From the UHGV virus genome UHGV-0087471: a DNA stretch of 22,215 bases; one strand, written 5' to 3'. Of this stretch, positions 1 to 22,215 are shown piece after piece. The translations under genes and the position numbers were made by a program. The notes under the pieces were generated by a model that did not search any database, had not been told where the DNA came from, and saw nothing but the letters and a program-made list of their open reading frames with translations. How positions within the stretch are numbered: the first letter of the stretch is position 1; each line of letters starts with the position of its first letter. The DNA comes from a virus.

Positions 1-49
1 CCTGCATAGCAATGCGCCGTAATACCTTACACCACGGCGCTGGTGATGG

Positions 50-229
50 TTACTCCTGCTCTTTGGCTTTGCGGCGCTGGCGGCGTTTGATCTCGCCTTT
101 TGCGGCAGTAACTAAAAAACCAGCGGTACTTTCGCCAGGTTCTTTAAGTTGCTCAATATCATCCATTACTTCATGTGGGATTCTGACAGTTGTCATTTGT
201 GATTTTGCGTTCTTTGCACCAGTTGCCAT
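50..229 (-). CDS. Small ribbon-helix-helix-like DNA-binding regulator (59 aa)
   Basis: Minus-strand ATG at 229..227 preceded by AGGAG; translation MATGAKNAKSQMTTVRIPHEVMDDIEQLKEPGESTAGFLVTAAKGEIKRRQRRKAKEQE has a beta-strand/helix/helix pattern and basic tail; divergent from the + strand genes. Start chosen by RBS, not the longest ORF (50..397). Confidence 0.4.
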   Translation of the reverse strand: MATGAKNAKSQMTTVRIPHEVMDDIEQLKEPGESTAGFLVTAAKGEIKRRQRRKAKEQE

Positions 230-618
230 TTCTGGATCTCCTAAAAATTGGTGTATGTCAGTATACGCAAAAAAAATGATAAAAAAAGGCTTGAAGTGTA
301 TTTCACCAGTGAGTAAATTAAAAAGCAAAGGTGAAATACACCTGAAAGAGCAACGCCCCGCAGTGCTCGCAACACATGCAGGGCGTCTAACCACCAACGA
401 TAGAAAGAGTATCGAGGTAGCTATGAGAAATCATACCACACACCCGCAAGGGCGGGACTCGCACAACCTGAATAAATATATCTGGCGTTTTATCGCCCTG
501 AGCACGGCACAACCGCGCGTGATTACCATTGAGGCCACCAGCGAACAGGAAGCACGCCAGCAATCCCCGGCTGGCTGCGTGATGGTATTCGCCGCCCGTA
601 TTCGTCAGGGGGTGAGTC

Positions 619-846
619 ATGCATAAAATACCCTTTGATGTTCTTGTTCATTCTGAAAACGCATTAATCCGCGCAAAGGAAATGGACGCATTACTACTTA
701 AGTTAATTGATGTGCCGGAAAGTGGCGAAGATCATTCATCATTAATGTTTGCCGCTGTTCAGACATTATTGACACCTGTTATTGATGAACTCAATAAGGC
801 TATGGCAATTCACGAGAATAATAAAGCGCCCCACACCGGAGAATAA
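619..846 (+). CDS. Hypothetical protein (75 aa), satellite early region
   Basis: ORF with GGGGTGAG RBS upstream of ATG 619; tightly followed by next gene. No recognisable motif. Confidence 0.45.
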   Translation: MHKIPFDVLVHSENALIRAKEMDALLLKLIDVPESGEDHSSLMFAAVQTLLTPVIDELNKAMAIHENNKAPHTGE

Positions 847-851
847 AAATA

Positions 852-1151
852 ATGAAACTTAAATATTCTGGCTTAACTGCCAGTGGCAAAACTCGCACTA
901 AATTCATGCGCGGTGATATTTACCGCGACCAGTACGGCGGCACGGTAATGATTAAGGGCGTGGAGGAACGGCGCGTAACCTACCGTCGTGAAGGCTACGA
1001 ATATGATTGCGTGATGCCTGTTTATCAGTTCGATCGTGATTTTTCTCTGGTGCAGGCCGTACCGCGTAACGTGCCCACCAGCAGGGAGAAAGCACGCGCC
1101 AATATTCAGGAAATAAAAAAGATGCTTAACGTATTCAGGGGTAAAAAATGA
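852..1151 (+). CDS. Hypothetical protein (99 aa)
   Basis: ORF with GGAG upstream; stop overlaps primase start (ATGA at 1148..1151), suggesting translational coupling. Confidence 0.45.
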   Translation: MKLKYSGLTASGKTRTKFMRGDIYRDQYGGTVMIKGVEERRVTYRREGYEYDCVMPVYQFDRDFSLVQAVPRNVPTSREKARANIQEIKKMLNVFRGKK

Positions 1152-2896
1152 AACTGGCACCGAACGTAAAAAAACAGCCACGCGGAATAAAACACAAAGA
1201 CACAGAGGTAATTATTTTCGCGGGTAGTGATGCCTGGTCGCACGCGAAACAATGGCAGGAGCAGGATGGCCCCGCATCCGGCGATAATGTGCCGCCTGTG
1301 TGGCTTGGGCCAAATCAGCTTGCCGAACTTGATGCACTGAAAATTGTTCCGGATGGAAAAAAACGCGTAAGGCTGTACCAGGCCGGAGAACTGGATTTGG
1401 TGGAGACCAAAAAGATTGGTCAGAAGCTGGCGGCGGCAGATATTCAGGACGCAAATTTTTACCCCGAAGGAATGCACGTCCAGAAGTGTGAAAACTGGCG
1501 GCGCTATCTGAATGCTGAGCGTGAAAATATTGCCGCAGGGCTTACCATGCCGGAGCAGAAAAATACGCAACTGGCACAAATGGCAGACAGTGAGCGCGCA
1601 CAGATGCTTGCTGGTCGATTTGATGGCGTTTGTGTGCATCCGGAAAGTGAAATCGTTCACGTATGGCGCGGCGGGGTATGGTGTCCGGTCAGCACAATGG
1701 AACTTAGCCGCGAAATGGTGGCGATCTATTCAGAGCACAGGGCCACTTTCAGCAAGCGCGTAATCAATAACGCCGTGGAAGCGTTAAAAGTTATTGCCGA
1801 ACCAATGGGCGAGCCGTCCGGTGATTTGCTGCCGTTTGCCAATGGTGCGCTTGACCTGAGAACAGGGGAATTTTCCTCTCACCAGCCGGATAACTGGATC
1901 ACCACACACAACGGCATTGAGTACACGCCGCCAGTACCAGGTGAGAATATCCGCGACAACGCGCCAAACTTTCATAAATGGCTTGATCACGCTGCCGGAA
2001 AAGACCCGGGCAAGATGATGCGCATATGTGCCGCGCTATACATGATTATGGCGAACCGGTACGACTGGCAGATGTTTATTGAGGCCACCGGAGACGGCGG
2101 GAGCGGCAAGAGCACTTTCACGCACATAGCCAGCCTTCTGGCAGGGAAACAGAACACCGTAAGCGCTGAGATGACATCACTCGATGATGCTGGTGGGCGT
2201 GCGCAGGTTGTCGGAAGTCGGCTTATTGTCCTGGCAGACCAGCCGAAATATACAGGCGAAGGCACGGGCATCAAGAAAATCACGGGCGGCGACCCTGTGG
2301 AGATTAACCCGAAATATGAAAAGCGATTCACGACCATAATCAGGGCTGTGGTACTGGCGACCAACAACAACCCGATGATATTCACGGAACGGGCCGGAGG
2401 CGTGTCACGTCGTCGCGTGATTTTCCAGTTCGACAACATTGTAAGGGAGGACGAAAAAGACAAGGATTTGCCGGAGAAGGTCGCGGCTGAAATCCCCGTA
2501 ATTATACGCCGCTTGCTGGCTAATTTTGCCGACCCTGAAAAGGCACGGGCTTTACTCCTGGAACAGCGCGACGGTGATGAAGCACTGGCGATAAAGCAAC
2601 AGACGGATCCGGTTATTGAGTTTTGCCAGTTCCTGAATTTTCTGGAGGAAGCACGCGGCCTGATGATGGGTGGCGGTGGCGATTCCGTGAAGTACACGAC
2701 CAGAAACAGCCTTTACCGCGTCTATCTGGCGTTTATGGCATACGCAGGAAGAAGCAAGCCGCTAAACGTGGCTGAGTTCAGCAAGGCCATGAAGCCAGCG
2801 GCAAAAGTTTACGGACATGAATATATTACGCGGAAAGTTAAGGGAGTAACGCAGACCAACGCAATTACAACGGATGATTGTGACGCGTTTTTATAA
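1148..2896 (+). CDS. Phage/plasmid primase-helicase (P4 alpha-like / D5-type NTPase), satellite replication initiator
   Basis: 582-aa ORF with Walker A P-loop (ATGDGGSGKSTFT) in the middle of the protein followed by a helicase-like region; size and position immediately upstream of an iteron array are typical of PICI/P4 pri-rep proteins. Confidence 0.8.
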   Translation: MKLAPNVKKQPRGIKHKDTEVIIFAGSDAWSHAKQWQEQDGPASGDNVPPVWLGPNQLAELDALKIVPDGKKRVRLYQAGELDLVETKKIGQKLAAADIQDANFYPEGMHVQKCENWRRYLNAERENIAAGLTMPEQKNTQLAQMADSERAQMLAGRFDGVCVHPESEIVHVWRGGVWCPVSTMELSREMVAIYSEHRATFSKRVINNAVEALKVIAEPMGEPSGDLLPFANGALDLRTGEFSSHQPDNWITTHNGIEYTPPVPGENIRDNAPNFHKWLDHAAGKDPGKMMRICAALYMIMANRYDWQMFIEATGDGGSGKSTFTHIASLLAGKQNTVSAEMTSLDDAGGRAQVVGSRLIVLADQPKYTGEGTGIKKITGGDPVEINPKYEKRFTTIIRAVVLATNNNPMIFTERAGGVSRRRVIFQFDNIVREDEKDKDLPEKVAAEIPVIIRRLLANFADPEKARALLLEQRDGDEALAIKQQTDPVIEFCQFLNFLEEARGLMMGGGGDSVKYTTRNSLYRVYLAFMAYAGRSKPLNVAEFSKAMKPAAKVYGHEYITRKVKGVTQTNAITTDDCDAFL

Positions 2897-2909
2897 TTTT
2901 TTGTAAAAG

Positions 2910-3142
2910 CCCTCTACCCCATCTACCTGAATGAAATAAACGCATATTATTCAACATGATAAGTGGGTAGAGGGATAGGTAGAAGGCTAATAAAACCCCT
3001 CTACCTCCTCTACCATGATTAAGGTCGTTTGTGAGGGGCGGGTAGAGGATGGGTAGAGGGCCACGAAAAGCCCTCTACCCATCTGAAAGCCGCGCCATTA
3101 CTGACCTGAAAGATGATTAGGTAGAAGAGGTAGAGGAGGTGC
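2910..3142. repeat. Iteron array, putative replication origin of the satellite
   Basis: At least 8 copies of GGGTAGAGG / CCTCTACC(C) in both orientations within about 230 bp of non-coding DNA directly downstream of the primase gene (e.g. 2910-2928, 2965-2986, 2996-3014, 3035-3060, 3071-3083, 3117-3142). Confidence 0.55.
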
Positions 3143-3183
3143 ACCACAACCTAAAACTTTTTAAACGAGGGGGGTAAAAATAA

Positions 3184-3498
3184 ATGTGCATACATCAAAA
3201 TCACTTAACAAACATGCCGACCGAAAACATGAATCAGGGGCGACAAATGACCAAAATGCGCAGAGACAGAACAGAACCGAAATATCGCGCGTTAGACATG
3301 ACAGAGCACGCTTTAAAGGTGGCAATCAGAACGATAGACCGCCACGCGGGGGAAGGATACGCGAAAGCACATCCCGAACTGATAAGCGCATTCATGACCA
3401 CGGCGGCGGCAAACTTTGCCACGCTGACAGAACGGGAGATTGCCGAAGCGGAACAGGTAACAACCATCAACGTTAAAACCGGAGAGGTGGAATTATGA
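3184..3498 (+). CDS. Hypothetical protein (104 aa)
   Basis: ORF with GAGGGGGG RBS about 10 nt upstream of ATG 3184; overlaps start of SSB gene. Start uncertain (internal Met codons possible). Confidence 0.4.
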   Translation: MCIHQNHLTNMPTENMNQGRQMTKMRRDRTEPKYRALDMTEHALKVAIRTIDRHAGEGYAKAHPELISAFMTTAAANFATLTEREIAEAEQVTTINVKTGEVEL

Positions 3499-3920
3499 CG
3501 GCACAGATAGCCGCTTACGGGCGGCTGGTGGACGACCCGCAGGTAAAACAGACCAGCAAGGGCACACCGATGACGCTGGCGCGTATGGCGGTATCTTTGC
3601 CATGCAGCCAGGCACAGGACGGACAGGCGACGTTATGGTTATCGGTCATCGCATTTGGCAAACAGGCCGACTTCCTGGCTAAACATCAAAAAGGCGATGT
3701 TGCCAGCGTATCCGGCACGATGCAGGTAAGCCAGTGGACCGGACAGAACGGAGAAACGCGGCAGGGCTGGCAGGTTATCGCAGACAGCGTGATCAGTGCG
3801 CGAACAGCGCGACCGGGCGGCAAAAAAGGCCAGCAGGGGCAGGCCACTGACGCACTGAACAGGGCAAAACAGCAGACGGGTCAGCACGATGATCCGTACG
3901 GGGACAACATACCGTTTTAG
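3495..3920 (+). CDS. ssb: Single-stranded DNA-binding protein (SSB-like, 141 aa)
   Basis: OB-fold-like N-terminal region, Gly/Gln-rich linker and acidic C-terminal tip ending DDPYGDNIPF, which resembles the conserved SSB C-terminal D-I-P-F tail. Confidence 0.7.
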   Translation: MTAQIAAYGRLVDDPQVKQTSKGTPMTLARMAVSLPCSQAQDGQATLWLSVIAFGKQADFLAKHQKGDVASVSGTMQVSQWTGQNGETRQGWQVIADSVISARTARPGGKKGQQGQATDALNRAKQQTGQHDDPYGDNIPF

Positions 3921-4185
3921 CGACAACAGAGGGGACATTCCAGTGACATTTGAAGAAGTCCAGCAACATAAAAAGTTTCATGATTTTGATGATCTGGAAA
4001 CCATGACAGCAAAAAAATATCGCCGTCTGCTTTCTTCCGATGCGTTGTTTGTTGTGGATCATCATGATTTTCTGCGTAGCTCACTGACCGGGGAAATTTT
4101 CGCAACCAACCGTGAGCAGGTGGAAGCGATGATCGAATATCTGTGGAAAATAAGGCGCAGAATGCGAGATCCCGTGAAACGGTAA
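3889..4185 (+). CDS. Hypothetical protein (start uncertain; alternative GTG at 3943)
   Basis: ORF overlapping SSB 3' end; followed by a stem-loop terminator. No recognisable motif. Confidence 0.35.
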   Translation: MIRTGTTYRFSDNRGDIPVTFEEVQQHKKFHDFDDLETMTAKKYRRLLSSDALFVVDHHDFLRSSLTGEIFATNREQVEAMIEYLWKIRRRMRDPVKR

Positions 4186-4194
4186 AATAATAAA

Positions 4195-4221
4195 GGCCTG
4201 GTAAAATCCAGGCCATTTTTT
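4195..4221. terminator. Bidirectional intrinsic terminator between convergent genes
   Basis: GGCCTGG-TAAAAT-CCAGGCC hairpin followed by ATTTTTT; sits between + strand gene ending 4185 and - strand gene ending 4220. Confidence 0.5.
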
Positions 4222-4726
4222 ACAGTAAGCCTATTAGGGCACTTGCGCCAGCCCCAACAATGCTGGCAACGGTACTGTTTTCCAGTAACTGCTTTAATAC
4301 TGATTTGGCTTGTACATCCCCCGATTTAGCGACTTTTTCAACCAGTTCAGTGATGCTGATGTTTACCAGCATATGGTTATGCTCACCTATCTGCACTTGA
4401 TCACCACTAATTGAACCAATGTTAAATGTATTACTTTTAGTTGGCGTCATATGTTCATTTCCCGTGATATTTTCAATATAGAGAGTCAACATATTTGGAT
4501 GATTGGTTCCCTGTCTGCGGGTTCCATTGGGAAGCAACTTCATATCTATAATTTTTAGATTTATCTCGTTTTTACCGACACGCTGGATAATGTGTTGACC
4601 AATAGTTACTTCCGGTTCATTTGTATATGGAATTAATACCTTGTTTTCTTTTGCGTTTCTTTTACCTCTGAATGATTCGCCATTAATTATGAAAGTATCA
4701 GGGTATACCATTGCGCTTAAATTCAT
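4220..4726 (-). CDS. Hypothetical cargo protein (168 aa) with hydrophobic C-terminus; candidate accessory/anti-phage gene
   Basis: Only opposite-strand gene inside the satellite; AT-rich by eye relative to flanking satellite genes; C-terminus VASIVGAGASALIGLL looks like a membrane anchor; located between replication and packaging modules. Confidence 0.55.
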   Translation of the reverse strand: MNLSAMVYPDTFIINGESFRGKRNAKENKVLIPYTNEPEVTIGQHIIQRVGKNEINLKIIDMKLLPNGTRRQGTNHPNMLTLYIENITGNEHMTPTKSNTFNIGSISGDQVQIGEHNHMLVNISITELVEKVAKSGDVQAKSVLKQLLENSTVASIVGAGASALIGLL

Positions 4727-5012
4727 GATGCGTCCTTTGTTGTAGTCAGAGACAGCAATAATAGGCCATGGTTTACTTCTTTTGTAAATTATTTGTTCGT
4801 GTTCTTTCGTGGTTGTTCGGTCTGACTGACAGGTGTTTACATACTGATTTTTATGTATATGTTGTAGCGTGGCACTCAGACGTGAGCCGCCACAATGCCG
4901 CCTGACCCCCTGCGCGATGCCGGGTTGATCTGCGAGATGCCGAGAGTGTCGGGCGGCGCTCCCCCCGTGTTGGTTTCACGTCCTGAATCTTAACCAATAC
5001 GAGAAAACCTTC

Positions 5013-6182
5013 ATGAAGAAATTAATCGAACTCCGCCAGCAAAAAAACGCCCTGAAAAACCAGATGCGATCCCTGCTGGAAAAAGCCGACAGTGAAAACC
5101 GTAGTCTGAACGCTGAAGAAGGCAAACAGTTTGATGAACTGCGTGCAAAAGCTGATGCCCTCGACACAGAAATTTCCCGCCTCGAGTCTGTGGCTGATGA
5201 AGAACGCAGCAAGCCAGGAACGGGCATCCAGAAATTATCATCTGATGAATTGCGTAACTACATCGTAACCGGAGATGTGCGATCACTGTCCACCAGCACT
5301 GACAGCGGCAGGGATGGCGGATATACCGTAATTCCTGAGCTTGATCGCGAAGTCATGCGCCAGCTACAGGATGACAGTGTTATGCGCGTGATCGCGACCG
5401 TGAAGACCGCAAAATCAAATGAGTTTCAGAAACTGGTTTCCACTGGCGGCGCAACTGTAGGACGAGGCACAGAAGGCAGCGCACGCAGTGAAACCAACAC
5501 CCCGAAAATTGAACGCGTAACCATCAAGTTGAATCCGATCTACGCCTACCCGAAAACCACGCAGGAAATCCTGGATTTTTCAGAGGTGGATATTCTGGGC
5601 TGGTTATCCTCCGAAATTGCCGACACGTTCGCCAGCACCGAAGAGGATGATTTTGTTAATGGCGACGGTAACGGCAAGCCGAAAGGCTTCATGGCTTACA
5701 CCCGTGCGGCGACCAGTGACAAAACCCGCGCTTTTGGCACCATTGAAAAAATAGTAGCGGCAAGTGGAACCGCCATTACAGCGGACGAACTGATCGACAT
5801 TCTCTACAAGCTGAAAGCGAAATACCGCAAAAATGCCGTATGGGTGATGAACTCGGGCACGGCAGGGACACTACAGAAGCTGAAAAATGAGAACGGCGAT
5901 TATATCTGGCGCGACAGCCTTAAAGAAGGTGCGCCGGATATGTTGCTTGGTCGTCCTGTTTACTGCCTGGAGTCCATGCCGGACATCGGCGCAGGAAAAG
6001 CACCGCTAGCGGTTGGCGATTTCAGTCGTGGTTATTTCATCGTTGATCATGTAACAGGGATTCGCACCCGACCGGACAACATTACTGAACCCGGATTCTA
6101 CAAGGTCCACACGGATAAATATCTGGGCGGTGGTGTGGTGGATTCAAACGCCATCAAAATTCTGGAAATGAAAGCTGGCTAG
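5013..6182 (+). CDS. Major capsid protein, HK97-like fold (389 aa)
   Basis: N-terminal coiled-coil delta/scaffold-like domain followed by a capsid-type region (GNGKPKG, LLGRPV..ES motifs); size typical of HK97-family capsid proteins. Confidence 0.85.
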   Translation: MKKLIELRQQKNALKNQMRSLLEKADSENRSLNAEEGKQFDELRAKADALDTEISRLESVADEERSKPGTGIQKLSSDELRNYIVTGDVRSLSTSTDSGRDGGYTVIPELDREVMRQLQDDSVMRVIATVKTAKSNEFQKLVSTGGATVGRGTEGSARSETNTPKIERVTIKLNPIYAYPKTTQEILDFSEVDILGWLSSEIADTFASTEEDDFVNGDGNGKPKGFMAYTRAATSDKTRAFGTIEKIVAASGTAITADELIDILYKLKAKYRKNAVWVMNSGTAGTLQKLKNENGDYIWRDSLKEGAPDMLLGRPVYCLESMPDIGAGKAPLAVGDFSRGYFIVDHVTGIRTRPDNITEPGFYKVHTDKYLGGGVVDSNAIKILEMKAG

Positions 6183-6192
6183 TCATGAGTAA

Positions 6193-6216
6193 GGAGGAGG
6201 CTGCGGCCTCCTTTTT
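6193..6216 (+). terminator. Intrinsic terminator/attenuator downstream of capsid gene
   Basis: GGAGGC-TGCG-GCCTCC hairpin followed by TTTTT immediately after the capsid stop codon. Confidence 0.45.
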
Positions 6217-6236
6217 CAGCTTTATGGAGTACACCG

Positions 6237-6797
6237 ATGAAAAACACCGATTTTGAAATCCGCACATCTGAACTGACCGCCAGCAATAAAAAGCTGGTGG
6301 GGTATGCCGTTCGCTGGAACAGCCTTTCAGAAATTATCTGGGACGAATTCCGCGAACAGTTCACGCCGGGGGCTTTTGCTGACTATCTGGCGACGGGTAA
6401 TGATGTGCGCTGCCTGTATGAGCATGACTATACCCAACTGCTGGGGCGCACCAAATCCGGCACTCTGGTACTGACTGAGGATAACACCGGGTTACGTTTT
6501 GAACTGACACCGCCGGATACCCAGCTTGGAAAAGATGTGCTTACGCTGGTGGAGCGTGGCGACATTACAGGAATGAGCTTTGGTTTTCGCGCATTATGCG
6601 AGGAGTGGAGTATCGCGCAAAAACCGTATCTGCGTACCGTAACCGCCGCTGAACTCCGTGAAATCACAATAACGTCGATGCCTGCTTATCCAGAATCTGG
6701 CGTGGAGATTGCCCACCGTTCGTTGTTTGCACAGCACCCTGAATTACGTCCGACAGGAAATAATCTTCATCGCTGGTCTGAGCTGGCGGGGTTGTGA
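6237..6797 (+). CDS. Prohead maturation protease, HK97 family (186 aa)
   Basis: Conserved His (LYEHD) and Ser (ITGMSFGF) motifs with spacing typical of HK97 gp4-type proteases; GGAG RBS. Confidence 0.85.
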   Translation: MKNTDFEIRTSELTASNKKLVGYAVRWNSLSEIIWDEFREQFTPGAFADYLATGNDVRCLYEHDYTQLLGRTKSGTLVLTEDNTGLRFELTPPDTQLGKDVLTLVERGDITGMSFGFRALCEEWSIAQKPYLRTVTAAELREITITSMPAYPESGVEIAHRSLFAQHPELRPTGNNLHRWSELAGL

Positions 6798-6798
6798 T

Positions 6799-8013
6799 AT
6801 GTGGTGGCCTTTTAGTCGTAAAAAAAGCGAGCAGCGTAACCTGTCCATTGATGATTTTCTGGCGCTGTCCGGCGTACCGAATACCGGATCCGGAGAATAT
6901 GTTTCTGCCGGGACGGCTGAATCATTGCCTGCAGTGATGAATGCGGTTTCTGTCATCGCTGAGGCGGTGGCCACGATGCCGTGTTATCTGTATCTGGTAC
7001 GTAATGACAAGGGCAGGGAGGCGCGGGAATGGCTGGACAGTCACCCGGTAGATATTCTGCTGAATGAGCAGCCTAATTCGTGCCAGACACCTTACCAGTT
7101 TAAACGCACAATGATGCGTCACTGCCTGCTGAACGGTAACGCCTATGCGGTTATTGAGTGGGGGCAGGACGGGCAGCCAAAATCACTTCATCCTTATGCG
7201 CCGGGGTGTGTTGTACCGGAACGCACAGGCGCACACAAATACCGCTATACCATCACCGAACCCTGTACAGGAACGGTGCGCACGTATTTACAGGAAGAAG
7301 TTCTGCATCTCCGCTATGCCTCGGATGATGGCTTTCTGGGGCGTTCCCCCGTCACGATTTGCCGTGAGGCGCTGGGGCTTGGCCTTGCTCAACAGCGTCA
7401 CGGAGCCAGCATTATGAAAGATGGCATGATGGCGGCAGGGATTATCACGTCAGGCGAATGGCTGGACGGCGTGAAAGGTAAACAGGCATTGGATGCTCTG
7501 GAACGCTACAAGGGGGCGAAAAATGCCGGAAAAACGCCAATCCTTGAAGGGGGCATGGATTACAGGCAACTGGGAATGAGTAACCAGGATGCGGAATGGC
7601 TGGCCTCCCGTCGCTTCTCCATTGAAGACATCGCCCGCATGTTCAACGTATCGCCTATTTTTCTGCAGGAATACAGCAACAGCACCTACAGCAATTTCAG
7701 CGAGGCAAGCCGCGCGTTTCTGACCATGACAATGCGCCCGTGGCTGGCGAACTTCGAACAGCAAATCAAGGCCGCTTTGCTGGTGGCTTCTCCCGTACCT
7801 GGTACCCGTTATCTGGTTGAGTTTGATTCAGCCGATTTATTACGCGCCACACCCACCGAACGTTATGCCACGTATGAGAAAGGGATTAAGAACGGGATCA
7901 TGAATCCGAACGAAGCCCGTGAGCGTGAGGGTATGCCGCCGCGTGAAGGTGGTGATGAGTTCAGCCAGGCATGGAAACAGACTGTGGAAATTAAAGGGAG
8001 AAAAGATGAGTGA
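6799..8013 (+). CDS. Portal protein, HK97 family (404 aa)
   Basis: Size and motifs typical of portal proteins; start set to ATG 6799 just after the protease stop rather than the longest ORF start at 6709. Confidence 0.8.
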   Translation: MWWPFSRKKSEQRNLSIDDFLALSGVPNTGSGEYVSAGTAESLPAVMNAVSVIAEAVATMPCYLYLVRNDKGREAREWLDSHPVDILLNEQPNSCQTPYQFKRTMMRHCLLNGNAYAVIEWGQDGQPKSLHPYAPGCVVPERTGAHKYRYTITEPCTGTVRTYLQEEVLHLRYASDDGFLGRSPVTICREALGLGLAQQRHGASIMKDGMMAAGIITSGEWLDGVKGKQALDALERYKGAKNAGKTPILEGGMDYRQLGMSNQDAEWLASRRFSIEDIARMFNVSPIFLQEYSNSTYSNFSEASRAFLTMTMRPWLANFEQQIKAALLVASPVPGTRYLVEFDSADLLRATPTERYATYEKGIKNGIMNPNEAREREGMPPREGGDEFSQAWKQTVEIKGRKDE

Positions 8014-8308
8014 AGCCAAAATTACACCTGATGAAGTCAGGGCACATCTTCGACTTGATGATGATTTATCCGGTGAAGGCGAACTTCTGAAAATGTATAC
8101 CGATGCGGCGCTGGAAGCCTGCCAGAAGCATATCGGGAAACGTTTTGAAGACGGGCTGGAATTTACCCCGGCAATGCGTGTTGGTTGCCTGATGTACATC
8201 GCTTTCCTGTACGAGAACCGGGAAGCGGTTTCACCAGTGGAGCACTCGGAACTGCCTATGGCTATTTCTGCGCTCTGGTCAGTTTATCGTGACGTAGGGG
8301 TGTACTGA
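8006..8308 (+). CDS. Head-tail connector / DNA-packaging protein, gp6-like (100 aa)
   Basis: N-terminal ITPDEVRAHLRLDDD...E..LLK.Y.DAA.EA pattern typical of gp6-like connectors; AAGGGAG RBS; start ATG 8006 overlaps portal stop. Confidence 0.6.
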   Translation: MSEAKITPDEVRAHLRLDDDLSGEGELLKMYTDAALEACQKHIGKRFEDGLEFTPAMRVGCLMYIAFLYENREAVSPVEHSELPMAISALWSVYRDVGVY

Positions 8309-8748
8309 TGCCGTGGCAACCATTAAGGCGATGCACTGAGCCTGGCTGTAATAAGCGCGTGAAGTCCGGCAAGTGTGAAGAGCACAGGCGGGCTGCATGG
8401 CGTGCAGAGGATGCCAGACGGGGACACCGCCGCGCGCGCGGGTATTCCCGACAGTGGGACAAATACCGCGCCCTGTACCTGAGCAAAAACCCGTTATGCG
8501 TGAGTTGTCTGGCTAAGGGGATTTATACGCCAGCTCTTGTGGTGGATCACATCATTCCCATCAATGGCGGCGGTGATGTTCTCTTCTGGCCTGAGTGGAA
8601 CCACCAGGCATTGTGCCAGACGTGCCACAACCGTAAGACGACACGGGAAGATCCCGCCACGAAAGCGAACCGTAAGGCGGGCATGTATCGCGATCAGGAA
8701 GAACGGGCGGCACACCGTAACGACTGGATGTATGGCGATGATGACTGA
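8308..8748 (+). CDS. HNH endonuclease (terminase-associated, 146 aa)
   Basis: Cys-rich N-terminus (CTEPGCN...C..H) and HNH core (VDHIIPINGGG...NHQALCQTCHNRKT); positioned directly upstream of terS as in HNH-dependent cos packaging systems. Confidence 0.85.
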   Translation: MPWQPLRRCTEPGCNKRVKSGKCEEHRRAAWRAEDARRGHRRARGYSRQWDKYRALYLSKNPLCVSCLAKGIYTPALVVDHIIPINGGGDVLFWPEWNHQALCQTCHNRKTTREDPATKANRKAGMYRDQEERAAHRNDWMYGDDD

Positions 8749-9036
8749 ACAGGAGCAAAACAGGCTGATACGTGGGTTGATAAGGCAGCGTGACACATGG
8801 AAGACACAGGAGACAGGGCACAAAGCCAACAGGACAGGGCGCACAAAACGCACCACAGCGAAGCGATTAACCGACCGTGACCGCGAGGTCATGGAATGTT
8901 TTCGCAATCGCTGGTGAGGCCGTCAGAGGGGGTGGGGGTGGTTTTCAGGACGAAACCGTCCCTGCCGGACACCGACCGCCTCCCCAAATTTTTATGCACG
9001 GGAATTTTTTGAAAAATAATCTGACGAAAAATAAGC

Positions 9037-9393
9037 ATGGCAAGACCACCGAAAGCCCCCGCCTACCTGGATGATATCGCCGTGAAGCAGTGGCGGGAAA
9101 AATCGCGGCAGCTTGCGGAACGGGGAGACCTGACCCCCGCCGACTGGAGCAATCTGGAACTGTATTGCGTCAACTACTCCATTTACCGGAAAGCCGTTGC
9201 AGACCTTGCGGCGCGCGGGTTCAGCATTGTTAACAGTCAGGGCGGCGAGAGCAGAAACCCCGCATTAAGCGCAAAATCCGACGCTGAAAGAGTGATGATA
9301 AAAATGGCCTCCTTGCTCGGTTTTGACCCGATAAGCCGCCGTAAAAATCCACCGGAAACAGAAGAAGAGGACGAGCTTGACCGCCTGGAATAA
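9037..9393 (+). CDS. terS: Terminase small subunit (P27-family-like, 118 aa)
   Basis: Sequence pattern (W...L..G.L...D...L..YC..Y..Y..A...L...G......G....NP) and position immediately upstream of and overlapping the large terminase gene. Confidence 0.75.
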   Translation: MARPPKAPAYLDDIAVKQWREKSRQLAERGDLTPADWSNLELYCVNYSIYRKAVADLAARGFSIVNSQGGESRNPALSAKSDAERVMIKMASLLGFDPISRRKNPPETEEEDELDRLE

Positions 9394-11038
9394 GTACGCA
9401 GAAGACGTAAAAACGGGCAAAATTCCGGCCTGTAAACGGCTGAAACAGGCCGTTAAACGGTACTTTTCGGACCTTGAAAGCCCCCTTTACACGTTCGATC
9501 GTGAGGTTGTGGAGCGGTTTATTGCCTTTTCCAGGGTGTGCGCGCACGTAAAAGGGCCGATGCGTGGCAGACCCATTGAGCTGGAGCCGTGGCAGCAGTT
9601 CGCCTTTGCGTGCATCCTCGGCTTTAAGGTTAAGGCCACCGGACGGCGCAAATACACGAGCGCCTTTATCGAAGTGCCGCGCAAAAATGCGAAATCCACG
9701 ACCGCCGCGATTCTGGCTAACTGGTTTCTGATTATGGAGAACGGTCAGCAGGATATCTACACCGCAGCGGTGAGCCGTGACCAGGCGCGGATCGTCTTTG
9801 ATGATGCGCGTCAGATGTGCCTTTTATCCCGACCGTTACGCAGGCGGGTGAATATTCAGGCGCATAAGGTGATACACCCGAAAACCAACAGCCTGTTAAA
9901 GCCACTGGCAGCAAAAGCGGCAACCATTGAGGGGACAAACCCGAGTCTTGCCATTGTGGATGAATATCACCTGCACCCAGACAACGGGGTTTATTCCGCA
10001 CTTGATATGGGGATGGGCGCACGTCCCGAAGGGCTGTTATTTGCCATTACCACATCGGGCAGTAACGTCGTTTCAGCCTGTAAGCAGCACTATGATTATT
10101 GCTGCCAGATCCTGGACGGCGAAGAGGTCAACGATTCAATTTTTGTACTGATTTACGAACTGGACGACGAAAACGAGGTTGATGATCCGGCGATGTGGAT
10201 AAAGGCTAACCCTAACATCGATGTTTCCGTCGATCGTGAAAAACTGGCCTCAACCATCCAGAAAGCGCGGGGTATTCCGTCGCAATGGGTGGAAATGCTC
10301 ACCAAGCGATTCAATATCTGGTGTCAGGGGGCTACGCCGTGGATGGGTAACGGTGCATGGGCGGAGTGTGCCGGAACGTTCGCGGAGGCGGATTTATACG
10401 GGCAGGAGTGCTACGCGGGGCTGGACTTATCATCAACCAGCGATATTTCCAGCGTGTGCTATGCCTTCCCGGTCGGTAAAAAGATTATGCTGGTTTCCCG
10501 TCACTATCTGCCGGAATTTCAGCTACAGAATCCCGCCAATAAAAACCGCGCCATCTATCGCCAGTGGGTAAAGGCGGGCTGGATACGCACAACACCGGGT
10601 GACTGCATTGATTATGACCGTATCCGTGATGACATCATGGCGGATGCAGAGAATTTCAATATCAGGCTGGTGGGCTTCGATACATGGAACGCCACGCACC
10701 TGAGGACGCAGTTACAGGGCGCAGGATTTGAGGTGGAGCCGTTCCCGCAAACCTACCTCAGATTCAGTCCGGCGGCGAAATCGTTCGAAGTTTTTGTTAA
10801 CCGGAAGGTGATTGTGCATCGTGGTGATCCGGTGCTGGCCTGGTCAATGAGTAATGTTGTGATGCAGAGTGACGCGAACGCCAATATCAAGCCGAACAAG
10901 AAAAAATCATCCAACAAGATAGACCCGAGCGTTGCGGCGCTGATGGCGTTTGGCACATTCCAGGCAGAGCACGAGGACTTTGCATTCGATATGAGCGACA
11001 GCCACAAAGAGCGGCTTGCGGCGTTTGATGGGGTATGA
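9377..11038 (+). CDS. terL: Terminase large subunit (553 aa)
   Basis: Large ORF with terminase-type ATPase N-terminal half and nuclease C-terminal half; appears to start with TTG at 9377 (GAGGA 6 nt upstream), overlapping terS. Confidence 0.9.
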   Translation: MTAWNKYAEDVKTGKIPACKRLKQAVKRYFSDLESPLYTFDREVVERFIAFSRVCAHVKGPMRGRPIELEPWQQFAFACILGFKVKATGRRKYTSAFIEVPRKNAKSTTAAILANWFLIMENGQQDIYTAAVSRDQARIVFDDARQMCLLSRPLRRRVNIQAHKVIHPKTNSLLKPLAAKAATIEGTNPSLAIVDEYHLHPDNGVYSALDMGMGARPEGLLFAITTSGSNVVSACKQHYDYCCQILDGEEVNDSIFVLIYELDDENEVDDPAMWIKANPNIDVSVDREKLASTIQKARGIPSQWVEMLTKRFNIWCQGATPWMGNGAWAECAGTFAEADLYGQECYAGLDLSSTSDISSVCYAFPVGKKIMLVSRHYLPEFQLQNPANKNRAIYRQWVKAGWIRTTPGDCIDYDRIRDDIMADAENFNIRLVGFDTWNATHLRTQLQGAGFEVEPFPQTYLRFSPAAKSFEVFVNRKVIVHRGDPVLAWSMSNVVMQSDANANIKPNKKKSSNKIDPSVAALMAFGTFQAEHEDFAFDMSDSHKERLAAFDGV

Positions 11039-11328
11039 CGAGAATGAGCGAAACCGAACTACTAAAAATAATCCGCCGTGTTACCGGAGCCAGCCAGACA
11101 GCAGACAAACAGGAGGCCACGCAGCCGGACAGCGTGATAGCCGAAAATTACGCGCGTGTGGTGGCTGAGGTGATGCGCCGTGACGGTATTGAGCTTAACG
11201 GCGTGGATATGCGCAACATACGAACCAGAGTCCTTGAGTTGCTGGCATACCGTCGCCGTTCTCAACAACGGAGGGAGAGCGCGAAAAATACTTATCAGTG
11301 GAAGAAGCCGGAACGGTTGCGGCGGTAA
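11035..11328 (+). CDS. Hypothetical protein (97 aa), last gene of packaging module
   Basis: ATG 11035 overlaps terL stop (ATGA); basic C-terminus; no recognisable motif. Confidence 0.4.
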   Translation: MTRMSETELLKIIRRVTGASQTADKQEATQPDSVIAENYARVVAEVMRRDGIELNGVDMRNIRTRVLELLAYRRRSQQRRESAKNTYQWKKPERLRR

Positions 11329-12254
11329 CTTGCAGATATTCCCGATAACGTAAAATTGCGTTGGCTGGCAGAGTGCAAATTTGCACGATGGCCTAACCCA
11401 TTGATTGTTTCGGAAACCTCAATTTGAGGAGGCCGGACAGCGTGACGGAGGGTGACAACCAGTGACACGCCGTGACAAAAAGACGGTTTAACCATCCATT
11501 AAAAATCGACGTGATTTTGTGCTTTCCGTATGAGGTGGCCAGCGTCATTTTTTAGTGAGAAATTCTGGTCAGGGGCGTTGGCTGAATGGTTATTTTATCG
11601 TGCCCATGCACAGGGAGGGGGCGGGTAAAATCTCTGGAGGTGATGCCTGTCAGGACCGCCGCCTGACCCTTCCTCACATCGCCGCAGGTTCGAAAACTTT
11701 TTTTGTGTCAGGTGCGCACGGAATTGATAGATAAAACCTATATTAAAAAATCACGGAAGCCGTGCCATTGCTGGAGCAGTCAAAAATTCCACATCTCACG
11801 GCAGGCAAAAAAAGCGAATTTTGGGCCAGTTGAGGATAAAAAAGGGCTCACTAGTTTTGCACATCCTGGTATCGGGGTCGTCAGCCTCCCGCCAGTAACT
11901 AGGTAACTAATCACGCTGGTGGGCATGATGCCGATGCCGGGATCTCGGTATCGGTTTATCTGTGATCATCCACCAGCTTGATGACAGATAACAGGGAGTC
12001 ATAACGGTTAAAGCGTGTTGATCTTTGTTCGTGGTTGTTCGATATTGTTCGTAAAGCGGTGTAGTTAATGGTGTAGTTAATTTCGCTGTTTTTGACGAGC
12101 TTATCATTTGCAACGCAATGAAAAACAAAGACTAATTAACAAAATGCTATAAATGATAGTTATCTATCATGTGGAGTAGATTGGTCAGGCAAATAAGCTC
12201 TTGTCAGCGGCAGGGCGTTCTGCCGATAACCGTAACCGAAGATGATAACTGACA

Positions 12255-12575
12255 ATGGGTAAAACGAACGACTGGCTGGACTTTGATCAACTGGCGGAAG
12301 AAAAAGTTCGCGACGCGCTAAAACCGCCATCTATGTATAAAGTGATATTAGTCAATGATGATTATACTCCGATGGAGTTTGTTATTGATGTGTTACAAAA
12401 ATTCTTTTCTTATGATGTAGAACGTGCAACGCAATTGATGCTCGCTGTTCACTACCAGGGGAAGGCCATTTGCGGAGTCTTTACCGCTGAGGTTGCAGAA
12501 ACCAAAGTGGCGATGGTGAACAAGTACGCGAGGGAGAATGAGCATCCATTGCTGTGTACGCTAGAAAAAGCCTGA
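12255..12575 (+). CDS. clpS: ATP-dependent Clp protease adaptor ClpS
   Basis: 106-aa translation recognised as E. coli ClpS ([43 protein letters not shown]...). Confidence 0.97.
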
Positions 12576-12605
12576 ATGCAGGCATAAAAATTGGGGGAGG
12601 TGCCT

Positions 12606-14882
12606 ATGCTCAATCAAGAACTGGAACTCAGTTTAAATATGGCTTTCGCCAGAGCGCGCGAGCACCGTCATGAGTTTATGACCGTCGAGCACTTGTTACT
12701 GGCGCTGCTCAGTAACCCATCTGCCCGGGAGGCGCTGGAAGCGTGTTCTGTAGATTTGGTTGCGCTCCGTCAGGAACTGGAAGCCTTTATTGAACAAACC
12801 ACACCCGTTCTGCCTGCCAGTGAAGAGGAGCGCGACACACAGCCGACGTTGAGTTTTCAGCGTGTACTGCAACGTGCGGTCTTCCATGTCCAGTCCTCCG
12901 GTCGCAATGAGGTTACCGGTGCAAACGTTCTGGTCGCTATCTTTAGCGAACAGGAGTCGCAGGCGGCATATCTGTTGCGCAAACATGAAGTCAGCCGTCT
13001 CGATGTGGTGAACTTTATCTCTCATGGCACGCGTAAAGACGAGCCGACACAGTCTTCTGATCCTGGCAGCCAGCCAAACAGCGAAGAACAAGCTGGTGGG
13101 GAGGAACGTATGGAGAATTTCACGACGAACCTGAATCAGCTTGCGCGAGTGGGCGGAATCGACCCACTAATTGGTCGTGAGAAGGAGCTGGAGCGTGCTA
13201 TTCAGGTTCTCTGCCGTCGCCGTAAAAACAACCCGCTGCTGGTGGGGGAGTCTGGTGTCGGTAAAACCGCGATTGCGGAGGGGCTTGCATGGCGAATTGT
13301 TCAGGGCGATGTGCCGGAAGTGATGGCTGACTGTACGATTTACTCTCTCGATATCGGTTCCCTGTTAGCGGGCACAAAATATCGCGGCGACTTTGAAAAA
13401 CGTTTTAAAGCGTTGCTCAAGCAGCTGGAGCAGGACACTAACAGCATCCTGTTTATTGATGAGATCCACACCATTATCGGTGCGGGTGCAGCGTCTGGTG
13501 GCCAGGTCGATGCGGCTAACCTGATTAAACCGTTGCTCTCCAGCGGTAAAATCCGCGTAATTGGTTCGACAACCTATCAGGAGTTCAGCAACATTTTCGA
13601 GAAAGACCGTGCTCTGGCGCGTCGCTTCCAGAAAATTGATATTACTGAACCGTCAATCGAAGAAACTGTTCAAATCATCAATGGCCTGAAACCGAAGTAT
13701 GAAGCGCACCACGACGTGCGTTATACCGCAAAAGCGGTGCGTGCGGCGGTAGAGCTGGCGGTGAAATACATTAACGATCGTCATCTGCCGGATAAAGCGA
13801 TTGATGTTATCGACGAAGCGGGCGCTCGCGCACGTCTGATGCCGGTAAGCAAACGCAAGAAAACCGTTAATGTGGCGGATATTGAATCCGTGGTGGCCCG
13901 TATTGCACGCATTCCAGAGAAGAGTGTTTCTCAGAGTGACCGCGATACCCTGAAAAACCTCGGCGATCGCCTGAAAATGCTGGTCTTCGGTCAGGATAAA
14001 GCCATTGAGGCGCTGACTGAAGCCATTAAGATGGCGCGTGCAGGTTTAGGTCACGAACATAAACCGGTCGGTTCGTTCCTGTTTGCCGGCCCTACTGGGG
14101 TCGGGAAAACAGAGGTGACGGTACAGCTTTCGAAAGCGTTGGGCATTGAGCTTCTGCGCTTTGATATGTCCGAGTATATGGAACGCCATACCGTCAGCCG
14201 TCTGATTGGTGCGCCTCCGGGATACGTTGGTTTTGATCAGGGCGGTTTGCTGACTGATGCGGTCATCAAGCATCCACATGCGGTGCTGCTGCTGGACGAA
14301 ATCGAGAAAGCGCACCCGGACGTGTTCAATATTCTGTTGCAGGTGATGGATAACGGTACGCTGACCGATAACAACGGACGCAAAGCGGACTTCCGTAACG
14401 TGGTGCTGGTGATGACCACTAATGCCGGGGTACGGGAAACTGAGCGCAAATCCATTGGTCTTATCCACCAGGATAACAGCACCGATGCGATGGAAGAGAT
14501 CAAGAAGATCTTTACACCGGAATTCCGTAACCGTCTCGACAACATTATCTGGTTCGATCATCTGTCAACCGACGTGATCCATCAGGTGGTGGATAAATTC
14601 ATCGTCGAGTTGCAGGTTCAGTTGGATCAGAAAGGTGTTTCTCTGGAAGTGAGCCAGGAAGCGCGTAACTGGCTGGCCGAGAAAGGTTACGACCGGGCAA
14701 TGGGCGCACGTCCGATGGCGCGTGTCATCCAGGACAACCTGAAAAAACCGCTCGCCAACGAACTGCTGTTTGGTTCGCTGGTGGACGGCGGTCAGGTCAC
14801 CGTCGCGCTGGATAAAGAGAAAAATGAGCTGACTTACGGATTCCAGAGTGCACAAAAGCACAAGGCGGAAGCAGCGCATTAA
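12606..14882 (+). CDS. clpA: ATP-dependent Clp protease ATP-binding subunit ClpA
   Basis: 758-aa translation recognised as ClpA (two AAA+ modules; Walker A GESGVGKT and GPTGVGKT). Start set to ATG 12606 with GGGGGAGG RBS rather than upstream TTG 12591. Confidence 0.97.
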
Positions 14883-15094
14883 TCTGATTGTCTGGTAGGT
14901 TGGTGAAGTCCGTAATCTCGTCAGGGGTTACGGACTTTTTATTTATGGGGGGAGGAGGTTCAGACCCTTTTTTTGATGATGATGGTAAGTTATTGATAAT
15001 TAGTGCTGCGGGTAGGTAAGGATAAAAAAGGGTGGCAGCAGGAGATTGAGATGGTTTTGCTTTATTAACAACGGGCTAAACGTGTAGTATTTGA

Positions 15095-15182
15095 GTTCAC
15101 TGCCGTACAGGCAGCTTAGAAATTGCCGCGGATCCTGTCTGCCAATAATGACAAGTTCACTGCCGTACAGGCAGATAAAATG
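15095..15182 (+). CRISPR. Minimal orphan type I-F CRISPR array (2 repeats, 1 spacer)
   Basis: Repeat 1 GTTCACTGCCGTACAGGCAGCTTAGAAA (15095..15122) matches the canonical I-F repeat; 32-bp spacer TTGCCGCGGATCCTGTCTGCCAATAATGACAA (15123..15154); repeat 2 (15155..15182) degenerate at its 3' end. No cas genes in window. Confidence 0.8.
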
Positions 15183-15184
15183 CG

Positions 15185-15212
15185 AAAAAAAAGCCCGTAC
15201 TTTCGTACGAGC
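15185..15212 (-). terminator. Intrinsic terminator of serW
   Basis: On the minus strand, GCUCGUAC-GAAA-GUACGGGC hairpin followed by U8, 14 nt downstream of the tRNA 3' end. Confidence 0.55.
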
Positions 15213-15225
15213 TCTTCTTTAAATA

Positions 15226-15313
15226 TGGCGGTGAGGGGGGGATTCGAACCCCCGATACGTTGCCGTATACACACTTTCCAGGCGTGCTCCTTCAGCCACT
15301 CGGACACCTCACC
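15226..15313 (-). tRNA. serW: tRNA-Ser (anticodon GGA)
   Basis: 88-nt sequence GGTGAGGTGTCCGAGTGGCTGAAGGAGCACGCCTGGAAAGTGTG...GGTTCGAATCCCCCCCTCACCGCCA on minus strand; long variable arm, encoded CCA; clpA-serW gap (344 bp) matches my recollection of E. coli K-12. Confidence 0.95.
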
Positions 15314-15356
15314 AAATTGTTTTTTTGCCTGACCTCATGGGGGGCAACGGGGCGCT

Positions 15357-15385
15357 ACTATAGGGAGTTGGAATAAAACGGTCAA
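15357..15385 (-). promoter_or_regulatory. Putative sigma70 promoter of serW
   Basis: On minus strand TTGACC (-35, 15385..15380), 17-nt spacer, TATAGT (-10, 15362..15357), about 40 nt upstream of the mature tRNA 5' end. Confidence 0.4.
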
Positions 15386-15678
15386 GAAGAATTTTTATGA
15401 TAATTATTGTTTGCTCATACTGTAAACAAGTTGTGCAGTATATCTACATCTGATGCGCCGCGCGATAAATAAGCCGCAATCCGTGAGATAAATGGACACA
15501 GTGCGGCTTTTCAGATACGGAAAAGGAATTACAGATTATCAGTCGTAAGCAACCCACGCTTACTGGCAAGGATGGTTTACAATGCTGAAAGCGCCTCCCG
15601 GCAATACCGCCAATCATCACTCAAACAGAAAAAATTATTGCTCATGGTTCACTCCGGTAATGAATCGTTTTACAGGCG

Positions 15679-16272
15679 TCATTCGGTCATGGAAAGATTG
15701 CTGATTTCGGTAATCCCGGCAATTTCCTCGCTGACGGATTTCAGTTCGATTTCCAGCTTGGTGCGTTCGTTGACCAGCGCAGCTACGGTCTTACGGCGGT
15801 CTGCCAGTGACGGAAGGTTGTCATTGCCCCACGCCACGCTTTTATCCTTTTTGAGCGCTTCGGTCAGGCGGGTGGCGACCACATCCGGGAAGAAAAAGCA
15901 TAACTTACGCATAACCGTCATCCCGACATCAGCCAGGGGGACATTCCCGCTCAGTCCCACCAGACGGAACAGACCAGAAATATCACCATTCTCATTTTCC
16001 AGATTACCCCAGCGTTCGGCGTTCCCTTCACTGCCGGAACCGTTGCAAAGAGCAAGCTTGAATGACTGATATTCTTCCTGCCCGAATCGCTCAATATATT
16101 CAGGAATAAAGGAACAGTAATCATTAAGCGATAATGGCATATCCTGTAATGTGGTTATTTCACTGTTAATCTCTCCAATTCGGCGGGAGAGCTTTTCTTT
16201 CTGCTCATTCAGGGAGGCAAGATTATTTTTAACGGCGTTCAGTGCTTCGATAAGGGAAATAACAGGTTTCAT
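15679..16272 (-). CDS. Hypothetical coiled-coil protein (197 aa), scaffold-like
   Basis: Start ATG 16272 with GGAG RBS, 1 nt after stop of upstream gene; N- and C-terminal heptad-like segments (LIEALNAVKNNLASLNEQKEKLSRRIGEINSEITTLQ; KTVAALVNERTKLEIELKSVSEEIAGI). Function inferred only from composition. Confidence 0.55.
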   Translation of the reverse strand: MKPVISLIEALNAVKNNLASLNEQKEKLSRRIGEINSEITTLQDMPLSLNDYCSFIPEYIERFGQEEYQSFKLALCNGSGSEGNAERWGNLENENGDISGLFRLVGLSGNVPLADVGMTVMRKLCFFFPDVVATRLTEALKKDKSVAWGNDNLPSLADRRKTVAALVNERTKLEIELKSVSEEIAGITEISNLSMTE

Positions 16273-16273
16273 T

Positions 16274-16888
16274 TTAATAACTCCAGATGAAAGGCGTGGT
16301 GAGGGCGAGCGCTTCAGAATAGGAGACATTGCAGGCTGCACTTACGTCCTTTATTAAAAGGTGCTGTGCTGCCCTCTGACTGTCTGCTATGCCGTCAAAC
16401 TCTGAAAAATGAACGTGTGATTCATTGTGATAAAAGCAAACCGGGTAACAGCTTTCCATAAATTCTACCTGCGCCAGTCCCTTTACTGCTGGAGGCTGTG
16501 AGCCGAGAAAACCGATATGCTGAAGATACCAGGCACCGATTCCTGCCGGGTTGTTCGCTTCGCCGGGTCTATAAAATGCCGCAGACACTTTCCTGTAACG
16601 CCCTGCGCGTACCAGTCCCAGCAGGGTTTCATCAGGCTTAACCAGCGCGAAAAGCCTGCCGTTTTTACTTATCAGCCCAGTTGTTTCACCATAAGATGGG
16701 CTGTTGCTGGCCGGATGTCCAATACACAGCGGCGCACCATAACCCGCACGATGATAGCCGTTATAGGCTGCCGCCATGTTGTCGATATCCTCGTCGGAAA
16801 AGGCAATTTCCTGCCCAGCCATCGTGATATGCGTTCCCGCCCGGAATATCTCGATAGTTTTCCAGTTGCCAATATCGATATCTTTCAT
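16274..16888 (-). CDS. Hypothetical protein (204 aa); weak resemblance to phage prohead proteases (HK97 / Mu gpI-like)
   Basis: Start codon overlaps stop of upstream Mor-like gene. By-eye motif similarity to the satellite's own HK97 protease: His-containing CIGHP, then GLISKNGRLFALVKPDETLLGLV...KVSAAFYR paralleling GTLVLTEDNTGLRFELTPPDTQLG...TGMSFGFR. Unverified. Confidence 0.5.
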   Translation of the reverse strand: MKDIDIGNWKTIEIFRAGTHITMAGQEIAFSDEDIDNMAAAYNGYHRAGYGAPLCIGHPASNSPSYGETTGLISKNGRLFALVKPDETLLGLVRAGRYRKVSAAFYRPGEANNPAGIGAWYLQHIGFLGSQPPAVKGLAQVEFMESCYPVCFYHNESHVHFSEFDGIADSQRAAQHLLIKDVSAACNVSYSEALALTTPFIWSY

Positions 16889-16889
16889 T

Positions 16890-17423
16890 TTAAATTACCC
16901 CATATTTCGCATCGCGCTGTATTTTATTTTTCTTGCGTTCGGCGGCTATAATCTGATAAATACACTGAATGGAACGCTTGTATTTTTTTGATAGTTCAAA
17001 AATAGAGATACCCTGATAAAAATCAGCCAGTATTTTTGAGTTCCTGTCGAAAGTGTTTTTTGATGCGCCCATAGGGATATATATATTCCCCCTGAAAAAT
17101 GTATTCCTGAGACATTCAGTGATGGCAGGAGAAAGTTTTTCGGCTTGCGAACAGAGGTAAGGTATGGTTCCTAATGTCTGCTCAATAGATTCAGTCAGCT
17201 CCTGTAGGAAGCGAACTGCCTTAGGTGCTCTTTCTCGGTGTTCAGCCATATACCCCTGGCAGCCACCAAGGTTATCAGAGATACCCAACACAATATGATT
17301 AGCCGCACTGCAGGACTGTTGCCGTGAATACCCTTTGTTGATCAGAAACACTTCTATAGCATCGCCCATTGCCCCCAAAGTATCGGATGAAGCATACAAT
17401 CCTTCTCTTGTAATCATAATCAC
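16890..17423 (-). CDS. Mor/C-family transcriptional activator-like protein (177 aa)
   Basis: C-terminal region GNIYIPMG...FDRNSKILADFYQGISIFELSKKYKRSIQCIYQIIAAERKK resembles the Mu Mor motif (G.VYIP.G ... DF.G.N..EL...Y......Y.I) with a C-terminal HTH; identification from remembered family signature, not a search. Confidence 0.5.
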   Translation of the reverse strand: MIMITREGLYASSDTLGAMGDAIEVFLINKGYSRQQSCSAANHIVLGISDNLGGCQGYMAEHRERAPKAVRFLQELTESIEQTLGTIPYLCSQAEKLSPAITECLRNTFFRGNIYIPMGASKNTFDRNSKILADFYQGISIFELSKKYKRSIQCIYQIIAAERKKNKIQRDAKYGVI

Positions 17424-17657
17424 ACCTCGTCAACGATAAATATGCGCACATAAAGCCTTTATAAAGCTTTATGAGGTGCATTACTGGTGTCATTCCATGA
17501 TGCACACCACCAACAACCAAAAACGCCTTACAGAGCATTTCAATGTGTGTTATTAATGTGGATTAAGAATATGGTTTTGGGGCGAGAATGTTTTTTAATG
17601 TACTTTAGATATGACGAAGCCCCTCAAAGGAGGGGCGAGGCGGAAAACTATTTATAA

Positions 17658-17936
17658 CTATTCCTTACTCTCCTGATCAAGACGATTACCTATCAGGTTA
17701 ATCATTGCCATTGCATCAGATAGCAGGATACTGTTAACAAGTGCTAAGGGCGTCTGTGTTGATTTATCATCAACGGCAACAGAAAGTTCATCATTCAGGC
17801 GACGAACGGCCTCAAGACGGCTAAAGGCGGCTTCCCATATTTCTGTACTCGGGGCATCAGCATTAACAAACAAAACATCGTAAGACGTTCCCTGAGACTC
17901 ATGAGGACAGGCTATGAAATTAGCAGTAGCTTTCAT
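17658..17936 (-). CDS. Hypothetical acidic protein (92 aa)
   Basis: ORF whose start overlaps the stop of the upstream gene (ATGA at 17933..17936); no recognisable motif. Confidence 0.45.
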   Translation of the reverse strand: MKATANFIACPHESQGTSYDVLFVNADAPSTEIWEAAFSRLEAVRRLNDELSVAVDDKSTQTPLALVNSILLSDAMAMINLIGNRLDQESKE

Positions 17937-18412
17937 TTTGCAGTCCTCCGGTTAATTATAAATTTATTATAAATTTCATAACTTGCGGCATTCAGTCCTG
18001 GACTGTATTTATCTGCCAGTGAACAGGCAATGAATTCTTCAATCGATTTAGTCAGTATATCAAGCTCAGTTGTTCCGGAATAACGCAAGGCCACTCGAAA
18101 TAATTCTCGGCAGTATGTTTTTTTATGGTCAATATTTTGTAACTGCTGTTGCGGTATATCACGACGTTCAAATATATTAACAAATGCATTAAGCGGGAAG
18201 CTATGATTTGCCTGCGGATATTGCTCATAGGAAAACACCACAGTATTACCGTTGCATTCTTTAACAATTGCATTCATACCGCTGTTAATTTCAATATACC
18301 ACTCTCCTATACATGGAGGATTGATAGCTTCGCTCTGTGCCTTGATTAAAGGTAAGCGGATAGTATCCACTTGGTTTGTTGCAACTGAATCGTTAGACTT
18401 GTCGTTAGCCAT
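17933..18412 (-). CDS. Hypothetical protein (159 aa)
   Basis: Start ATG 18412 with AGGA RBS about 9 nt upstream (longest ORF extends to 18430); first gene of the minus-strand cluster; no recognisable motif. Confidence 0.45.
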   Translation of the reverse strand: MANDKSNDSVATNQVDTIRLPLIKAQSEAINPPCIGEWYIEINSGMNAIVKECNGNTVVFSYEQYPQANHSFPLNAFVNIFERRDIPQQQLQNIDHKKTYCRELFRVALRYSGTTELDILTKSIEEFIACSLADKYSPGLNAASYEIYNKFIINRRTAK

Positions 18413-18600
18413 GACTGTTATCCTACACATAACGGTTTTTGGTTAGGCCATAGCAAGTGCTCGCAACATTTGTTATGGCCGTTTCTTTGGCCCTTTCCCT
18501 GTGATAAGGTATAGACCTAACAAGTAAACACTAAGCCATAGGTCTATACATGTCAACTATCTTGAGAGATAAAAGCCAAAAAGGGGCAGGGAAAGCCCCC

Positions 18601-18741
18601 ATGTTTAACGTTAGAATATCGCCAGATTTGAAAGAACAGTTTGAAATACAAGCAAAAAAAGAAGGTGTTAGCTTGGGAAACTGGCTCAAGGAACTTGGCA
18701 GGGCGGAACTAAAACGTAAGGGGATCGAGCCGAAAGGGTGA
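18601..18741 (+). CDS. Small ribbon-helix-helix (Arc/MetJ/CopG-like) regulator (46 aa)
   Basis: MFNVRISPDLKEQFEIQAKKEGVSLGNWLKELGRAEL fits a beta-strand/helix/Gly/helix RHH pattern; divergent from the minus-strand cluster; ATG 18601 preferred (GGGA upstream) over ORF start 18550. Confidence 0.4.
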   Translation: MFNVRISPDLKEQFEIQAKKEGVSLGNWLKELGRAELKRKGIEPKG

Positions 18742-18767
18742 TGTTTTAGTCTCCCTGTGTTTGATTA

Positions 18768-19601
18768 AAAGCGAAATCGCTTTCACATTTAAAGTTCAAG
18801 ATAGCCAATGCCATCACCAAAGCGGACAGCGCTGTCCGCTTTTCATCAGTAAAAACCACATATTTACGCCAAAACGCTCAACGTTGAGCGCTACGTACCC
18901 CGGCAAAAGCGCAAGCGTCTGCGCTTTTGGTAACAAGCAATCAGCATTTAAATGCGGACAACGTTGACCGTTTTGAGGAATCAATGTCGGCTGAGCAAAA
19001 ACGACAACGTTGTCGTTTTTAAAACGGCAAGCGCTTACCGTTTCAGATTATCGAGGCGGTAAGAGTTTACCGTTTGGTGTCAATTATGTTCAATAAGCGA
19101 AAACGTTTTCGCATTTTCTCACCTAACGCGGCAAACCTTCTTTGTCCTAGATGGAAAAACGACAGCGCTGTCGTTTCTAATCCGGGGTTCCAAACCGCTC
19201 AGCGCTGAGCGGTTCTGTGGCTTTCTTACAATCCAAATCCGCCAACGTTGGCAGATTTGCAAATATCACATATGATTGATGGTCCCGAATCACAAATGTC
19301 CCAGCGCGGGGATATTTCAAGTAGTTCAATCATTTCATGCGCTGGCAGTCATCTCCAAAACTGCGAACGCCTGCCCTTTCAGTACAGTTTGGTAATATAT
19401 ATTGGTAAGCTTTACTTGTAGAAATATAAAACTCCAAAAGCGCCAGCGCTGGCGCTTTGTAAGGCCAGCAATATCATTCCCAGCGCTGGAATACTAAAAG
19501 GCGGATTCCTGCATCTTAATTTGAGATGGAATCTCATGGCAATCCAGTGTTAACGTAGGGTTTTAGCCAGTACTCACGACTTGAATATGCCAGCGCTGGC
19601 A
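18768..19601. repeat. Array of about 17 short perfect or near-perfect palindromes (14-24 bp) centred on AGCGCT or AACGTT
   Basis: Perfect palindromes at 18819..18842, 18875..18890, 18997..19020, 19097..19112, 19157..19176, 19193..19214, 19437..19458, 19588..19601; imperfect ones between them; one more of the same family at 21106..21129 beyond the IS903 copy. Confidence 0.6.
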
Positions 19602-19823
19602 CATTTGAAGTCTGGTAACATCAATAATCTAATGACACCTGATGTAATTTTGAACCCTGAACTGGAATCAACCCCAAATTTAATGGCAACAGCTATCAGC
19701 CAGATTACTGATGAACGTGACCTGCTGAACCAATTACTTGACCAAGCACAGATGGCCGATGCATTCGAGCAATTTTCCCGAACGGTTCGGACTTCTAAAC
19801 TGGCTTTTGTGAAGGAAAACAAG

Positions 19824-20880
19824 GGCTTTGTTGAATAAATCAGATTTCGGGTAAGTCTCCCCCGTAGCGGGTTGTGTTTTCAGGCAATACGCACGCTTTC
19901 AGGCATACCTGCTTTCGTCATTTTGTTCAGCGCTCGTACCAGGGCCATAGCCTCTGCAACCTGACCATCGTAGTCACGCAGTGTCAGTGAACCTCCGAAC
20001 AGCTGTTTTACCCGGTACATCGCCGTTTCCGCTATCGAGCGACGGTTATAATCTGTTGTCCATTTCCACCGCGCATTACTCCCGGTCAGCCGCTGATTCG
20101 CAACAGCACGGTTACGGTCTGCATATTCACCGGGCCAGTAACCCGCGCCTTTTCGGGGCGGGATAAGCGCGCTGATTTTCTTACGCCGCAGTTCATCGTG
20201 ACAGAGCCGGGTGTCGTAAGCGCCGTCTGCCGATGCTGCCCTGATTTTTCTGTGAGTCTGCCGGATAAGACCCGGGAAGGCTTCTGAGTCCGTCACATTG
20301 TTCAGCGACAGGTCTGCACAGATGATTTCATGTGTTTTGCTGTCAACTGCCAGATGCAACTTTCGCCATATACGACGGCGTTCTTTGCCGTGTTTTTTGA
20401 CTTTCCATTCGCCTTCACCAAAGACCTTCAGCCCGGTGGAATCAATCACCAGATGCGCGATTTCACCTCGGGTGAACGTTTTGAAACTGACATTAACCGA
20501 CTTTGCGCGCTTGCTGACACTGGTGTAATCCGGGCAGCGCAACGGAACATTCATCAGTGTAAAAATGGAATCAATAAAACCCTGTGCAGCCCGCAGGGTC
20601 AACCTGAACACGCGTTTAATGACCAGAACGGTGGTGATGGCGAGATCAGAATAGCGCTGAGGTCTTCCCCGTGATGAAGGCGTTGCCGACTCATACCAGG
20701 CCTGAATAGCTTCATCATCCAGCCAGAAAGTTATGGAGCCACGGTTGATGAGGGCTTTATTGTAGGTGGGCCAGTTGGTGATTTTGAACTTTTGCTTTGC
20801 CACGGAACGGTCTGCGTTGTCGGGAAGATGCGTGATCTGATCCTTCAACTCAGCAAAAGTTCGATTTATTCAACAAAGCC
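19824..20880 (-). mobile_element. IS903 (IS5 family), complete 1057-bp copy
   Basis: 18-bp terminal inverted repeats GGCTTTGTTGAATAAATC at 19824..19841 and 20863..20880; ends match remembered IS903 sequence; 9-bp direct target duplication GAAAACAAG at 19815..19823 and 20881..20889. Confidence 0.92.
19880..20803 (-). CDS. IS903 transposase (DDE, IS5 family; 307 aa if started at GTG 20803)
   Basis: Translation matches IS903 transposase as I recall it (VAKQKFKITNW...). The longest ORF extends 15 codons further to 20848; the GTG start is chosen to match the commonly annotated 307-aa product. Confidence 0.85.
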   Translation of the reverse strand: MAKQKFKITNWPTYNKALINRGSITFWLDDEAIQAWYESATPSSRGRPQRYSDLAITTVLVIKRVFRLTLRAAQGFIDSIFTLMNVPLRCPDYTSVSKRAKSVNVSFKTFTRGEIAHLVIDSTGLKVFGEGEWKVKKHGKERRRIWRKLHLAVDSKTHEIICADLSLNNVTDSEAFPGLIRQTHRKIRAASADGAYDTRLCHDELRRKKISALIPPRKGAGYWPGEYADRNRAVANQRLTGSNARWKWTTDYNRRSIAETAMYRVKQLFGGSLTLRDYDGQVAEAMALVRALNKMTKAGMPESVRIA

Positions 20881-21876
20881 GAAAACAAGCTGTATCGCAA
20901 TCTAAAGGGTAAGAAGACACCGAACGGTTCGGAGTTTTCGGGTACATGGGATGAATTTTGTAATGTTCTTGGAATATCCGTTGATAAGGCAGATTTGGAT
21001 ATTGCCAACCTAAGAACCTTCGGCGAAAAAGCCCTCGAATCCATGCCTCGTATGGGGAGCGGCTATCGTGAACTTCGTCAGTTCCGCCGACTACAAGACT
21101 ATCAGAAAAGCGCCAACGTTGGCGCTTTTGGGAAAAGCCAAACAACCCTGCTATTCCGCTTCATGAAACACTTGAGGCATCACAAAACCAAATAGCATTA
21201 CACCAGTAACAGATCATTTCTCAGTTCGGAGATGGCCTGCTGTTTGATCTGTTGTGTAACGAAGAAAAAATTCGCAGTCATTTATCACGCAGCGCTGAAG
21301 AAATGCTGGAAGCTGGACAAGCGCTGGTTGTATCGCGTAATTGTTTGCTGCATGAAGAGTGGCTAAATTTTCTTTCCCCTTTAGATTTAGAGTGCTGTGT
21401 TGCTCAACGCATAGCACAAGCAGCCGTATAATTTTCAAATGTGTCGATGTCGACGTATTTGATCCATACTGTTGGCACCAAATTTAAATCATAGATGCGG
21501 GGCTGCGCGATATTGAGATTAAATCTGTCACAAAAATATTGGCCTGCGGCACGCGGATACTGGGAGCAAAGGAAGTTCGGGTGTGATAACCCAGACTGCC
21601 ATCACGTAAAGTACCTGACTAACTCATGCGGAATCATCCTTTTTGTTATGAACCCTGTTTCAGCAAACTCGATTCTAAGTTGCCAGGAAGGATGATTTTA
21701 ATGTCCCACTTATCTTTCATATAGCGGAAAAGAATTTCAGTTCTGTTCACCAGATCCCACGTTATCCCACTCCAATTCGTTATTTATCTCACGGATCACC
21801 ATTCATTTATCTCACGTCCCTTCATACATCGAGACAAGTTACGGACTTATACTTCTAAAGTACTCCATACATATCA

Positions 21877-21905
21877 CAAAATAAAAAGGCCGGCTAAACC
21901 GACCT
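21877..21905 (-). terminator. Intrinsic terminator of infA
   Basis: On minus strand GGUCGG-UUUAG-CCGGCC hairpin followed by UUUUUAUUUU, about 45 nt downstream of the infA stop. Confidence 0.5.
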
Positions 21906-21946
21906 TTTACTCATTCTTTCTCTTCGCCCATCAGGCGGTAAAACAA

Positions 21947-22168
<222 letters not shown>

Positions 22169-22215
22169 ATCCTCTGGGGTATCACTACCGTAATTTGAAC
22201 CGGCAAGATAATGCC

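Follow-up and report, generated by a model that had tools for sequence, protein, structure and literature searches.

A probable replication origin with eleven GGTAGA iterons next to the helicase-initiator gene of a capsid-forming PICI in E. coli

The origins of SaPIs and PICIs share a common plan: 6-12 short iterons lie just 3' of rep, with a central A+T-rich region that has at least two iterons on each side, the two sides pointing in opposite directions (PMC9371898). The corresponding Rep or PriRep proteins are self-loading SF3 helicases, which bind the iterons via a C-terminal winged helix (PMC9371898). For the element EcCICFT073, plasmid tests have been published (Fillol-Salom et al. 2018, PMC6092414). 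A pri-ori plasmid formed colonies at the restrictive temperature, while its delta-pri derivative formed none. Deletion of ori significantly reduced the colony numbers; abolition was not reported. Capsid-forming PICIs (cf-PICIs) have been defined as elements of 10-18 kb that comprise int, a regulator, a replication module and the genes for capsid, protease, portal, connector, HNH, TerS and TerL, without tail or lysis genes. Helper-phage induction and packaging into its own small capsids were demonstrated for one of them, EcCIEDL933, which shares its int, alpA and rep genes with EcCICFT073. The cf-PICI paper gives no description of the origin.

The stretch of DNA analysed here, hereafter called the window, comprises 22,215 nucleotides of the virus genome UHGV-0087471. 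It is 100% identical to a locus in the chromosome of E. coli SaT040, and the RefSeq annotation of the latter was used to establish the gene content. According to this annotation, an island is inserted between cspD/yljB and clpS. It starts with integrase, a helix-turn-helix regulator, Icd-like genes, DUF4222, a "DNA primase family protein", a small ORF and SSB, and continues with major capsid protein, prohead protease, portal, head-tail connector, HNH endonuclease, TerS and TerL; tail or lysis genes do not show up in the island annotation. The Pfam family Phage_capsid is found in the island with E=1.9e-71. Gene content and size are those published for cf-PICIs, and the island, about 14 kb long in E. 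coli, is classed as a capsid-forming PICI on the strength of its genes.

A 17-bp direct repeat, AATGGTGTAGTTAATTT, at positions 15012-15028 of locus L001 and at 12067-12083 of the window, bounds about 14.3 kb. The first of these copies precedes the integrase gene by a short distance and the second lies upstream of clpS; they may represent the core of the attachment site. A query joined to mimic the empty site yielded contiguous matches in other genomes over part of its length only, with about 90% identity. Just left of the candidate attachment site, to the left of the integrase gene and outside the window (L001 14887-15000), about five TGTTCGCC-like repeats are seen, which resemble the P4 type I sequence TGTTCACC. 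Further to the right, the window contains a tRNA-Ser(GGA) gene (15226-15313, minus strand). What follows up to 20880 is a second block of probably mobile DNA, with a Mor-family activator, a HicB antitoxin and hypothetical genes; it also contains an IS5-family element at 19823-20880 that is about 93% identical to IS903.

A preliminary description of this DNA had noted a 9-bp motif in eight or more copies and in both orientations. With up to one mismatch, GGGTAGAGG indeed occurs 8 times in 2911-3136, on both strands, and once elsewhere in the 22,215 bp, and this total of 9 was reached in none of 100 dinucleotide-preserving shuffles. The count, however, had to be refined. The invariant core of the iteron is the hexamer GGTAGA, present in 11 copies at 2913-3134 and in 3 copies in the remaining window, and the 9-mer form reads RGGTAGARG. 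Three of the clustered cores had been missed with the original 9-mer: AGGTAGATG at 2920-2928 on the minus strand, and AGGTAGAAG at 2977-2985 and again at 3119-3127, both on the plus strand. The Poisson probability of finding at least 11 GGTAGA in 222 bp is 6e-19, if calculated from base composition, and 5e-25, if the background rate of the window is used. Eleven cores within 226 bp are also well in the range of the 6-12 iterons of PICI and SaPI origins.

The first iteron lies 15 bp past the stop codon (2894-2896) of the initiator gene, i.e., the cluster is immediately 3' of this gene, as in the PICI/SaPI plan. Iterons 1 and 2 (GGGTAGAGG and AGGTAGATG; 2911-2928, minus strand) point leftward and form the left flank of a spacer with 76% A+T (2928-2964). 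Its right flank is built from iterons 3 and 4 (GGGTAGAGG and AGGTAGAAG; 2965-2985, plus strand), which point rightward, and at least two diverging iterons are accordingly found on each side, again as in PICIs and SaPIs. There follow iterons 5 and 6 (AGGTAGAGG and TGGTAGAGG; 2998-3015, minus strand), iterons 7 and 8 (GGGTAGAGG twice; 3040-3059, plus strand), iteron 9 (GGGTAGAGG; 3072-3080, minus strand) and iterons 10 and 11 (AGGTAGAAG and AGGTAGAGG; 3119-3136, plus strand). The strand order thus reads minus, minus, A+T-rich spacer, plus, plus, minus, minus, plus, plus, minus, plus, plus. Inside the pairs, the start-to-start distance is 9-12 bp. Between oppositely oriented neighbours it amounts to 22, 32, 44 or 46 bp, which corresponds to roughly whole helical turns. 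Within the cluster, stability is lowest in a 30-bp stretch that falls in the spacer 2928-2964. The instability of the spacer is only moderate, belonging to the least stable 1% or so of the 22-kb window without being the minimum thereof. By its instability and its recurrence in all iteron classes examined, the spacer is a candidate DNA-unwinding element.

The full DnaA-box consensus TTATNCACA was not seen when the segment was read by eye. Rfam, run on the cluster with a permissive threshold, returned nothing but chance-level matches to plant miRNAs, because the cluster contains inverted repeats. A full-text literature search with the motif strings retrieved unrelated primer sequences only.

Downstream of the cluster, a conserved block, TAAAACTTTTTAAACGAGGGGGGTAAAAATAAA (3152-3183, plus strand), terminates with the ribosome-binding site of the gene that follows. 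The latter is a small gene (phrog_1231; 3184-3498, plus strand), whose ATG at 3184 coincides in the alignment with the start annotated for its homologue in CFT073. Its start is ambiguous: the ATG at 3184 is preceded by the conserved ribosome-binding site, PGAP places the start at 3247, and the PHROG profile spans residues 22-103. Only thereafter comes the island's single-stranded DNA-binding protein (3495-3920, plus strand; Pfam SSB, E=1.7e-16). The cluster had been described as next to both a replication initiator and an SSB gene. The former holds, as it lies directly 3' of the initiator gene 1148-2896, but the SSB gene is one gene further downstream and not adjacent.

The product of 1148-2896 (plus strand; 582 amino acids), annotated as "DNA primase family protein", deserves a closer look. 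It is composed of an N-terminal domain (residues 1-142), D5_N, the SF3 P-loop domain DUF5906 and a C-terminal winged helix. Pfam yields E=1.3e-14 for D5_N, E=5e-10 for DUF5906 (SF3 helicase P-loop) and a borderline E=3.7e-4 for Pox_D5. Residues 193-437 match the helicase of SaPI5 PriRep5 (PDB 7OLA, E=7e-14), and residues 486-574 (2603-2869, plus strand) match the origin-binding domain of P4 alpha (PDB 1KA8), with E=8e-6 as a single sequence and E=4e-29 with a profile from 10 diverse relatives. An SF3 helicase with a C-terminal winged helix, as attested by D5_N, DUF5906, 7OLA and 1KA8, is the initiator type of PICI and SaPI origins, and the alpha-type C-terminal origin-binding domain (1KA8) is that of P4. 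Binding of the iterons by this domain is predicted from its homology to 1KA8.

No primase domain can be recognised in what the preliminary description had called a primase. Aligned with P4 alpha, the protein falls short by about 200 residues and is missing the zinc-finger/Toprim primase domain. Pfam finds no match in residues 1-142. The only match of this N-terminus (1148-1573 of the window) is to phrog_2850, a PHROG without assigned function, and with the "DNA primase" PHROGs the alignment begins no earlier than about their position 320. We had considered whether the first 140 residues are homologous to the primase domain of P4 and rejected this, given the missing Pfam match and a probability of 0.5% in hhalign against the P4-type zinc-finger/Toprim N-terminus. 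Since a primase domain is lacking while helicase and winged helix are matched, the gene product is, as judged from its domain matches, an initiator that combines a helicase with an origin-binding domain. The name "primase", an annotation carried over from longer relatives, is probably mistaken. The N-terminal domain is mosaic, being only 40-68% identical between elements whose helicase cores are 93-97% identical.

How common are such loci? A search for homologous proteins was of little help, the best 120 all being at least 97% identical to the initiator, and a scan of genome contigs with the single initiator protein retrieved 3 loci. A sensitive search with 2300-3500 produced matches in 1,721 of 5,426 complete E. 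coli genomes. Among them is CFT073, which matches with about 80% nucleotide identity over gene end, intergenic segment, small ORF and start of SSB. Its locus, L005, is the classical PICI EcCICFT073. The Pri-Rep of EcCICFT073 is 88% identical to the initiator here, and its 288-bp intergenic segment contains 11 GGTAGA cores at nearly the same positions and with nearly the same spacing. To find out what precisely had been deleted in the plasmid tests mentioned above, the cloning primers listed in the supplement (PMC6092414) were mapped onto L005. The pri-ori clone extends from 7799 to about 9909; in the delta-ori clone, the insert stops four bases past the stop codon, at 9601. The "ori" deleted in the test hence corresponds to L005 9602 to about 9909, which matches about 2901-3207 of the window. 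By these primer positions, the tested "ori" is exactly homologous to this part of the window, and the experiment proposed in the preliminary description, to clone the segment and look for initiator-dependent replication, has therefore in effect already been done on a sister element.

For a broader comparison, 80 loci from viral contigs plus genomic loci were collected, and the 330 bp 3' of the gene yielded 51 distinct sequences of the GGTAGA class. In their alignment the iteron cores are the most conserved positions, and the spacers drift. Iterons 7, 8 and 9 have invariant cores, and within the group 7-11 as a whole there is little or no variation; for iterons 1, 2, 5 and 6, conservation of the core mostly reaches 90% or more, with at least 90% for 1 and 2. 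The block 3152-3183 described above is conserved in the alignment as well. Apart from the iterons, the block CTGAAAGCCGCGCCATTACTG (3083-3104), which lies between iteron 9 and iterons 10-11, is conserved to at least 90% in the 51 origins and is absent from the other iteron classes. A conserved hairpin made from this block and iterons 10-11 was considered as well; it forms in the CFT073-type variants and not in the variant of the window, and was rejected.

All of the 70 relatives with a protein identity of at least 69% keep 9-12 GGTAGA. Relatives at 51-55% identity have about 6-11 copies of other iterons at the same position, around an A+T-rich spacer. The Serratia locus L003 and the locus L076, with proteins 53-55% identical, carry ACTGTTCAC, which is the P4 type I iteron; the L078 group and the Morganella locus L004 have GGTGTTCAT or TGTTCAT, and the L079 group has GGTATACA. 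An A+T-rich spacer flanked by oppositely oriented iterons is found in every iteron class examined, and the motifs of the different classes are partly palindromic (GGT...ACC). The 330 bp downstream of the gene in L070-L073 (69-70% identity) look like a circular permutation of the two origin halves, in which the A+T-rich half is preceded by the right-hand iteron group and the AAAACTTTTT block.

A natural replicon swap is provided by L091, a related PICI of E. coli O145:H28 RM12761 (region 1907-3507). Here, a RepA-family helicase takes the place of the initiator, and the genes for DUF4222, the small ORF and SSB are kept with 84-90% identity. The intergenic segment contains six AAAGTGAG repeats. 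The repeats therefore follow the initiator and not the neighbouring genes. Moreover, the product of the small ORF is 90% identical to that of 3184-3498 and yet sits beside a different initiator and different iterons, and it follows that neither this small protein nor the other products of the flanking genes are the iteron binders. The swap likewise speaks against a function of the cluster in packaging or in general regulation.

In all likelihood, then, 2911-3136 is the vegetative replication origin of the capsid-forming PICI, and the earlier proposal of a satellite origin of replication is supported. This reading builds on what is seen in the repeat anatomy and layout, in the position 3' of the helicase-initiator and the domains of the latter, in the homology to the tested ori of EcCICFT073 and in iterons that track the initiator. 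The only serious rival is suggested by P4: the cluster could be a crr-like, cis-acting auxiliary site that is bound by the initiator, and DNA synthesis would start elsewhere. In its position, the cluster corresponds to the P4 crr, which follows alpha directly on the 3' side and for which 10 type I repeats, in both orientations, are annotated. The initiator and P4 alpha share the origin-binding domain, and a deletion in CFT073 that reduced plasmid maintenance, with abolition not being reported, would suit an auxiliary site. We nevertheless consider this reading improbable. A second GGTAGA cluster, the counterpart of the P4 ori, is not present anywhere in the island, even if one mismatch is allowed. 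Further, the CFT073 clone of gene plus segment alone still gave colonies at the restrictive temperature, and the cluster has an A+T-rich spacer with diverging iterons of its own, like the SaPI origins in which melting has been shown.

A mainly regulatory role, with the repeats being operator sites by which the initiator or some other protein of the island controls read-through into the downstream genes, or "handcuffing" sites for copy-number control, is quite improbable. Of course, the cluster is embedded in a one-directional operon that runs from the initiator to the small-ORF and SSB genes without a terminator; the two terminator-like sites in a scan of 2600-3600 are both outside the cluster. 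The iterons of theta plasmids, too, double as copy-control sites. However, the same scan of 2600-3600 did not reveal any promoter-like site, the genes for small ORF, SSB and DUF4222 are retained beside a different initiator with different iterons, and the homologous segment has a demonstrated replication phenotype, with which a regulatory role would be compatible anyway. A role as packaging signal (cos or pac), recognised by the small terminase and HNH proteins of the island, is hardly credible. The island does encode its own HNH, TerS and TerL, and terminase sites can contain repeats; but EcCICFT073 has the same repeats although these terminase genes are missing from it and its cos sites were cloned separately, the repeats change with the type of initiator instead of the capsid or packaging module, and terS is about 6 kb away. 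Equally negligible is a chance or low-complexity repeat without function, for which the shortness of the motif could be invoked. This reading is refuted by conservation and statistics: no shuffle out of 100 matched the count, the Poisson probability is below 1e-18, and the cores are invariant across 51 distinct origins with variable spacers.

If the cluster is taken as the origin, the SaPI/PICI model is the one best supported, and the events may be envisaged as follows. For this element we infer by analogy the binding of the initiator to the 11 GGTAGA iterons, the melting, the loading of the helicase, the point of initiation and the source of the primers. A helper phage would induce the island, and expression of 1148-2896 would provide the hexameric SF3 helicase-initiator. 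Its C-terminal winged-helix domains would bind the 11 GGTAGA iterons, and the pairs diverging across 2928-2964 would place a helicase on both sides of the spacer. The spacer would then melt and the helicase load itself onto the DNA. The SSB of the island, together with the replisome of the host, would copy the excised island. The primers would presumably be made by the host primase, because the island protein is devoid of a detectable primase domain.

The preliminary description had also supposed that the iteron sequence defines the specificity of the replicon. This supposition agrees with the comparisons but is not proven by them: the iteron changes with the winged helix and the type of initiator and not with the flanking genes, but the relationship is confounded by linkage, and there is a mismatch. 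Two positions after GGTAGA, some elements, including the one here, have G and others have A. Among the 29 loci with A542/S545, 28 have the G; the 39 loci with N542/G545 have A without exception. Both pairings of residues and base are found in three different N-terminal backbone clusters. In a low-confidence AlphaFold2 model of the C-terminal 112 residues, which was computed without alignment, reached a pLDDT of 58 and was used only for placing three helices, residues 542 and 545 fall into the third helix (541-555). From the alignment to 1KA8 and two conserved tyrosines in alpha2, this helix is predicted to be the recognition helix alpha3. The winged helices of L086 and L087 differ, up to the conserved WLP motif, solely by two substitutions in the predicted wing, KTRGV to KNRGM; in parallel, some ten iterons in homologous places are changed from GGTGTTCAT to GGTATACAC.

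Spacers and iterons, however, do not vary independently of the protein. The non-iteron part of the origin is 87% identical between the window and L053 and 59% between L053 and L055. As judged from such sequence comparisons, the C-terminal patch travels with spacers and iterons, all three being passed on as one cassette. The covariation of residues and iterons, which we had considered as independent evidence for co-adaptation, was downgraded for this reason: specificity is not independently proven by it, because the winged-helix domain and the origin are linked and move jointly. The one exception to the pairing is L030, an IMG/VR contig, which combines the A542/S545 patch with iterons that are all of the CA type. 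L030 is a natural mosaic, with a short patch in the last 450 nt of the initiator gene carrying the GG-type helix.

What remains are candidates for retargeting. A542N/S545G in the predicted recognition helix may decide between GGTAGAnG and GGTAGAnA, and KTRGV to KNRGM in the predicted wing may decide between GGTGTTCAT and GGTATACAC. It is conceivable, though rather doubtful at present, that one or two such changes in the winged helix retarget the initiator, that the enterobacterial satellites are graded orthogonal replicons and that the C-terminal patch and the origin are swapped as a specificity cassette. If true, classical PICIs, cf-PICIs and P4-like elements would operate on one scaffold, and several islands could coexist in one cell.

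An origin of a cf-PICI is herewith placed at base-pair resolution. The type of origin is known, published and tested; a modest degree of novelty lies only in what looks like a recognition code, in the conserved block 3083-3104 and in the lack of a primase domain. The natural variants of iterons and winged helices offer a panel for studying origin recognition by self-loading helicases and the compatibility of co-resident satellites. Apart from flagging "DNA primase" as a probably wrong name, the analysis leaves the current picture of satellite replication unchanged.

Several better known origins may be compared. Those of the theta plasmids pPS10, R6K, RK2 and F, too, have repeated initiator sites beside an A+T-rich unwinding region and use winged-helix initiators. 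Their iterons, however, are typically tandem direct repeats of 17-22 bp, and their Rep is not a helicase and needs DnaA boxes as well as DnaB/DnaC of the host. The sites here are of 9 bp and in both orientations, and the initiator is itself the helicase; the cluster is, therefore, not an origin of the theta-plasmid kind. A similar design is seen in the origins of SV40 and papillomaviruses, where short repeats in inverted pairs lie beside an A+T-rich tract and two SF3 hexamers, of large T antigen or E1, melt the origin. The origin-binding domains of these proteins are unrelated, however, and N-terminal to the helicase, and the hosts are eukaryotic. The resemblance is one of mechanism only, an analogy.

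P4 shares parts of the protein and of the layout: the origin-binding winged helix and the SF3 helicase core are homologous, and iterons in both orientations are found directly 3' of the gene. The iteron itself differs, being GGTAGAGG here and not the type I sequence TGTTCACC, and the P4-type sequence is met only in the relatives of 53-55% identity. P4 has an annotated ori plus crr, with initiation at the separate ori, whereas a single cluster is present here; the 120-bp duplication and the zinc-finger/Toprim primase domain of P4 are missing. SaPIbov1, SaPI1 and SaPI5 agree with the present element in the origin 3' of rep, the number of iterons, the opposed orientation of the latter and the SF3 helicase with a winged helix. 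They differ by their Gram-positive hosts and unrelated iteron sequences, and their iterons form two simple sets instead of three diverging groups. PriRep5 of SaPI5, in addition, has a primase fused to its N-terminus, which the initiator here lacks.

A close relative, finally, is EcCICFT073. The flanking genes are the same, with DUF4222 upstream and the small ORF and SSB downstream, and so are the A+T-rich spacer between diverging iterons and the conserved non-iteron blocks. There are also differences. The two bases after the core distinguish GGTAGAGG here from GGTAGA(C/T)A in CFT073; iteron 4 is replaced in CFT073-type origins by a minus-strand copy 10 bp further on; residues 542, 543 and 545 of the winged helix differ, the motif being A-E-F-S here and N-D-F-G there; and the N-terminal domains of the initiators are only 68% identical. 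The elements as such are distinct, EcCICFT073 being a classical PICI and the island here a cf-PICI with its own capsid and terminase genes. Judged by sequence homology, the origins of both are nonetheless the same replicon. As a close relative of the origin tested in CFT073, the cluster is a well-understood kind of element, and so comes as no surprise.

Follow-up and report, generated by a model that had tools for sequence, protein, structure and literature searches.

Animals (RHIM, necrosome) and fungi (HET-S) are known to use amyloids to control cell death. In bacteria, we know of one such system from E. coli, Bab/Agp, and of the Bell/NLR pairs of filamentous bacteria, whose role is putative. 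Bab/Agp (BASS11), from E. coli ECOR25, relies on an amyloid-motif-controlled membrane effector that leads to abortive infection (Ibarlosa et al., 10.1101/2024.11.07.622273). BASS3 motifs form fibrils and prions, and the G-phi-Q-phi-G signature is common to RHIM, PP, and BASS3 (Dyrka et al., 2020, 10.1101/2020.01.06.895854). Adjacent genes with a common motif mark amyloid signaling (10.1101/2020.01.06.895854; 10.1101/2024.11.07.622273). Among phage satellites, the region after pri in PICIs has been established by experiment as a defense hotspot (He et al., 2024, PMC11364771). The gene described here is carried by a capsid-forming PICI (cfPICI) and encodes a protein of 168 amino acids (aa). We tentatively read this protein, with a probability of about 0.45, as a RHIM-type polymerization switch joined to a membrane-active tail, acting as abortive-infection or exclusion cargo.

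The window is the whole 22,215-nucleotide stretch of virus genome UHGV-0087471 that was analyzed. The gene and its surroundings comprise the following features.

4195–4214, both strands: bidirectional intrinsic terminator hairpin, 7 pairs (6 GC), with T-runs on both sides.
4202–4779 (about), unstranded: cassette of 578 bp inserted as cargo (GC 0.384); sister cfPICIs lack it.
4220–4726, minus strand: coding sequence for 168 aa, with an ATG start and a TAA stop at 4220–4222; RefSeq WP_001053662.1, "hypothetical protein."
4733–4737, minus strand: Shine-Dalgarno sequence AAGGA, read from the sequence, 6 nt ahead of the ATG.
4758–4788, minus strand: possible weak sigma-70 promoter read by eye, with TTTACA at 4788–4783, a 19-nt spacer, and TATTAT at 4763–4758.
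4780–5012, plus strand: leader of the capsid/packaging operon, conserved backbone and not cargo, with a promoter-like site at 4836–4863.

The reading frame at 4220–4726 is a true conserved gene and not a chance ORF because its product has 98 homologs at E ≤ 1e-3 (mostly about 168 aa long), omega is 0.05–0.25 where calculable, RefSeq annotates it, and the identical protein is present on at least 1000 contigs. Its dN lies far under a saturated dS, and the gene is under strong purifying selection. The initial annotation had proposed a minus-strand gene for 168 aa here with a GC content visibly below that of its neighbors, and both points were borne out: the frame runs from ATG to TAA, its product ends in ...TVASIVGAGASALIGLL, and its GC is 0.381 (GC3 0.355) versus 0.505–0.531 in the rest of the island (capsid gene GC3 0.549). 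The terminator that it was said to share with the convergent 82/98-aa gene agrees with the hairpin at 4195–4214, which scores as a terminator on either strand and so is common to both. However, two other claims need revision. The gene was called the only one on the minus strand of the island, which is correct between the replication and packaging modules but not for the whole island, where RefSeq has a second minus-strand CDS of the YlcI/YnfO family at about positions 50–229 of the window. It was also credited with an upstream region of its own at 4727–5010, but 4780–5012 is conserved backbone, kept in sister satellites that lack the gene, and only 53 bp of upstream DNA (4727–4779) are private to the cassette. 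The candidate minus-strand promoter would straddle this junction, with its -35 in the backbone and its -10 in the cassette. A consensus scan restricted to spacers of 16–18 nt, a range that leaves out the 19-nt candidate, found no minus-strand promoter, and Rfam found no RNA in the region. The orientation and private signals of the gene point to independent, moron-type expression and not to co-transcription with the packaging operon.

The proposal that the gene is cargo is well supported by its presence or absence as a cassette in a fixed cfPICI slot, by its low GC, and by the positions of its homologs. The host element, flanked by a 17-bp direct repeat, encodes an integrase, primase, its own capsid, protease, portal, connector, HNH, TerS, and TerL, and no tail genes according to RefSeq and Pfam. 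This gene set fits the published description of cfPICIs (10.1101/2022.09.08.507074). Alignment with empty-slot sister satellites sets the insert limits at about 4202 and 4779, at the terminator that separates the replication module from the capsid module. In the sister satellites, which are otherwise collinear, the slot is empty or filled with different cargo. A homolog lies divergent from the capsid gene in 46 of 51 IMG/VR loci, where it fills the same slot, and in several Enterobacterales genomes. Outside satellites, one setting of homologs is the accessory region of a P2-like prophage, where HEPN, S8-protease, and methyltransferase genes are neighbors, and another is a lambdoid moron slot flanked by Rz and the terminase. 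The carriers of the family are satellites and prophages of E. coli, Klebsiella, Enterobacter, Pseudomonas, Shewanella, and others. A raw, uncontrolled listing of non-satellite neighbors contains PD-Lambda-1, PD-Lambda-2, PD-Lambda-5_B, PDC-S20, QatA, PifA, integrases, and IS elements.

The protein is built from the following parts, from N to C terminus, all encoded on the minus strand.

4457–4726, minus strand: N-terminal all-beta "head" domain, aa 1–90, the variable, swappable part.
4430–4456, minus strand: variable linker, aa 91–99, with the top column entropy (2.25 bits); indels fall here.
4352–4429, minus strand: conserved RHIM-like motif region, aa 100–125, TFNIGSISGDQVQIGEHNHMLVNISI, entropy 0.98 bits.
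4385–4396, minus strand: core tetrad V111-Q112-I113-G114, followed by N117, matching the RHIM core [IV]Q[IVLC]G.
4277–4351, minus strand: two amphipathic helices, aa 126–150 (AF2 helices 125–135 and 138–149, pLDDT 83–92).
4223–4276, minus strand: C-terminal Gly/Ala-rich hydrophobic tail, aa 151–168, STVASIVGAGASALIGLL, entropy 0.68 bits, below that of every other region.

The AlphaFold model starts with an N-terminal beta-barrel of high confidence, passes through a low-confidence stretch (FNIGSISGDQVQIGEHNHMLVNISI), and continues with helices and the Gly/Ala-rich hydrophobic tail. Residues 100–125 are the best-conserved internal segment, yet they receive the lowest AF2 confidence (pLDDT 48–59, modeled as coil), which is no proof of amyloid. 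This segment is internal to the 168-aa protein and not at an effector C terminus or a sensor N terminus, unlike the terminal position of the motif in all described signaling amyloids. In the helices that follow, D137, A140, and K141 are near-invariant. The hydrophobic C-terminal segment noted in the initial annotation is evident, with a Kyte-Doolittle value of 1.9 across the last 15 residues (1.6–1.9 for the tail). The tail is helical in AF2, has small-xxx-small spacing at G157/S161/G165, and carries a G158 that is near-invariant among 96 distant members; its length of 17 residues is short for a membrane span. Foldseek searches of the structure against BFVD and PDB gave no significant match, and PNPOx, PilZ, and Hcp barrels were ranked equally for the N-domain, none of them significantly. 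The likeness of the modeled N-domain to phage head-closure/stopper proteins (PF05521, Phage_HCP) is weak and at the level of fold only, and hhalign of this domain against one cfPICI HCP was null (probability 0.2%).

The family motif has RHIM-type sequence similarity. I103, Q112, G114, and N117 are invariant across 80 sequences, 184 family members can be aligned over the motif in register and without gaps, and a core of [IVLFM]Q[IVLFM]G, with N 2–3 residues on, occurs in 185 of 245 family sequences. The 168-aa protein itself has the [IV]-Q-[IVLC]-G core and the conserved Asn, and RHIM (PF12721) is its sole Pfam match, at aa 110–119 (E=0.014), with 15.4 bits against a gathering threshold of 20. 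Five distant relatives exceed this threshold (P0243, 25.2; P0185, 24.9; P0209, 23.3; P0204, 21.6; P0224, 21.0 bits). RHIM is also the top Pfam family among 96 diverse relatives (21/96 match, best E=1.1e-5), and one member of the cluster is listed at NCBI as "RIP homotypic interaction motif-containing protein." When a 29-column motif profile of the broad family was compared with the whole PDB, all ten matches were RHIM chains (RIPK1 at E=7e-5, RIPK3, and M45), a result to be read with the RHIM model being short and the motif set (A5) being anchored by a regular expression on the core, which favors that core. The aligned targets are IFNSSGIQIGNHNYMDV in mouse RIPK1, VNIYNCSGVQVGDNNYLT in RIPK3, and SGIQIGNHNAMSIA in M45. 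The close-clade profile matched RIPK3 only (E=1–1.9) and the whole-protein profile no RHIM chain in PDB, where sequence searches with the 32-mer and the whole-protein profile gave nothing relevant. A PDB match to CsrA (E=0.11) was judged to be due to chance. The G-phi-Q-phi-G signature is absent from the 168-aa protein, whose upstream Gly lies two residues too far (G108-D-Q-V-Q-I-G114); distant relatives do carry it (NSQGIQIGDHN, NSTGVQVGNHN). A hexapeptide left-handed beta-helix was considered for the motif and set aside, since its Ile/Gly spacing of 10 residues is not a multiple of 6.

The initial annotation could not assign the protein to any family, and this holds for curated families. The Pfam match is sub-threshold, NCBIfam has no family for the protein, none of the 5027 models of PADLOC-DB v2 matches at E ≤ 10, and PHROG 5789, which matches over the full length (E=8.5e-85), is of unknown function. 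Profile searches placed the protein in no housekeeping or structural phage family; such a placement had been named as one that would count against a defense role. EAD10 (PF19954) scored 16.4 and 13.1 bits in two relatives, on the motif and helix, below its threshold of 24.1 bits. No Bell/HeLo-like domain was found in the protein by Pfam or structural match, no NLR or STAND gene was found in the window or in the neighboring loci examined, and a literature search found no paper describing the family. Membership in the Tai family was rejected (BLASTP E=0.068 against phi80 Orf63, TaiEcA), and WP_001053662 is absent from the supplementary text of the Tai paper (PMC11364771).

A profile search revealed that many proteins share only positions ~92–169 and have unrelated heads. 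These relatives retain the motif, helices, and tail while exchanging the head domain, and Pfam has no family for any of the alternative heads. For example, P0096 occupies the same slot in another cfPICI with a different head and a C-module that is 80% identical. The same division is seen in substitution rates, with a dN of 0.46–0.50 in the N-domain versus 0.10 in the C-module. At no fewer than eight loci (L016, L053, L063, L064, L067, L068, L070, and L021), the gene has an adjacent paralog of 252–259 aa. Two of these, L063 and L064, are satellites with a capsid gene 98% identical to that of the window satellite. In the L063 paralog (258 aa), similarity is confined to the motif and the helices after it (26% over 76 aa, E=9e-7), and no hydrophobic tail is present. 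Such adjacent motif-sharing paralogs show the signature of amyloid signaling, a motif held in common by neighboring genes. In the window, a six-frame scan found no second copy of the motif, and the same-motif gene pair is absent here.

A single-gene abortive-infection or exclusion role had been suggested for the 168-aa protein in the initial annotation. The suggestion is strengthened by the RHIM-like motif, the conserved Gly-zipper-like tail, head swapping, purifying selection, and the defense-family neighbors in non-satellite loci. We infer polymerization, membrane action, a trigger, and an anti-phage phenotype from these features, as follows. The protein would be the three-part product of an independently expressed moron of the cfPICI. 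The fast-evolving, swappable head, here a small beta-barrel, may recognize a phage-derived cue or hold the protein inactive. Once the heads are gathered or released, the RHIM-type motif, disordered in the monomer, would drive ordered, amyloid-like homotypic polymerization. The amphipathic helices and the Gly-zipper-like C-terminal helix, clustered by the polymer, would then enter the inner membrane and damage it. The outcome may be abortive infection or the exclusion of phages other than the helper of the satellite. A stronger version of this scheme, which we consider doubtful, is a minimal, one-polypeptide analogue of necroptosis in which the swappable head, as decoy or sensor, would detect a phage product, a true RHIM-type amyloid would nucleate, and clustering of the Gly-zipper tails by the polymer would make a lethal lesion in the membrane; the two-gene versions in sister satellites would cross-seed as sensor-effector pairs.

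As an alternative to the switch, the protein could be a tail-anchored inner-membrane moron that acts, without any amyloid-like element, in superinfection exclusion, a block of DNA entry, or another lysogenic conversion, with aa 100–125 serving as a beta-rich oligomerization or linker element. The conserved hydrophobic C terminus, the moron positions of the gene in prophages and satellites, and the sub-threshold RHIM score of the window protein are all consistent with this reading, and prophages often carry small exclusion proteins anchored in the membrane. We nevertheless regard it as unlikely, as it leaves unexplained why a segment with no predicted structure should have fixed spacing and be better conserved than any other internal part, why relatives score above the RHIM threshold and the motif profile matches RHIM chains only, and why adjoining tail-less paralogs have just the motif. 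In a further alternative, the protein would interfere with the helper at head-tail joining, its N-terminal barrel mimicking a head-closure or stopper protein and capping helper heads or binding tail terminators and so diverting tails to satellite capsids. This is improbable given the equal ranking of unrelated barrels by Foldseek and the null hhalign comparison with the cfPICI HCP. In addition, sister satellites function with the slot empty, the C-module is found joined to unrelated heads and also beyond satellites, and the motif and membrane tail would be left with no role.

The motif could also serve the opposite side of the conflict. Herpesvirus M45 and ICP6 RHIMs stop necroptosis by co-polymerization, and a counter-defense decoy would likewise co-polymerize with, and poison, a host amyloid-signaling defense of the Bab/Agp or NLR/Bell type. 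The match of the family motif profile to the viral inhibitor M45 besides RIPK1 and RIPK3 is in line with this idea, as are carriers that are mobile elements gaining from phage success. Moreover, amyloid-signaling defense is present in E. coli prophage hotspots (10.1101/2024.11.07.622273). However, exchangeable heads and strong conservation of the membrane tail resemble a sensor-effector and not a passive decoy, and apart from same-family paralogs, no cognate host sensor with the motif was found in the window or in the 80-odd loci. The evidence for moron-type expression weighs in the same direction, making a decoy quite unlikely.

The RHIM-type motif marks a widespread, unannotated family with interchangeable heads and a conserved predicted membrane tail. 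If the proposed switch with a membrane-active tail is correct, the 168-aa protein would be the smallest known amyloid-switch immune device, encoded by one gene, and a new cargo class for satellite defense hotspots. It could be tested directly with plasmids and coliphages, its swappable heads would form a natural library for identifying the phage cues that are sensed, and it would bear on possible prokaryotic roots of RHIM signaling. Under the doubtful stronger version, RHIM-type amyloid signaling would extend to enterobacterial mobile elements, providing a readily tractable E. coli model and a possible evolutionary link to animal RHIMs.

Among the closest known systems is Tai (tail assembly inhibition; He et al., 2024, PMC11364771), found in PICIs, P4-like satellites, and prophages. 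Like the gene described here, Tai is a single small gene that PADLOC does not recognize, and it occupies a comparable site, the accessory region that follows pri in PICIs or, in lambdoid phages, a position upstream of the packaging genes. The taiEcA gene of phi80 is also on the strand opposite to its neighbors. Unlike the 168-aa protein, Tai proteins are all-helical, about 190–204 aa long, and have neither the motif nor the hydrophobic tail, and there is no sequence similarity between the two. Fungal HET-S resembles the proposed device in carrying an amyloid switch and a membrane-inserting Gly-rich helix on one polypeptide, and the logic would be the same, with templated folding freeing the membrane helix. 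However, the domain order is reversed here, a HeLo fold is lacking, and a RHIM-type motif takes the place of the HET-s r1/r2 repeats.

The metazoan and viral RHIMs (RIPK1, RIPK3, ZBP1, TRIF, and MCMV M45) share with the family the core [IV]-Q-[IV]-G-x-x-N with flanking N and S and, if the proposal holds, a link to antiviral cell death. Unlike the necrosome, the family has no kinase, its effector would act in cis and not as a separate MLKL, and the RHIM match of the window protein itself is weak. The similarity of a motif of 15–20 residues may reflect common descent or convergence. BASS3 Bell-NLR pairs of Actinobacteria and Cyanobacteria likewise have a bacterial RHIM-type core that falls under the same Pfam model, PF12721. 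Their motifs are terminal, accompanied by Bell domains and by NLRs of NB-ARC or NACHT type, and reported only from multicellular bacteria, whereas the family here occurs in satellites and prophages of unicellular Gammaproteobacteria and has an internal motif, swappable heads, no NLR, and no Bell domain.

Bab/Agp differs in architecture. In Bab, the hydrophobic helix is N-terminal and the motif C-terminal, in contrast to the order of head, motif, helices, and C-terminal tail found here. Bab (OWC60847.1) also depends on Agp (OWC60848.1), a 1094-aa TPR-GreA/B-C-PIN sensor, whereas the window gene stands alone and its motif is of RHIM type. In other respects the two are alike. Both are found in E. 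coli and are carried by prophages or defense hotspots. Both combine a short conserved Gly/Asn-rich beta motif, disordered in the monomer, with a small helical module, a Gly-containing hydrophobic helix, and a proposed membrane target. Judged by the residues quoted in the paper, I87-G88-S89-V90 and N100 of BASS11 resemble I103-G104-S105-[IV]106 and N117 with a one-residue offset (I-G-S-V there, N-I-G-S-[IV] here). Finally, both have adjacent genes that share the motif, which in this family are found in sister satellites.

Sequence evidence argues that the ORF encoding the 168-residue protein is a selected, predicted expressed gene and not a chance ORF. The gene and the signals around it are the following:

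4195-4214, both strands: intrinsic terminator with a 7-bp hairpin (terminator scoring)
4220..4726, minus strand: CDS of 168 aa, MNLSAMVYPDTF...NSTVASIVGAGASALIGLL (ORF reading)
6 nt 5' of the ATG of this gene, minus strand: Shine-Dalgarno AAGGA (sequence)
4780-5012: conserved GC-rich leader of 230 bp before the capsid gene, common to every sister satellite
4836-4863: promoter-like site within the capsid-gene leader, TTTACA, 16-nt spacer, TATGTT

At E<=1e-3, 98 homologs are found, most of ~168 aa. Against them, dN is 0.1-0.5 with saturated dS, and omega is 0.05-0.25 where calculable. RefSeq lists the CDS as WP_001053662.1, 'hypothetical protein', and at least 1000 public contigs encode the identical protein, in every case without a name. 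As the initial annotation proposed, the gene is poorer in GC than its neighbors (GC 0.381 and GC3 0.355 vs. 0.505-0.531 GC for the surrounding island and 0.549 GC3 for the capsid gene). The terminator hairpin scores on both strands and is therefore common to the gene and its convergent upstream neighbor, again as proposed. The gene is not the sole minus-strand gene of the island, as had been stated, because RefSeq places a second minus-strand CDS (YlcI/YnfO family) at ~50-229. The upstream region assigned to it (4727..5010) is mostly not its own, since 4780-5012, probably the control region of the packaging operon, is the leader kept in all sister satellites. The convergent 82/98-aa gene (3889-4185, plus strand) is kept beside the slot in cfPICIs (capsid-forming PICIs) of several genera with 33-93% identity and matches no Pfam family.

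An AlphaFold2 model built with 80 homologs (mean pLDDT 81) comprises an all-beta head at residues 1-90 (pLDDT ~90), a coil at ~91-124 (48-59, with the minimum at 106-112), and helices at 125-135, 138-149, 151-157, and 161-167 (83-92). In the model, the head folds as a small beta-barrel, a common type. Conservation follows the opposite pattern to model confidence, with column entropy lowest in the tail (0.68 bits) and next lowest at residues 100-125 (0.98), followed by the helices (1.17), the head (1.25), and the linker at 91-99 (2.25). All 80 sequences keep I103, Q112, G114, and N117 without exception, and G114, N117, A140, K141, and G158 are at least 90% conserved across 96 far more distant members. 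Aligned across 184 family members, the motif segments stay in register with zero gaps, which is unlike the behavior of a disordered linker. Read directly, F-N-I-G-S-I-S-G-D-Q-V-Q-I-G-E-H-N-H-M-L-V-N-I-S-I contains three short runs of alternating hydrophobic and polar residues, with Gly/Ser/Asn turns between them. The hydrophobic C-terminal segment noted earlier is borne out by the last 17 residues (Kyte-Doolittle 1.6-1.9). Its small residues recur at i, i+4 (G157, S161, G165), a spacing that resembles a glycine zipper.

The sole Pfam match of the protein is RHIM (PF12721), the amyloid motif of animal cell-death signaling, at 15.4 bits (E=0.014; gathering score 20). RHIM is by far the commonest Pfam family over 96 diverse relatives (21/96, best E=1.1e-5), and five relatives score 21.0-25.2 bits, above the gathering cut-off. 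One member of the cluster of such an above-threshold relative is named 'RIP homotypic interaction motif-containing protein' by NCBI. In the reverse direction, a 29-column profile from 35 family motifs was compared with all 177,635 distinct PDB sequences, and 10 of 10 matches are RHIM amyloid chains: mouse and human RIPK1 (E=7e-5 to 0.08), human and mouse RIPK3 (0.01-0.28), and MCMV M45 (0.008). A sample alignment pairs iinsqgVQIGnhNiQti with IFNSSGIQIGNHNYMDV. The 35 motifs were picked by anchoring a regular expression to the core, and distant members are over-represented among them. With a profile of the protein's own clade, the RHIM chains retrieved are limited to RIPK3 (E=1-1.9), no RHIM chain from the PDB is recovered by the whole-protein profile, and the core of the window protein reads G-x-Q-V-Q-I-G, not G-phi-Q-phi-G. 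In view of these limits, the family motif is best termed RHIM-type and the window protein a putative divergent copy, below the Pfam membership cut-off. The finding is computational, and for RHIM the window member stands among the weaker cases.

The motif recurs with different heads. Searching 1.84 billion representatives by profile yields 254 relatives, many of which match profile positions ~92-169 only, that is, the motif, helices, and tail. Their unrelated heads include a zinc ribbon, wHTH-like domains, and several folds of no known type, and none of the alternative heads matches a Pfam family. A few relatives match the head only. P0096, a family protein in the same slot of another cfPICI, has a different head with a C-module (motif, helices, and tail) 80% identical. 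Head dN is 4-5x C-module dN. At no fewer than eight loci, a 252-259-aa paralog lies directly upstream of the canonical ~170-aa gene. In the two-gene versions of sister cfPICIs, the paralog pairs the common motif with another head and ends without a hydrophobic tail. Two examples are:

L063, 5192-5968 and 5998-6504: two-gene version
L016, 9156-9920 / 9995-10507: two-gene version

The arrangement is also found in L053, L064, L067, L068, and L070; in the satellites L063 and L064, the capsid gene shares 98% identity with that of the window. In L063, the paralog lacks the hydrophobic tail, and similarity within the pair is limited to the motif and following helices (26% over 76 aa, E=9e-7). A short motif common to adjacent genes is the genomic signature defining amyloid-signaling pairs in fungi and bacteria (10.1101/2020.01.06.895854; 10.1101/2024.11.07.622273). 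The two-gene version in sister cfPICIs may be a sensor-effector pair. The window element is the solo form; its six frames hold no second motif.

The window cfPICI is bounded by cspD/yljB and clpS, and also encodes protease, portal, HNH, TerS, and TerL. Features of the satellite and its surroundings are:

1148-2896: D5-type primase (RefSeq/Pfam)
3495-3920: SSB (RefSeq/Pfam)
5013-6182: HK97-type capsid gene (RefSeq/Pfam)
7919-8308: gp6-like connector (RefSeq/Pfam)
~12067-12083: 17-bp direct repeat AATGGTGTAGTTAATTT (L001 15918-15934; second copy at L001 1662-1678, beyond the window)
15095-15122, plus strand: CRISPR-DR4 repeat (Rfam)
15229-15313, minus strand: tRNA gene

The repeat copies bound a ~14.3-kb satellite and are candidate attL and attR core sites. 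Downstream of clpA, a known E. coli CRISPR site, the lone CRISPR-DR4 repeat (type I-F, 50.1 bits) beside the tRNA gene has the look of a CRISPR remnant. The whole gene occurs in only 51 of 5426 complete E. coli genomes, and its flanks are matched in 153. The homolog is divergent from the cfPICI capsid gene in 46 of 51 homolog-bearing IMG/VR loci, and likewise in Kluyvera, Pluralibacter, Enterobacter, Photorhabdus, and Klebsiella. Because its contents vary (the other-head allele P0096, a second family member without the hydrophobic tail, or an unrelated protein of 201-217 aa whose N-terminus holds a membrane helix), the slot is a cargo hotspot. The unrelated protein, an uncharacterized further cargo candidate, adjoins the canonical gene in the cfPICIs L047 (5372-5977) and L069 (5320-5973). 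Defense genes have been demonstrated experimentally in the post-pri region of PICIs (PMC11364771).

In unicellular Gammaproteobacteria, the family is carried by cfPICIs and by prophages of the P2-like and lambdoid types; scattered copies occur in other phyla. Non-satellite homologs are found in a P2-like Pseudomonas prophage accessory region adjoining HEPN-like, S8-protease, and methyltransferase genes, between Rz and terminase in a lambdoid E. coli phage, and in small islands of hypothetical genes. The 142 neighboring proteins at 15 non-satellite loci include integrases, IS110 and IS66 transposases, and Mu-like head genes, with PADLOC matches to PD-Lambda-1, PD-Lambda-2, PD-Lambda-5_B, PDC-S20/S57/S60, QatA, and PifA. 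These neighbors are suggestive of a defense association, as counts without a background control. In Vreelandella (L021), two members with different heads (7833-8453 and 9998-10504) lie ~1.5 kb apart with a 453-aa protein between them.

The protein is an independent cargo with a conserved RHIM-type motif predicted to be unstructured in the monomer, a conserved Gly-rich hydrophobic tail, a head exchangeable within the family, and, in sister satellites, motif-sharing neighbors. By analogy with known systems, it may be an abortive infection or exclusion device in which a RHIM-like polymer switch leads to membrane breach, the most likely reading, still tentative, with a probability of about 0.45. 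A resting cell would hold the protein in a harmless state, as a monomer or anchored by its tail. A phage cue, sensed via the head or a partner's motif, would gather the motifs into an ordered RHIM-like polymer. The polymer would concentrate amphipathic helices and Gly-zipper tails, which would breach the inner membrane so that infection is aborted or excluded.

A tail-anchored moron or exclusion protein would share the hydrophobic tail and dispense with the amyloid switch; this is unlikely, and the other two alternatives are more doubtful still. By analogy with M45, the protein could be a RHIM decoy that poisons a host amyloid-signaling defense, for which the odds are low. Interference with head-tail joining is similarly improbable. 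A small remainder of the probability goes to none of these readings. The head as a decoy of a neck protein is a lead, not a finding, and a Phage_HCP gene is absent from the window cfPICI and present in a related one.

No published description of the family was found in the literature, and the protein has no PADLOC match. It has no homology to Tai in a comparison, nor a Pfam or structural match to Bell/HeLo, and both identities were rejected. The Tai protein of phage phi80 (orf63, taiEcA; L012 4366-4980) has, within a helical stretch, the R-x4-H motif MRNDLAH, a sequence feature reminiscent of HEPN domains. In Bab/Agp, the E. coli amyloid-signaling abortive-infection system BASS11, beta-breaker mutations in the 20-residue motif abolish T5 resistance, and Bab moves to the cell periphery (10.1101/2024.11.07.622273). 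The logic proposed for the 168-aa protein would be the same as that of Bab/Agp, HET-S, and RIPK3-MLKL, and its motif type is like that of BASS3 and RHIM. Unlike BASS3, RHIM, Bab, and HET-S, however, it orders its parts as head, internal motif, and C-terminal membrane helix, is a single gene in the window element, has swappable heads within its family, and is carried by cfPICIs and by P2-like and lambdoid prophages of unicellular Gammaproteobacteria.

Follow-up and report, generated by a model that had tools for sequence, protein, structure and literature searches.

Where is the DNA of this element cut for packaging, and what marks the cut? The window, i.e. the whole stretch of 22,215 nt of UHGV-0087471 analysed here, carries an HNH endonuclease gene followed by terS and terL, and the original prediction placed a packaging cos site between the HNH gene and terS on the basis of G/C runs, an imperfect hairpin and an AT-rich stretch. 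Comparison with relatives supported a cos at this place, with the G/C runs as parts of it; the original prediction gave no cut position, and a base-level prediction with a 3' overhang is now possible. We propose, with a probability of roughly 0.85, that a capsid-forming PICI (cf-PICI) integrated between cspD/yljB and clpS has its cos site at positions 8928-9019, and that this site would be used for packaging in the manner described below.

The window is E. coli chromosomal DNA that carries a cf-PICI, the packaging genes of which are all intact and arranged as is usual for such elements. The region 8300-9500 matched the chromosomes of E. coli SaT040 and further isolates from humans at 100% identity, and copies at least 80% identical were found in 515 of 5,426 complete E. 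coli genomes, in every case on the chromosome. The RefSeq annotation of the identical SaT040 locus, together with Pfam, placed the island between cspD/yljB and clpS, and its termini were imperfect 73-nt direct (att) repeats lying 14,256 bp apart. As in other cf-PICIs, an integrase and a replication module preceded the genes for capsid, protease, portal, connectors, HNH, terS and terL, tail and lysis genes were absent, and the size was within approximately 10-18 kb. HNH-dependent cos packaging has been reported for cf-PICIs, and the packaged DNA of one of them, KpCIDSM30104, has been reported to form concatemers via cohesive ends (bioRxiv 10.1101/2022.09.08.507074, 10.1101/2025.02.11.637232). 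The genes and ends of the island were as follows.

Left of the window: attL
Just left of the window: integrase
1148-2896: primase
5013-6182: major capsid protein
Between the capsid and HNH genes, in this order: prohead protease, portal, head-tail connector
8308-8748, plus strand: HNH endonuclease (Pfam HNH PF01844, E = 3.2e-9; phrog_144, E = 5e-45)
8732-8917, plus strand: small conserved gene, 61 aa (RefSeq CDS WP_072256913.1; phrog_3173 over its full length, E = 4.8e-29)
9020-9036, plus strand: terS leader and ribosome-binding region, variable (entropy 0.90-0.92) and of differing length among relatives
9037-9393, plus strand: terS, small terminase of the P27/Terminase_4 family (Pfam PF05119, E = 1.3e-23)
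9377-11038, plus strand: terL, large terminase with ATPase and nuclease domains (Pfam TerL_ATPase, TerL_nuclease)
12016-12088: attR

The HNH protein showed 37% identity to SfV orf53 and 36% to HK97 gp74; its gene is that of the accessory nuclease of an HK97/SfV-type terminase, and no other large gene separates it from the right genome end. TerL was 31% identical to the SfV TerL and 27% identical to HK97 gp2 (E = 2e-48). TerS was 36% identical to the SfV TerS, and no similarity to HK97 gp1 was detectable. The site under discussion thus lies between HNH and terS, beside an HK97-type TerL, as in the HNH-dependent cos systems of the HK97/SfV type.

The space available for such a site was smaller than had been described. 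What was taken for a 290-bp gap (8749-9036) was occupied over its first 170 bp, more than half of its length, by the small gene, which in the RefSeq annotation overlaps the HNH stop codon. The phrog_3173 frame was open in most of approximately 125 distinct relatives, across several divergent N-terminal types; the N-terminal half of the protein was strongly divergent, and the C-terminus was near-invariant (...KR(L/M)(T/S)xR(D/E)RE(V/L)MECFRNR). Because this coding sequence is real, the non-coding stretch shrinks to 8918-9036, that is, to 119 bp, and this stretch very probably holds the packaging cos of the satellite, as judged from sequence comparison. As to the small protein itself, it is basic, its gene lies directly upstream of cos, and it is absent from Pasteurella cf-PICIs; it is a candidate for a role in packaging.

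Within and beside the non-coding stretch, the following parts were distinguished; none of those belonging to cos is assigned to a strand.

8928-8941: G-run GGGGGTGGGGGTGG, the upstream conserved cos element, toward the last-packaged (right) end
8942-8972: spacer of 31 nt, in which TTTTCAGGAC (8942-8951) is conserved and the next 20 nt or so vary in sequence and not in length
8946-8964: 19-mer of the imperfect hairpin, with the stem GGACG/CGTCC at 8948-8952 and 8957-8961 and the loop AAAC
8973-8982: predicted cohesive end of 10 nt, CGACCGCCTC, deduced from the ends of relatives
8976-8985: C-run CCGCCTCCCC
8983-9019: A/T-rich conserved block CCCAAATTTTTATGCACGGGAATTTTTTGAAAAATAA, the predicted start of the packaged genome (left end)

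Both of the G/C runs were where the original prediction had put them; the G-run was conserved, and the C-run overlapped the predicted cohesive end. The sequence GGGGNGGGGG occurred once in the 22-kb window, at the G-run, against an expectation of 0.13, and at least one copy was present in 11 of 100 shuffles. The AT-rich stretch was likewise confirmed, the GC content dropping from 0.60-0.65 to 0.28-0.30 across 8980-9039, and it proved to be the most conserved non-coding block.

Conservation was assessed in an alignment of 129 distinct relatives from IMG/VR and clearly exceeded the chance level. Two non-coding blocks, 8929-8958 and 8969-9018, were conserved above the neighbouring coding sequence, the pattern 8929-8951 within the first block having itself served to fetch about half of the relatives. 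Column entropy was 0.16-0.30 at 8979-9018, the lowest of the non-coding stretch and below most of the HNH and terS coding sequence, and the variable segments were confined to 8919-8928, 8959-8968 and 9019-9036. In 123 of 125 distinct relatives, the CAAATTTTT block followed the G-run at a distance of 43 nt, although the spacer occurred in 66 versions, indicating that the length of the spacer is constrained and its sequence is not. The block 8983-9019 was near-identical in the cf-PICIs of Pasteurella, although their TerS shares only 62% identity with that of the window (z = 11.8 in a local alignment, reached in none of 1,000 shuffles). Across the compared elements, the block after the cut diverged stepwise with TerS, whose identity to that of the window fell from identical through 89%, 82% and 62% to 36%, as expected of a specificity element.

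The position of the cut was deduced from the ends of relatives. A metagenomic cf-PICI, contig IMGVR_UViG_3300022664_000095 (L323; 15,518 bp, the whole contig), was written in packaged order, with terS at nt 61, followed by terL, int, primase, capsid, protease and portal, and with HNH and the small ORF last. It started with CTCAAATTTTTACGCACGG and ended with ...GCAAGGCAC, and contiguous relatives read GCAAGGCAC-CACCCGCCCC-CTCAAATTTTT across the same point. Exactly 10 nt were therefore absent between its two ends in comparison with the contiguous relatives, and the ends were unique and non-permuted. According to the PhageTerm paper, 3' overhangs lost in library preparation leave a gap in sequencing data, filled-in 5' overhangs would duplicate the 10-mer at both contig ends, and Nextera/transposase libraries lose terminal sequence. 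L323 showed a 10-nt gap and not a duplication, the footprint expected of 3' overhangs, and we infer the polarity of the overhang in the window from this gap in the assembly of a relative.

L323 was 82% identical to the window in TerS, 82% in TerL and 75% in HNH, and its cos region aligned with that of the window gap-free, so that the positions could be transferred: its right end was the equivalent of 8972, and the predicted cut in the window gives a right end at 8972, the overhang CGACCGCCTC at 8973-8982 and a left end at 8983. The relatives used for the comparison were 75-88% identical in their packaging proteins, and none of them represents particle DNA of the window element. The predicted overhang differed at 3 of 10 positions from the CACCCGCCCC of the mapped relative. 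The terS start codon lies 54 nt from the predicted left end, compared with 49-50 nt in HK97/SfV and 60 nt in L323.

Other relatives also had ends at this site. The linear record LR881103 (vB_KppS-Ant; 16,548 bp), obtained from DNase-treated lysate DNA of K. pneumoniae DSM 30104 with Nextera XT and SPAdes, ended at ...TTTTCAGGAC and started 22 nt before terS. It was without 69 nt that near-identical contiguous contigs carry, corresponding to window 8952-9022 and including the 10-mer. The gene content of LR881103.1 (terS, terL, integrase, primase, capsid, protease, portal, HNH), together with DSM 30104 as the host, identifies it as KpCIDSM30104 in packaged form. L142, a draft contig of an isolate, broke at the equivalent of 8973. 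Relatives thus showed ends at this site, namely at the 10-nt gap of L323, the 69-nt gap of Ant and the break of L142. In one metagenome scan, all 13 contigs with the exact cos variant of the window read through the site. A 16,257-bp cf-PICI contig, L297 (IMGVR_UViG_3300011242_000019), ended at the equivalent of 8994, which counts against the predicted cut.

Several details of these records may be noted separately. The true end of L297, ...CCCTCAAATTTTTA, is displaced to the right by 12 nt relative to the nick predicted for the top strand, and its G-run is shorter (GGGCGGGGGAGG). LR881103.1 is titled "Escherichia phage vB_KppS-Ant", the paper on it describes a filamentous ssDNA prophage, and its annotation of a "tail length tape measure protein" looks wrong for that position; MF417951 is named as the closest relative of Ant in PMC8006926.

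Subsequently, the predicted cut was compared with cos sites that have been mapped in phages. When SfI virion DNA was analysed by run-off sequencing and compared with the prophage, a gap of 10 nt, 5'-TGCCCGCCCC-3', became apparent, and the SfV cos was reported to differ from that of SfI by one base (PMC3636060). We rejected the start of the SfV record as the cut, the mapped 10-mer being at nt 8-17 of the record. In SfI, SfV, SfII, SfIV and ST64B (PMC3636060, PMC3851460), cos is flanked by HNH and a P27-type terS, as is the site predicted in the window. A C-rich 10-mer with a G-run 31 nt upstream of it and a T-run after it was common to SfV, SfI, ST64B and the window, as was, for the SfI/SfV group, an A/T-rich leader of approximately 50 nt before the terS start codon. 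The ST64B cos region, which is near-identical to that of SfI, aligned with the intergenic stretch of the window with z = 5.9 (none of 1,000 dinucleotide shuffles), whereas SfV and HK97 taken singly gave no significant pairwise alignment of the cos with the window stretch (z = 0.7 and 0.4, respectively). A cf-PICI cos profile searched with nhmmer ranked the SfV cos at the top of its genome with E = 0.48 only, and the HK97 cos was not detected by this profile. The group also differs from the window in several respects. Its TerS, TerL and HNH are 36%, 31% and 37% identical to those of the window, the SfI 10-mer TGCCCGCCCC differs from CGACCGCCTC at 4 of 10 positions, and the block after the cut is unlike that of the window (ATACCCGCGAAAAATGAAATTT versus ATGCACGGGAATTTTTTGAAAAATAA). 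Moreover, its members are complete tailed phages, in contrast to the window element, which is a satellite without tail genes and with an extra small gene between HNH and cos.

HK97 resembles the window in its TerL type and HNH partner and in the order HNH, about 300 bp, cos, about 50 nt, terS. At the HK97 cos, TerS and TerL work jointly with the HNH protein gp74, which stimulates cleavage (PMC9410871, PMC5557969). The HK97 record ends in a 10-nt 3' overhang, CGCCGCCAAA, located 32 nt after a G-run, with the same 3' polarity as proposed here. HK97 differs in that its TerS is unrelated in sequence and that it packages approximately 39.7 kb into T=7 heads, compared with approximately 15 kb into T=4 heads for cf-PICIs. 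Because neither the pairwise alignment nor the profile gave significant similarity, it is architecture and spacing that link the site to HK97. In SfV, SfI, ST64B and every enterobacterial cf-PICI, the G-run stood 31 nt from the 10-mer, and the corresponding distance in HK97 and Pasteurella Pmp8 was 32 nt; in Pasteurella Pmp7 and Pmp8 the G-run was at about the same offset. When the 10-mers were lined up, the G-runs of all compared elements shared columns.

The cf-PICIs EcCIEDL933 and KpCIDSM30104 belong to the same family as the window element and have the same gene order, packaging module, cos blocks and spacing. The window island represents another subfamily, its TerS being 81-84% identical to those of the EDL933-host node and the KpCIDSM30104 record, and it carries the 10-mer CGACCGCCTC compared with CGCCCGCCCC or CACCCGCCCC in EcCIEDL933/KpCIDSM30104. 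We found no base-level cos map for any cf-PICI in the searchable literature, in which only cohesive ends are reported.

A cos at this place might also be cut a few bases further to the right, with an overhang at about 8977-8988 (GCCTCCCCAAA) as given by a GACCGCC..CCAAA alignment to the HK97 right end (GACCGCCGCCAAA), or might be cut to leave a 5' overhang. The end of the HK97 record, ...ATGACCGCCGCCAAA, does resemble GACCGCCTCCCCAAA at 8974-8988, the midpoint of the 69-nt gap of Ant is near 8987, and L297 has its end at the equivalent of 8994. However, the HK97 alignment behind this placement is the non-significant one (z = 0.4), and when the comparison was anchored on the G-run spacing, the HK97 10-mer shared columns with those of SfI and L323. 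Furthermore, the ends of L323 bracket 8973-8982 exactly and L142 breaks at 8973, and a filled-in 5' overhang would duplicate the 10-mer rather than remove it. We regard this alternative as improbable. An initial placement of the cut at 8988/8989, made from an alignment by eye to HK97 and from the Ant midpoint, was dropped in favour of 8972/8982 in view of the SfI 10-mer and the L323 ends.

The cos reading with a cut at 8972/8982 was also weighed against headful (pac) packaging, or a decayed copy in which the motif has no present function. The window itself gives no sign that this copy is active, and the Ant assembly alone cannot separate pac from cos. Against this, the packaging genes are all intact, the cos blocks agree with those of relatives that have been recovered in packaged form, and HNH, a P27-type TerS and an HK97-type TerL make up a cos-type set. 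In addition, KpCIDSM30104 is reported to form concatemers through cohesive ends, and L323 has unique, non-permuted ends. The chance that either version of this explanation holds appears to be slim, smaller than that of a displaced cut.

The non-coding stretch was further examined for RNA structure and expression signals. The imperfect hairpin of the original prediction was indeed present and, folded as DNA, the 19-mer gave -4.8 kcal/mol (z = -3.8). Its 5' arm was invariant as part of the conserved TTTTCAGGAC, whereas the 3' arm varied and compensating changes were absent. All five stem pairs were possible in 27 of the 129 distinct relatives and in 3 of 33 whose TerS was at least 98% identical. 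This uncompensated variation of the 3' arm, found even among relatives with the same TerS, led us to reject the hairpin as a functional part; it is probably irrelevant, because it is not conserved even where TerS is the same.

The 119-nt stretch (8918-9036) folded no better than shuffled sequence (z = -1.4 and -1.0). Terminator-like patterns numbered 4, compared with 2.0 +/- 1.4 in shuffles, which is no excess; weak matches lay at 8920-8935 and, inside the small ORF, at 8875-8894. An intrinsic terminator was not accepted, given patterns at the shuffle level, a fold no more stable than that of shuffled sequence and the uncompensated 3' arm. A pattern search found no plus-strand promoter, and a search of 8600-9200 on both strands gave no Rfam match with E up to 1, so that neither a promoter nor a structured RNA family was supported. 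No IHF-type site WATCAANNNNTTR with up to one mismatch was found in 8918-9060. The least probable explanation, namely that the conserved blocks are signals for terS/terL expression (a terminator or attenuator with a promoter or leader) and not a packaging site, can appeal to G-rich and C-rich arms with a T-run that loosely resemble a terminator and to the weak matches at 8920-8935 and 8875-8894, but these matches are at the level of shuffles, there is no plus-strand promoter, the fold (z = -1.4) and Rfam are negative, the variable part is the segment of 18 nt adjoining the start codon, which is the place of translation signals, and the linear contigs ending at this site are left unexplained.

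As a separate observation, the plus-strand pattern at 8875-8894, contained in the small ORF at its conserved 3' end, consists of a terminator-like hairpin of 8 pairs with a GCGA loop, followed by AATGTTTTCG. DNA conservation is high there (entropy of approximately 0.35), which could reflect the protein motif or a cis-acting signal.

Directly seen in the comparison were the end positions of relatives, the conservation and the fixed spacing; on the cos reading, and by extension from HK97 and the lambda scheme, packaging would proceed as follows. After excision and replication of the island, its TerS and TerL would act together with its own HNH nuclease, and TerS would recognise the A/T-rich block 8983-9019, which is the candidate recognition site. 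TerL and HNH would then introduce two nicks 10 nt apart, at 8982/8983 on the top strand and 8972/8973 on the bottom strand, leaving 10-nt 3' cohesive ends of the sequence CGACCGCCTC. From 8983, the DNA would be packaged in the rightward direction, first terS and terL, then the att junction, int, primase and the capsid genes, and packaging would stop at the next cos, where the small ORF, the G-run and the spacer would form the right end, giving a unit of approximately 14.3 kb. The G-run, 31 nt upstream, would be a second required element, perhaps as a cosQ-like termination signal or as a dock for the nuclease.

In phage lambda, the nick site (cosN) has cosQ upstream of it, on the last-packaged end, and the TerS-binding cosB between the nick and terS, on the first-packaged end; the overhangs are 5' and of 12 nt, and an HNH protein is not needed. 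By analogy only, the G-run may be called cosQ-like and the A/T-rich block cosB-like. P4 and cos-type SaPIs such as SaPIbov5 are also satellites that have a cos and are packaged into small capsids. However, they carry the cos of the helper and use its terminase, whereas the predicted cos of the window adjoins the HNH, terS and terL genes of the island itself and co-varies with the TerS that the island encodes.

Taken as a cos, the site belongs to the known HK97/SfV kind, lies at the place where the field expects it, and is not surprising in kind. What is added here is a predicted cut at base level, a fixed-spacing architecture across HK97, SfV and the cf-PICIs of two bacterial families, the small gene, and the dismissal of the hairpin. 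cf-PICIs spread from one species to another with borrowed tails, their small capsids being self-encoded and filled exclusively with cf-PICI DNA. The predicted cut would define the packaged genome, from 8983 through terS, terL, att and int to HNH, with the right end at 8972/8982. It would also provide a testable cassette of approximately 90 bp for mobilisation assays and engineered transducing particles, allow packaged and integrated forms to be separated in virome data, and point to the block that probably carries the packaging specificity of satellite versus helper.

A wider idea can be put forward tentatively, although we think it somewhat more apt to fail than to hold. The G-run, a spacer fixed at 31-32 nt but free in sequence, the C-rich 10-mer and the T-run may form a cos "chassis" shared by the HNH-dependent terminases of HK97, SfV/ST64B and cf-PICIs of at least two bacterial families, in which the nucleases would measure the cut from the G-run and the block after the cut, which co-varies with TerS, alone would set which genome, satellite or helper, is packaged. 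If true, this would explain how the packaging of cf-PICIs stays exclusive although the machinery is helper-like, and a minimal cassette of approximately 90 bp would serve for satellite-packaged cosmids.

Some further features were observed outside the cos region of the window. The Pasteurella multocida "phage" records Pmp8 and Pmp7 (15.3 and 10.7 kb) are cf-PICI-like and show the same cos architecture in AT-rich DNA (Pmp8, L201 1340-1480; Pmp7, L202 690-850), and their block AAATTTTTACGCAAGGCAATTTTTTAGAAAATAA is almost identical to its E. coli counterpart. In the window, three copies of the 15-mer AAAAGCCCTCTACCC, one of them with 2 mismatches, lie at 2905-3080 directly after the primase gene, spaced 87 and 74 nt apart, and resemble the iterons of replication origins. 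TGTTCG-rich 26-mers occur at both ends of the island, inside the 73-nt att repeats, and once more at 4794-4819, upstream of the capsid gene, where the integrase or a regulator might bind to this internal copy. Finally, a second mobile region lies at approximately 15226-21000 beside a tRNA-Ser gene; among its genes are those for a Mor-family transcription activator, a HicB antitoxin and an IS5 transposase, besides several hypothetical ones.

Follow-up and report, generated by a model that had tools for sequence, protein, structure and literature searches.

The stretch of DNA analyzed here (the window, 22,215 bp in its whole length) is 100% identical to E. coli ST131-type chromosomes, e.g., SaT040, and carries a capsid-forming PICI (cf-PICI) inserted between cspD/yljB and clpS. 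The integrase and alpA genes are located just left of the window, and the features within it are listed in Table 1. Directly after the primase gene lies the probable origin of the island, in which at least 10 copies of GGGTAGAGG/CCTCTACCC, iterons of the GGTAGAGG type, are arranged in both orientations around an AT-rich stretch.

Table 1. Features of the cf-PICI in the window, and positions of helper-embedded relatives (last row, contig coordinates).
Feature	Position	Strand	Remark
Primase	1148-2896		
Probable origin	~2905-3145		
SSB			after primase and before capsid in gene order
Capsid	5013-6182		
Protease, portal, connector			between capsid and HNH in gene order
HNH	8308-8748		
Cos-like region	~8925-9030		HNH-terS gap
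TerS, P27/HK97-type	9037-9393		
TerL	9377-11038		
97-aa ORF, phrog_1561	11035-11328	+	function unknown; last of the late operon
46-bp module with palindrome CCTCAAtTTGAGG	11392-11437		adjoins the array on the left
GTGAC array, four pentamers	11442-11446, 11452-11456, 11462-11466, 11472-11476	+	exact 10-bp period
Array letters	11442-11476	+	CGTGACggag GGTGACaacc AGTGACacgc CGTGAC; block 92-96% conserved in other PICIs
3' flank AAAAAGACGGT	11477-11487	+	kept with the array; A-run of 4 to 6 bases in relatives
Terminator-like hairpin and T-run ATGAGGTGGCCAGCGTCATTTTTT	11530-11553	+	3' of the array; cleaner hairpin in relatives, ATGACGTGGCCAACGTCATTTTTT
HK97-type cos-like site	11613-11704	+	G-run, GGACCGCCGCCTGA / CCCTTCC...CATCGCCGCAGGTTCGAAAAC, T7
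Predicted cos cut	11666/11667		after 11666
Chi sequence GCTGGTGG	11915-11922	+	
Chi sequence GCTGGTGG	11970-11977	-	
TTGTTCG arm repeat	12025-12051		three copies, 10-bp period; 3-4 copies between attL core and int
GGTGTAGT(T/C)AAT arm repeat	12058-12081		two copies; two next to int
Crossover core (att)	12149-12169		
Helper-embedded cf-PICI	L277 7572-8257 and 12152-16885; L189 5261-5946		

The C-terminal tail of the protein encoded by the last late-operon ORF is very basic, and AlphaFold models the protein as three helices (pLDDT 70). Neither a fold match (Foldseek) nor a PDB, Pfam, or NCBIfam relative was found for it, PHROGs contained nothing usable, and a search for relatives of the 97-aa ORF in genome contigs gave no matches. 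The protein is nearly invariant among islands, with or without an array behind its gene.

The non-coding tail of PICIs, which extends from the last late gene to the terminator, cos, and att sequences, is with strong support a patchwork of phage-like cis sites. The presence of cos sites in this tail is already known (PMC6092414, PMC6739421, PMC10111431). In the window, the 46-bp module shares 89% identity, on the opposite strand, with a stretch of roi/antirepressor coding sequence from lambdoid and Stx phages. When 50,697 phage records were searched by BLAST with the array region, this roi scrap alone was recovered, and the array was not found. In class A islands, the array is followed by a different hairpin with a T8 run. 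Positions 11329-11437, which include the 46-bp module, match sites in roughly a thousand E. coli genomes, and the module by itself also matches inside prophage antirepressor genes.

Four GTGAC motifs at 10-bp phasing had been pointed out in this tail by the initial annotation, which placed them in non-coding DNA downstream of the last late gene, near the right end of the island. Both the letters and a shuffle test confirm the phasing. GTGAC shows no enrichment by itself in the window (32 matches vs. 35 expected), and of all 5-mers in the 22,215 bp, it alone recurs four times at a fixed period, for periods between 6 and 15 bp. None of 2000 dinucleotide-preserving shuffles produced any phased four-copy array of a 5-mer, for which the analytic expectation is ~2e-5 per window. 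The array is 35 bp long, is unannotated in RefSeq, and starts 113 bp past the stop codon of the last late-operon ORF, in agreement with the non-coding location; "near the right end" holds loosely, the att core being a further 673 bp to the right. The AAAAAGACGGT flank was seen in all array-bearing classes, and the sequence beyond it is TTTAACC... or ATTTAAATAG.... The possibility that the array is the island's own origin was rejected, since the GGGTAGAGG/CCTCTACCC iterons adjoin the primase gene and none are present near the array.

In other PICIs, the array forms part of a conserved block, CGTGACGGAG(A/G)GTGACAACCAGTGACAC(A/G)C(A/C)GTGAC-A(4-6)-GACGGT, which is always located 3' of the phrog_1561 ORF, co-oriented with it and 9-404 bp downstream. 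In class A islands (L164, L189, L253, and others) the array is found right behind the stop codon and has a fifth copy, and in a phoQ-type cf-PICI and in the window it is preceded by 66-404 bp of other modules. E. coli 042, L150, and L164 carry it in PICIs that lack terminase and HK97-type capsid genes altogether. Between island types, identity is 96% over the block and only 83-88% over the adjacent 117 bp, and the upstream flanks are unrelated. In total, 227 of 5426 complete E. coli genomes (~4%) have the array, always under "no annotated feature." In E. coli PICIs, the array is an optional, portable mosaic module within the 3' non-coding tail.

The phasing is kept in these other PICIs, and copy number, four to five per array, changes by exact 10-bp units; for example, L251 and L309/L311 have four copies, and their relatives five. 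GTGAC is invariant within the register, the sole core variant being GCGAC in the outermost upstream copy of the 042 type, and the few substitutions observed fall at -1 or spacer positions (L257, L269/L273, and the window). The five units consist of GTGAC followed by ATACC, GGAGA, AACCA, ACACA, and AAAAA, i.e., of identical cores and unrelated spacers, and because neutral decay of a tandem duplication would look different, selection on the cores is indicated. Conservation of the block, of the cores, and of the copy-number steps argues for a selected array that is bound by protein on one face, and the comparison of sequences strongly supports the GTGAC motifs as selected, helically phased direct-repeat sites for one DNA-binding protein. 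The general part of the initial interpretation, cooperative protein binding to same-face sites, is supported in this way, also by the maintenance of the block as a unit in several flank contexts; the two specific candidates named with it, integrase at attR and TerS, did not hold (see below), and a regulator, also named there, is conceivable.

Other short repeats were noticed in the same tail position. The fis-type cf-PICI of L006 (~6110-6135) has CTGTCAAAACTTGTCATG in the place of the array, with two TGTCA motifs 10 bp apart, and other islands have AAACTACG as direct and inverted repeats there; the slot seems to hold alternative short-repeat modules. In L200, L270, L271, L276, L284, and others, repeated units of ~58 bp are found 0-400 bp past the phrog_1561 stop codon; each unit ends in a copy of the 3' end of the ORF (GGCGGTAAC) and contains a palindrome, GCGCAAAATTGCGC, CCTCAATTTTGAGG, or CCCCCATTGGGGG, the latter two resembling lambda O iterons (ATCCCTCAAATTGGGGGAT).

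Covariation of the array with island genes was examined in 65 islands having enough downstream sequence (23 with and 42 without the array). Among these, its presence was independent of TerS, TerL, HNH, capsid type, primase type, integrase, and AlpA; the TerS class of 99-100% identity and that of 87-89% each have members with and without the array. Clustering of all ORFs followed by Fisher tests did not reveal any gene cluster specific to array-bearing islands. Since no island gene covaries with the array, these data point to a ligand that either comes from outside the island or is common to all islands. The best-supported statement on function is that the array probably binds, cooperatively and on one face, a protein which is not specific to array-bearing islands.

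Similar clusters are found in phage replication genes. A scan for four GTGAC at 10 bp returned mostly unrelated GC-rich repeats, and also an E. albertii prophage with six copies in the 5' part of a gene for a DnaT-domain O-like initiator, which adjoins a lambda-P-like gene. Phage vB_EcoS-813R8 has, over 40 kb, no GTGAC arrays other than two clusters in the gene annotated as "DNA replication protein O"; these comprise 5 and 4 copies, spaced by 10-11 bp and all in one orientation. The two-cluster pair is also present in Tritos, where the gene is annotated as "N-terminal phage replisome organiser," in E. coli strain 135, in E. albertii, and in Aeromonas phage pAEv1818. Overall, the phage clusters have the form (C)GTGAC(A), repeated three to six times at 10-11 bp. 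All 47 phage units and all nine PICI units contain GTGAC, a pentamer shared partly by construction, as the phage family was found by scanning for the pattern itself. The +1 base is A in 28/47 phage and 7/9 PICI units, and the -1 base is C in 40/47 (85%) vs. 3/9. In the phage O genes, GTGAC is invariant amid variable spacers and is read in three frames across the O protein (…SRNVTRGHIDVTT…), which argues for constraint on the DNA. These clusters are analogous to the ori iterons in lambda gene O and to the G38P boxes in gene 38 of SPP1.

Seven unrelated families of GTGAC arrays were examined. Replication-type contexts surround five of them: in three the array adjoins a DnaB-helicase gene, in one a DUF1376 gene, and the fifth lies in what was judged by eye to be a plasmid-like field of iterons. 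Of the remaining two, one lies between terL and portal, and the neighbors of the other (L052) have no family match. An unrelated GC-rich phage family (L160 2490-2545, L243, L128, and four more viral contigs) has five GGTGACA at 10 bp in the short terL-portal gap.

The PICI array and the O-gene clusters are alike in having a GTGAC core usually followed by A, a 10(-11)-bp period, three to six copies in one orientation, and variable spacers. They differ in that the PICI array is outside an initiator gene, is strictly 10-bp phased, and less often has C before the core. Its A-rich flank, an A5 run and ~45 bp at ~62% A+T, is 3' of the array; this short stretch was considered as a possible AT-rich unwinding element, and relative to the pentamer orientation it lies on the side opposite to that of the phage cluster; the island does not have an initiator of this type, and the likeness is one of sequence, not of demonstrated common descent. 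A 17-nt identity with the E. albertii/strain 135 cluster, AGTGACACGCCGTGACA, is not significant after multiple comparisons (estimated P ~0.2). As in the iterons of phage origins, at least three one-orientation repeats are present at about one helical turn (four in the window, four or five in relatives), and their core motif is that of the phage clusters, the phages having been found via that motif. The array is neither inside nor adjacent to a cognate initiator gene, and the island has no such gene. Being ectopic, the array would be at most a copy or mimic of an origin, and not itself a member of such origins.

The reading tentatively preferred here, as one possibility among several, is that of an ectopic initiator-binding array that could act as a decoy or as an auxiliary origin. 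The candidate ligand would be the replisome organizer/O-like DnaT-domain initiator of a very common lambdoid E. coli prophage family; the gene of this initiator itself holds two clusters of the same motif and spacing. Upon phage induction or infection, the initiator would load cooperatively onto the array of the satellite. One outcome could be titration of the initiator away from the phage origin, i.e., interference by an origin decoy; the other could be extra, helper-driven replication of the satellite starting beside its cos site. Arrest of lambda by ectopic lambda origins (plasmid-borne ori-lambda, the "inhibition phenotype") and initiator titration have been described (PMC4488673, PMC3349717). 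The array resembles these decoys in that initiator-binding repeats on another replicon could titrate a phage initiator; the decoys differ in being laboratory constructs with the true lambda origin, and a satellite-borne decoy is a proposal made here. The fuller version of the reading, in which a portable array mimics the origin iterons of a widespread helper-prophage family and captures their initiator, either sabotaging the helper or gaining replication, is more doubtful.

Confidence in an initiator-binding array is kept low because the phages were discovered by the motif, the O type is common, the -1 base and the side of the A-rich flank differ, and the island has a replicon of its own. With 2036 of 5426 E. 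coli genomes (38%) having the O-gene segment, its co-occurrence with the cos type, seen in four of the seven E. coli phages having the O gene (813R8, 606R7, 689R5, and 640R1 also carry a cos matching 11613-11704), is weak evidence. With its own primase and origin, the island does not need a second origin, and most PICIs that share the same last gene are array-less. On the supporting side, a five-copy-array cf-PICI (L277/L189) sits in the terL gene of a prophage that is 95% identical to vB_EcoS-813R8 over terL and tail genes; helper-embedded satellites of this kind have been described (PMC10111431).

Phased direct-repeat arrays and iterons as such are well known, and no description of the GTGAC array was found in the PICI/cf-PICI literature searched. 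The biology of PICIs and cf-PICIs has so far been explained through satellite proteins (AlpA, Rpp, TerS, and capsid genes) and borrowed cos sites. A conserved array without a cognate island gene, beside a helper-type cos, would indicate a further cis-DNA layer in the interplay between helper and satellite. If the ligand is a helper initiator, the array would be a simple determinant of helper specificity or interference, a natural instance of the "origin decoy" idea hitherto known from laboratory constructs only, and a case of molecular piracy through DNA mimicry rather than through a satellite protein. Even with another ligand, these 35 bp, present in ~4% of complete E. coli genomes, are a clean handle.

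It is unlikely, though worth weighing, that an island or host protein acts on the array at the end of the late operon, either the phrog_1561 product or an OmpR/CpxR-type winged-helix regulator on tandem 10-bp half-sites, with a role as a roadblock, in termination control, or in DNA architecture. Consistent with such a role, the array is invariably 3' of phrog_1561 and co-oriented with it, and a hairpin or terminator follows within 20-60 bp; the basic C-terminal tail of the phrog_1561 product fits as well. OmpR half-sites have the sequence GTTACA or GAAACA, from which GTGACA differs by one base, but the spacers of the array are GC-rich, unlike OmpR sites. About two thirds of the islands with near-identical phrog_1561 have no array, and the protein has no recognizable DNA-binding fold and no PDB, Pfam, or NCBIfam match, all of which speaks against an operon-end function.

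The cos sites bear on two further proposals. The sequence at 11613-11704 has the layout of the HK97 cos junction (G-run, GACCGCCGCC..., cut, and T-tract) and aligns with the gap between HNH and terS in HK97-like phage mEp235 and in several induced E. coli prophages, among them the HK97-like vB_EcoS-813R8; the cut was predicted by alignment with HK97 ends. The island has two such HK97-type cos-like sites, one after the last ORF and the other in its own HNH-terS gap, where conservation among cf-PICI types is 93%. In a set of 65 related islands, the window is the only one to combine cf-PICI packaging genes with a helper-type cos after the last ORF. The Chi sequences of Table 1 form the opposed arms of a 13-nt inverted repeat 250-300 bp right of the predicted cut, and the orientation of one of them would stop RecBCD that comes in from that end.

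HK97-type TerS binds a single 15-bp site located at +15 to +29 downstream of the cut (PMC11331095). The array of the window is ~190 bp upstream of the predicted cut and not next to it on the side packaged first, so binding of TerS, as suggested in the initial annotation, finds no support in the position; moreover, L005, L150, and L164 have the array without terS, it occurs in PICIs lacking both terS and terL, and it is present in some and absent from other islands with identical TerS. That the array is not the recognition site (cosB or pac) of the island's TerS is strongly supported. A cosB of the Rpp type was also rejected, as the last ORF does not encode Rpp and is without a relative in PDB. 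The array is comparable to the Rpp-TerS cosB of EcCICFT073, to cosB R-elements, and to the HK97 TerS site in being a cis site in the PICI 3' tail near a cos-like sequence. It differs in that no Rpp homolog is present, in its position upstream of the cut, in its independence of TerS type, and in often being without a nearby cos.

A looser connection to packaging, in which terminase, HNH, or an accessory factor would use the array to slow or position the motor before the terminal cut, as with lambda cosQ/cosB, is quite unlikely. Its appeal lies in the spacing, since the distance from the array to the G-run of an HK97-type cos is ~45 bp in those class A PICIs that lack terminase genes, and 137 bp in the window, the array coming first in both, and in the one unrelated viral-contig family with a GTGAC array between terL and portal. 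Many array-bearing cf-PICIs, on the other hand, have no cos-like site within 400 bp of the array, only one 2.4 kb upstream in the HNH-terS gap, and L252 has a cos directly after the ORF and no array; the array is therefore not an obligatory part of cos. It is also not found in the HNH-terS gaps of HK97, mEp235, or 813R8, it does not covary with TerS, and HK97 TerS uses one site, downstream of the cut.

Still less probable is a functionless relic, which could be a tandem duplication of 10 bp or a fragment of a phage O gene that was picked up and passively moved by recombination. The tail does contain copies of the 3' ends of ORFs and pieces of phage, the roi fragment among them, copy number moves in slippage-like 10-bp steps, and the array variants are so closely related that they have diverged too little to test selection strongly. 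Nevertheless, neutral decay of a tandem duplication does not leave the cores identical and the spacers unrelated, and the block, which keeps its exact boundaries in three or more unrelated flank contexts, exceeds its neighbors in conservation.

That the array acts as RNA, as a structured or protein-bound element of the late-operon 3' UTR, is highly improbable: the position between stop codon and terminator implies that the array is probably transcribed, but its fold is no better than that of shuffled sequences (z = -0.59), the predicted pairs do not covary, the unit deletions of relatives would break the predicted hairpin, and no Rfam match was found for the array region at E<=1. A structured element was rejected on these negative results of Rfam, single-sequence fold, and alignment fold.

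The proposal that the motifs are integrase arm-type (or Xis/AlpA) sites marking attR is likewise very improbable and is largely refuted. In its favor, direct repeats phased at 10 bp are common among arm-type sites, and GTCAC is part of the lambda arm consensus. The crossover core, ATA[G/A]ATGATAGTTAT[T/C]TATCA (ATAAATGATAGTTATCTATCA), was mapped against the K-12 empty site and the left junction, and is 673 bp from the array end at 11476. The repeats common to attL and attR are TTGTTCG (three copies in attR) and GGTGTAGTTAAT (two copies), and these occupy both arms. No GTGAC array exists at the left end, where matching arm-type sites would be expected, and no other phased GTGAC/GTCAC pair turned up on either strand when the entire island, attL to attR, was scanned. 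In addition, L277 has the array alongside a different arm motif, GCGGGTTA, and L300, with a 97% identical integrase, is without the array.

Lying outside the ~250 bp around the core, having no counterpart at attL, and not covarying with integrase, the array was rejected as a set of att arm sites, and the claim that it marks the attR side fell with them; that it is not part of attR is strongly supported. Arm arrays such as lambda P'1-P'3 and those in attP of P4-family islands share with it short direct repeats that are spaced by about a helical turn and lie in a non-coding part of an integrative element, and are unlike it in distance from the core, in motif, and in having an attL counterpart.

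TTGTTCG is also found two to three times, at a 10-11 bp period, in the divergent intergenic region 5' of the capsid/packaging operon (window 4793-4822, in addition to 12025-12051; L003 1150-1290), and one protein, an integrase N-domain or an AlpA/Xis-type protein, may act at both att and the late promoter.

Follow-up and report, generated by a model that had tools for sequence, protein, structure and literature searches.

What kind of element lies between serW and infA in UHGV virus genome UHGV-0087471, when its inverted repeats look like transposon ends but the only transposase inside belongs to an unrelated insertion sequence? We refer to the whole 22,215-nucleotide stretch of DNA that was analysed as the window. 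A preliminary description of the window noted 15-bp inverted repeats with related copies nearby, compared the layout to Tn7-like or Mu-like ends, and proposed a nonautonomous element that is mobilised in trans. Our analysis supports this proposal. The repeats are very probably the transposase-binding termini of a transposase-less element that is moved by the transposase of a BcepMu-type (Mu-like) phage residing in the same Escherichia coli genome. The element is probably a satellite of this transposable phage, although its packaging is inferred from indirect evidence.

The repeats are real. The 15-mer ATCCGTGAGATAAAT is located at 15479-15493 and its exact reverse complement at 21782-21796. 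They lie 166 and 151 bp from serW (5' end 15313) and infA (stop 21947), in agreement with the preliminary description. The second copies also exist: CGCGCGATAAAT is found at 15459-15470 and CGTGAGATAAAT on the minus strand at 21805-21816, while the preliminary description had placed the latter slightly off, at 21804-21818. The 15-mers are the inner sites (positions 29-43 from each tip), and the nearby second copies are the outer, terminal sites. The true termini of the element are 15451 and 21824.

Not every aspect of the repeats is unexpected. A single exact 15-mer inverted pair in 22 kb is not rare on its own (about 0.23 expected). Four matches to the 12-mer with up to two mismatches are also unremarkable (1.67 expected; 9 of 100 shuffled sequences reach four). 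In contrast, three exact copies of one 12-mer, with 0.0026 expected, are far beyond chance. The four 12-bp sites (CGYGMGATAAAT, 23-bp period) lie in the same register inside a 43-nt, 74%-complementary terminal inverted repeat (15451-15493 and 21782-21824). This repeat coincides to the base with the insertion junctions defined by comparison to K-12.

The empty K-12 serW-infA site reads ...TACATC|GAGACA... and contains neither repeat, which excludes that the repeats are native intergenic structure. TACATC occurs once in K-12, but in the window it occurs on both sides of a TGA...TCA insert. The insert is 6,374 bp long, or 5.3 kb without its IS903 passenger. The insert and its flanks contain the following features.

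15445-15450: left copy of the 6-bp target-site duplication TACATC.
15451-15493, plus strand: left terminal inverted repeat (tail-fibre-side or "R-type" end), starting TGATGCGCC, with the outer site CGCGCGATAAAT at 15459-15470 and the inner site CGTGAGATAAAT at 15482-15493.
15679-16272, minus strand: 197-aa orphan coiled-coil protein of unassigned function.
16274-16888, minus strand: 204-aa prohead (head-maturation) protease domain without the scaffold domain.
16890-17417, minus strand: Mor-family transcription activator (175 aa).
17658-17936, minus strand: 92-aa protein of unknown function.
17933-18412, minus strand: 159-aa protein of unknown function.
18550-18741, plus strand: 63-aa ribbon-helix-helix (Arc/HicB-like) putative repressor, divergent from the leftward operon.
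18819-19605: array of 11 palindromes of about 20-26 bp, with one more at 21106-21129, of the form AAA-variable stem-ARCGYT-stem'-TTT.
19587-21195, plus strand: 180-aa gene split by IS903 into exon-like pieces at 19587-19823 and about 20890-21195.
19824-20880, minus strand: IS903-like insertion (IS5 family) of 1057 bp, with the 9-bp duplication GAAAACAAG at 19815-19823 and 20881-20889.
21488-21632, plus strand: frameshifted fragment of an IS91-type transposase zinc-binding domain (pseudogene).
21630-21818, minus strand: right-end segment related to the Mor-side end of the resident prophage, with candidate further TnpA sites and pac.
21782-21824, minus strand: right terminal inverted repeat (Mor-side or "L-type" end), ending ...CCCTTCA, with sites at 21805-21816 (outer) and 21782-21793 (inner).
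21825-21830: right copy of the target-site duplication TACATC.

To find out which transposase could recognise these ends, we compared them to known phages and to the rest of the host genome. Each end starts with TGA and carries two 12-bp sites, at positions 9-20 and 32-43. This is the layout of both ends of phage BcepMu, of the prophage in strain AW1.7, of phage Phi06_2974 B, and of a complete BcepMu-like prophage in ssuB of the same ST131 genomes. TG...CA termini, found in all satellites and helpers examined, are described as characteristic of BcepMu-related prophages (PMC2628397). The ssuB prophage is 38.5 kb long and flanked by its own 6-bp duplication (TCTCGA). It encodes a DDE transposase (TnpA) 69% identical to BcepMu gp09 and 98.8% identical to that of phage PhiKM, together with an AAA+ partner (AAA_22/ExeA). 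A second helper prophage also has a 6-bp duplication (GTAGCT). By blastn, the right 189 nt of the element is 91% identical to the Mor-side end of the resident prophage. At the left end, the first 20 nt are identical to the Gin/tail-fibre-side end of the resident prophage and of phage Phi06_2974 B, although outside the 12-bp sites the tail-fibre-side end is only 74-79% identical to helper ends. The ends are thus BcepMu-type (rve/Tn552-related DDE transposase) and not Tn7-like: the target duplication is 6 bp, where Tn7-like elements would be expected to show 5 bp and 22-bp TnsB sites, and we found no Tns genes.

The element itself encodes neither TnpA nor TnpB. A tblastn search of the helper TnpA and TnpB against nine satellites at E <= 10 returned only noise (E >= 0.25), and no transposase domain was found in any ORF. 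Hence, it is not a transposable phage itself but a nonautonomous derivative or parasite. The IS91-type fragment, identified from the RefSeq annotation of the identical locus, is too short to be a transposase. The IS903-like insertion is a secondary passenger that plays no part in moving the element. It is absent from otherwise 100% identical copies in SCU-387 and LR882997, and the 180-aa gene it splits is intact in the IS-free copy (L005, 7137-7679).

The element has moved repeatedly. We found at least 12 independent insertions in five genera, all with 6-bp duplications. Besides TACATC, these include GCCGAA, ACTCAT, GTGAGG, AGTGAA and TAAGGA, as well as CCGTGG, ACAGCC and TTTTAC in other genera. 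The IS903-bearing copy has itself moved, with CATACT into the BREX gene brxC and with TGCATC at eptA/adiC. Strain SK0832 has two copies. Copies that are 100% identical occur at different loci in separate strains (ST131-type strains, SCU-387, an ETEC isolate). Some metagenome contigs stop exactly at the element termini: an IMG/VR contig (L025; 7,799 bp) begins and ends exactly there, and the contigs of one study show at least three different flanks.

The satellite core is present in 33 of 5426 genomes, helper tnpAB in 640, and their union is 646. So about 27 of the 33 E. coli carriers have a helper, against about 11% of other genomes. This statistic rests on few independent lineages and on set arithmetic across three searches. 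About six carrier genomes, inferred to be the CX strains and MS 115-1, lack a detectable helper; from the arithmetic and their shared dacD-sbmC site we infer that they form one lineage. AW1.7 carries a satellite of the type of a larger relative (L004) and a Phi06-type helper with the matching L-type end. Satellite L-type end variants match the helper variant in the same genome for both ZH063 and AW1.7.

The element is not a bare MITE-like shell. It carries conserved phage-morphogenesis and regulatory genes under purifying selection (dN/dS 0.06-0.26), which makes it satellite-like. The protease domain matches phrog_976 (E = 1.5e-42), but covers only profile positions 31-172 of 415. It is 39% identical to the helper's 371-aa protease-scaffold and keeps the invariant GHP, KVSAxFY and YLxHxGFLGxQPP motifs (dN/dS 0.06-0.20). 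The coiled-coil ORF follows the protease ORF, where helper phages have the scaffold domain fused to the C-terminus of the protease. It has no Pfam or PHROG hit and belongs to only 33 clusters, all from Enterobacterales and all "hypothetical". It shows no profile similarity to the helper scaffold domain, and its AF2 model is an antiparallel coiled coil without a fold match (dN/dS 0.13-0.26). It has no detectable relation to any scaffold. The Mor activator (PF08765, E = 3e-15; phrog_532, late transcriptional activator) is only 23% identical to the helper Mor (dN/dS 0.11-0.22). The putative repressor matches PF05534 (E = 1.3e-6) and phrog_228, Arc-like repressor (E = 4.2e-6).

The 92-aa protein has no family hit; a gene of similar size (276-291 nt) sits at the same position in annotated relatives. 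At the position of the 159-aa protein (dN/dS 0.19) larger relatives have a 245-aa DUF3102-like protein, and the L004 homologue matches helper DUF3102 at 29% identity. The 180-aa gene matches phrog_4623, with a weaker hit to phrog_1748, the family also hit by the DUF3102-like protein of larger relatives. These larger relatives (7.8 kb) add a tape-measure gene and a small-terminase (TerS-like) N-terminal domain. The window's variant lacks both, so it may be a reduced form that only transposes.

From these observations we infer the following mechanism. When the helper prophage enters lytic growth, its TnpA would bind the end sites of the element and, together with the AAA+ partner (ExeA/MuB-like), assemble a transpososome on those ends. 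The element would be transposed replicatively, in parallel with the phage. The helper's headful machinery would then package the element together with adjacent host DNA, starting from the helper-like Mor-side end. The tape-measure gene of the resident helper is, however, annotated as a pseudogene in ZH063. The element's own genes would modulate helper gene expression and head assembly to favour its spread: the Arc-like repressor, the Mor activator, the protease domain with the orphan coiled-coil protein and, in larger relatives, the tape measure and TerS-like N-terminal domain.

Alternatively, the element could be an inert deletion remnant of the BcepMu-like phage, a decayed mini-prophage that kept both ends and is moved passively, like an engineered mini-Mu or a MITE. 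It does share ends with the phage and has homologues of phage genes (protease, Mor, TMP, gp27 N-terminus). Furthermore, the window's copy has lost genes present in relatives and tolerates IS903 in one gene while still moving. However, the gene order and orientation are not collinear with the phage, since Mor and the gp27-like gene are inverted and relocated. The proteins are only 23-42% identical to those of the helper, while the ends are up to 91% identical. The same architecture recurs in five genera, the genes are under purifying selection, and neither the orphan gene family nor the palindrome array has a counterpart in the phage. We consider this scenario unlikely.

Even less likely is that one of the small hypothetical proteins (92, 159, 180 or 197 aa) is a novel transposase and that the ends resemble phage ends by shared ancestry only. 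Four ORFs indeed have no assigned function, and the carriers without a detectable helper would fit this view. Yet no ORF has a DDE, HUH or recombinase signature, the 180-aa gene is split in copies that still moved, target duplication length and end sites are the same as those of the helper, and co-occurrence with the helper is strong. A tRNA-associated genomic island, integrated at serW by a site-specific recombinase with the repeats as att or arm-type sites, is suggested only by the adjacent tRNA gene, a classical island hotspot. The insertion lies 138 bp upstream of the tRNA 5' end and not in its 3' end, there is no integrase and no duplicated tRNA segment, and the same element sits at many unrelated loci. 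The K-12 comparison and the multiple insertion sites refute this explanation.

How does the element compare to known systems? With the BcepMu-like phages (genus Bcepmuvirus: BcepMu, phiE255, Escherichia phage PhiKM, Phi06_2974 B and the ST131 ssuB prophage) it shares the termini, the two sites per end, distinct L-type and R-type ends, the 6-bp duplication, near-random insertion, and the Mor, protease, TMP and gp27 homologues. It differs in its size (5-8 kb instead of 34-38 kb), its rearranged gene order, its distantly related proteins and the absence of TnpA, TnpB, capsid, portal, TerL, tail and lysis genes. Like engineered mini-Mu elements it consists of two phage ends without a transposase, mobilised in trans, and packaging with flanking host DNA would be expected. 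It is, however, natural, carries its own conserved regulatory and morphogenetic genes, and belongs to the BcepMu/Tn552-type lineage with a 6-bp duplication, whereas the MuA lineage typically generates 5 bp. With nonautonomous transposons and MITEs (for example Tn7-like or Tn552-like derivatives) it shares inverted ends with transposase-binding sites, a target duplication and mobilisation in trans. It differs in its conserved, selected set of phage-type genes and in that the trans-acting transposase belongs to a phage.

Phage satellites (P4-like, SaPI/PICI, cfPICI, PLE) are similarly small, lack a full structural gene set, and depend on and co-occur with a specific helper. Shared features also include a repressor plus a late-gene-type activator (compare P4 delta), head-assembly genes and, in larger relatives, a TerS-like gene, as in PICIs. 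Known satellites generally integrate with tyrosine or serine recombinases at att sites and replicate with their own primase/helicase and origin. This element has neither, and would both integrate and replicate through the helper's DDE transposase. We found no published description of such an element.

It is possible, though this remains tentative, that the family is the first natural satellite of a transposable (Mu-like) phage. It would have given up both integrase and replicon, relying on replicative transposition by the helper's DDE transposase and on headful packaging by the helper, and would use its protease domain and orphan coiled-coil protein to remodel helper heads. In this scenario the palindromes, amplified to 6-12 copies, would attract or titrate a helper factor as an enhancer mimic or decoy. 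Eleven palindromes are observed in 879 bp against 0.1 expected. Across satellites and helpers we identified 52 distinct copies with covarying stem positions, and each helper phage has exactly one, inside its DUF3102 gene next to tnpA.

The two 15-mers are located at 15479-15493 and, as the exact reverse complement, at 21782-21796, where the preliminary description placed them. The second copies near each of them also exist: CGCGCGATAAAT is found at 15459-15470, and CGTGAGATAAAT (minus strand) at 21805-21816. A single exact 15-bp inverted pair in 22 kb is not improbable by itself (about 0.23 expected). In contrast, three exact copies of one 12-mer, with 0.0026 expected, are far beyond chance. 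The four sites sit in register, 23 bp apart, inside a 43-nt imperfect terminal inverted repeat. The insert and its surroundings are arranged as follows:

15226-15313, minus strand: serW (tRNA-Ser GGA)
15451-21824: the insert (6,374 bp)
15451-15493 / 21782-21824: the 43-nt imperfect terminal inverted repeat
21947-22165, minus strand: infA

The boundaries of the insert follow from a comparison with the empty site. The empty K-12 intergenic region reads ...GTATATC TACATC GAGACAAG..., while our sequence reads ...TACATC|TGATGCGCC... on the left and ...CCCTTCA|TACATC|GAGACAAG... on the right. Hence, the insert starts with TGA, ends with TCA and is flanked by a 6-bp target duplication (TSD). Neither repeat is present in the empty site. 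The alternative that the preliminary description had itself put forward as a refutation, that the repeats are native intergenic structure of island-free strains, therefore fails.

The element is mobile and inserts at many sites. A megablast search against 5,426 complete E. coli genomes finds the identical locus in about 20 ST131-type genomes. The same element also occurs elsewhere. In ETEC isolate LR882997 it lies in the tail-gene cluster of a lambdoid prophage, without IS903 (TSD GTGAGG), and in SCU-387 it is again without IS903. In OZ038535 it lies between eptA and adiC (TSD TGCATC). In the ST131 strain SK0832 (NZ_AP046542.1, positions 6773-13146 of the retrieved region), which also has the serW-infA copy, a second copy lies inside brxC of a BREX-1 anti-phage system (TSD CATACT). 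This insertion disrupts brxC and probably inactivates BREX. The copies in OZ038535 and brxC carry IS903 at the same position, so the IS903-bearing element itself has moved recently.

Relatives at about 87% identity, 7.6-7.9 kb long, lie in glvC (TSD GCCGAA), between dacD and sbmC (ACTCAT), and in AW1.7 (AGTGAA). Elements with 84-89% identical protease genes, the same ends and 6-bp TSDs (CCGTGG, ACAGCC, TTTTAC) occur in Intestinirhabdus alba, Erwinia tracheiphila and a metagenome bin. Tenebrionibacter intestinalis also has the protease gene and one such end, but its other end was not found.

To understand what the ends are, we compared them to phage genomes. A blastn search hit the two contig ends of Escherichia phage Phi06_2974 B. 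Furthermore, the ST131 genome that carries the locus studied here (ZH063) also carries a complete 38.5-kb BcepMu-like prophage inserted in ssuB, 64 kb away (NZ_CP014522.1, positions 333-38877 of the retrieved region, L010). Its tail-fibre/Gin-side end is TGATGCGCCGCGCGATAAAT...TGTGCGATAAATGG, its Mor-side end is TGATCAGACATGAGATAAAT...CCGTGAGATAAATAACGAATTGGAGTGGG, and its own 6-bp TSD is TCTCGA. The prophage's 589-aa rve-domain transposase is 69% identical to BcepMu gp09/phiE255 gp40 and 98.8% to phage PhiKM from a uropathogenic strain. It is followed by an AAA_22/ExeA ATPase. The tape-measure gene of the prophage (9942-12707) contains internal repeats and is annotated as a truncated pseudogene. 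However, the near-identical PhiKM record has a sequencing gap at the same gene, so the pseudogene call may be an assembly or annotation artefact.

BcepMu's own termini have the same layout: TGAAG, a site at positions 9-20 and a second at 32-43. An in-register comparison of 24 ends gives TGAt..gcCg.GaGATAAAt(N11)CGTGAGATAAaT. The element keeps the distinction between the two kinds of end. Its left end is the fibre-side type, with its first 20 nt identical to the helper's, and its right 189 bp is 91% identical to the helper's Mor-side end. TG...CA termini are described as characteristic of BcepMu-related prophages (PMC2628397).

The element does not encode a transposase that could be responsible for these ends. 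The only transposase ORF belongs to the IS903-like insertion, and tblastn with helper TnpA and TnpB against nine satellites gives only noise. Two insertion sequence remnants or passengers are present:

19824-20880: IS903-like element (IS5 family, 1057 bp, 9-bp TSD GAAAACAAG), which splits a 180-aa phrog_4623 gene (weaker hit to phrog_1748) of the satellite
21488-21632: frameshifted fragment of an IS91-family transposase zinc-binding domain, a 145-nt pseudogene

IS-free copies that are 100% identical elsewhere exist in SCU-387 and LR882997, so the IS903 insertion is recent. The IS91-type fragment lies inside the right arm of this satellite type. The 7.8-kb relatives have a Mu gp27-like (TerS N-terminal) gene near that end instead.

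On the minus strand, running towards the left end, and divergent from it, the element encodes:

minus strand: a 159-aa and a 92-aa ORF without assigned function
16890-17417, minus strand: a Mor-family activator (PF08765, E = 3e-15)
minus strand: a 204-aa protein matching only the protease part of the head-maturation protease family phrog_976 (E = 1.5e-42)
minus strand: a 197-aa orphan protein
18550-18741, divergently transcribed: a 63-aa Arc/HicB-like ribbon-helix-helix protein

The helper's homologue of the protease is a 371-aa protease-scaffold fusion. In BcepMu this is gp32 with nested gp33, annotated as the Mu I/Z equivalents. The satellite protease keeps the motifs that are invariant across satellites, helpers and BcepMu: GHP, KVSAxFY and YLxHxGFLGxQPP. 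The 197-aa protein occupies the position of the scaffold domain but shows no relation to it (hhalign probability 0.3%). Searches of Pfam, PHROGs (also at E <= 1) and PADLOC gave nothing meaningful for this protein, which belongs to a family of only 33 clusters, all in Enterobacterales. It is predicted to form an antiparallel coiled coil (AF2 model, pLDDT 74), with only generic coiled-coil hits in PDB and BFVD and no fold match. The idea that it is an alternative scaffold therefore rests only on gene position.

Larger relatives add an 827-aa tape-measure protein, 70% identical to the helper's, and a 114-aa protein sharing only the N-terminal 53 residues of Mu gp27/TerS. The satellite TMP is not shorter than that of the helper: the AW1.7 helper TMP is 821 aa and the satellite TMP is 827 aa. 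Satellite proteins are 23-42% identical to the helper's, and the gene order is not collinear with the phage. Between satellites, dN/dS is 0.06-0.26 for the protease, the orphan protein, Mor and the 159-aa ORF. These are functional genes, not decaying remnants. PADLOC found no defence system in the element.

The regulatory genes are far more divergent between satellites (Mor 64-82% nt, Arc-like about 55% nt) than the protease and coiled-coil genes (83-98% nt), when our element is compared with three other satellites (L004, L015 and L028). This looks like immunity-type modular exchange. The divergent control region between the 159-aa ORF and the Arc-like gene (18405-18550) contains a hairpin with a 14-bp stem (18446-18480) and an inverted repeat TATAGACCTA...TAGGTCTATA just upstream of the Arc-like start, the latter being a candidate operator. 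In a search of Rfam only the tRNA passes the threshold. A sub-threshold hit to R1162 antisense RNA at 18405-18481 (E = 0.017) is probably due to chance. A promoter and terminator scan yielded counts that were not above those of shuffled sequences.

The element is associated with its putative helper. The satellite core occurs in 33 of 5,426 genomes, at 36 places, BcepMu-like tnpAB occurs in 640 genomes, and the union of the two is 646. Therefore about 27 of the 33 carriers also have a helper, against roughly 11% of other genomes. This arithmetic is approximate, and the number of independent lineages is small (about eight). Set arithmetic leaves six carriers without a helper, which we infer to be the five CX strains and MS 115-1, which share the dacD-sbmC insertion. 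The helper is directly confirmed in ZH063, in SK1144, OZ040539, LR882997 and SCU-387 (two places each in the combined search), and in AW1.7. In AW1.7 the satellite's L-type end (TGATTAGAC...GAGATAATT) matches the Phi06-type helper in that genome.

Metagenomes provide hints of activity in nature, since contigs (L025, L028, L030-L032) stop exactly at the satellite termini or within 54 bp of them. An IMG/VR contig of 7,799 bp (IMGVR_UViG_3300029165_000015, L025) begins at TGATTAGAC and ends at GGTGGATCA, exactly the termini. An ENA contig is the element plus 54 bp of flank on each side. Contigs from one study carry the same satellite with at least three different flanks. One of them, L030, is chimeric: its left and right flanks belong to different insertions, and the right flank matches the TSD of contig L032. 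This is what assemblers produce when an element sits at many sites in a sample, and suggests several insertion sites within one study's samples.

Taken together, BcepMu-type ends with a 6-bp TSD, the absence of a transposase, many insertion sites with recent movement, a helper in the same genomes and genes under selection make us confident that the element is mobilised in trans by the BcepMu-like transposase. We infer that helper TnpA and TnpB act on the ends during lytic growth, giving replicative transposition, and that the helper packages the element headful from the helper-like Mor-side end. The element's repressor, Mor, protease/coiled-coil module, TMP and TerS-like genes are inferred to manipulate helper expression and assembly. 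We are less sure of full satellite behaviour (packaging, transfer, interference), which we consider about as likely as not, or slightly more.

Other explanations were considered and rejected. We reject a tRNA island and att sites as the origin of the repeats. Tn7-like ends, which the preliminary description had named as a possibility alongside Mu-like ones, are rejected because the TSD is 6 bp and the sites are BcepMu-type. The IS91-type zinc-finger fragment cannot be the mobilising enzyme either: it is a frameshifted pseudogene, and IS91 makes neither inverted repeats nor a TSD.

On our reading the element works like an engineered mini-Mu, phage ends complemented in trans, while in gene content and helper association it looks like a phage satellite. 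It is not a member of the transposable phages, because it has no TnpA or TnpB. Without packaging data its place among satellites remains provisional. All well-described phage satellites (P4-like, PICI/SaPI, cfPICI, PLE) use site-specific recombinases and their own replication functions. A satellite that borrows a helper's transposase would add a new mode of molecular piracy. We found no description of a satellite or natural non-autonomous derivative of a transposable phage in the literature we searched, although a report elsewhere is not excluded. The Pseudomonas AH14a/b helper-satellite pair is not transposable.

Such a satellite would also explain a class of 'hypothetical/Mor/HicB' islets that lie at variable positions in Enterobacterales genomes. 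With ends of about 200 bp, a TnpA/TnpB pair and a candidate cis-element, it would give a compact natural system for studying BcepMu-type transposition, which is poorly characterised compared with Mu. There are practical consequences as well. The element is currently mobile in pandemic ST131 and inserts into genes, with one copy in brxC and others within lambdoid prophage tail-gene clusters. If packaged headful in small or normal heads, it would co-transduce adjacent host DNA.

One feature of the element remains unexplained. The non-coding stretch 18819-19605, plus 21106-21129, holds 12 palindromes of the form AAA, 5-6 variable bp, ARCGYT, the complement, then TTT. There are 11 in 879 bp, against 0.1 expected. 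Related arrays of 20-32-bp palindromes are found in other satellites (L004 11817-12396; L015 11346-11961). Satellites have 2-12 copies. Each E. coli helper has exactly one, inside the DUF3102 gene just upstream of tnpA (the ssuB prophage L010 30405-32; helpers L007 21367-98 and L027 ~12478-12504). This points to a cis-acting DNA or RNA structure of the helper that satellites have amplified, possibly an enhancer or decoy, a hairpin in RNA or ssDNA, or an operator array. Across satellites and helpers there are 52 distinct copies, in which the stem positions vary but stay complementary, while the centre and the A/T flanks are fixed. Two helpers differ in stem sequence, and therefore in amino acids, yet both keep a perfect palindrome.

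Follow-up and report, generated by a model that had tools for sequence, protein, structure and literature searches.

A Mor-headed operon with a truncated prohead protease as the candidate core of a decayed, helper-dependent Mu-like satellite

The window analysed here, the whole 22,215-nucleotide stretch of virus genome UHGV-0087471, contains a 6,374-bp island (positions 15451-21824) with TG...CA termini flanked by a 6-bp target duplication, TACATC, and within it a minus-strand operon of three genes, designated A, B and C, coding for a Mor-type activator, a truncated prohead protease and a helical protein. We consider it fairly probable that the island is a degraded copy of a small Mu-like satellite, non-autonomous and dependent on a helper phage, whose head assembly it manipulates by means of the Mor-B-C operon at its core.

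The island in the window and its operon

The insertion site is unoccupied in K-12, where it reads ...TATCTACATCGAGAC... and where positions 404-409 align to both flanks in the window. The features of the island are as follows.

15445-15450, unstranded: left target-site duplication TACATC, from the K-12 empty site
15451-15588, unstranded: left terminus TGATGCGCCGCGCGATAAAT..., 92.7% identical to the left end of the full elements
15679-16272, minus: gene C, helical protein (197 aa) from a broad family of uncharacterised proteins, dN/dS 0.18
16274-16888, minus: gene B, truncated prohead protease of 204 aa (phrog_976, fold, catalytic residues)
16890-17423, minus: gene A, Mor/C-family transcription activator, long allele (PF08765, phrog_532), first gene of the operon
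17424-17657, minus: putative control region, from an alignment of ten copies and the sequence
17658-17936, minus: early gene, 92 aa, position conserved in all copies, two alleles
17933-18430, minus: early gene, 165 aa, N-terminus variable, last ~70 aa conserved (KYSPGLNAASYE.Y)
18550-18741, plus (divergent): ribbon-helix-helix (RHH) gene, 63 aa, candidate element repressor (PF05534, phrog_228)
18798-19007, plus: remnant of a 79-aa gene of the full elements (tblastn, 52% over residues 3-73)
19880-20848, minus: IS5-family transposase, a secondary insertion (PF13737/PF01609) absent in other copies
20849-21766, unstranded: degraded right third, fragments only; the Gp27/TerS N-domain gene of most full copies is missing
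21767-21824, unstranded: right terminus ...ATTTATCTCACGGATCACCATTCATTTATCTCACGTCCCTTCA, a variant end, from sequence comparison
21825-21830, unstranded: right target-site duplication TACATC, from comparison with the K-12 empty site

The earlier note had described positions 15679-17423 as three translationally coupled minus-strand genes, and all three open reading frames are present there, with A/B and B/C junctions that both read TAA-A-ATG (TAAAATG); these 1-nt spacers are compatible with translational coupling of A, B and C. The gene order is Mor-B-C in the window and Mor-B-C-tape measure in full copies. Orthologues at 80-87% nucleotide identity give dN/dS values of 0.12 for B and 0.18 for C, so that the three genes are not chance reading frames, and the purifying selection extends to the tape measure gene (0.11). 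Outlying dN/dS values in the Erwinia copies were considered as a sign of positive selection and rejected as such, because they are due to in-frame stop codons in B and C, which mark these copies as pseudogenes and are accompanied by an S102L change.

Gene A codes for 177 aa from a GTG, or 175 aa from the RefSeq start (ATG 17417). Its assignment to the Mor/C family in the earlier note is borne out by PF08765 (56.5 bits against a cut-off of 24.9, with residues 68-167 covering profile positions 2-100 of 107) and by phrog_532 (4e-17). Mor/C late activators act on sigma-70 promoters that lack a -35 box. Two Mor alleles, ~35% identical, are exchanged between copies of the element, and the region upstream of the gene is conserved in all ten copies aligned irrespective of the Mor allele that follows. 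This region contains a terminator-like hairpin (17619-17636), a conserved block, ATATCTAAAGTACATTAAAAAACAT, and a palindrome, ATAAAGCTTTAT, at 17461-17472, ~35 nt ahead of the Mor start. None of its motifs was found in the helper prophage described below, and there is thus no evidence for a helper activator driving Mor-B-C. A scan of the island for consensus promoters and terminators gave counts not above those of shuffled sequences.

The 204-aa product of gene B, which the earlier note had tentatively likened to a prohead protease, is a truncated protein of this kind that retains the putative catalytic residues. It matches phrog_976 (E 1.5e-42), has the assemblin/T4 gp21 fold, and is about 41% identical to BcepMu gp32 and the phiE255 and RcapMu proteases and 39-42% identical to the helper protease. 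His58, Ser102 and His124, which we take to be the catalytic triad by analogy with herpesvirus proteases, are invariant across 34 sequences. Beyond the assemblin-fold domain (residues 1-~130) lies a disordered linker, and the C-terminal tail that follows carries a motif, ...CNVSYSEAL..., common to the C-termini of full-length proteases, that of the helper included. B therefore shares both its N-terminal serine protease domain and its extreme C-terminal tail with phage protease-scaffold fusions (Mu gpI/gpZ, P2 gpO and BcepMu gp32), but lacks the central ~190-aa coiled-coil/scaffold segment that these carry between the two, and is 204 aa long where full-length proteases have 320-371 aa. Also unlike them, B has no adjacent capsid gene, and the element contains neither a portal nor a capsid gene.

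Gene C, translated from its ATG, gives 197 aa (the mechanically called reading frame runs on to 16341). It is modelled as a helical hairpin with long N- and C-terminal helices and a conserved, non-coiled core, and in these elements it is invariably paired with B, lying downstream of B and upstream of the tape measure gene; one distant homologue is placed after a major capsid gene. C belongs to no Pfam, PHROG or PADLOC family, the Pfam and PHROG matches being sub-threshold and confined to coiled-coil, and when PADLOC models were compared with all island proteins the sole match was between C and LmuB in a coiled-coil region (E 0.0023), with no stretch passing alone. There is no match to C among 50,697 phage records, fold searches in BFVD and the PDB return only generic, non-specific helical hairpins, and a C HMM found nothing among all helper ORFs and the L016 proteins. 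C, which the earlier note had likened to a scaffold, has no detectable similarity to known scaffolding proteins, nor to the segment that serves as scaffold in full-length proteases, and the idea that the segment missing from the protease survives as C was rejected (probability 1.7% in hhalign of the C family against scaffold segments).

The remainder of the island is partly degraded. The 92-aa early protein has no family match in Pfam, PHROG, PADLOC or NCBIfam, and the 165-aa early protein has in other copies a DUF3102-like N-terminus, as in a helper early protein. In the 63-aa protein only the RHH part (residues 19-47) matches PF05534 (28.7 bits), and the Arc-like repressor family phrog_228 also matches; although annotated as a HicB-family antitoxin, the protein does not qualify as half of a HicAB pair, there being no adjacent HicA and no match beyond the RHH part. 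No intact reading frame is listed for the 79-aa gene. The left terminus contains G[AC]GATAAAT motifs at positions 12-20 and 35-43 and holds the final codons of the deleted tape measure gene (deletion junction 15586/15589), and the right terminus contains two GAGATAAAT motifs at the same distances from its tip. In the window copy the two ends and the whole Mor-B-C operon are preserved, whereas the tape measure gene is deleted, the TerS-like gene lost, an IS5 gained and the right third degraded, and this copy is probably no longer a complete satellite. It is found in 23 genomes with at least 80% of a 4.2-kb query covered; among the matches listed the copies are identical, which gives no indication of recent activity. 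The earlier note had remarked on the lack of capsid, portal, terminase and transposase partners for the operon; the island indeed contains no capsid, portal, terminase or Mu-type transposase, its sole transposase being that of the unrelated IS5. An NCBIfam scan of all island proteins gave nothing useful, and Rfam reported only a tRNA and a CRISPR repeat in the window and a full element.

Fuller relatives and the candidate helper

More complete relatives, 7.3-9.6 kb long, are present in E. coli, Yersinia, Erwinia, Enterobacter and metagenomes. Eleven copies, the window's included, are available with both ends, and all of these have TG...CA termini with perfect, mutually different 6-bp duplications. 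The relatives share an architecture of a TerS N-domain gene, an RHH repressor, early genes and Mor-B-C-tape measure, with a gene order that is constant over all copies and alleles that are shuffled among them. No copy carries a transposase of its own, a DDE transposase/ATPase pair or a full set of head and tail genes, and neither the window island nor the full elements contain an integrase, an AlpA/excision regulator or a primase/replicase. The earlier note had asked whether intact Mu-like structural genes lie beside the operon in related genomes; there are none, and the relatives add no more than genes for the tape measure and TerS N-domain proteins, which lie within the unit bounded by TG...CA and the 6-bp duplication.

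The ends are Mu-like in combining TG...CA, subterminal repeats and a fixed-length duplication at unrelated sites. Among the genes interrupted by copies are ynbC, one for a 2-hydroxyacid dehydrogenase and a lambdoid capsid gene, and other insertions lie within an ICE and an IncFIB plasmid resembling a phage-plasmid; AW1.7 and Erwinia have two element copies per genome, and an IMG/VR metagenome contig of 7,799 bp begins and stops exactly at the element termini. To judge from these sequences, the element has evidently transposed as a unit many times. The literature searched on satellites of Mu-like or transposable phages, on BcepMu and on protease-bearing satellites yielded no description of such elements; one report deals with a helper prophage carrying an integrase gene and not with a transposable-phage satellite (PMC4936722).

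The candidate helper is a Bcepmuvirus-type prophage, represented in EC958 by a 37,048-bp copy (NZ_HG941718.1:1004835-1041882) with the 6-bp target duplication GAAGAA. The first 20 nt of the left terminus in the window are identical to the tail-side end of this prophage, and element and prophage ends are 80-85% identical over the first ~50 nt with equal motif spacing. Like the Bcepmuvirus prophages (BcepMu, PhiKM and EC958), the element has TG...CA ends, two G[AC]GATAAAT motifs at fixed spacing and a 6-bp duplication, and it encodes homologues of their Mor, protease domain, tape measure, TerS (Gp27) N-domain and DUF3102-like early proteins. The phages are 37 kb in length, however, compared with 7-8 kb for the element, which is missing the DDE transposase, ATPase, terminase large subunit, portal, capsid, sheath, tube and baseplate genes. 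The phage in turn has no gene C, the element protease has no scaffold segment, and Mor and the TerS-like gene run in the opposite orientation to their helper counterparts. The shared proteins are only 24-70% identical (tape measure 70%, TerS N-domain 43%, B ~40%, Mor 24-29%, C without counterpart), and they are old paralogues of the helper proteins rather than recent deletion products. Since the element has ends of this type and neither transposase nor capsid genes, it probably parasitises a BcepMu-type phage.

The helper transposase gene is present in 639 of 5426 complete E. coli genomes. Strain ZH063, which is 100% identical to the window over the stretch compared, carries a helper-type prophage, and this lies ~70 kb from the window copy in the same genome. 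The full-element carriers MS 115-1, the CX strains and LR536431 have a single tape-measure match each; a second, helper-type tape measure gene is absent, and hence so is a resident helper. Co-occurrence thus gives no support for helper dependence, and P4-like satellites too are often found without a resident helper.

Modules containing B also occur on other backbones. In an unrelated island (L023) with an int-AlpA-Ash-primase layout like that of PICI and P4, the B-C pair follows the primase, and a 12.5-kb mini-Mu with its own MuA/MuB carries Mor-B-hub-TMP-Gp27N. Further arrangements are Mor-B-cement-MCP, Mor-B-C-F-G and B-MCP-C; the occurrence of the pair in the integrase-primase island and next to major capsid genes favours a satellite or capsid-interfering role. 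An island that encodes a TIR protein contains a C homologue on its own, and a B-like protein of another locus, L021, has no relatives in IMG/VR.

Proposed mode of action and competing explanations

In a cell in which a helper of this type is replicating, the phage's DDE transposase and ATPase would act in trans on the element ends and amplify the element by replicative transposition, while the Mor-headed operon would be switched on. The tail of B would bring this protein to the helper capsid protein, and B and C together may alter or sabotage procapsid assembly, e.g. by directing small heads that fit a genome of ~8 kb. Packaging and tail/injection functions may additionally be biased, in full copies, by two further products of the element, its TerS N-domain protein and its tape measure protein. 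Indirect pointers to helper-dependent transfer are the end mimicry, the multiple copies per genome and the metagenome contig that ends at the termini. The satellite reading does not account for the carriage of a tape measure gene, which counts against it.

The earlier note had offered a degraded Mu-like prophage remnant and a capsid-interfering satellite or defence module as alternatives. The former is right in that the window locus is decayed and wrong as to the parent, which is a small transposase-less element and not a 37-kb prophage; the latter appears to be better supported by the comparative context, with a mechanism that we infer. That the operon is simply what is left of a full-length Bcepmuvirus prophage, with no current function, is very unlikely, and for the element family this explanation is largely refuted. 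The tape measure deletion, IS5, right-third fragments and loss of the 79-aa gene in the window copy would fit it, as would the stops and S102L in the Erwinia copies, but the same reduced architecture recurs with its ends and a perfect duplication at 11 independent sites in several genera. Gene orientation unlike that of the helper, the low identity of the proteins to it (24-70%), the strongly purifying selection and the presence of B-C on a non-Mu backbone all point the same way.

Satellite interference and phage defence overlap in known systems, which counts in favour of B-C (with Mor) acting chiefly as an anti-phage defence cassette on mobile elements. Upon infection by a phage with this head type, the truncated protease would get into procapsids or attack them and so halt virion assembly, to the protection of the population, transfer being secondary or absent. 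We regard this explanation as unlikely. The position of B-C behind the primase in the integrase-AlpA-primase island, the TIR protein beside the lone C homologue, and the retention of Mor-B-C in the window copy when transfer-related genes are gone would all agree with defence; however, no PADLOC model matches the island proteins beyond coiled-coil noise, and the co-transcription of B-C with the tape measure gene in full elements, together with their TerS N-domain gene and helper-like ends, argues for transfer as well as interference. There is little probability, too, that the element is a non-autonomous mini-Mu (a MITE with cargo) that borrows the transposase only, is not packaged as a satellite, and carries virion-gene paralogues to the benefit of helper or host. 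Transposition in trans is indeed the best-supported step of the proposed mechanism, and the plasmid and ICE copies offer alternative routes of spread, but what is conserved as cargo is limited to paralogues of head, tail and packaging proteins and a late activator, under purifying selection, and headful packaging, known for end-bounded DNA from laboratory mini-Mu, is to be expected in Mu-like phages for anything between such ends.

Relation to known satellites and significance

Laboratory mini-Mu requires only its ends in cis, with transposase supplied in trans, and inserts at random sites with a fixed-length duplication. The element resembles it and other non-autonomous transposons in its fixed-length duplication, scattered sites and lack of its own transposase, but is a lineage found in nature and conserved across several genera, and it has a repressor and an activator of its own as well as virion-protein paralogues under selection. 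P4, the satellite of P2, has an activator (delta) of the class of P2 Ogr and a capsid-directed protein (Sid), and persists without a resident helper. The element is likewise small, without structural genes, and equipped with a late activator of its helper's regulatory class (Mor); it differs in having no integrase or primase and integrating by transposition, and its candidate capsid effector is a protease paralogue, accompanied by a tape measure gene, rather than an external scaffold. In PICI/SaPI, CpmB acts through a helper-like C-terminal capsid-binding tail, and B would parallel it in this respect, as would the TerS-like protein in redirection of packaging; the PICI hallmarks int, alpA and pri-rep are all absent from the window's element family, which uses Mu-type ends. 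To our knowledge the P4-like, PICI, cfPICI, PLE and PICMI satellite families are all integrase-based, and we know of no satellite of transposable phages.

Whether these elements constitute a new class of Enterobacterales satellite seems to us evenly balanced. Such a class would comprise elements of ~8 kb without integrase or replicase that borrow a Mu-like transposase by end mimicry for both integration and replication. They would remodel the helper virion through a truncated protease and its partner, the B-C cassette that integrase-primase satellites also possess, to which full copies would add their own tape measure and TerS N-domain proteins. If this is correct, they would represent a new lifestyle, a satellite that doubles as a non-autonomous transposon, and a new route of tampering with capsid assembly, by a protease paralogue that keeps a putative capsid-binding tail. 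The two-gene B-C cassette could then be used to find further satellites, and the recurrent islands of "Mor plus hypothetical proteins" in E. coli would be explained. One lineage of these islands matches ST131/O25:H4 genomes, and the candidate helper prophage is present in many other ST131 genomes as well as in the window's own genome. Given their random insertion, including into genes, plasmids and other prophages, the elements would also be a source of mutation.

The island in the serW-infA spacer

The window matches E. coli chromosomes, one of them from an O25:H4 isolate, and alignment to the K-12 serW-infA spacer delimits an island of 6,374 bp (15451-21824). TACATC, present once in K-12, flanks the island as a 6-bp duplication; the island tips are TGATGCGCCGCGCGATAAAT at the start and ...GTCCCTTCA at the end, and at either end G[AC]GATAAAT motifs occupy positions 12-20 and 35-43, counted from the tip. 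The interval between clpA and serW holds an orphan CRISPR remnant (15095-15182), with a match to Rfam CRISPR-DR4 at 15095-15122 (50.1 bits) and a partial repeat again at 15154-15174; there are no cas genes within the window. The three minus-strand ORFs that the earlier note had described as an operon are borne out, and both junctions read TAA-A-ATG.

Features of the island and its neighbours
15226-15313: tRNA-Ser gene serW, one neighbour of the island; infA lies on the other side
16890-17423, minus strand: A, Mor-family gene (PF08765, phrog_532)
16274-16888, minus strand: B, truncated prohead protease gene, 204 aa (phrog_976)
15679-16272, minus strand: C, 197 aa, helical prediction, no family

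The Mor identity of A is unambiguous (PF08765 at 56.5 bits, cut-off 24.9, and phrog_532). The protease assignment of B, previously tentative, also holds, with a match to phrog_976 ('head maturation protease', E 1.5e-42) limited to profile positions 31-172 of 415. Over their N-terminal ~160 residues, the proteases of BcepMu, phiE255, RcapMu and related transposable phages share ~41% identity with B, and all 34 homologues in an alignment have His58, Ser102 and His124. At 204 aa B lacks the central ~190-aa coiled-coil/scaffold segment of its full-length relatives (320-371 aa) and keeps their extreme C-terminal tail (...ADSQRAAQHLLIKDVSAACNVSYSEAL... in B versus ...ADPERLALHQKAVALSKKEGISYEAAV... 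in the protease of the prophage considered below as helper). C is predicted to be all-helical, with long helices at the N- and C-terminus and a conserved core containing DYCSFIPEY, RKLCFFFP and WGND. It matches no family in Pfam, PHROG, NCBIfam or PADLOC and none of 50,697 phage records, has no specific structural neighbour in fold searches and no detectable relation to the scaffold segment of the proteases; a profile search places it in a broad uncharacterised family of 127 cluster representatives (E<1e-3).

Compared with its relatives the window copy has lost the tape measure gene to a ~2.4-kb deletion (junction 15586/15589), has received an IS5 insertion, and is degraded in its right third, with the TerS-like gene missing. 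Directly left of IS5, an 85-aa ORF (19581-19838) aligns with the N-terminal part of the phrog_4623 profile (positions 11-76 of 329, E 6e-16) and is predicted to be a fragment of that phage protein. The window holds a decayed member of a family of small Mu-like elements, its Mor-B-C core intact. It shows no sign of recent mobility: the 4.2-kb query 15300-19500 is 100% identical to ZH063 and other strains, and 23 of 5,426 complete E. coli genomes hold the window version over at least 80% of the query, the listed copies being 100% identical.

Intact relatives and their insertion

Copies with 80-87% nucleotide identity are present in other E. coli (AW1.7, MS 115-1 and others), on Citrobacter and Enterobacter plasmids, in Yersinia intermedia, Intestinirhabdus, Tenebrionibacter and Erwinia tracheiphila, and on IMG/VR contigs. 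Full copies are 7.3-9.6 kb long and share one gene order, and no copy examined encodes a transposase, integrase or replicase.

Gene order of full elements
One side: end, Gp27/TerS N-domain gene (most copies), ~1 kb ORF-poor stretch, 79-aa gene, RHH gene
After the RHH gene: early gene (DUF3102-like in some), ~92-aa gene, terminator-like hairpin, Mor, B, C, 827-aa tape measure protein, end

The island constitutes a transposable unit with defined boundaries. TG...CA termini and a perfect 6-bp duplication, of a different sequence each time, mark eleven copies: the window copy, one on an IncFIB plasmid resembling a phage-plasmid, and nine from genomes and metagenomes. Among other sites, elements have inserted within ynbC, in a 2-hydroxyacid dehydrogenase gene, in the transfer region of an ICE and in a lambdoid-prophage major capsid gene. 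A 7,799-bp metagenome contig starts and stops exactly at the element termini, the outcome expected of assembly from heterogeneous flanks. AW1.7 and Erwinia hold two copies each. The second AW1.7 copy, which splits the major capsid gene of a lambdoid prophage (L032 7983-16768), is a different allele, and AW1.7 therefore contains two element variants.

Allele shuffling among copies affects Mor, the small genes and the repressor but not the conserved B, C and tape measure protein, for which dN/dS is 0.12, 0.18 and 0.11 respectively (dS 0.25-0.8); Erwinia pseudogenes that contain stop codons are the sole outliers. Both Erwinia copies (L012, L013) have stops at codon 33 of B, which also carries S102L, and at codon 69 of C, and their tape measure genes have a frameshift in one and ~1.45 kb of interrupting sequence in the other. 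The early protein nearest the RHH gene has a ~70-aa C-terminal domain (…KYSPGLNAASYE.Y…) conserved in all copies (window 17933-18146; MS 115-1 element L004 5741-5960; locus L030 2835-3005) and a swapped N-terminal part, DUF3102-like in some. The ORF-poor stretch, between the 79-aa and Gp27 N-domain genes of L004 (7085-8136), contains several hairpins and a 27-aa hydrophobic ORF, MKGFLQIAVIALKAIIAFIELILACLP (7822-7905), and is partly kept in the window (19326-19635); candidate roles are a small toxin and a site for packaging or replication.

A likely helper and a proposed mechanism

The tape measure protein of the Bcepmuvirus Escherichia phage PhiKM shares 70% identity with the one encoded by the element, and the counterpart prophage in EC958 is 37,048 bp long, with ends TGATGCGCCGCGCGATAAAT... 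and ...GTCTAATCA and the 6-bp duplication GAAGAA. Across the outermost ~50 nt the two element ends agree with the two prophage ends at 80-85% and space their motifs identically, and the first 20 nt of the window left end are identical to the prophage end. Of 5,426 complete E. coli genomes, 639 carry the prophage DDE transposase gene, and ZH063, identical to the window over the stretch compared, has a helper-type prophage in ssuB, with ~70 kb separating it from the island. That prophage has a tape measure gene (L017 38442-41207) annotated as a pseudogene with its C-terminus missing, so this resident helper may be defective. Against the helper reading, several E. coli carriers of full elements lack a helper-type tape measure gene elsewhere in the genome, and no regulatory motif common to element and helper was found; that the window copy gives no sign of recent mobility counts against it too. 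A recent deletion derivative of the prophage can be rejected, since the proteins are distant paralogues (B ~40%, TerS N-domain 43%, Mor 24-29%, C without counterpart) and Mor and the TerS-like gene have the opposite orientation with respect to the ends.

Unlike these structural statements the mechanism is one that we infer. Most likely, the helper transposase would act in trans on the mimicked ends of the element, which would be amplified during helper replication, and the Mor-headed operon would then express B and C, joined in full copies by the tape measure protein. As B combines a protease active site with a tail that lies beyond the scaffold segment in full-length proteases, it might reach helper procapsids as a passenger or act as a competitor there, and together with C might alter assembly or prevent it. 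An effect of the TerS N-domain protein could be to divert packaging or interfere with it, and one speculation is that the tape measure gene provides escape from injection-blocking exclusion in helper lysogens.

Mor-B and B-C on other small elements

A 12.5-kb metagenomic mini-Mu (JGI metagenome 3300056625, L016 ~3690-16190) has its own MuA and MuB together with Mor, a mini-protease, a Gp44-type hub, and further along a tape measure and a Gp27 N-domain. It also encodes its own repressor, Ner and GemA, has CGCGAAA..GTTTGAAAC repeats in its ends, and lacks capsid, portal, terminase, sheath and tube genes; it resembles a version of the same idea that can transpose on its own. Another element has Mor, a mini-protease, a cement protein and, further along, a major capsid protein; an IMG/VR contig has Mor, B, C and Mu F-like and G-like genes, the last two putative calls from sequence motifs; a short contig has a mini-protease, a major capsid protein and a C-like gene; and a B homologue (hhalign probability 99.4%) overlaps a C homologue in an island that also encodes integrase, AlpA, Ash and a P4-alpha-type primase. 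A lone C homologue, 56% identical and without B, comes after a YagK/YfjJ-family gene (Logan DRR517651, L006 2065-2637), and a TIR-domain protein and AlpA are encoded in the same island. B-C is absent from sequenced phages in the phage-record searches (50,697 records for C). From its recurrence on other small elements, B-C appears to behave as a cassette of small phage-dependent elements, associated with head genes.

By the defining tests of each group, the element falls outside the transposable phages, being without a transposase and virion gene set, and outside the known satellite families, being without an integrase or primase. In the portion of the journals that it covered, the literature search turned up no account of transposable-phage satellites and none of these proteins. 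In its workings the element comes closest to a mini-Mu crossed with a P4/SaPI-type satellite, and we rate it as belonging among the phage satellites and non-autonomous transposons, as a variant that we have not found described.

Follow-up and report, generated by a model that had tools for sequence, protein, structure and literature searches.

Within the window analysed here, the 22,215-nt viral genome UHGV-0087471, a dense array of palindromes is carried by a non-autonomous element bounded by the ends of a BcepMu-type transposable phage (Table 1). The array probably constitutes a set of multi-specificity candidate binding sites for the DUF3102 proteins of helper phages, located on a satellite of BcepMu-like phages. 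The binding of DUF3102 proteins to these palindromes is what we infer from sequence comparisons, and the element's own DUF3102-like protein is possibly a further binder of the array.

The palindrome array and its host element

The cluster of palindromes that the initial annotation had described at 18768-19601 is far denser than expected by chance. A scan that required 7 or more matched arm pairs and tolerated a single mismatch recovered 13 palindromes in this region, compared with a mean of 0.5 (0.04 with the family core) in 300 dinucleotide-preserving shuffles; with degenerate units included (18768-18783, 18904-18929, 19057-19072, 19298-19315 and 19477-19493) the array comes to about 16-17 units, in keeping with the 17 or so first counted. 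At the same thresholds positions 1-15450 of the window hold 5 palindromes, none with the family core [AG][AG]CG[CT][CT] (ARCGYT type), and the scan detected no ARCGYT-family member in the window outside the element. The density of AGCGCT is 9.6 per kb in the region versus 0.06 per kb elsewhere in the window, and all of the window's perfect palindromes of at least 16 bp are confined to the region and to 21106-21129.

The A-tract and T-tract flanks of the palindromes and their position directly after the RHH gene were correctly noted from the start, as was a further family member past the IS903 copy, at 21106-21129 inside the disrupted ORF. The conserved CG core holds for 11 of the 13 palindromes, but the stems, thought to be merely diverse, group into about 10 recurring arm types and are not arbitrary. 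Likewise the stretch is mostly non-coding as proposed, apart from two units that share sequence with the disrupted DUF3102-like ORF (19581-19823 plus 20890-21195): 19584-19605 overlaps its beginning, and 21106-21129 is internal to it. A 79-aa ORF running through five palindromes in the RefSeq annotation of AW1.7 is probably spurious, as open frames are not conserved between copies. Within units the inner pairs, -8 to -1, are nearly always symmetric and mismatches cluster at the outer positions, -12 to -9.

Table 1. Features of the element and its flanks in the window (strand as + or -; a point where none applies)
Feature	Position	Strand	Remarks
Left target-site duplication copy, TACATC	15445..15450	.	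same hexamer flanks the element's other side
Whole non-autonomous BcepMu-type element (satellite candidate)	15451..21824	.	TG...CA ends
Tail-side end	15451..15586	.	GTGAGATAAAT repeat and tape-measure gene 3' remnant
197-aa element-specific protein	15679..16272	-	no family match
204-aa homologue of N-terminal part of phage head maturation protease	16274..16888	-	phrog_976, E 2e-45, profile 32-173 of 415
Mor/C-family transcription activator	16890..17417	-	PF08765
Element's own DUF3102-related protein	17933..18430	-	shortened 159-165 aa variant here; 243-247 aa in intact copies
Divergent promoter region	18446..18549	.	two unrelated inverted repeats (18446-18480, 18509-18549), not ARCGYT family
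RHH (Arc/HicB-like) protein	18550..18741	+	first gene of rightward unit
Palindrome array	18768..19605	.	~16 units, from palindrome scans and matches to phage DUF3102 palindromes
Array units in order, first half			18768-18783 (degenerate), 18819-18842, 18873-18892, 18904-18929, 18955-18970, 18997-19020, 19022-19043, 19057-19072 (degenerate)
Array units in order, second half			19095-19114, 19155-19178, 19193-19214, 19234-19259, 19298-19315 (degenerate), 19437-19458, 19477-19493 (degenerate), 19584-19605
Second DUF3102-type ORF, N-terminal half, 5' part	19581..19823	+	phrog_4623; cut by IS903
IS903 (IS5 family) insertion	19824..20880	-	9-bp target duplication GAAAACAAG at 19815-19823 and 20881-20889
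Disrupted DUF3102-type ORF, 3' part	20890..21195	+	
Palindrome AAAAGCGCCAACGTTGGCGCTTTT	21106..21129	.	within disrupted DUF3102-type ORF, coding KSANVGAF
Early-side (Mor-side) end	21695..21824	.	two TTATCTCA repeats, terminal ...TCA; matches Mor-side end of EC958 BcepMu-like prophage
Right target-site duplication copy, TACATC	21825..21830	.	

The element is 7.6-8.0 kb when intact, and homologues with TG...CA ends were found at 7 different sites, unrelated to one another, each of the seven insertions having its own perfect 6-bp target duplication. Searches of an intact copy against Pfam and PHROGs detected no transposase; the phage-derived genes are those for the tape-measure protein (71% identity to Escherichia phage PhiKM, a Bcepmuvirus), the protease fragment, Mor and the N-terminus of TerS. 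The copy in the window has been degraded by a deletion of about 2.4 kb, which removed the tape-measure gene, and by the insertion of IS903, and may be inactive. One IMG/VR contig of 7,799 bp corresponds to the element exactly, end to end.

Several observations connect the element with BcepMu-like phages. The TG...CA termini and repeated subterminal motifs are common to the element and to autonomous phages of this type, the first 20 nt of the tail-side end match the tail-side end of a BcepMu-like prophage resident in ZH063, and about 82 bp of this end show 78-82% identity to sequence in other viral contigs of IMG/VR, among which several measure 35-50 kb. ZH063 harbours a helper-type prophage together with a 100%-identical copy of window positions 17500-19850, the segment with the array. 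As the element lacks a transposase and has both transposon ends in common with these prophages, it is most likely mobilised by BcepMu-like phages, either as a satellite or as a mini-phage.

BcepMu-like prophages occur in about 12% of complete E. coli genomes (642 of 5426), including the pandemic ST131 lineage, and the array sequence was recovered by distant blastn from 32 of the same 5426 genomes, at 1-2 places per genome; all matches whose context was examined (one ST131 genome in detail, AW1.7 and MS115-1) lay within the element. Unlike REP/BIME or ERIC sequences, the units are not dispersed in many copies across a genome. Phage collections yielded no DNA near-identical to the window, and the matches in plasmid collections were IS903 ends and one true copy of the element in a Citrobacter IncF plasmid. 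In a scan of a genome collection the 197-aa protein was encountered in 4 species representatives only; the wider host range, which takes in E. coli, Citrobacter, Salmonella, Yersinia, Enterobacter, Erwinia and related genera, is based on protein database matches. The architecture has stayed the same in lineages with 72-93% identity from several genera, and the element appears to belong to an undescribed family of small transposable elements.

Array units and the palindromes of phage DUF3102 genes

Of 63 phage loci, 56 were found to have a palindrome with the family core, and about 50 have it at one and the same place in the DUF3102 gene, which is the third gene of the early operon and lies upstream of the transposase; of the remaining loci, 5 had no detected palindrome and 2 had a different one elsewhere in the gene. 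All lineages have the centre, A-R-CG-Y-T, and the outer A/T tracts in common, and each has inner arms of its own. The phage sites comprise 27 distinct 24-mers. The palindrome at 21106-21129 sits at a motif homologous to this in-gene site and is an exact 24-mer match to one phage locus (L127).

When each satellite unit was compared with its best phage site, the mean was 3.2 mismatches in 24 nt, versus 7.2 +/- 0.25 for arm-shuffled controls, and none of 2000 arm shuffles reached the observed mean. Three exact 24-mers are common to satellite and phage sites, with common asymmetries kept, and collectively the arm types of the array reproduce the arm repertoire of many phage lineages. Not every unit need be functional, since many are 2-4 nt removed from the nearest known phage site and some have decayed.

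Such resemblance could be viewed as the residue of repeated recombination, illegitimate or stimulated by palindromes, between the satellite and the DUF3102 genes of helpers, the array being a largely non-functional graveyard of patches. The exact 24-mers and common asymmetries do point to copying from phage genes, units have been gained, lost and decayed between copies of the element, and the truncated second DUF3102-type ORF at the distal end of the array stops just past its palindrome. Nevertheless, this scenario is improbable. Every intact copy, across several genera, has 8-13 family units after the RHH gene, and pairwise identity between copies is 92.4% within the palindromes as opposed to 68.8% in the spacers; moreover, orthologous units display compensatory changes in the arms, and swaps between AGCGCT and AACGTT occur on both sides, double changes that preserve symmetry. 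The unit flanks are not homologous to DUF3102 coding sequence: the idea that units are gene fragments with homologous flanks was rejected, as the flanks have no more in common than a C preceding the A-tract and a G following the T-tract. The initial annotation had named beforehand two outcomes that would speak against it, a lack of palindrome conservation in homologous loci and a generic genome-wide repeat family, and neither was encountered.

The phage palindromes vary together with the protein encoded around them. Among the 63 phage loci, where helix and palindrome are only about 30-50 nt apart, the pairing of helix-turn-helix (HTH) motif and arm is one-to-one: VARR with CGCTC/CGGAC, TSVR with TGTGCC, AAQR with GCGAC, TAQV with GCGCA, TAR[ML] with CGGCA, IAQK with TGCGAA, TAHR with GTCCC and TAQR with GCGCC. 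This pairing persists even where the transposases of the phages compared have only 49-82% identity; conversely, four different alleles occur among phages with 97-99% identical transposases. Within a helix class the palindrome has diverged by 0-0.11 sites per nt versus 0.08-0.38 for its flanks, and it is at least 2.6-fold better conserved than the flanks in 4 of 5 classes; for the TSVR class palindrome and flanks come out equal (0.071 vs 0.079). Given the short distance between recognition helix and palindrome, some of the covariation may stem from their linkage in a single hypervariable cassette.

Candidate binding proteins and the role of the array

The array units are of the size of a ParB/KorB/SopB-type palindromic site (about 13-16 bp or more), and a ParB-type HTH is predicted for the cognate protein, the fold having been modelled for its satellite homologue. 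The model of the satellite's own DUF3102-like protein (overall pLDDT 66.7) has a ParB/KorB-type fold, and its extension to the phage DUF3102 protein rests on 34% BLASTP identity over 128 aa and on a common profile family, phrog_1748. A sequence-profile search of the PDB with the DUF3102-like protein gave no match, and Pfam returned only DUF3102 or nothing, with no N-terminal CTPase (ParBc) domain; ParB-like behaviour beyond site binding cannot be assumed because this domain is lacking. There is also no ParA gene in the element, which is therefore not classed as a canonical ParABS system. Literature searches yielded nothing relevant on DUF3102 function, BcepMu palindromes or satellites of Mu-like phages.

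Of the possibilities first listed for the array, a protein-binding function is the one favoured by the evidence, although the likely binder is the DUF3102 protein of BcepMu-like helper phages and not the adjoining RHH protein. One version of this idea is independent of any helper, with the palindromes bound only by the element's own DUF3102-like or RHH protein in autoregulation or a centromere-like role. The element does encode both proteins, the latter next to the array; no in-gene palindrome was found in its DUF3102-like gene, so the site of that protein must be elsewhere; and units GCGGAC, GCGCA, CCGCTC and GCGCC are kept in nearly all copies. We regard this version as unlikely, however, as about 10 arm types would be superfluous for a single dimeric protein, these types match the allelic classes of the phage proteins, and the satellite helix (EAYN / PAIN / DARK) is unlike every phage class. 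For the RHH protein the inverted repeats of the promoter region are better operator candidates, for this or for another regulator.

With their GC-rich stems and A/T flanks, perfect palindromes are able to fold, and those of the array follow the RHH gene in a stretch that is mostly non-coding, which would suit RNA or single-stranded DNA hairpins acting as stacked bidirectional terminators, structured non-coding RNA or processing sites. Such a role, part of which had been entertained in the initial annotation, has little probability. Terminator-like sites number 4 versus 1.5 +/- 1.4 in shuffles, a total judged not to exceed the shuffled level, and just one of them is a family unit (19097-19112), because the T-tract of the units is part of the stem. 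The symmetry continues through the centre, where G..C changes to A..T jointly, a feature unneeded by a 4-nt loop; no Rfam 15 family matched the array at E <= 1; and sense-strand G.U mismatches (12, vs 35 A.C) are not in excess. Furthermore, the homologous phage site lies in the middle of a gene and of an operon, and a strong terminator at this place, immediately ahead of the transposase, would do harm.

Diverse palindromes with a conserved core also bear a superficial resemblance to the logic of attC or REP sites, and an IS903 copy is nearby, so that hairpin recombination sites or insertion targets (attC, REP or IS200-type) might be considered. This is very improbable: neither an integrase nor a RAYT or Y1 transposase is present in the element, the family is not spread genome-wide, and the "cassettes" between units would be only 24-100 bp, too small for cassettes. 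The suggestion of a hairpin-targeted insertion hotspot finds no support; IS903 lies outside every palindrome. Two further ideas, that AGCGCT/AACGTT are restriction sites and that the array provides LacI/GalR-type operator decoys, were dropped once the link to DUF3102 emerged.

The phages carry one palindrome each, inside their own DUF3102 gene, with arms that co-vary with the recognition-helix residues, and the satellite strings together 8-13 units covering the arm types of many phage lineages. If the array does offer binding sites to helper DUF3102 proteins, the early-expressed DUF3102 dimer of any helper allele should find a cognate site on the satellite. Binding might, in the first place, recruit a helper cis-function for transposition-replication or allow helper early expression to be sensed; as a second choice, it might titrate the helper protein as a decoy. 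Any benefit of the array to the satellite is conjectural. A more tentative proposal, which is possible but on balance doubtful, is that of an arms race: phages would need the cis-acting DUF3102-palindrome pair, perhaps to make replicative transposition efficient, to protect their own genome or to control the early operon, and would keep switching its specificity, four alleles being found on backbones that are otherwise 97-99% identical, and satellites would amass a "key ring" of circulating alleles with which any helper is hijacked or titrated.

DUF3102, an uncharacterised family, gains a testable function from these results as a putative ParB/KorB-fold, site-specific DNA binder with its site inside its own gene, and the natural series of recognition helices and operator arms could be used for work on a DNA-recognition code or for orthogonal repressor-operator pairs. 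Should helper dependence be true, the multi-allele array would represent a new satellite strategy against helper diversity and a handle on a cis-acting element that BcepMu-type phages need besides their ends.

Comparison with known systems

Arrays of binding sites are familiar from ParB-parS, KorB-OB of RK2 and SopB-sopC. Here, however, the units differ in sequence, each matching another phage's allele, a ParA partner is missing, Pfam detects no ParB N-terminal CTPase domain in DUF3102, and the context is that of a transposing phage and its satellite, not of plasmid or chromosome partition. To our knowledge, a multi-allele site array has no described counterpart.

In phage lambda the ori iterons lie inside the O gene, directly after the segment coding for the DNA-binding domain, and in lambdoid phages protein and site diversify together. 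A possible parallel is the phage DUF3102 cis-site, which is also embedded in the gene of its putative binding protein, directly after the corresponding segment, and varies together with that protein between related phages. BcepMu-like phages differ in that they replicate by transposition, have one palindrome instead of four iterons and an AT-rich region, and encode a protein with a modelled ParB-like fold.

With phage satellites (P4-like, PICI/SaPI, cfPICI and PLE) the element has in common its small size, the lack of a full set of virion genes, the possession of genes that are homologous to, or fragments of, those for morphogenesis and regulation in the helper, and co-residence with a potential helper. 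Unlike P4, PICI, cfPICI and PLE, it has no integrase, primase, replication module or family markers detectable by Pfam or PHROGs in an intact copy, and unlike described satellites it is predicted to move by DDE transposition via helper-type ends, with 6-bp duplications at random sites. Literature searches found no satellite of a transposable phage.

The element also resembles mini-Mu-type derivatives, as it has both phage ends and no transposase and is predicted to need the helper transposase in trans. It is not a simple deletion derivative, however: the TerS-N gene is inverted relative to the tape-measure gene, whereas in the phage the two point the same way, there are element-specific genes (those for the 197-aa and RHH proteins), and the architecture is stable across lineages. 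It would represent an apparently undescribed mobile-element family that rides on transposable phages and, were the arms-race reading to be true, the first transposable-phage satellite and the first known multi-allelic cis-site array for helper exploitation.

The palindrome array and its conservation

On reading 18400-19900, and in two palindrome scans, even-length palindromes were found densely packed 3' of the RHH gene. If 7 or more matched arm pairs and no more than one mismatch are required, the array holds 13 palindromes, 11 of which have the family centre [AG][AG]CG[CT][CT], as against means of 0.5 and 0.04, respectively, in 300 dinucleotide-preserving shuffles; by the same criterion, 1-15450 of the window holds five, none with the family centre. 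The hexamer AGCGCT occurs 9.6 times per kb in the array versus 0.06 per kb in the rest of the window. The dense run and shared core described in the initial annotation are therefore real, and its count of about 17 holds, with some 16 units once degenerate ones are included and, as it had also claimed, a further member beyond IS903, within the 182-aa DUF3102-type ORF that IS903 interrupts. The arms sort into about 10 recurring types, and the window array has units of the CGCTC, CGGAC, GCGCA, (A/G)CGAC, CGGCA, GCGAA, TGCC/GGCAC, GTCCC-like and GCGCC types. In the nearby divergent promoter region, a weak match to Rfam RF00043, an R1162-like plasmid antisense RNA (31.7 bits versus a gathering score of 55; E 0.016), overlaps an inverted repeat and is probably due to chance.

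Features discussed, with positions in the window unless another sequence is named
Feature	Position	Remark
Phage-like island	1-11400	upstream of cspD/clpS
Element, window copy	15451-21824
Internal deletion	15586-15590	~2.4 kb, tape-measure gene lost
Protease homologue	16274-16888	N-terminal part alone, profile positions 32-173 of 415
RF00043 match	18405-18481	minus strand
Inverted repeat	18446-18480
RHH gene	18550-18741
Palindrome array	18768-19601
Units close to ZH063 prophage site	18997-19020, 19155-19178
IS903	19824-20880	9-bp duplication
Unit in disrupted ORF	21106-21129
Tape-measure gene, E. coli AW1.7 copy (L002)	14142-16625	827 aa
ORF across array, L002	20028-20267	79 aa
TerS-like gene, L002	21379-21723	114 aa
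Palindromes, phage L129	-159, -119	relative to DUF3102 start
Palindrome, phage L130	-104	relative to DUF3102 start

Every intact copy of the element carries 8-13 family palindromes within 0.6-0.9 kb 3' of the RHH gene. When seven copies are aligned, invariant columns coincide with the palindromes and divergence with the spacers, at pairwise identities of 92.4% versus 68.8%, so that the palindromes are conserved in the homologous loci on which the initial annotation had proposed to check them. Entire units have been gained, lost or have decayed in particular lineages. At orthologous units, centres swap between AGCGCT and AACGTT on both sides simultaneously, and arms show compensatory changes (e.g., CATGCC/GGCATG, TCTGCC/GGCAGA, TATGCC/GGCACA); mismatches lie mostly in the outer four pairs, the inner eight being nearly always symmetric. 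Judged from these alignments, the array is conserved and under selection as part of the element, and the conservation of palindromes over spacers, together with the retained symmetry, makes it quite unlikely that the units are non-functional recombination relics. In the AW1.7 copy, a RefSeq-annotated hypothetical protein spans five palindromes in frame, giving peptides (e.g., KAQALALL, KRQALAVL) identical to the phage DUF3102 motif; open frames across the array differ between copies, and this ORF is therefore probably not a gene.

Stacked terminators, a structured RNA and a hairpin-targeted insertion hotspot had been among the explanations first offered, and none was borne out. That the units act as RNA hairpins or terminators is very improbable, as only one passes a terminator scan, the T-tract lies within the stem, the centre is itself symmetric, neither an Rfam match nor a wobble bias was found for the units, and the corresponding phage site stands mid-operon. 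Hairpins serving recombination or insertion can hardly be credited, there being no recombinase and IS903 having inserted outside the units.

The single site of BcepMu-like phages

A single family palindrome, CCAAAACGCTCAGCGCTGAGCGTTTTGG, occurs in phage PhiKM, within the phage's own DUF3102 gene, where it encodes PKRSALSVLG; the window unit beyond IS903 occupies the homologous motif of the disrupted ORF. Among 63 IMG/VR phage loci with DUF3102 proteins 40-100% identical to that of PhiKM, a palindrome with the family core is present at some point in 56, and in about 50 it stands at a constant place in the gene (nt ~343-352, or nt ~244-289 in variants with a shorter N-terminus); in five none was detected within the gene, and two have a different one elsewhere in it. 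The GC-rich, Burkholderia-type distant phages L129 and L130 instead have their palindromes immediately upstream of the gene. The sites invariably follow the architecture (C)AAAA-N5-6-ARCGYT-N5-6-TTTT(G), with arms that vary by lineage, and other family palindromes are nearly absent from the 17-20 kb sampled per phage. The early operon runs Ner-like, wHTH, DUF3102, p105, transposase and ExeA-type ATPase, and the position of the array, after the first gene of a rightward unit, corresponds to that of the DUF3102 gene.

Fifty distinct satellite 24-mers lie on average 3.2 mismatches from the nearest phage site, whereas arm-shuffled palindromes of equal composition lie at 7.2 +/- 0.25 (0 of 2000 shuffles reached the observed value); three are identical to phage sites, nine differ by no more than one mismatch and 17 by no more than two. 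Idiosyncratic asymmetries are common to both, such as GAC...GAC in the CGGAC type and a GGCGCT centre in the GCGCA type. The unit flanks have no homology to DUF3102 coding sequence, and the satellite's own DUF3102-like gene contains no palindrome. Sequence comparison shows the array to be a selected cluster of palindromes whose homologue in helper-type phages is a lone site within a gene.

Just 5' of the phage palindrome, the DUF3102 alignment has a hypervariable segment over helices two and three of a helix-turn-helix, and the residues before the conserved MMQA motif correspond one-to-one with arm type in all loci, helix and palindrome being separated by only tens of nucleotides. The centre (AGCGCT, AACGTT, GACGTT or GGCGCT) is independent of the helix.

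Helix residues and palindrome arms in phage DUF3102 genes
Helix residues	Arm
APQ-VARR	(A/G)CGCTC
EPR-VARR	CGGAC
AYR-TSVR	TGTGCC
HVR-AAQR	GCGAC
SKR-TAQV	GCGCA
TAR(M/L)	CGGCA
IAQK	TGCGAA
TAHR	GTCCC
TAQR	GCGCC

Members of the TARx/CGGCA class have transposases 35-82% identical to the PhiKM reference and flanks that differ at 38% of sites, but share one and the same 24-nt palindrome; as far as these alignments indicate, the helix-arm pairing outlasts deep divergence. Conversely, four different alleles occur among phages with 97-99% identical transposases. No solved structure matches the DUF3102 family at the sequence level, and evidence for a ParB/KorB fold comes from one moderate-confidence model of the satellite member; the phage site is shown to co-vary with the hypervariable helix-turn-helix of a family whose satellite member is modelled as a ParB/KorB-fold domain. 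Between phages L071 and L086 the Ner-like first gene is a second variable module, at 73% identity, as against 99% for the wHTH gene between it and DUF3102; it may be the immunity module, evolving apart from the DUF3102-site module.

The arm types of the window array span essentially all phage classes seen, and two units are near matches to the site carried by ZH063's resident AAQR-class prophage. That the units serve the element's own proteins only is unlikely, since ten arm types matching phage alleles would go unexplained.

A transposase-less carrier element

The window is E. coli ST131-type chromosomal DNA, in which the array lies between tRNA-Ser (serW) and infA; 17500-19850 is 100% identical in ZH063 and about 20 other genomes. 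More divergent copies, with 72-82% identity in the array, occur at unrelated places, namely within ynbC (E. coli AW1.7), between dacD and sbmC (MS115-1), in the leading region of a Citrobacter IncF plasmid, and in Intestinirhabdus, Tenebrionibacter, Erwinia, a MAG and IMG/VR contigs. Pairwise BLAST and inspection of ends give an element of 7.6-8.0 kb, beginning TGAT(C/G)C(A/G)CCGCGCGATAAA... and ending ...TTATCTCA(C/T)GTC...TCA, and bordered, at each of seven different sites, by a perfect 6-bp duplication (TACATC, AGTGAA, ACTCAT, ATTGCA, GTAAAA, CCACGG, GCGATT). One 7,799-bp IMG/VR contig (L049/L066, IMGVR_UViG_3300029165_000015) is exactly the element from first to last base, as expected if flanking DNA in that sample was heterogeneous, derived from many insertion sites or from Mu-style packaged host ends.

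In intact copies the gene order begins with a genuine tape-measure protein, which shares 71% identity with its counterpart in the Bcepmuvirus Escherichia phage PhiKM. There follow a 197-aa protein that has no relatives, a 204-aa protein homologous to a head maturation protease over the N-terminal third of the latter, an activator of the Mor/C type, a 96-aa protein and a 245-aa DUF3102-like protein, and then, in a divergent unit, the RHH protein, the array and a 114-aa protein whose likeness to Mu gp27/TerS is confined to its first ~55 residues, followed by unrelated sequence. The protease and TerS pieces are candidate capsid-size or packaging redirection factors, and the tape measure, at 827 aa versus 983 aa in the EC958 helper-type prophage, could give satellite particles a different tail length. 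With its tape-measure deletion and IS903, the window copy is probably defunct. A 4.4-kb derivative in Tenebrionibacter intestinalis (L064) has intact ends and target duplication and neither array nor tape-measure gene, so that the ends alone are enough for insertion.

Other IMG/VR viral contigs have the tail-side end too (78-82% over ~82 bp); several of them are 35-50 kb long, and at least one shows homology to the tape measure some 7 kb from this end. At the opposite end, the match is to the Mor-side terminus of the prophage in EC958. ZH063 shares the element remnant of the window and also has, in ssuB, a complete BcepMu-like prophage; the terminal 20 nt of this prophage are those with which the window element begins. 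Of 5426 complete E. coli genomes, 642 have such a prophage; it adjoins ycaL in EC958 (L134) and JJ1886 and lies inside ssuB in ZH063 (L135/L136), and has therefore transposed or been independently acquired within ST131. A simple deletion of the phage was rejected as the origin of the element, as TerS and tape-measure genes run in the same direction in the phage and in opposite directions in the element, an architecture kept across lineages and genera. This architecture, the BcepMu-like ends and the lack of any transposase in the intact copy suggest a non-autonomous, helper-dependent element and candidate satellite. Elsewhere in the window, a phage-like island encodes a DUF5906 primase-like protein, large terminase, portal, HK97-type protease and major capsid, with no tail genes among the feature names listed. 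The island is missing from ZH063 at the corresponding place, matches a 32.6-kb record of the plasmid collection with 87% identity across 40% of the query, and looks like a capsid-forming PICI-type satellite.

Predicted function and known systems

The reading we favour, with moderate confidence, is that the array is a multi-specificity set of sites on a satellite at which helper DUF3102 is predicted to bind. DUF3102 dimers would bind the palindrome, which would have a centre and A/T tracts shared by all alleles and arms that determine specificity, and the array would allow DUF3102 of any helper allele to bind the satellite. Binding might recruit a cis-function for transposition-replication, sense early helper expression or titrate the helper protein. 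As a hypothesis this is specific and open to direct test, and the allelic helix-operator series has a value of its own.

In the literature covered, which takes in subscription journals in part, nothing was found on DUF3102 function or these palindromes, nor on satellites of Mu-like or BcepMu-like phages. The carrier element would resemble mini-Mu in its dependence on a helper and phage satellites in its gene content, but has none of the defining features of P4, PICI, cfPICI or PLE. Functionally, the systems closest to the array are the site sets of ParB-parS, KorB-OB and SopB-sopC, although membership of ParABS was rejected because there is neither a ParA nor a ParB CTPase domain; as a design principle, the closest is lambda O, with its ori inside the O gene.

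Follow-up and report, generated by a model that had tools for sequence, protein, structure and literature searches.

What gene an insertion sequence has broken, and whether the break has mattered to the DNA around it, is the question raised by one locus in the 22,215-nt virus sequence analyzed here (UHGV virus genome UHGV-0087471; the whole stretch is referred to as the window), where an IS903-type insertion separates two short open reading frames. We consider it likely that IS903 sits in a truncated regulator gene of a non-autonomous Mu-like element, the product of which probably binds a pair of palindromes within the gene itself. The insertion and the two gene halves are arranged as follows:

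19581..19823, plus strand: codons 1-81 of the split gene (its 5′ part), encoding the long N-terminal helix alone
19815..19823: 9-bp target sequence (GAAAACAAG) duplicated by IS903, left-hand copy
19824..20880, minus strand: the IS903-group insertion, 1,057 bp long and ending in 18-bp inverted repeats
20881..20889: the same 9 bp, right-hand copy
20890..21195, plus strand: codons 82-182 and the stop of the split gene (its 3′ part)

The terminal inverted repeats of the 1,057-bp insertion read GGCTTTGTTGAATAAATC at both ends, and GAAAACAAG occurs exactly twice in the whole window, each copy directly abutting IS903. This pair flanking 19824-20880 bears out an earlier, sequence-only reading of the locus as an IS903 with an intact 9-bp target duplication. 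The open reading frame of the insertion (19880-20848 on the minus strand, with a 307-aa version at 19880-20803) matches the IS5-family transposase model NF033579 with 351.9 bits against a cutoff of 140. There are 62 mismatches and no gaps relative to IS102 of pSC101 (94.1% identity), IS903B-labelled copies are about 94% identical, and copies on Klebsiella plasmids are 100% identical. The insertion thus shares with IS903, IS102, and IS903B its length, 18-bp repeats, 9-bp duplication, and single DDE transposase of about 307 aa, and belongs to the IS903 group of the IS5 family, with no substantive difference from the references compared, which were IS102 and the IS903B-labelled copies. By itself, such an insertion is a routine event.

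Removing IS903 and one copy of the duplication joins 19581-19823 to 20890-21195 into 549 nt of a single frame, 182 codons plus a stop, as had been claimed from the sequence; the frame opens with a TTG at 19581 and has a probable ATG start at 19587. The uninterrupted open reading frame that the same reading proposed to look for exists: an allele of 180 aa (P0001) on 121 public contigs is 100% identical over its 180 aa, and full-length homologs also cross the insertion point in frame, rather than having the two halves in different frames. Complete E. coli genomes contain the intact site twice and the split site 21 times. The insertion was also described as recent, and IS-free copies of the surrounding element show 0 substitutions over 5,311 bp relative to this one.

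The gene had further been placed on an island together with a neighboring operon. The host turned out to be a different kind of entity, a precisely bounded Mu-like element with TG..CA ends, whose boundaries and other features are given here:

15445..15450: left copy of the element's 6-bp target duplication, TACATC
15451..21824: transposase-less Mu-like element, 5,311 bp long when free of IS903, 6,374 bp when IS903 and its duplication are counted
15679..16272, minus strand: 197-aa coiled-coil protein, conserved in the element family
16274..16888, minus strand: 204-aa protein resembling a head-maturation protease domain (phrog_976, E = 1.5e-42)
16890..17417, minus strand: Mor-family transcription activator, 175 aa (PF08765, 56.5 bits, cutoff 24.9)
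17658..18412, minus strand: two small genes encoding proteins of 92 and 159 aa
18550..18741, plus strand: 63-aa ribbon-helix-helix (HicB/Arc-like) protein (PF05534, E = 1.3e-6; phrog_228, Arc-like repressor)
18819..19601: repeated perfect palindromes (an array) sharing the core CA(A/G)CG(C/T)TG, often flanked by AAA...TTT
21252..21695, plus strand: right-arm gene fragments, one of 59 aa that hits phrog_1748 and one of 66 aa whose annotation is a transposase zinc-binding domain
21825..21830: right copy of the element's 6-bp target duplication, TACATC

The ends of the element are 5′-TGATGCGCCGCGCGATAAAT ... ATCTCACGTCCCTTCA-3′; its TG..CA termini have the form TGATGCGCC...CCCTTCA, and CGTGAGATAAAT-type repeats are present at each end, in inverted orientation and at similar offsets. 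The serW-infA site is empty and carries a single TACATC in 5,157 of 5,426 E. coli genomes. The chromosomal flank at 21831-21900 is present in every E. coli genome and is not a feature of the element. Identical copies of the element occupy at least 7 unrelated sites, and 6-bp duplications were found at 8 sites; copies 5.3 kb long and 100% identical lie at nadC/ppdD, at caiD/caiC, and at three positions within prophages, and each of these insertions has made a 6-bp duplication of its own. The related lineage L005 has a 6-bp duplication at 1 site, as does a full-length prophage. Annotation and profile searches found no rve or AAA gene (transposase A, ATPase B) within 15451-21824, and the element is therefore non-autonomous. 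With its TG...CA ends, short target duplications, and Mor activator, and with A and B genes of its own absent, it is a Mu-like derivative, and in ST131-type E. coli genomes its movement is ongoing. The same gene order recurs in lineages that are 86-88% identical (L004, L005, L006, and L016). The ribbon-helix-helix gene is the first in the rightward unit. A search of the element against Rfam gave a single, sub-threshold match, to the R1162 antisense RNA (18405-18481; 31.7 bits, gathering score 55), and promoter and terminator scans of the element showed no enrichment over shuffled sequences.

The element has also moved since it acquired the insertion. An identical IS-bearing composite of 6,374 bp is found at mgsA/helD, with the duplication GTTATC, and inside brxC, with CATACT, showing that the composite transposed again after the IS903 hit. 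It follows that the element needs in cis neither the intact gene nor the normal spacing of the palindromes discussed below, making the IS903 hit a natural knockout in which movement remained possible without either. One of these insertions disrupts a BREX defense gene, brxC, and other copies of the element sit in resident prophages. In the history that we favor, the 5.3-kb element had transposed into the serW-infA spacer, generating the 6-bp duplication, and an IS903-group element entered at codon 81/82 of the 180-aa gene with its usual 9-bp duplication.

Two other histories of the locus were weighed against this one. The element lies 137 bp from the tRNA-Ser gene serW, a known island hot spot, as would be expected of a conventional genomic island integrated there by a site-specific recombinase; yet it has no integrase and no tRNA-derived direct repeat, it is bounded by TG..CA ends, the 6 bp duplicated beside them are spacer DNA, and identical elements occur at many unrelated non-tRNA sites. 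These sites with their 6-bp duplications, together with the empty site in most E. coli genomes, refute the tRNA-island reading, to which we assign next to no probability. The IS-bearing copies at mgsA/helD and brxC might instead be products of gene conversion, with the serW-infA copy as donor and earlier IS-free copies as recipients. Genomes with two copies do exist (3-4 matching places in two genomes), and identical copies could recombine with one another, but conversion requires an earlier IS-free copy at both sites, and none is found among the matches listed, whereas an identical second copy flanked by a new 6-bp duplication is just what replicative Mu-like transposition predicts. We regard gene conversion as very unlikely, and take retransposition of the composite as the explanation for these copies.

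How a transposase-less element moves is suggested by a full-length relative, a 38-kb Mu-like prophage in folM (L017) with the 6-bp duplication CCCTCT. The first 20 nt of its left end are the same as those of the element, its right end is about 90% identical to the element's over the last 186 nt, and it encodes a transposase of rve type (597 aa) and an ATPase (388 aa). The element would presumably be mobilized in trans by the A and B proteins of a related 38-kb phage of this kind with common ends. Among the carrier genomes examined, none harbors a resident helper phage of the close type; a transposase at least 89% identical is found in just 4 of the 5,426 complete genomes, all four of them non-carriers. 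The genes of the element are diverged from those of this prophage: the two Mor proteins share 24% identity, and the 204-aa protein shares 39% with the first 160 aa of the prophage protease.

The reconstructed protein had been left unassigned in the sequence-only reading, and can now be identified as the N-terminal ~156 aa of phrog_4623 (E = 1.1e-57, profile positions 11-151 of 329). It is 59-78% identical to homologs of 309-318 aa, with homology ending at residue 156, followed by 24 unrelated residues; the C-terminal half is absent. The split gene is thus a naturally shortened form of an early protein of about 310 aa, which keeps the N-terminal domain and has lost a C-terminal coiled coil. Full-length members of the family lie beside the transposase genes of B3/BcepMu-type transposable phages, the 309-318-aa homologs being located just upstream, directly adjacent in JBD18 and with one small open reading frame between in L013 and L003. 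Most early-operon open reading frames of such phages are unassigned according to the Fc02 transcriptome paper (PMC9936078). Searches of the reconstructed protein against Pfam (E up to 1), NCBIfam, and PDB sequences gave no match, and Foldseek comparison of the modelled protein to the PDB returned nothing below E = 3. DUF3102, a database name for some of the relatives, was tried and rejected, as there is no Pfam match at E up to 1 and hhalign against a neighboring DUF3102-type protein gave 0.7% probability. Diverged elements carry the identical truncation, and truncated alleles with three specificities (P0001 with CCGA, P0003 with CCAA, and P0002 of CCGC type) have a common C-terminal tail and a coherent pairing of site and helix. 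The palindromes and the predicted DNA-binding region on which this pairing depends are:

19778..19790: operator-like palindrome 1, CCGAAC-G-GTTCGG, encoding S-R-T-V-R
20920..20932: operator-like palindrome 2, CCGAAC-G-GTTCGG (CCGAACGGTTCGG), encoding P-N-G-S
20947..21012, plus strand: predicted helix-turn-helix region (AlphaFold2 model; covariation with palindrome type)
21106..21129: 24-bp palindrome, AAAAGCGCCAAC/GTTGGCGCTTTT, a member of the element-specific array

Palindromes at 20920..20932 and 21106..21129 had been reported before, with coordinates that hold; the site at 19778-19790, a second copy of CCGAACGGTTCGG, had been missed. The two reported sites had also been lumped together as island-type, and they fall into two classes. 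The CCGAAC-N-GTTCGG sites are ancestral to the gene and co-vary with its protein, while the 24-mer belongs to the element-specific array, which holds 10 perfect palindromes of at least 12 bp where 0.28 are expected and 7 of at least 16 bp where 0.014 are expected, and has no match in the phage collection. Homology to the full-length genes ends inside the left arm of the 24-mer, after AAAAGCGCC and 3 nt before the center, and the 24-mer thus marks the truncation junction.

The CCGAAC-N-GTTCGG sites are embedded in two reading frames of the gene's coding sequence, 76 bp apart without the insertion and 1,142 bp apart with it. At the loci of 72 species the pair is kept in 66 (49 perfect, 9 near-perfect, and 8 with a variant of 12 and 13 bp, the central base of the first palindrome being absent), with 16 half-site types and a spacing of 76 throughout, and just one extra pair occurs in 457 kb.

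Palindrome type was related to protein sequence by column-wise adjusted mutual information (AMI), used in place of a whole-protein nearest-neighbor test in which agreement with 25 neighboring protein families was low nearly throughout, the gene itself included at 21/59. Across six neighboring protein families, and with shared ancestry uncorrected, the top 16 columns all fall in the split-gene protein. The best column outside it reaches 0.24, a value that no column of transposase A, B, the 103-aa HTH protein, the 84-aa protein, or the 140-aa repressor exceeds. Residues 103-110, which lie outside the site-encoded part, have AMI values of 0.41-0.63, except 108 (0.27) and the near-invariant 104 (0.12), and are separated from the site-encoded residues by a valley of variable residues (90-102) at 0.22 or less. 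The helix-turn-helix codons lie 45-70 nt from palindrome 2, such that co-inheritance of one recombination block adds to this signal. The fourth base is A with L, M, I, or Q, C with R, and G with E in 16/16 types; the third base is G with D106 in 5/5 types, and the first is G with R105 in 4/5. This base-to-residue mapping is chemically sensible. In the AlphaFold2 model the specificity-linked residues (I-S-V-D-K-A-D-L, coded at 20974-20997) begin the second helix of a helix-turn-helix, where pLDDT is about 87-90; as a whole the model is mediocre, with a mean pLDDT of 65 and a pTM of 0.40.

These patterns, together with the structural model, suggest that the gene product probably recognizes the two palindromes within its own coding sequence. 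The helix-turn-helix domain, as a dimer, would most likely bind the two 13-bp sites (NNNNAC-N-GTNNNN) 76 bp apart, and the pair may serve as an autoregulatory or architectural site, just upstream of the position that the transposase genes take in complete phages. With IS903 inserted between the palindromes and 5′ of the helix-turn-helix codons, the protein is lost and the sites are separated further. The claim that the insertion inactivated the gene therefore stands for the protein, here a probable autoregulatory DNA-binding protein that IS903 destroys, while the element stayed mobile as a composite.

An alternative is that the paired palindromes act as RNA or single-stranded DNA hairpins (an attenuator, a terminator, or a recognition structure for transposition or packaging) and are not double-stranded operators. 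Palindrome 2 has a longer symmetric A-tract/T-tract context and is picked up as terminator-like, the element has a whole array of hairpin-like palindromes as well, and the 12-bp first palindrome of the 8 loci, where the central base is dispensable, is ill-suited to a rigid dimer and would fit a hairpin. However, two independent hairpins do not need identical arms, yet both copies vary together through 16 variants; their stems would be just 5-6 bp; and the variable bases track predicted recognition-helix residues in pairings of Arg-G, Glu-C, and Gln-A type. We find hairpins an unlikely account of the pair. Somewhat less improbable, though still rather unlikely, is that the split frame was already the dead remnant of a phage gene and IS903 neutral damage in a decaying prophage fragment. 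The loss of half of the ~310 homologous residues and the unrelated tail could be read this way, as could the other gene fragments in the right arm, the transposition of the element after the hit, and the larger number of database blocks with the split form (1,428, vs. 230 with the intact form); being half-length, and with the element moving without it, the gene could be dispensable cargo. Against this, alleles 79-87% identical with three palindrome specificities share the truncated architecture and C-terminal tail, and each has an intact frame, perfect palindromes, and matching helix residues, which is not expected of a pseudogene; families of the element 86-88% identical also retain their gene order. 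We therefore favor a shortened regulator that was intact until IS903 entered it.

For the protein and its sites, the apparent co-evolution of specificity with sites in the same gene yields a code of protein-DNA recognition that can be tested directly and marks a candidate point at which phage transposition is controlled, and the element points to an early protein conserved across transposable phages of Gamma- and Betaproteobacteria. If the prediction is right, the protein/operator pair might be a naturally reprogrammable recognition module with 16 specificities, the variable bases being read by about three helix residues. The closest parallel may be the operator/enhancer region of Mu (O1-O2/IAS), where symmetric early-region sites near the transposase genes are read by a phage-specific helix-turn-helix protein (here a predicted one) and where specificity likewise diverges among related phages. 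Unlike those of Mu, the present sites lie in the coding sequence of their putative binder, with a strict 76-bp spacing and 16 specificity variants. A DNA-binding gene carrying its own sites recalls parS inside parB, the binder here being putative; the split-gene protein does not detectably resemble Mu repressor, Ner, MuA domain I-alpha, or ParB.

The 5.3-kb transposase-less Mu-like element is itself previously undescribed; literature searches for satellites of transposable phages, for natural mini-Mu elements, and for the RefSeq protein accessions returned nothing relevant. It resembles laboratory mini-Mu (Mu ends without A and B, moved by a helper Mu) in its phage ends, lack of transposase, target duplications, and many sites, and like mini-Mu it stays mobile with extra internal DNA, here IS903. 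It differs in being natural and not engineered, in having ends of a B3/BcepMu-like lineage with 6-bp duplications (Mu itself makes 5-bp target duplications), and in having its own conserved gene set (Mor, protease-like, coiled-coil, ribbon-helix-helix, and truncated regulator), 24-39% identical to helper-type versions.

Tentatively, such elements, 5.3-7.6 kb in size, might be true satellites of transposable phages, of an undescribed type that would move by the helper's transposase and carry a copy of the helper's early protein reduced to its DNA-binding domain, matched to the intragenic operators of the helper and able to sense or subvert it. In contrast to the phage satellites P4, PICI/SaPI, and PLE, the element has no integrase or replication module, and its movement would depend on the transposase of the helper. 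Like them, it is small, lacks a full structural module, and is present in helper-free genomes; its conserved gene set, kept in order in L004, L005, L006, and L016, is distinct from that of the helper, its regulators and capsid-assembly-like genes being diverged from the helper's while its cis sites match.

The window contains the following features:

15451-21824, Mu-like element that hosts the split gene
15679-16888, protease-domain-like gene, without the C-terminal part of the helper-type phage's head protease, plus coiled-coil gene
18405-18481, minus strand, 14-bp-stem hairpin immediately upstream of a ribbon-helix-helix gene
18819-19601, palindrome array
19581-19823 and 20890-21195, pieces of the split gene
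19778-19790 and 20920-20932, two copies of the palindrome CCGAACGGTTCGG
19815-19823 and 20881-20889, two copies of GAAAACAAG
19824-20880, IS903-group insertion sequence, 1,057 bp
21106-21129, 24-bp palindrome
21252-21695, right-arm gene pieces

The insertion sequence ends in inverted copies of GGCTTTGTTGAATAAATC, and its ORF encodes an IS5-family transposase (351.9 bits versus a cutoff of 140). GAAAACAAG is present just twice in the window, abutting the insertion sequence on both sides. These ends, the 9-bp repeat, and the transposase match, together with comparisons to IS102 of pSC101 (62 differing positions, no gaps), copies labelled IS903B (approximately 94% identical), and Klebsiella plasmid copies (100% identical), place it in the IS903 group, an assignment made at group level. 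Removal of IS903 and one repeat fuses the flanking pieces into an open frame of 549 nt, matching the sequence-only reading of an IS903 insertion with intact target duplication that splits an ORF. As an event, this insertion is textbook IS903 behavior and ordinary.

The search for an uninterrupted gene that this reading had called for was successful. The 180-amino acid allele P0001, found on 121 contigs, matches the reconstructed product at 100% identity from the third codon on, and the DNA surrounding its gene is a 100% match to the window minus the insertion sequence and one repeat. Among complete E. coli genomes, the site is intact in 2 and split in 21. Full-length homologs from Pseudomonas phage JBD18, Klebsiella, and Enterobacter also continue in frame across the insertion point, and because uninterrupted in-frame alleles exist, the split-gene interpretation stands. 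IS-free and IS-bearing copies of the host element do not differ by a single substitution across 5,311 bp, so the insertion is recent, as had been proposed.

The surrounding DNA, previously read as an island, is better described as a mini-Mu-like element. The window is E. coli chromosome, with the order hcr through clpA, serW, insert, infA, and a tRNA island was rejected on the basis of the insert's exact ends, its 6-bp target repeat, and identical copies at other sites. The limits of the element, set by comparison with copies in other genomes, enclose the termini 5'-TGATGCGCCGCGCGATAAAT...ATCTCACGTCCCTTCA-3', and TACATC, a direct repeat of target DNA, lies on both sides; the unoccupied site with one TACATC occurs in 5,157 of 5,426 E. 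coli genomes. Identical IS-free copies are found at five other sites, each with a separate 6-bp repeat: the nadC/ppdD and caiD/caiC intergenic regions, a position flanked by lambda-like tail genes, and two further prophage positions. The copies in L009 (LR882997.1), L008, and L010 lie within resident lambdoid prophages, one of them between tail genes L and M, and thus the element disrupts other phages too.

None of the element's genes encodes a transposase. Its products are a 197-amino acid coiled-coil protein, a 204-amino acid protein that shares 39% identity with a Mu-like head protease in its protease domain, a Mor-family activator, two small proteins, a 63-amino acid ribbon-helix-helix protein, and the split-gene protein. 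A full-length relative, L017, is a 38-kb Mu-like prophage within folM of E. coli CUVET21-PYO5 (6-bp repeat CCCTCT) that encodes a 597-amino acid rve-type transposase and a 388-amino acid ATPase; its first 20 nt are identical to those of the element, and its last 186 nt are approximately 90% shared. The lack of a transposase, the many sites with 6-bp repeats, and the ends in common with L017 identify it as a natural non-autonomous mini-Mu-like element, which an L017-type phage could move in trans. Transposases at least 89% identical occur in only 4 of the 5,426 complete genomes, none of which carries the element.

Relatives of 7.6 kb, located elsewhere, with ends of this type and flanked by a 6-bp repeat, have an extra 827-amino acid tape-measure-like gene (L005, 3279-7003). 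By analogy with satellites, the protease-like, coiled-coil, and tape-measure-like genes could function in particle remodelling. Another relative is embedded in an IncFIB plasmid of E. hormaechei (pFJMB80062_2; L004, 200-6957), adjoins exonuclease and intein-RecA genes, and has a full-length, 318-amino acid version of the split gene and no palindrome array. The right-arm pieces, a 59-amino acid ORF like the helix-turn-helix region of phrog_1748 and a 66-amino acid piece that the annotation calls an IS91-type transposase zinc-binding domain, are probably debris of older rearrangements. The 14-bp-stem hairpin has a sub-threshold Rfam match to an R1162-like plasmid antisense RNA (31.7 bits versus a gathering score of 55).

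The element with IS903 inside, a 6,374-bp composite, occurs in identical form at two more places, with a new 6-bp repeat at each: the mgsA/helD intergenic region (GTTATC) and the BREX gene brxC of E. coli SK0832 (CATACT; L095, NZ_AP046542.1 93903-100276). These copies indicate that the element still moved after being hit by IS903; gene conversion into pre-existing element copies, which would place IS903 at these sites instead of movement, is less likely. SK0832 contains two IS-bearing copies, and brxC of its BREX-1 defense system is cut into two annotated pseudogene pieces.

The split gene was already half-length when IS903 came. Its product aligns with phrog_4623 (E = 1.1e-57), although the alignment covers only profile positions 11-151 of 329. 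Homologs of this type are 309-318 amino acids long and lie just upstream of transposase genes, directly adjacent in JBD18 and with one small ORF between in L013 and a Klebsiella plasmid. Similarity to these full-length homologs ends at residue 156 at both the protein and DNA level, which marks the older truncation. The 24-bp palindrome has the break in its left arm, AAAAGCGCC; this arm is ancestral coding sequence, and the sequence beyond is unrelated. Alleles P0003 (79% identical) and P0002 (87% identical) share its unusual C-terminal tail and have unbroken frames; the truncated gene is not obviously a dead remnant.

The two CCGAACGGTTCGG palindromes inside this gene are 76 bp apart with IS903 removed and lie in different reading frames. 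In a survey of 72 loci, one per species across Gamma- and Betaproteobacteria, 49 had both palindromes perfect, mutually identical, and 76 bp apart, 9 had a nearly perfect pair, 8 had a 12-bp first site without the central base, and 6 had no clear pair; only one extra pair of this kind occurred in 457 kb. The 12-mer first palindromes are found in Betaproteobacterial and other loci (L059, L065, L080, L084, L085, L087, and L094; for example CCAAACGTTTGG), where the second palindrome is still 13 bp; they bear on the choice between duplex operators and hairpins as the form in which the sites work. In Gilliamella sp. WF3-4 (L088, 1064-1626), two pairs with specificities GCGAAC and CCAAAC lie approximately 470 bp apart on one contig, suggesting two adjacent or rearranged gene copies. 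Across loci the AC-N-GT core is invariant and the four outer bases occur in 16 combinations, co-changing in both arms and both copies, with the encoded residues shifting to suit (RTVR, QTVW, KTVL, or VTVT at site 1; PNGS, PNGL, QDGL, or GNGY at site 2). Such a pattern reflects strong selection at the DNA level.

Every alignment column of six neighboring protein families (split-gene protein, transposase A, ATPase B, 103-amino acid HTH protein, 84-amino acid protein, and 140-amino acid repressor) was scored against palindrome type by adjusted mutual information, without phylogenetic correction. The top 16 columns were all in the split-gene protein. Residues encoded by the palindromes themselves scored 0.48-0.78, and residues 103-110 (L017 numbering; G-I-S-V-D-K-A-D-L) scored 0.41-0.63, apart from 108 (0.27) and near-invariant 104 (0.12). 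The variable residues 90-102, nearer site 2, reached at most 0.22, and the top column of any other family 0.24. The relation between site base and helix residue is simple and chemically reasonable: a fourth base of A goes with L, M, I, or Q at residue 110, C with R, and G with E, a three-way rule that holds in 16 of 16 types, while a third base of G goes with D at 106 (5/5) and a first base of G with R at 105 (4/5). The truncated alleles follow the same code, with CCGAAC and ISVDKADL in P0001, CCAAAC and ISDEKANQ in P0003, and in P0002 a PHGA peptide, implying CCGCAC, with RSVDQVDR. An AlphaFold2 model, weak overall (mean pLDDT 65) and at 80-90 for residues 60-120, places the covarying residues where the second helix of a helix-turn-helix begins. 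The best reading of the covariation and model is that the split gene's own product would bind both palindromes that the gene contains. Judging from position, the sites could serve in autoregulation, as a roadblock ahead of the transposase genes, or as an architectural transposition site. IS903 sits after codon 81, with palindrome 1 on its upstream side and palindrome 2 and the helix-turn-helix on its downstream side; the 83-amino acid stub in the annotation covers the N-terminal helix only, and the palindromes are now 1,142 bp apart.

A different set of palindromes lies in the interval from the ribbon-helix-helix gene to the split gene, where 10 perfect palindromes of at least 12 bp (0.28 expected), 7 of them at least 16 bp long (0.014 expected), share the core CA(A/G)CG(C/T)TG, frequently within AAA...TTT. 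The 24-mer at 21106 belongs to this type. The array is a feature of the small elements only: it recurs in relatives (L005/L006, 9004-9619; L016, 2993-3628) and is absent from the full-length phages compared. Among related elements, array centers change from AACGTT to AGCGCT or back through paired symmetric substitutions; some centers are one-sided intermediates, and complete 23-bp palindromes are inserted or deleted. The array palindromes are candidate hairpins or candidate targets of the ribbon-helix-helix protein.

We found no description in the literature of such elements, of the function of the split-gene protein, or of these paired intragenic palindromes. The host element works like laboratory mini-Mu, although it is natural and comes from a lineage with 6-bp duplications, and like phage satellites it keeps its own diverged gene set.
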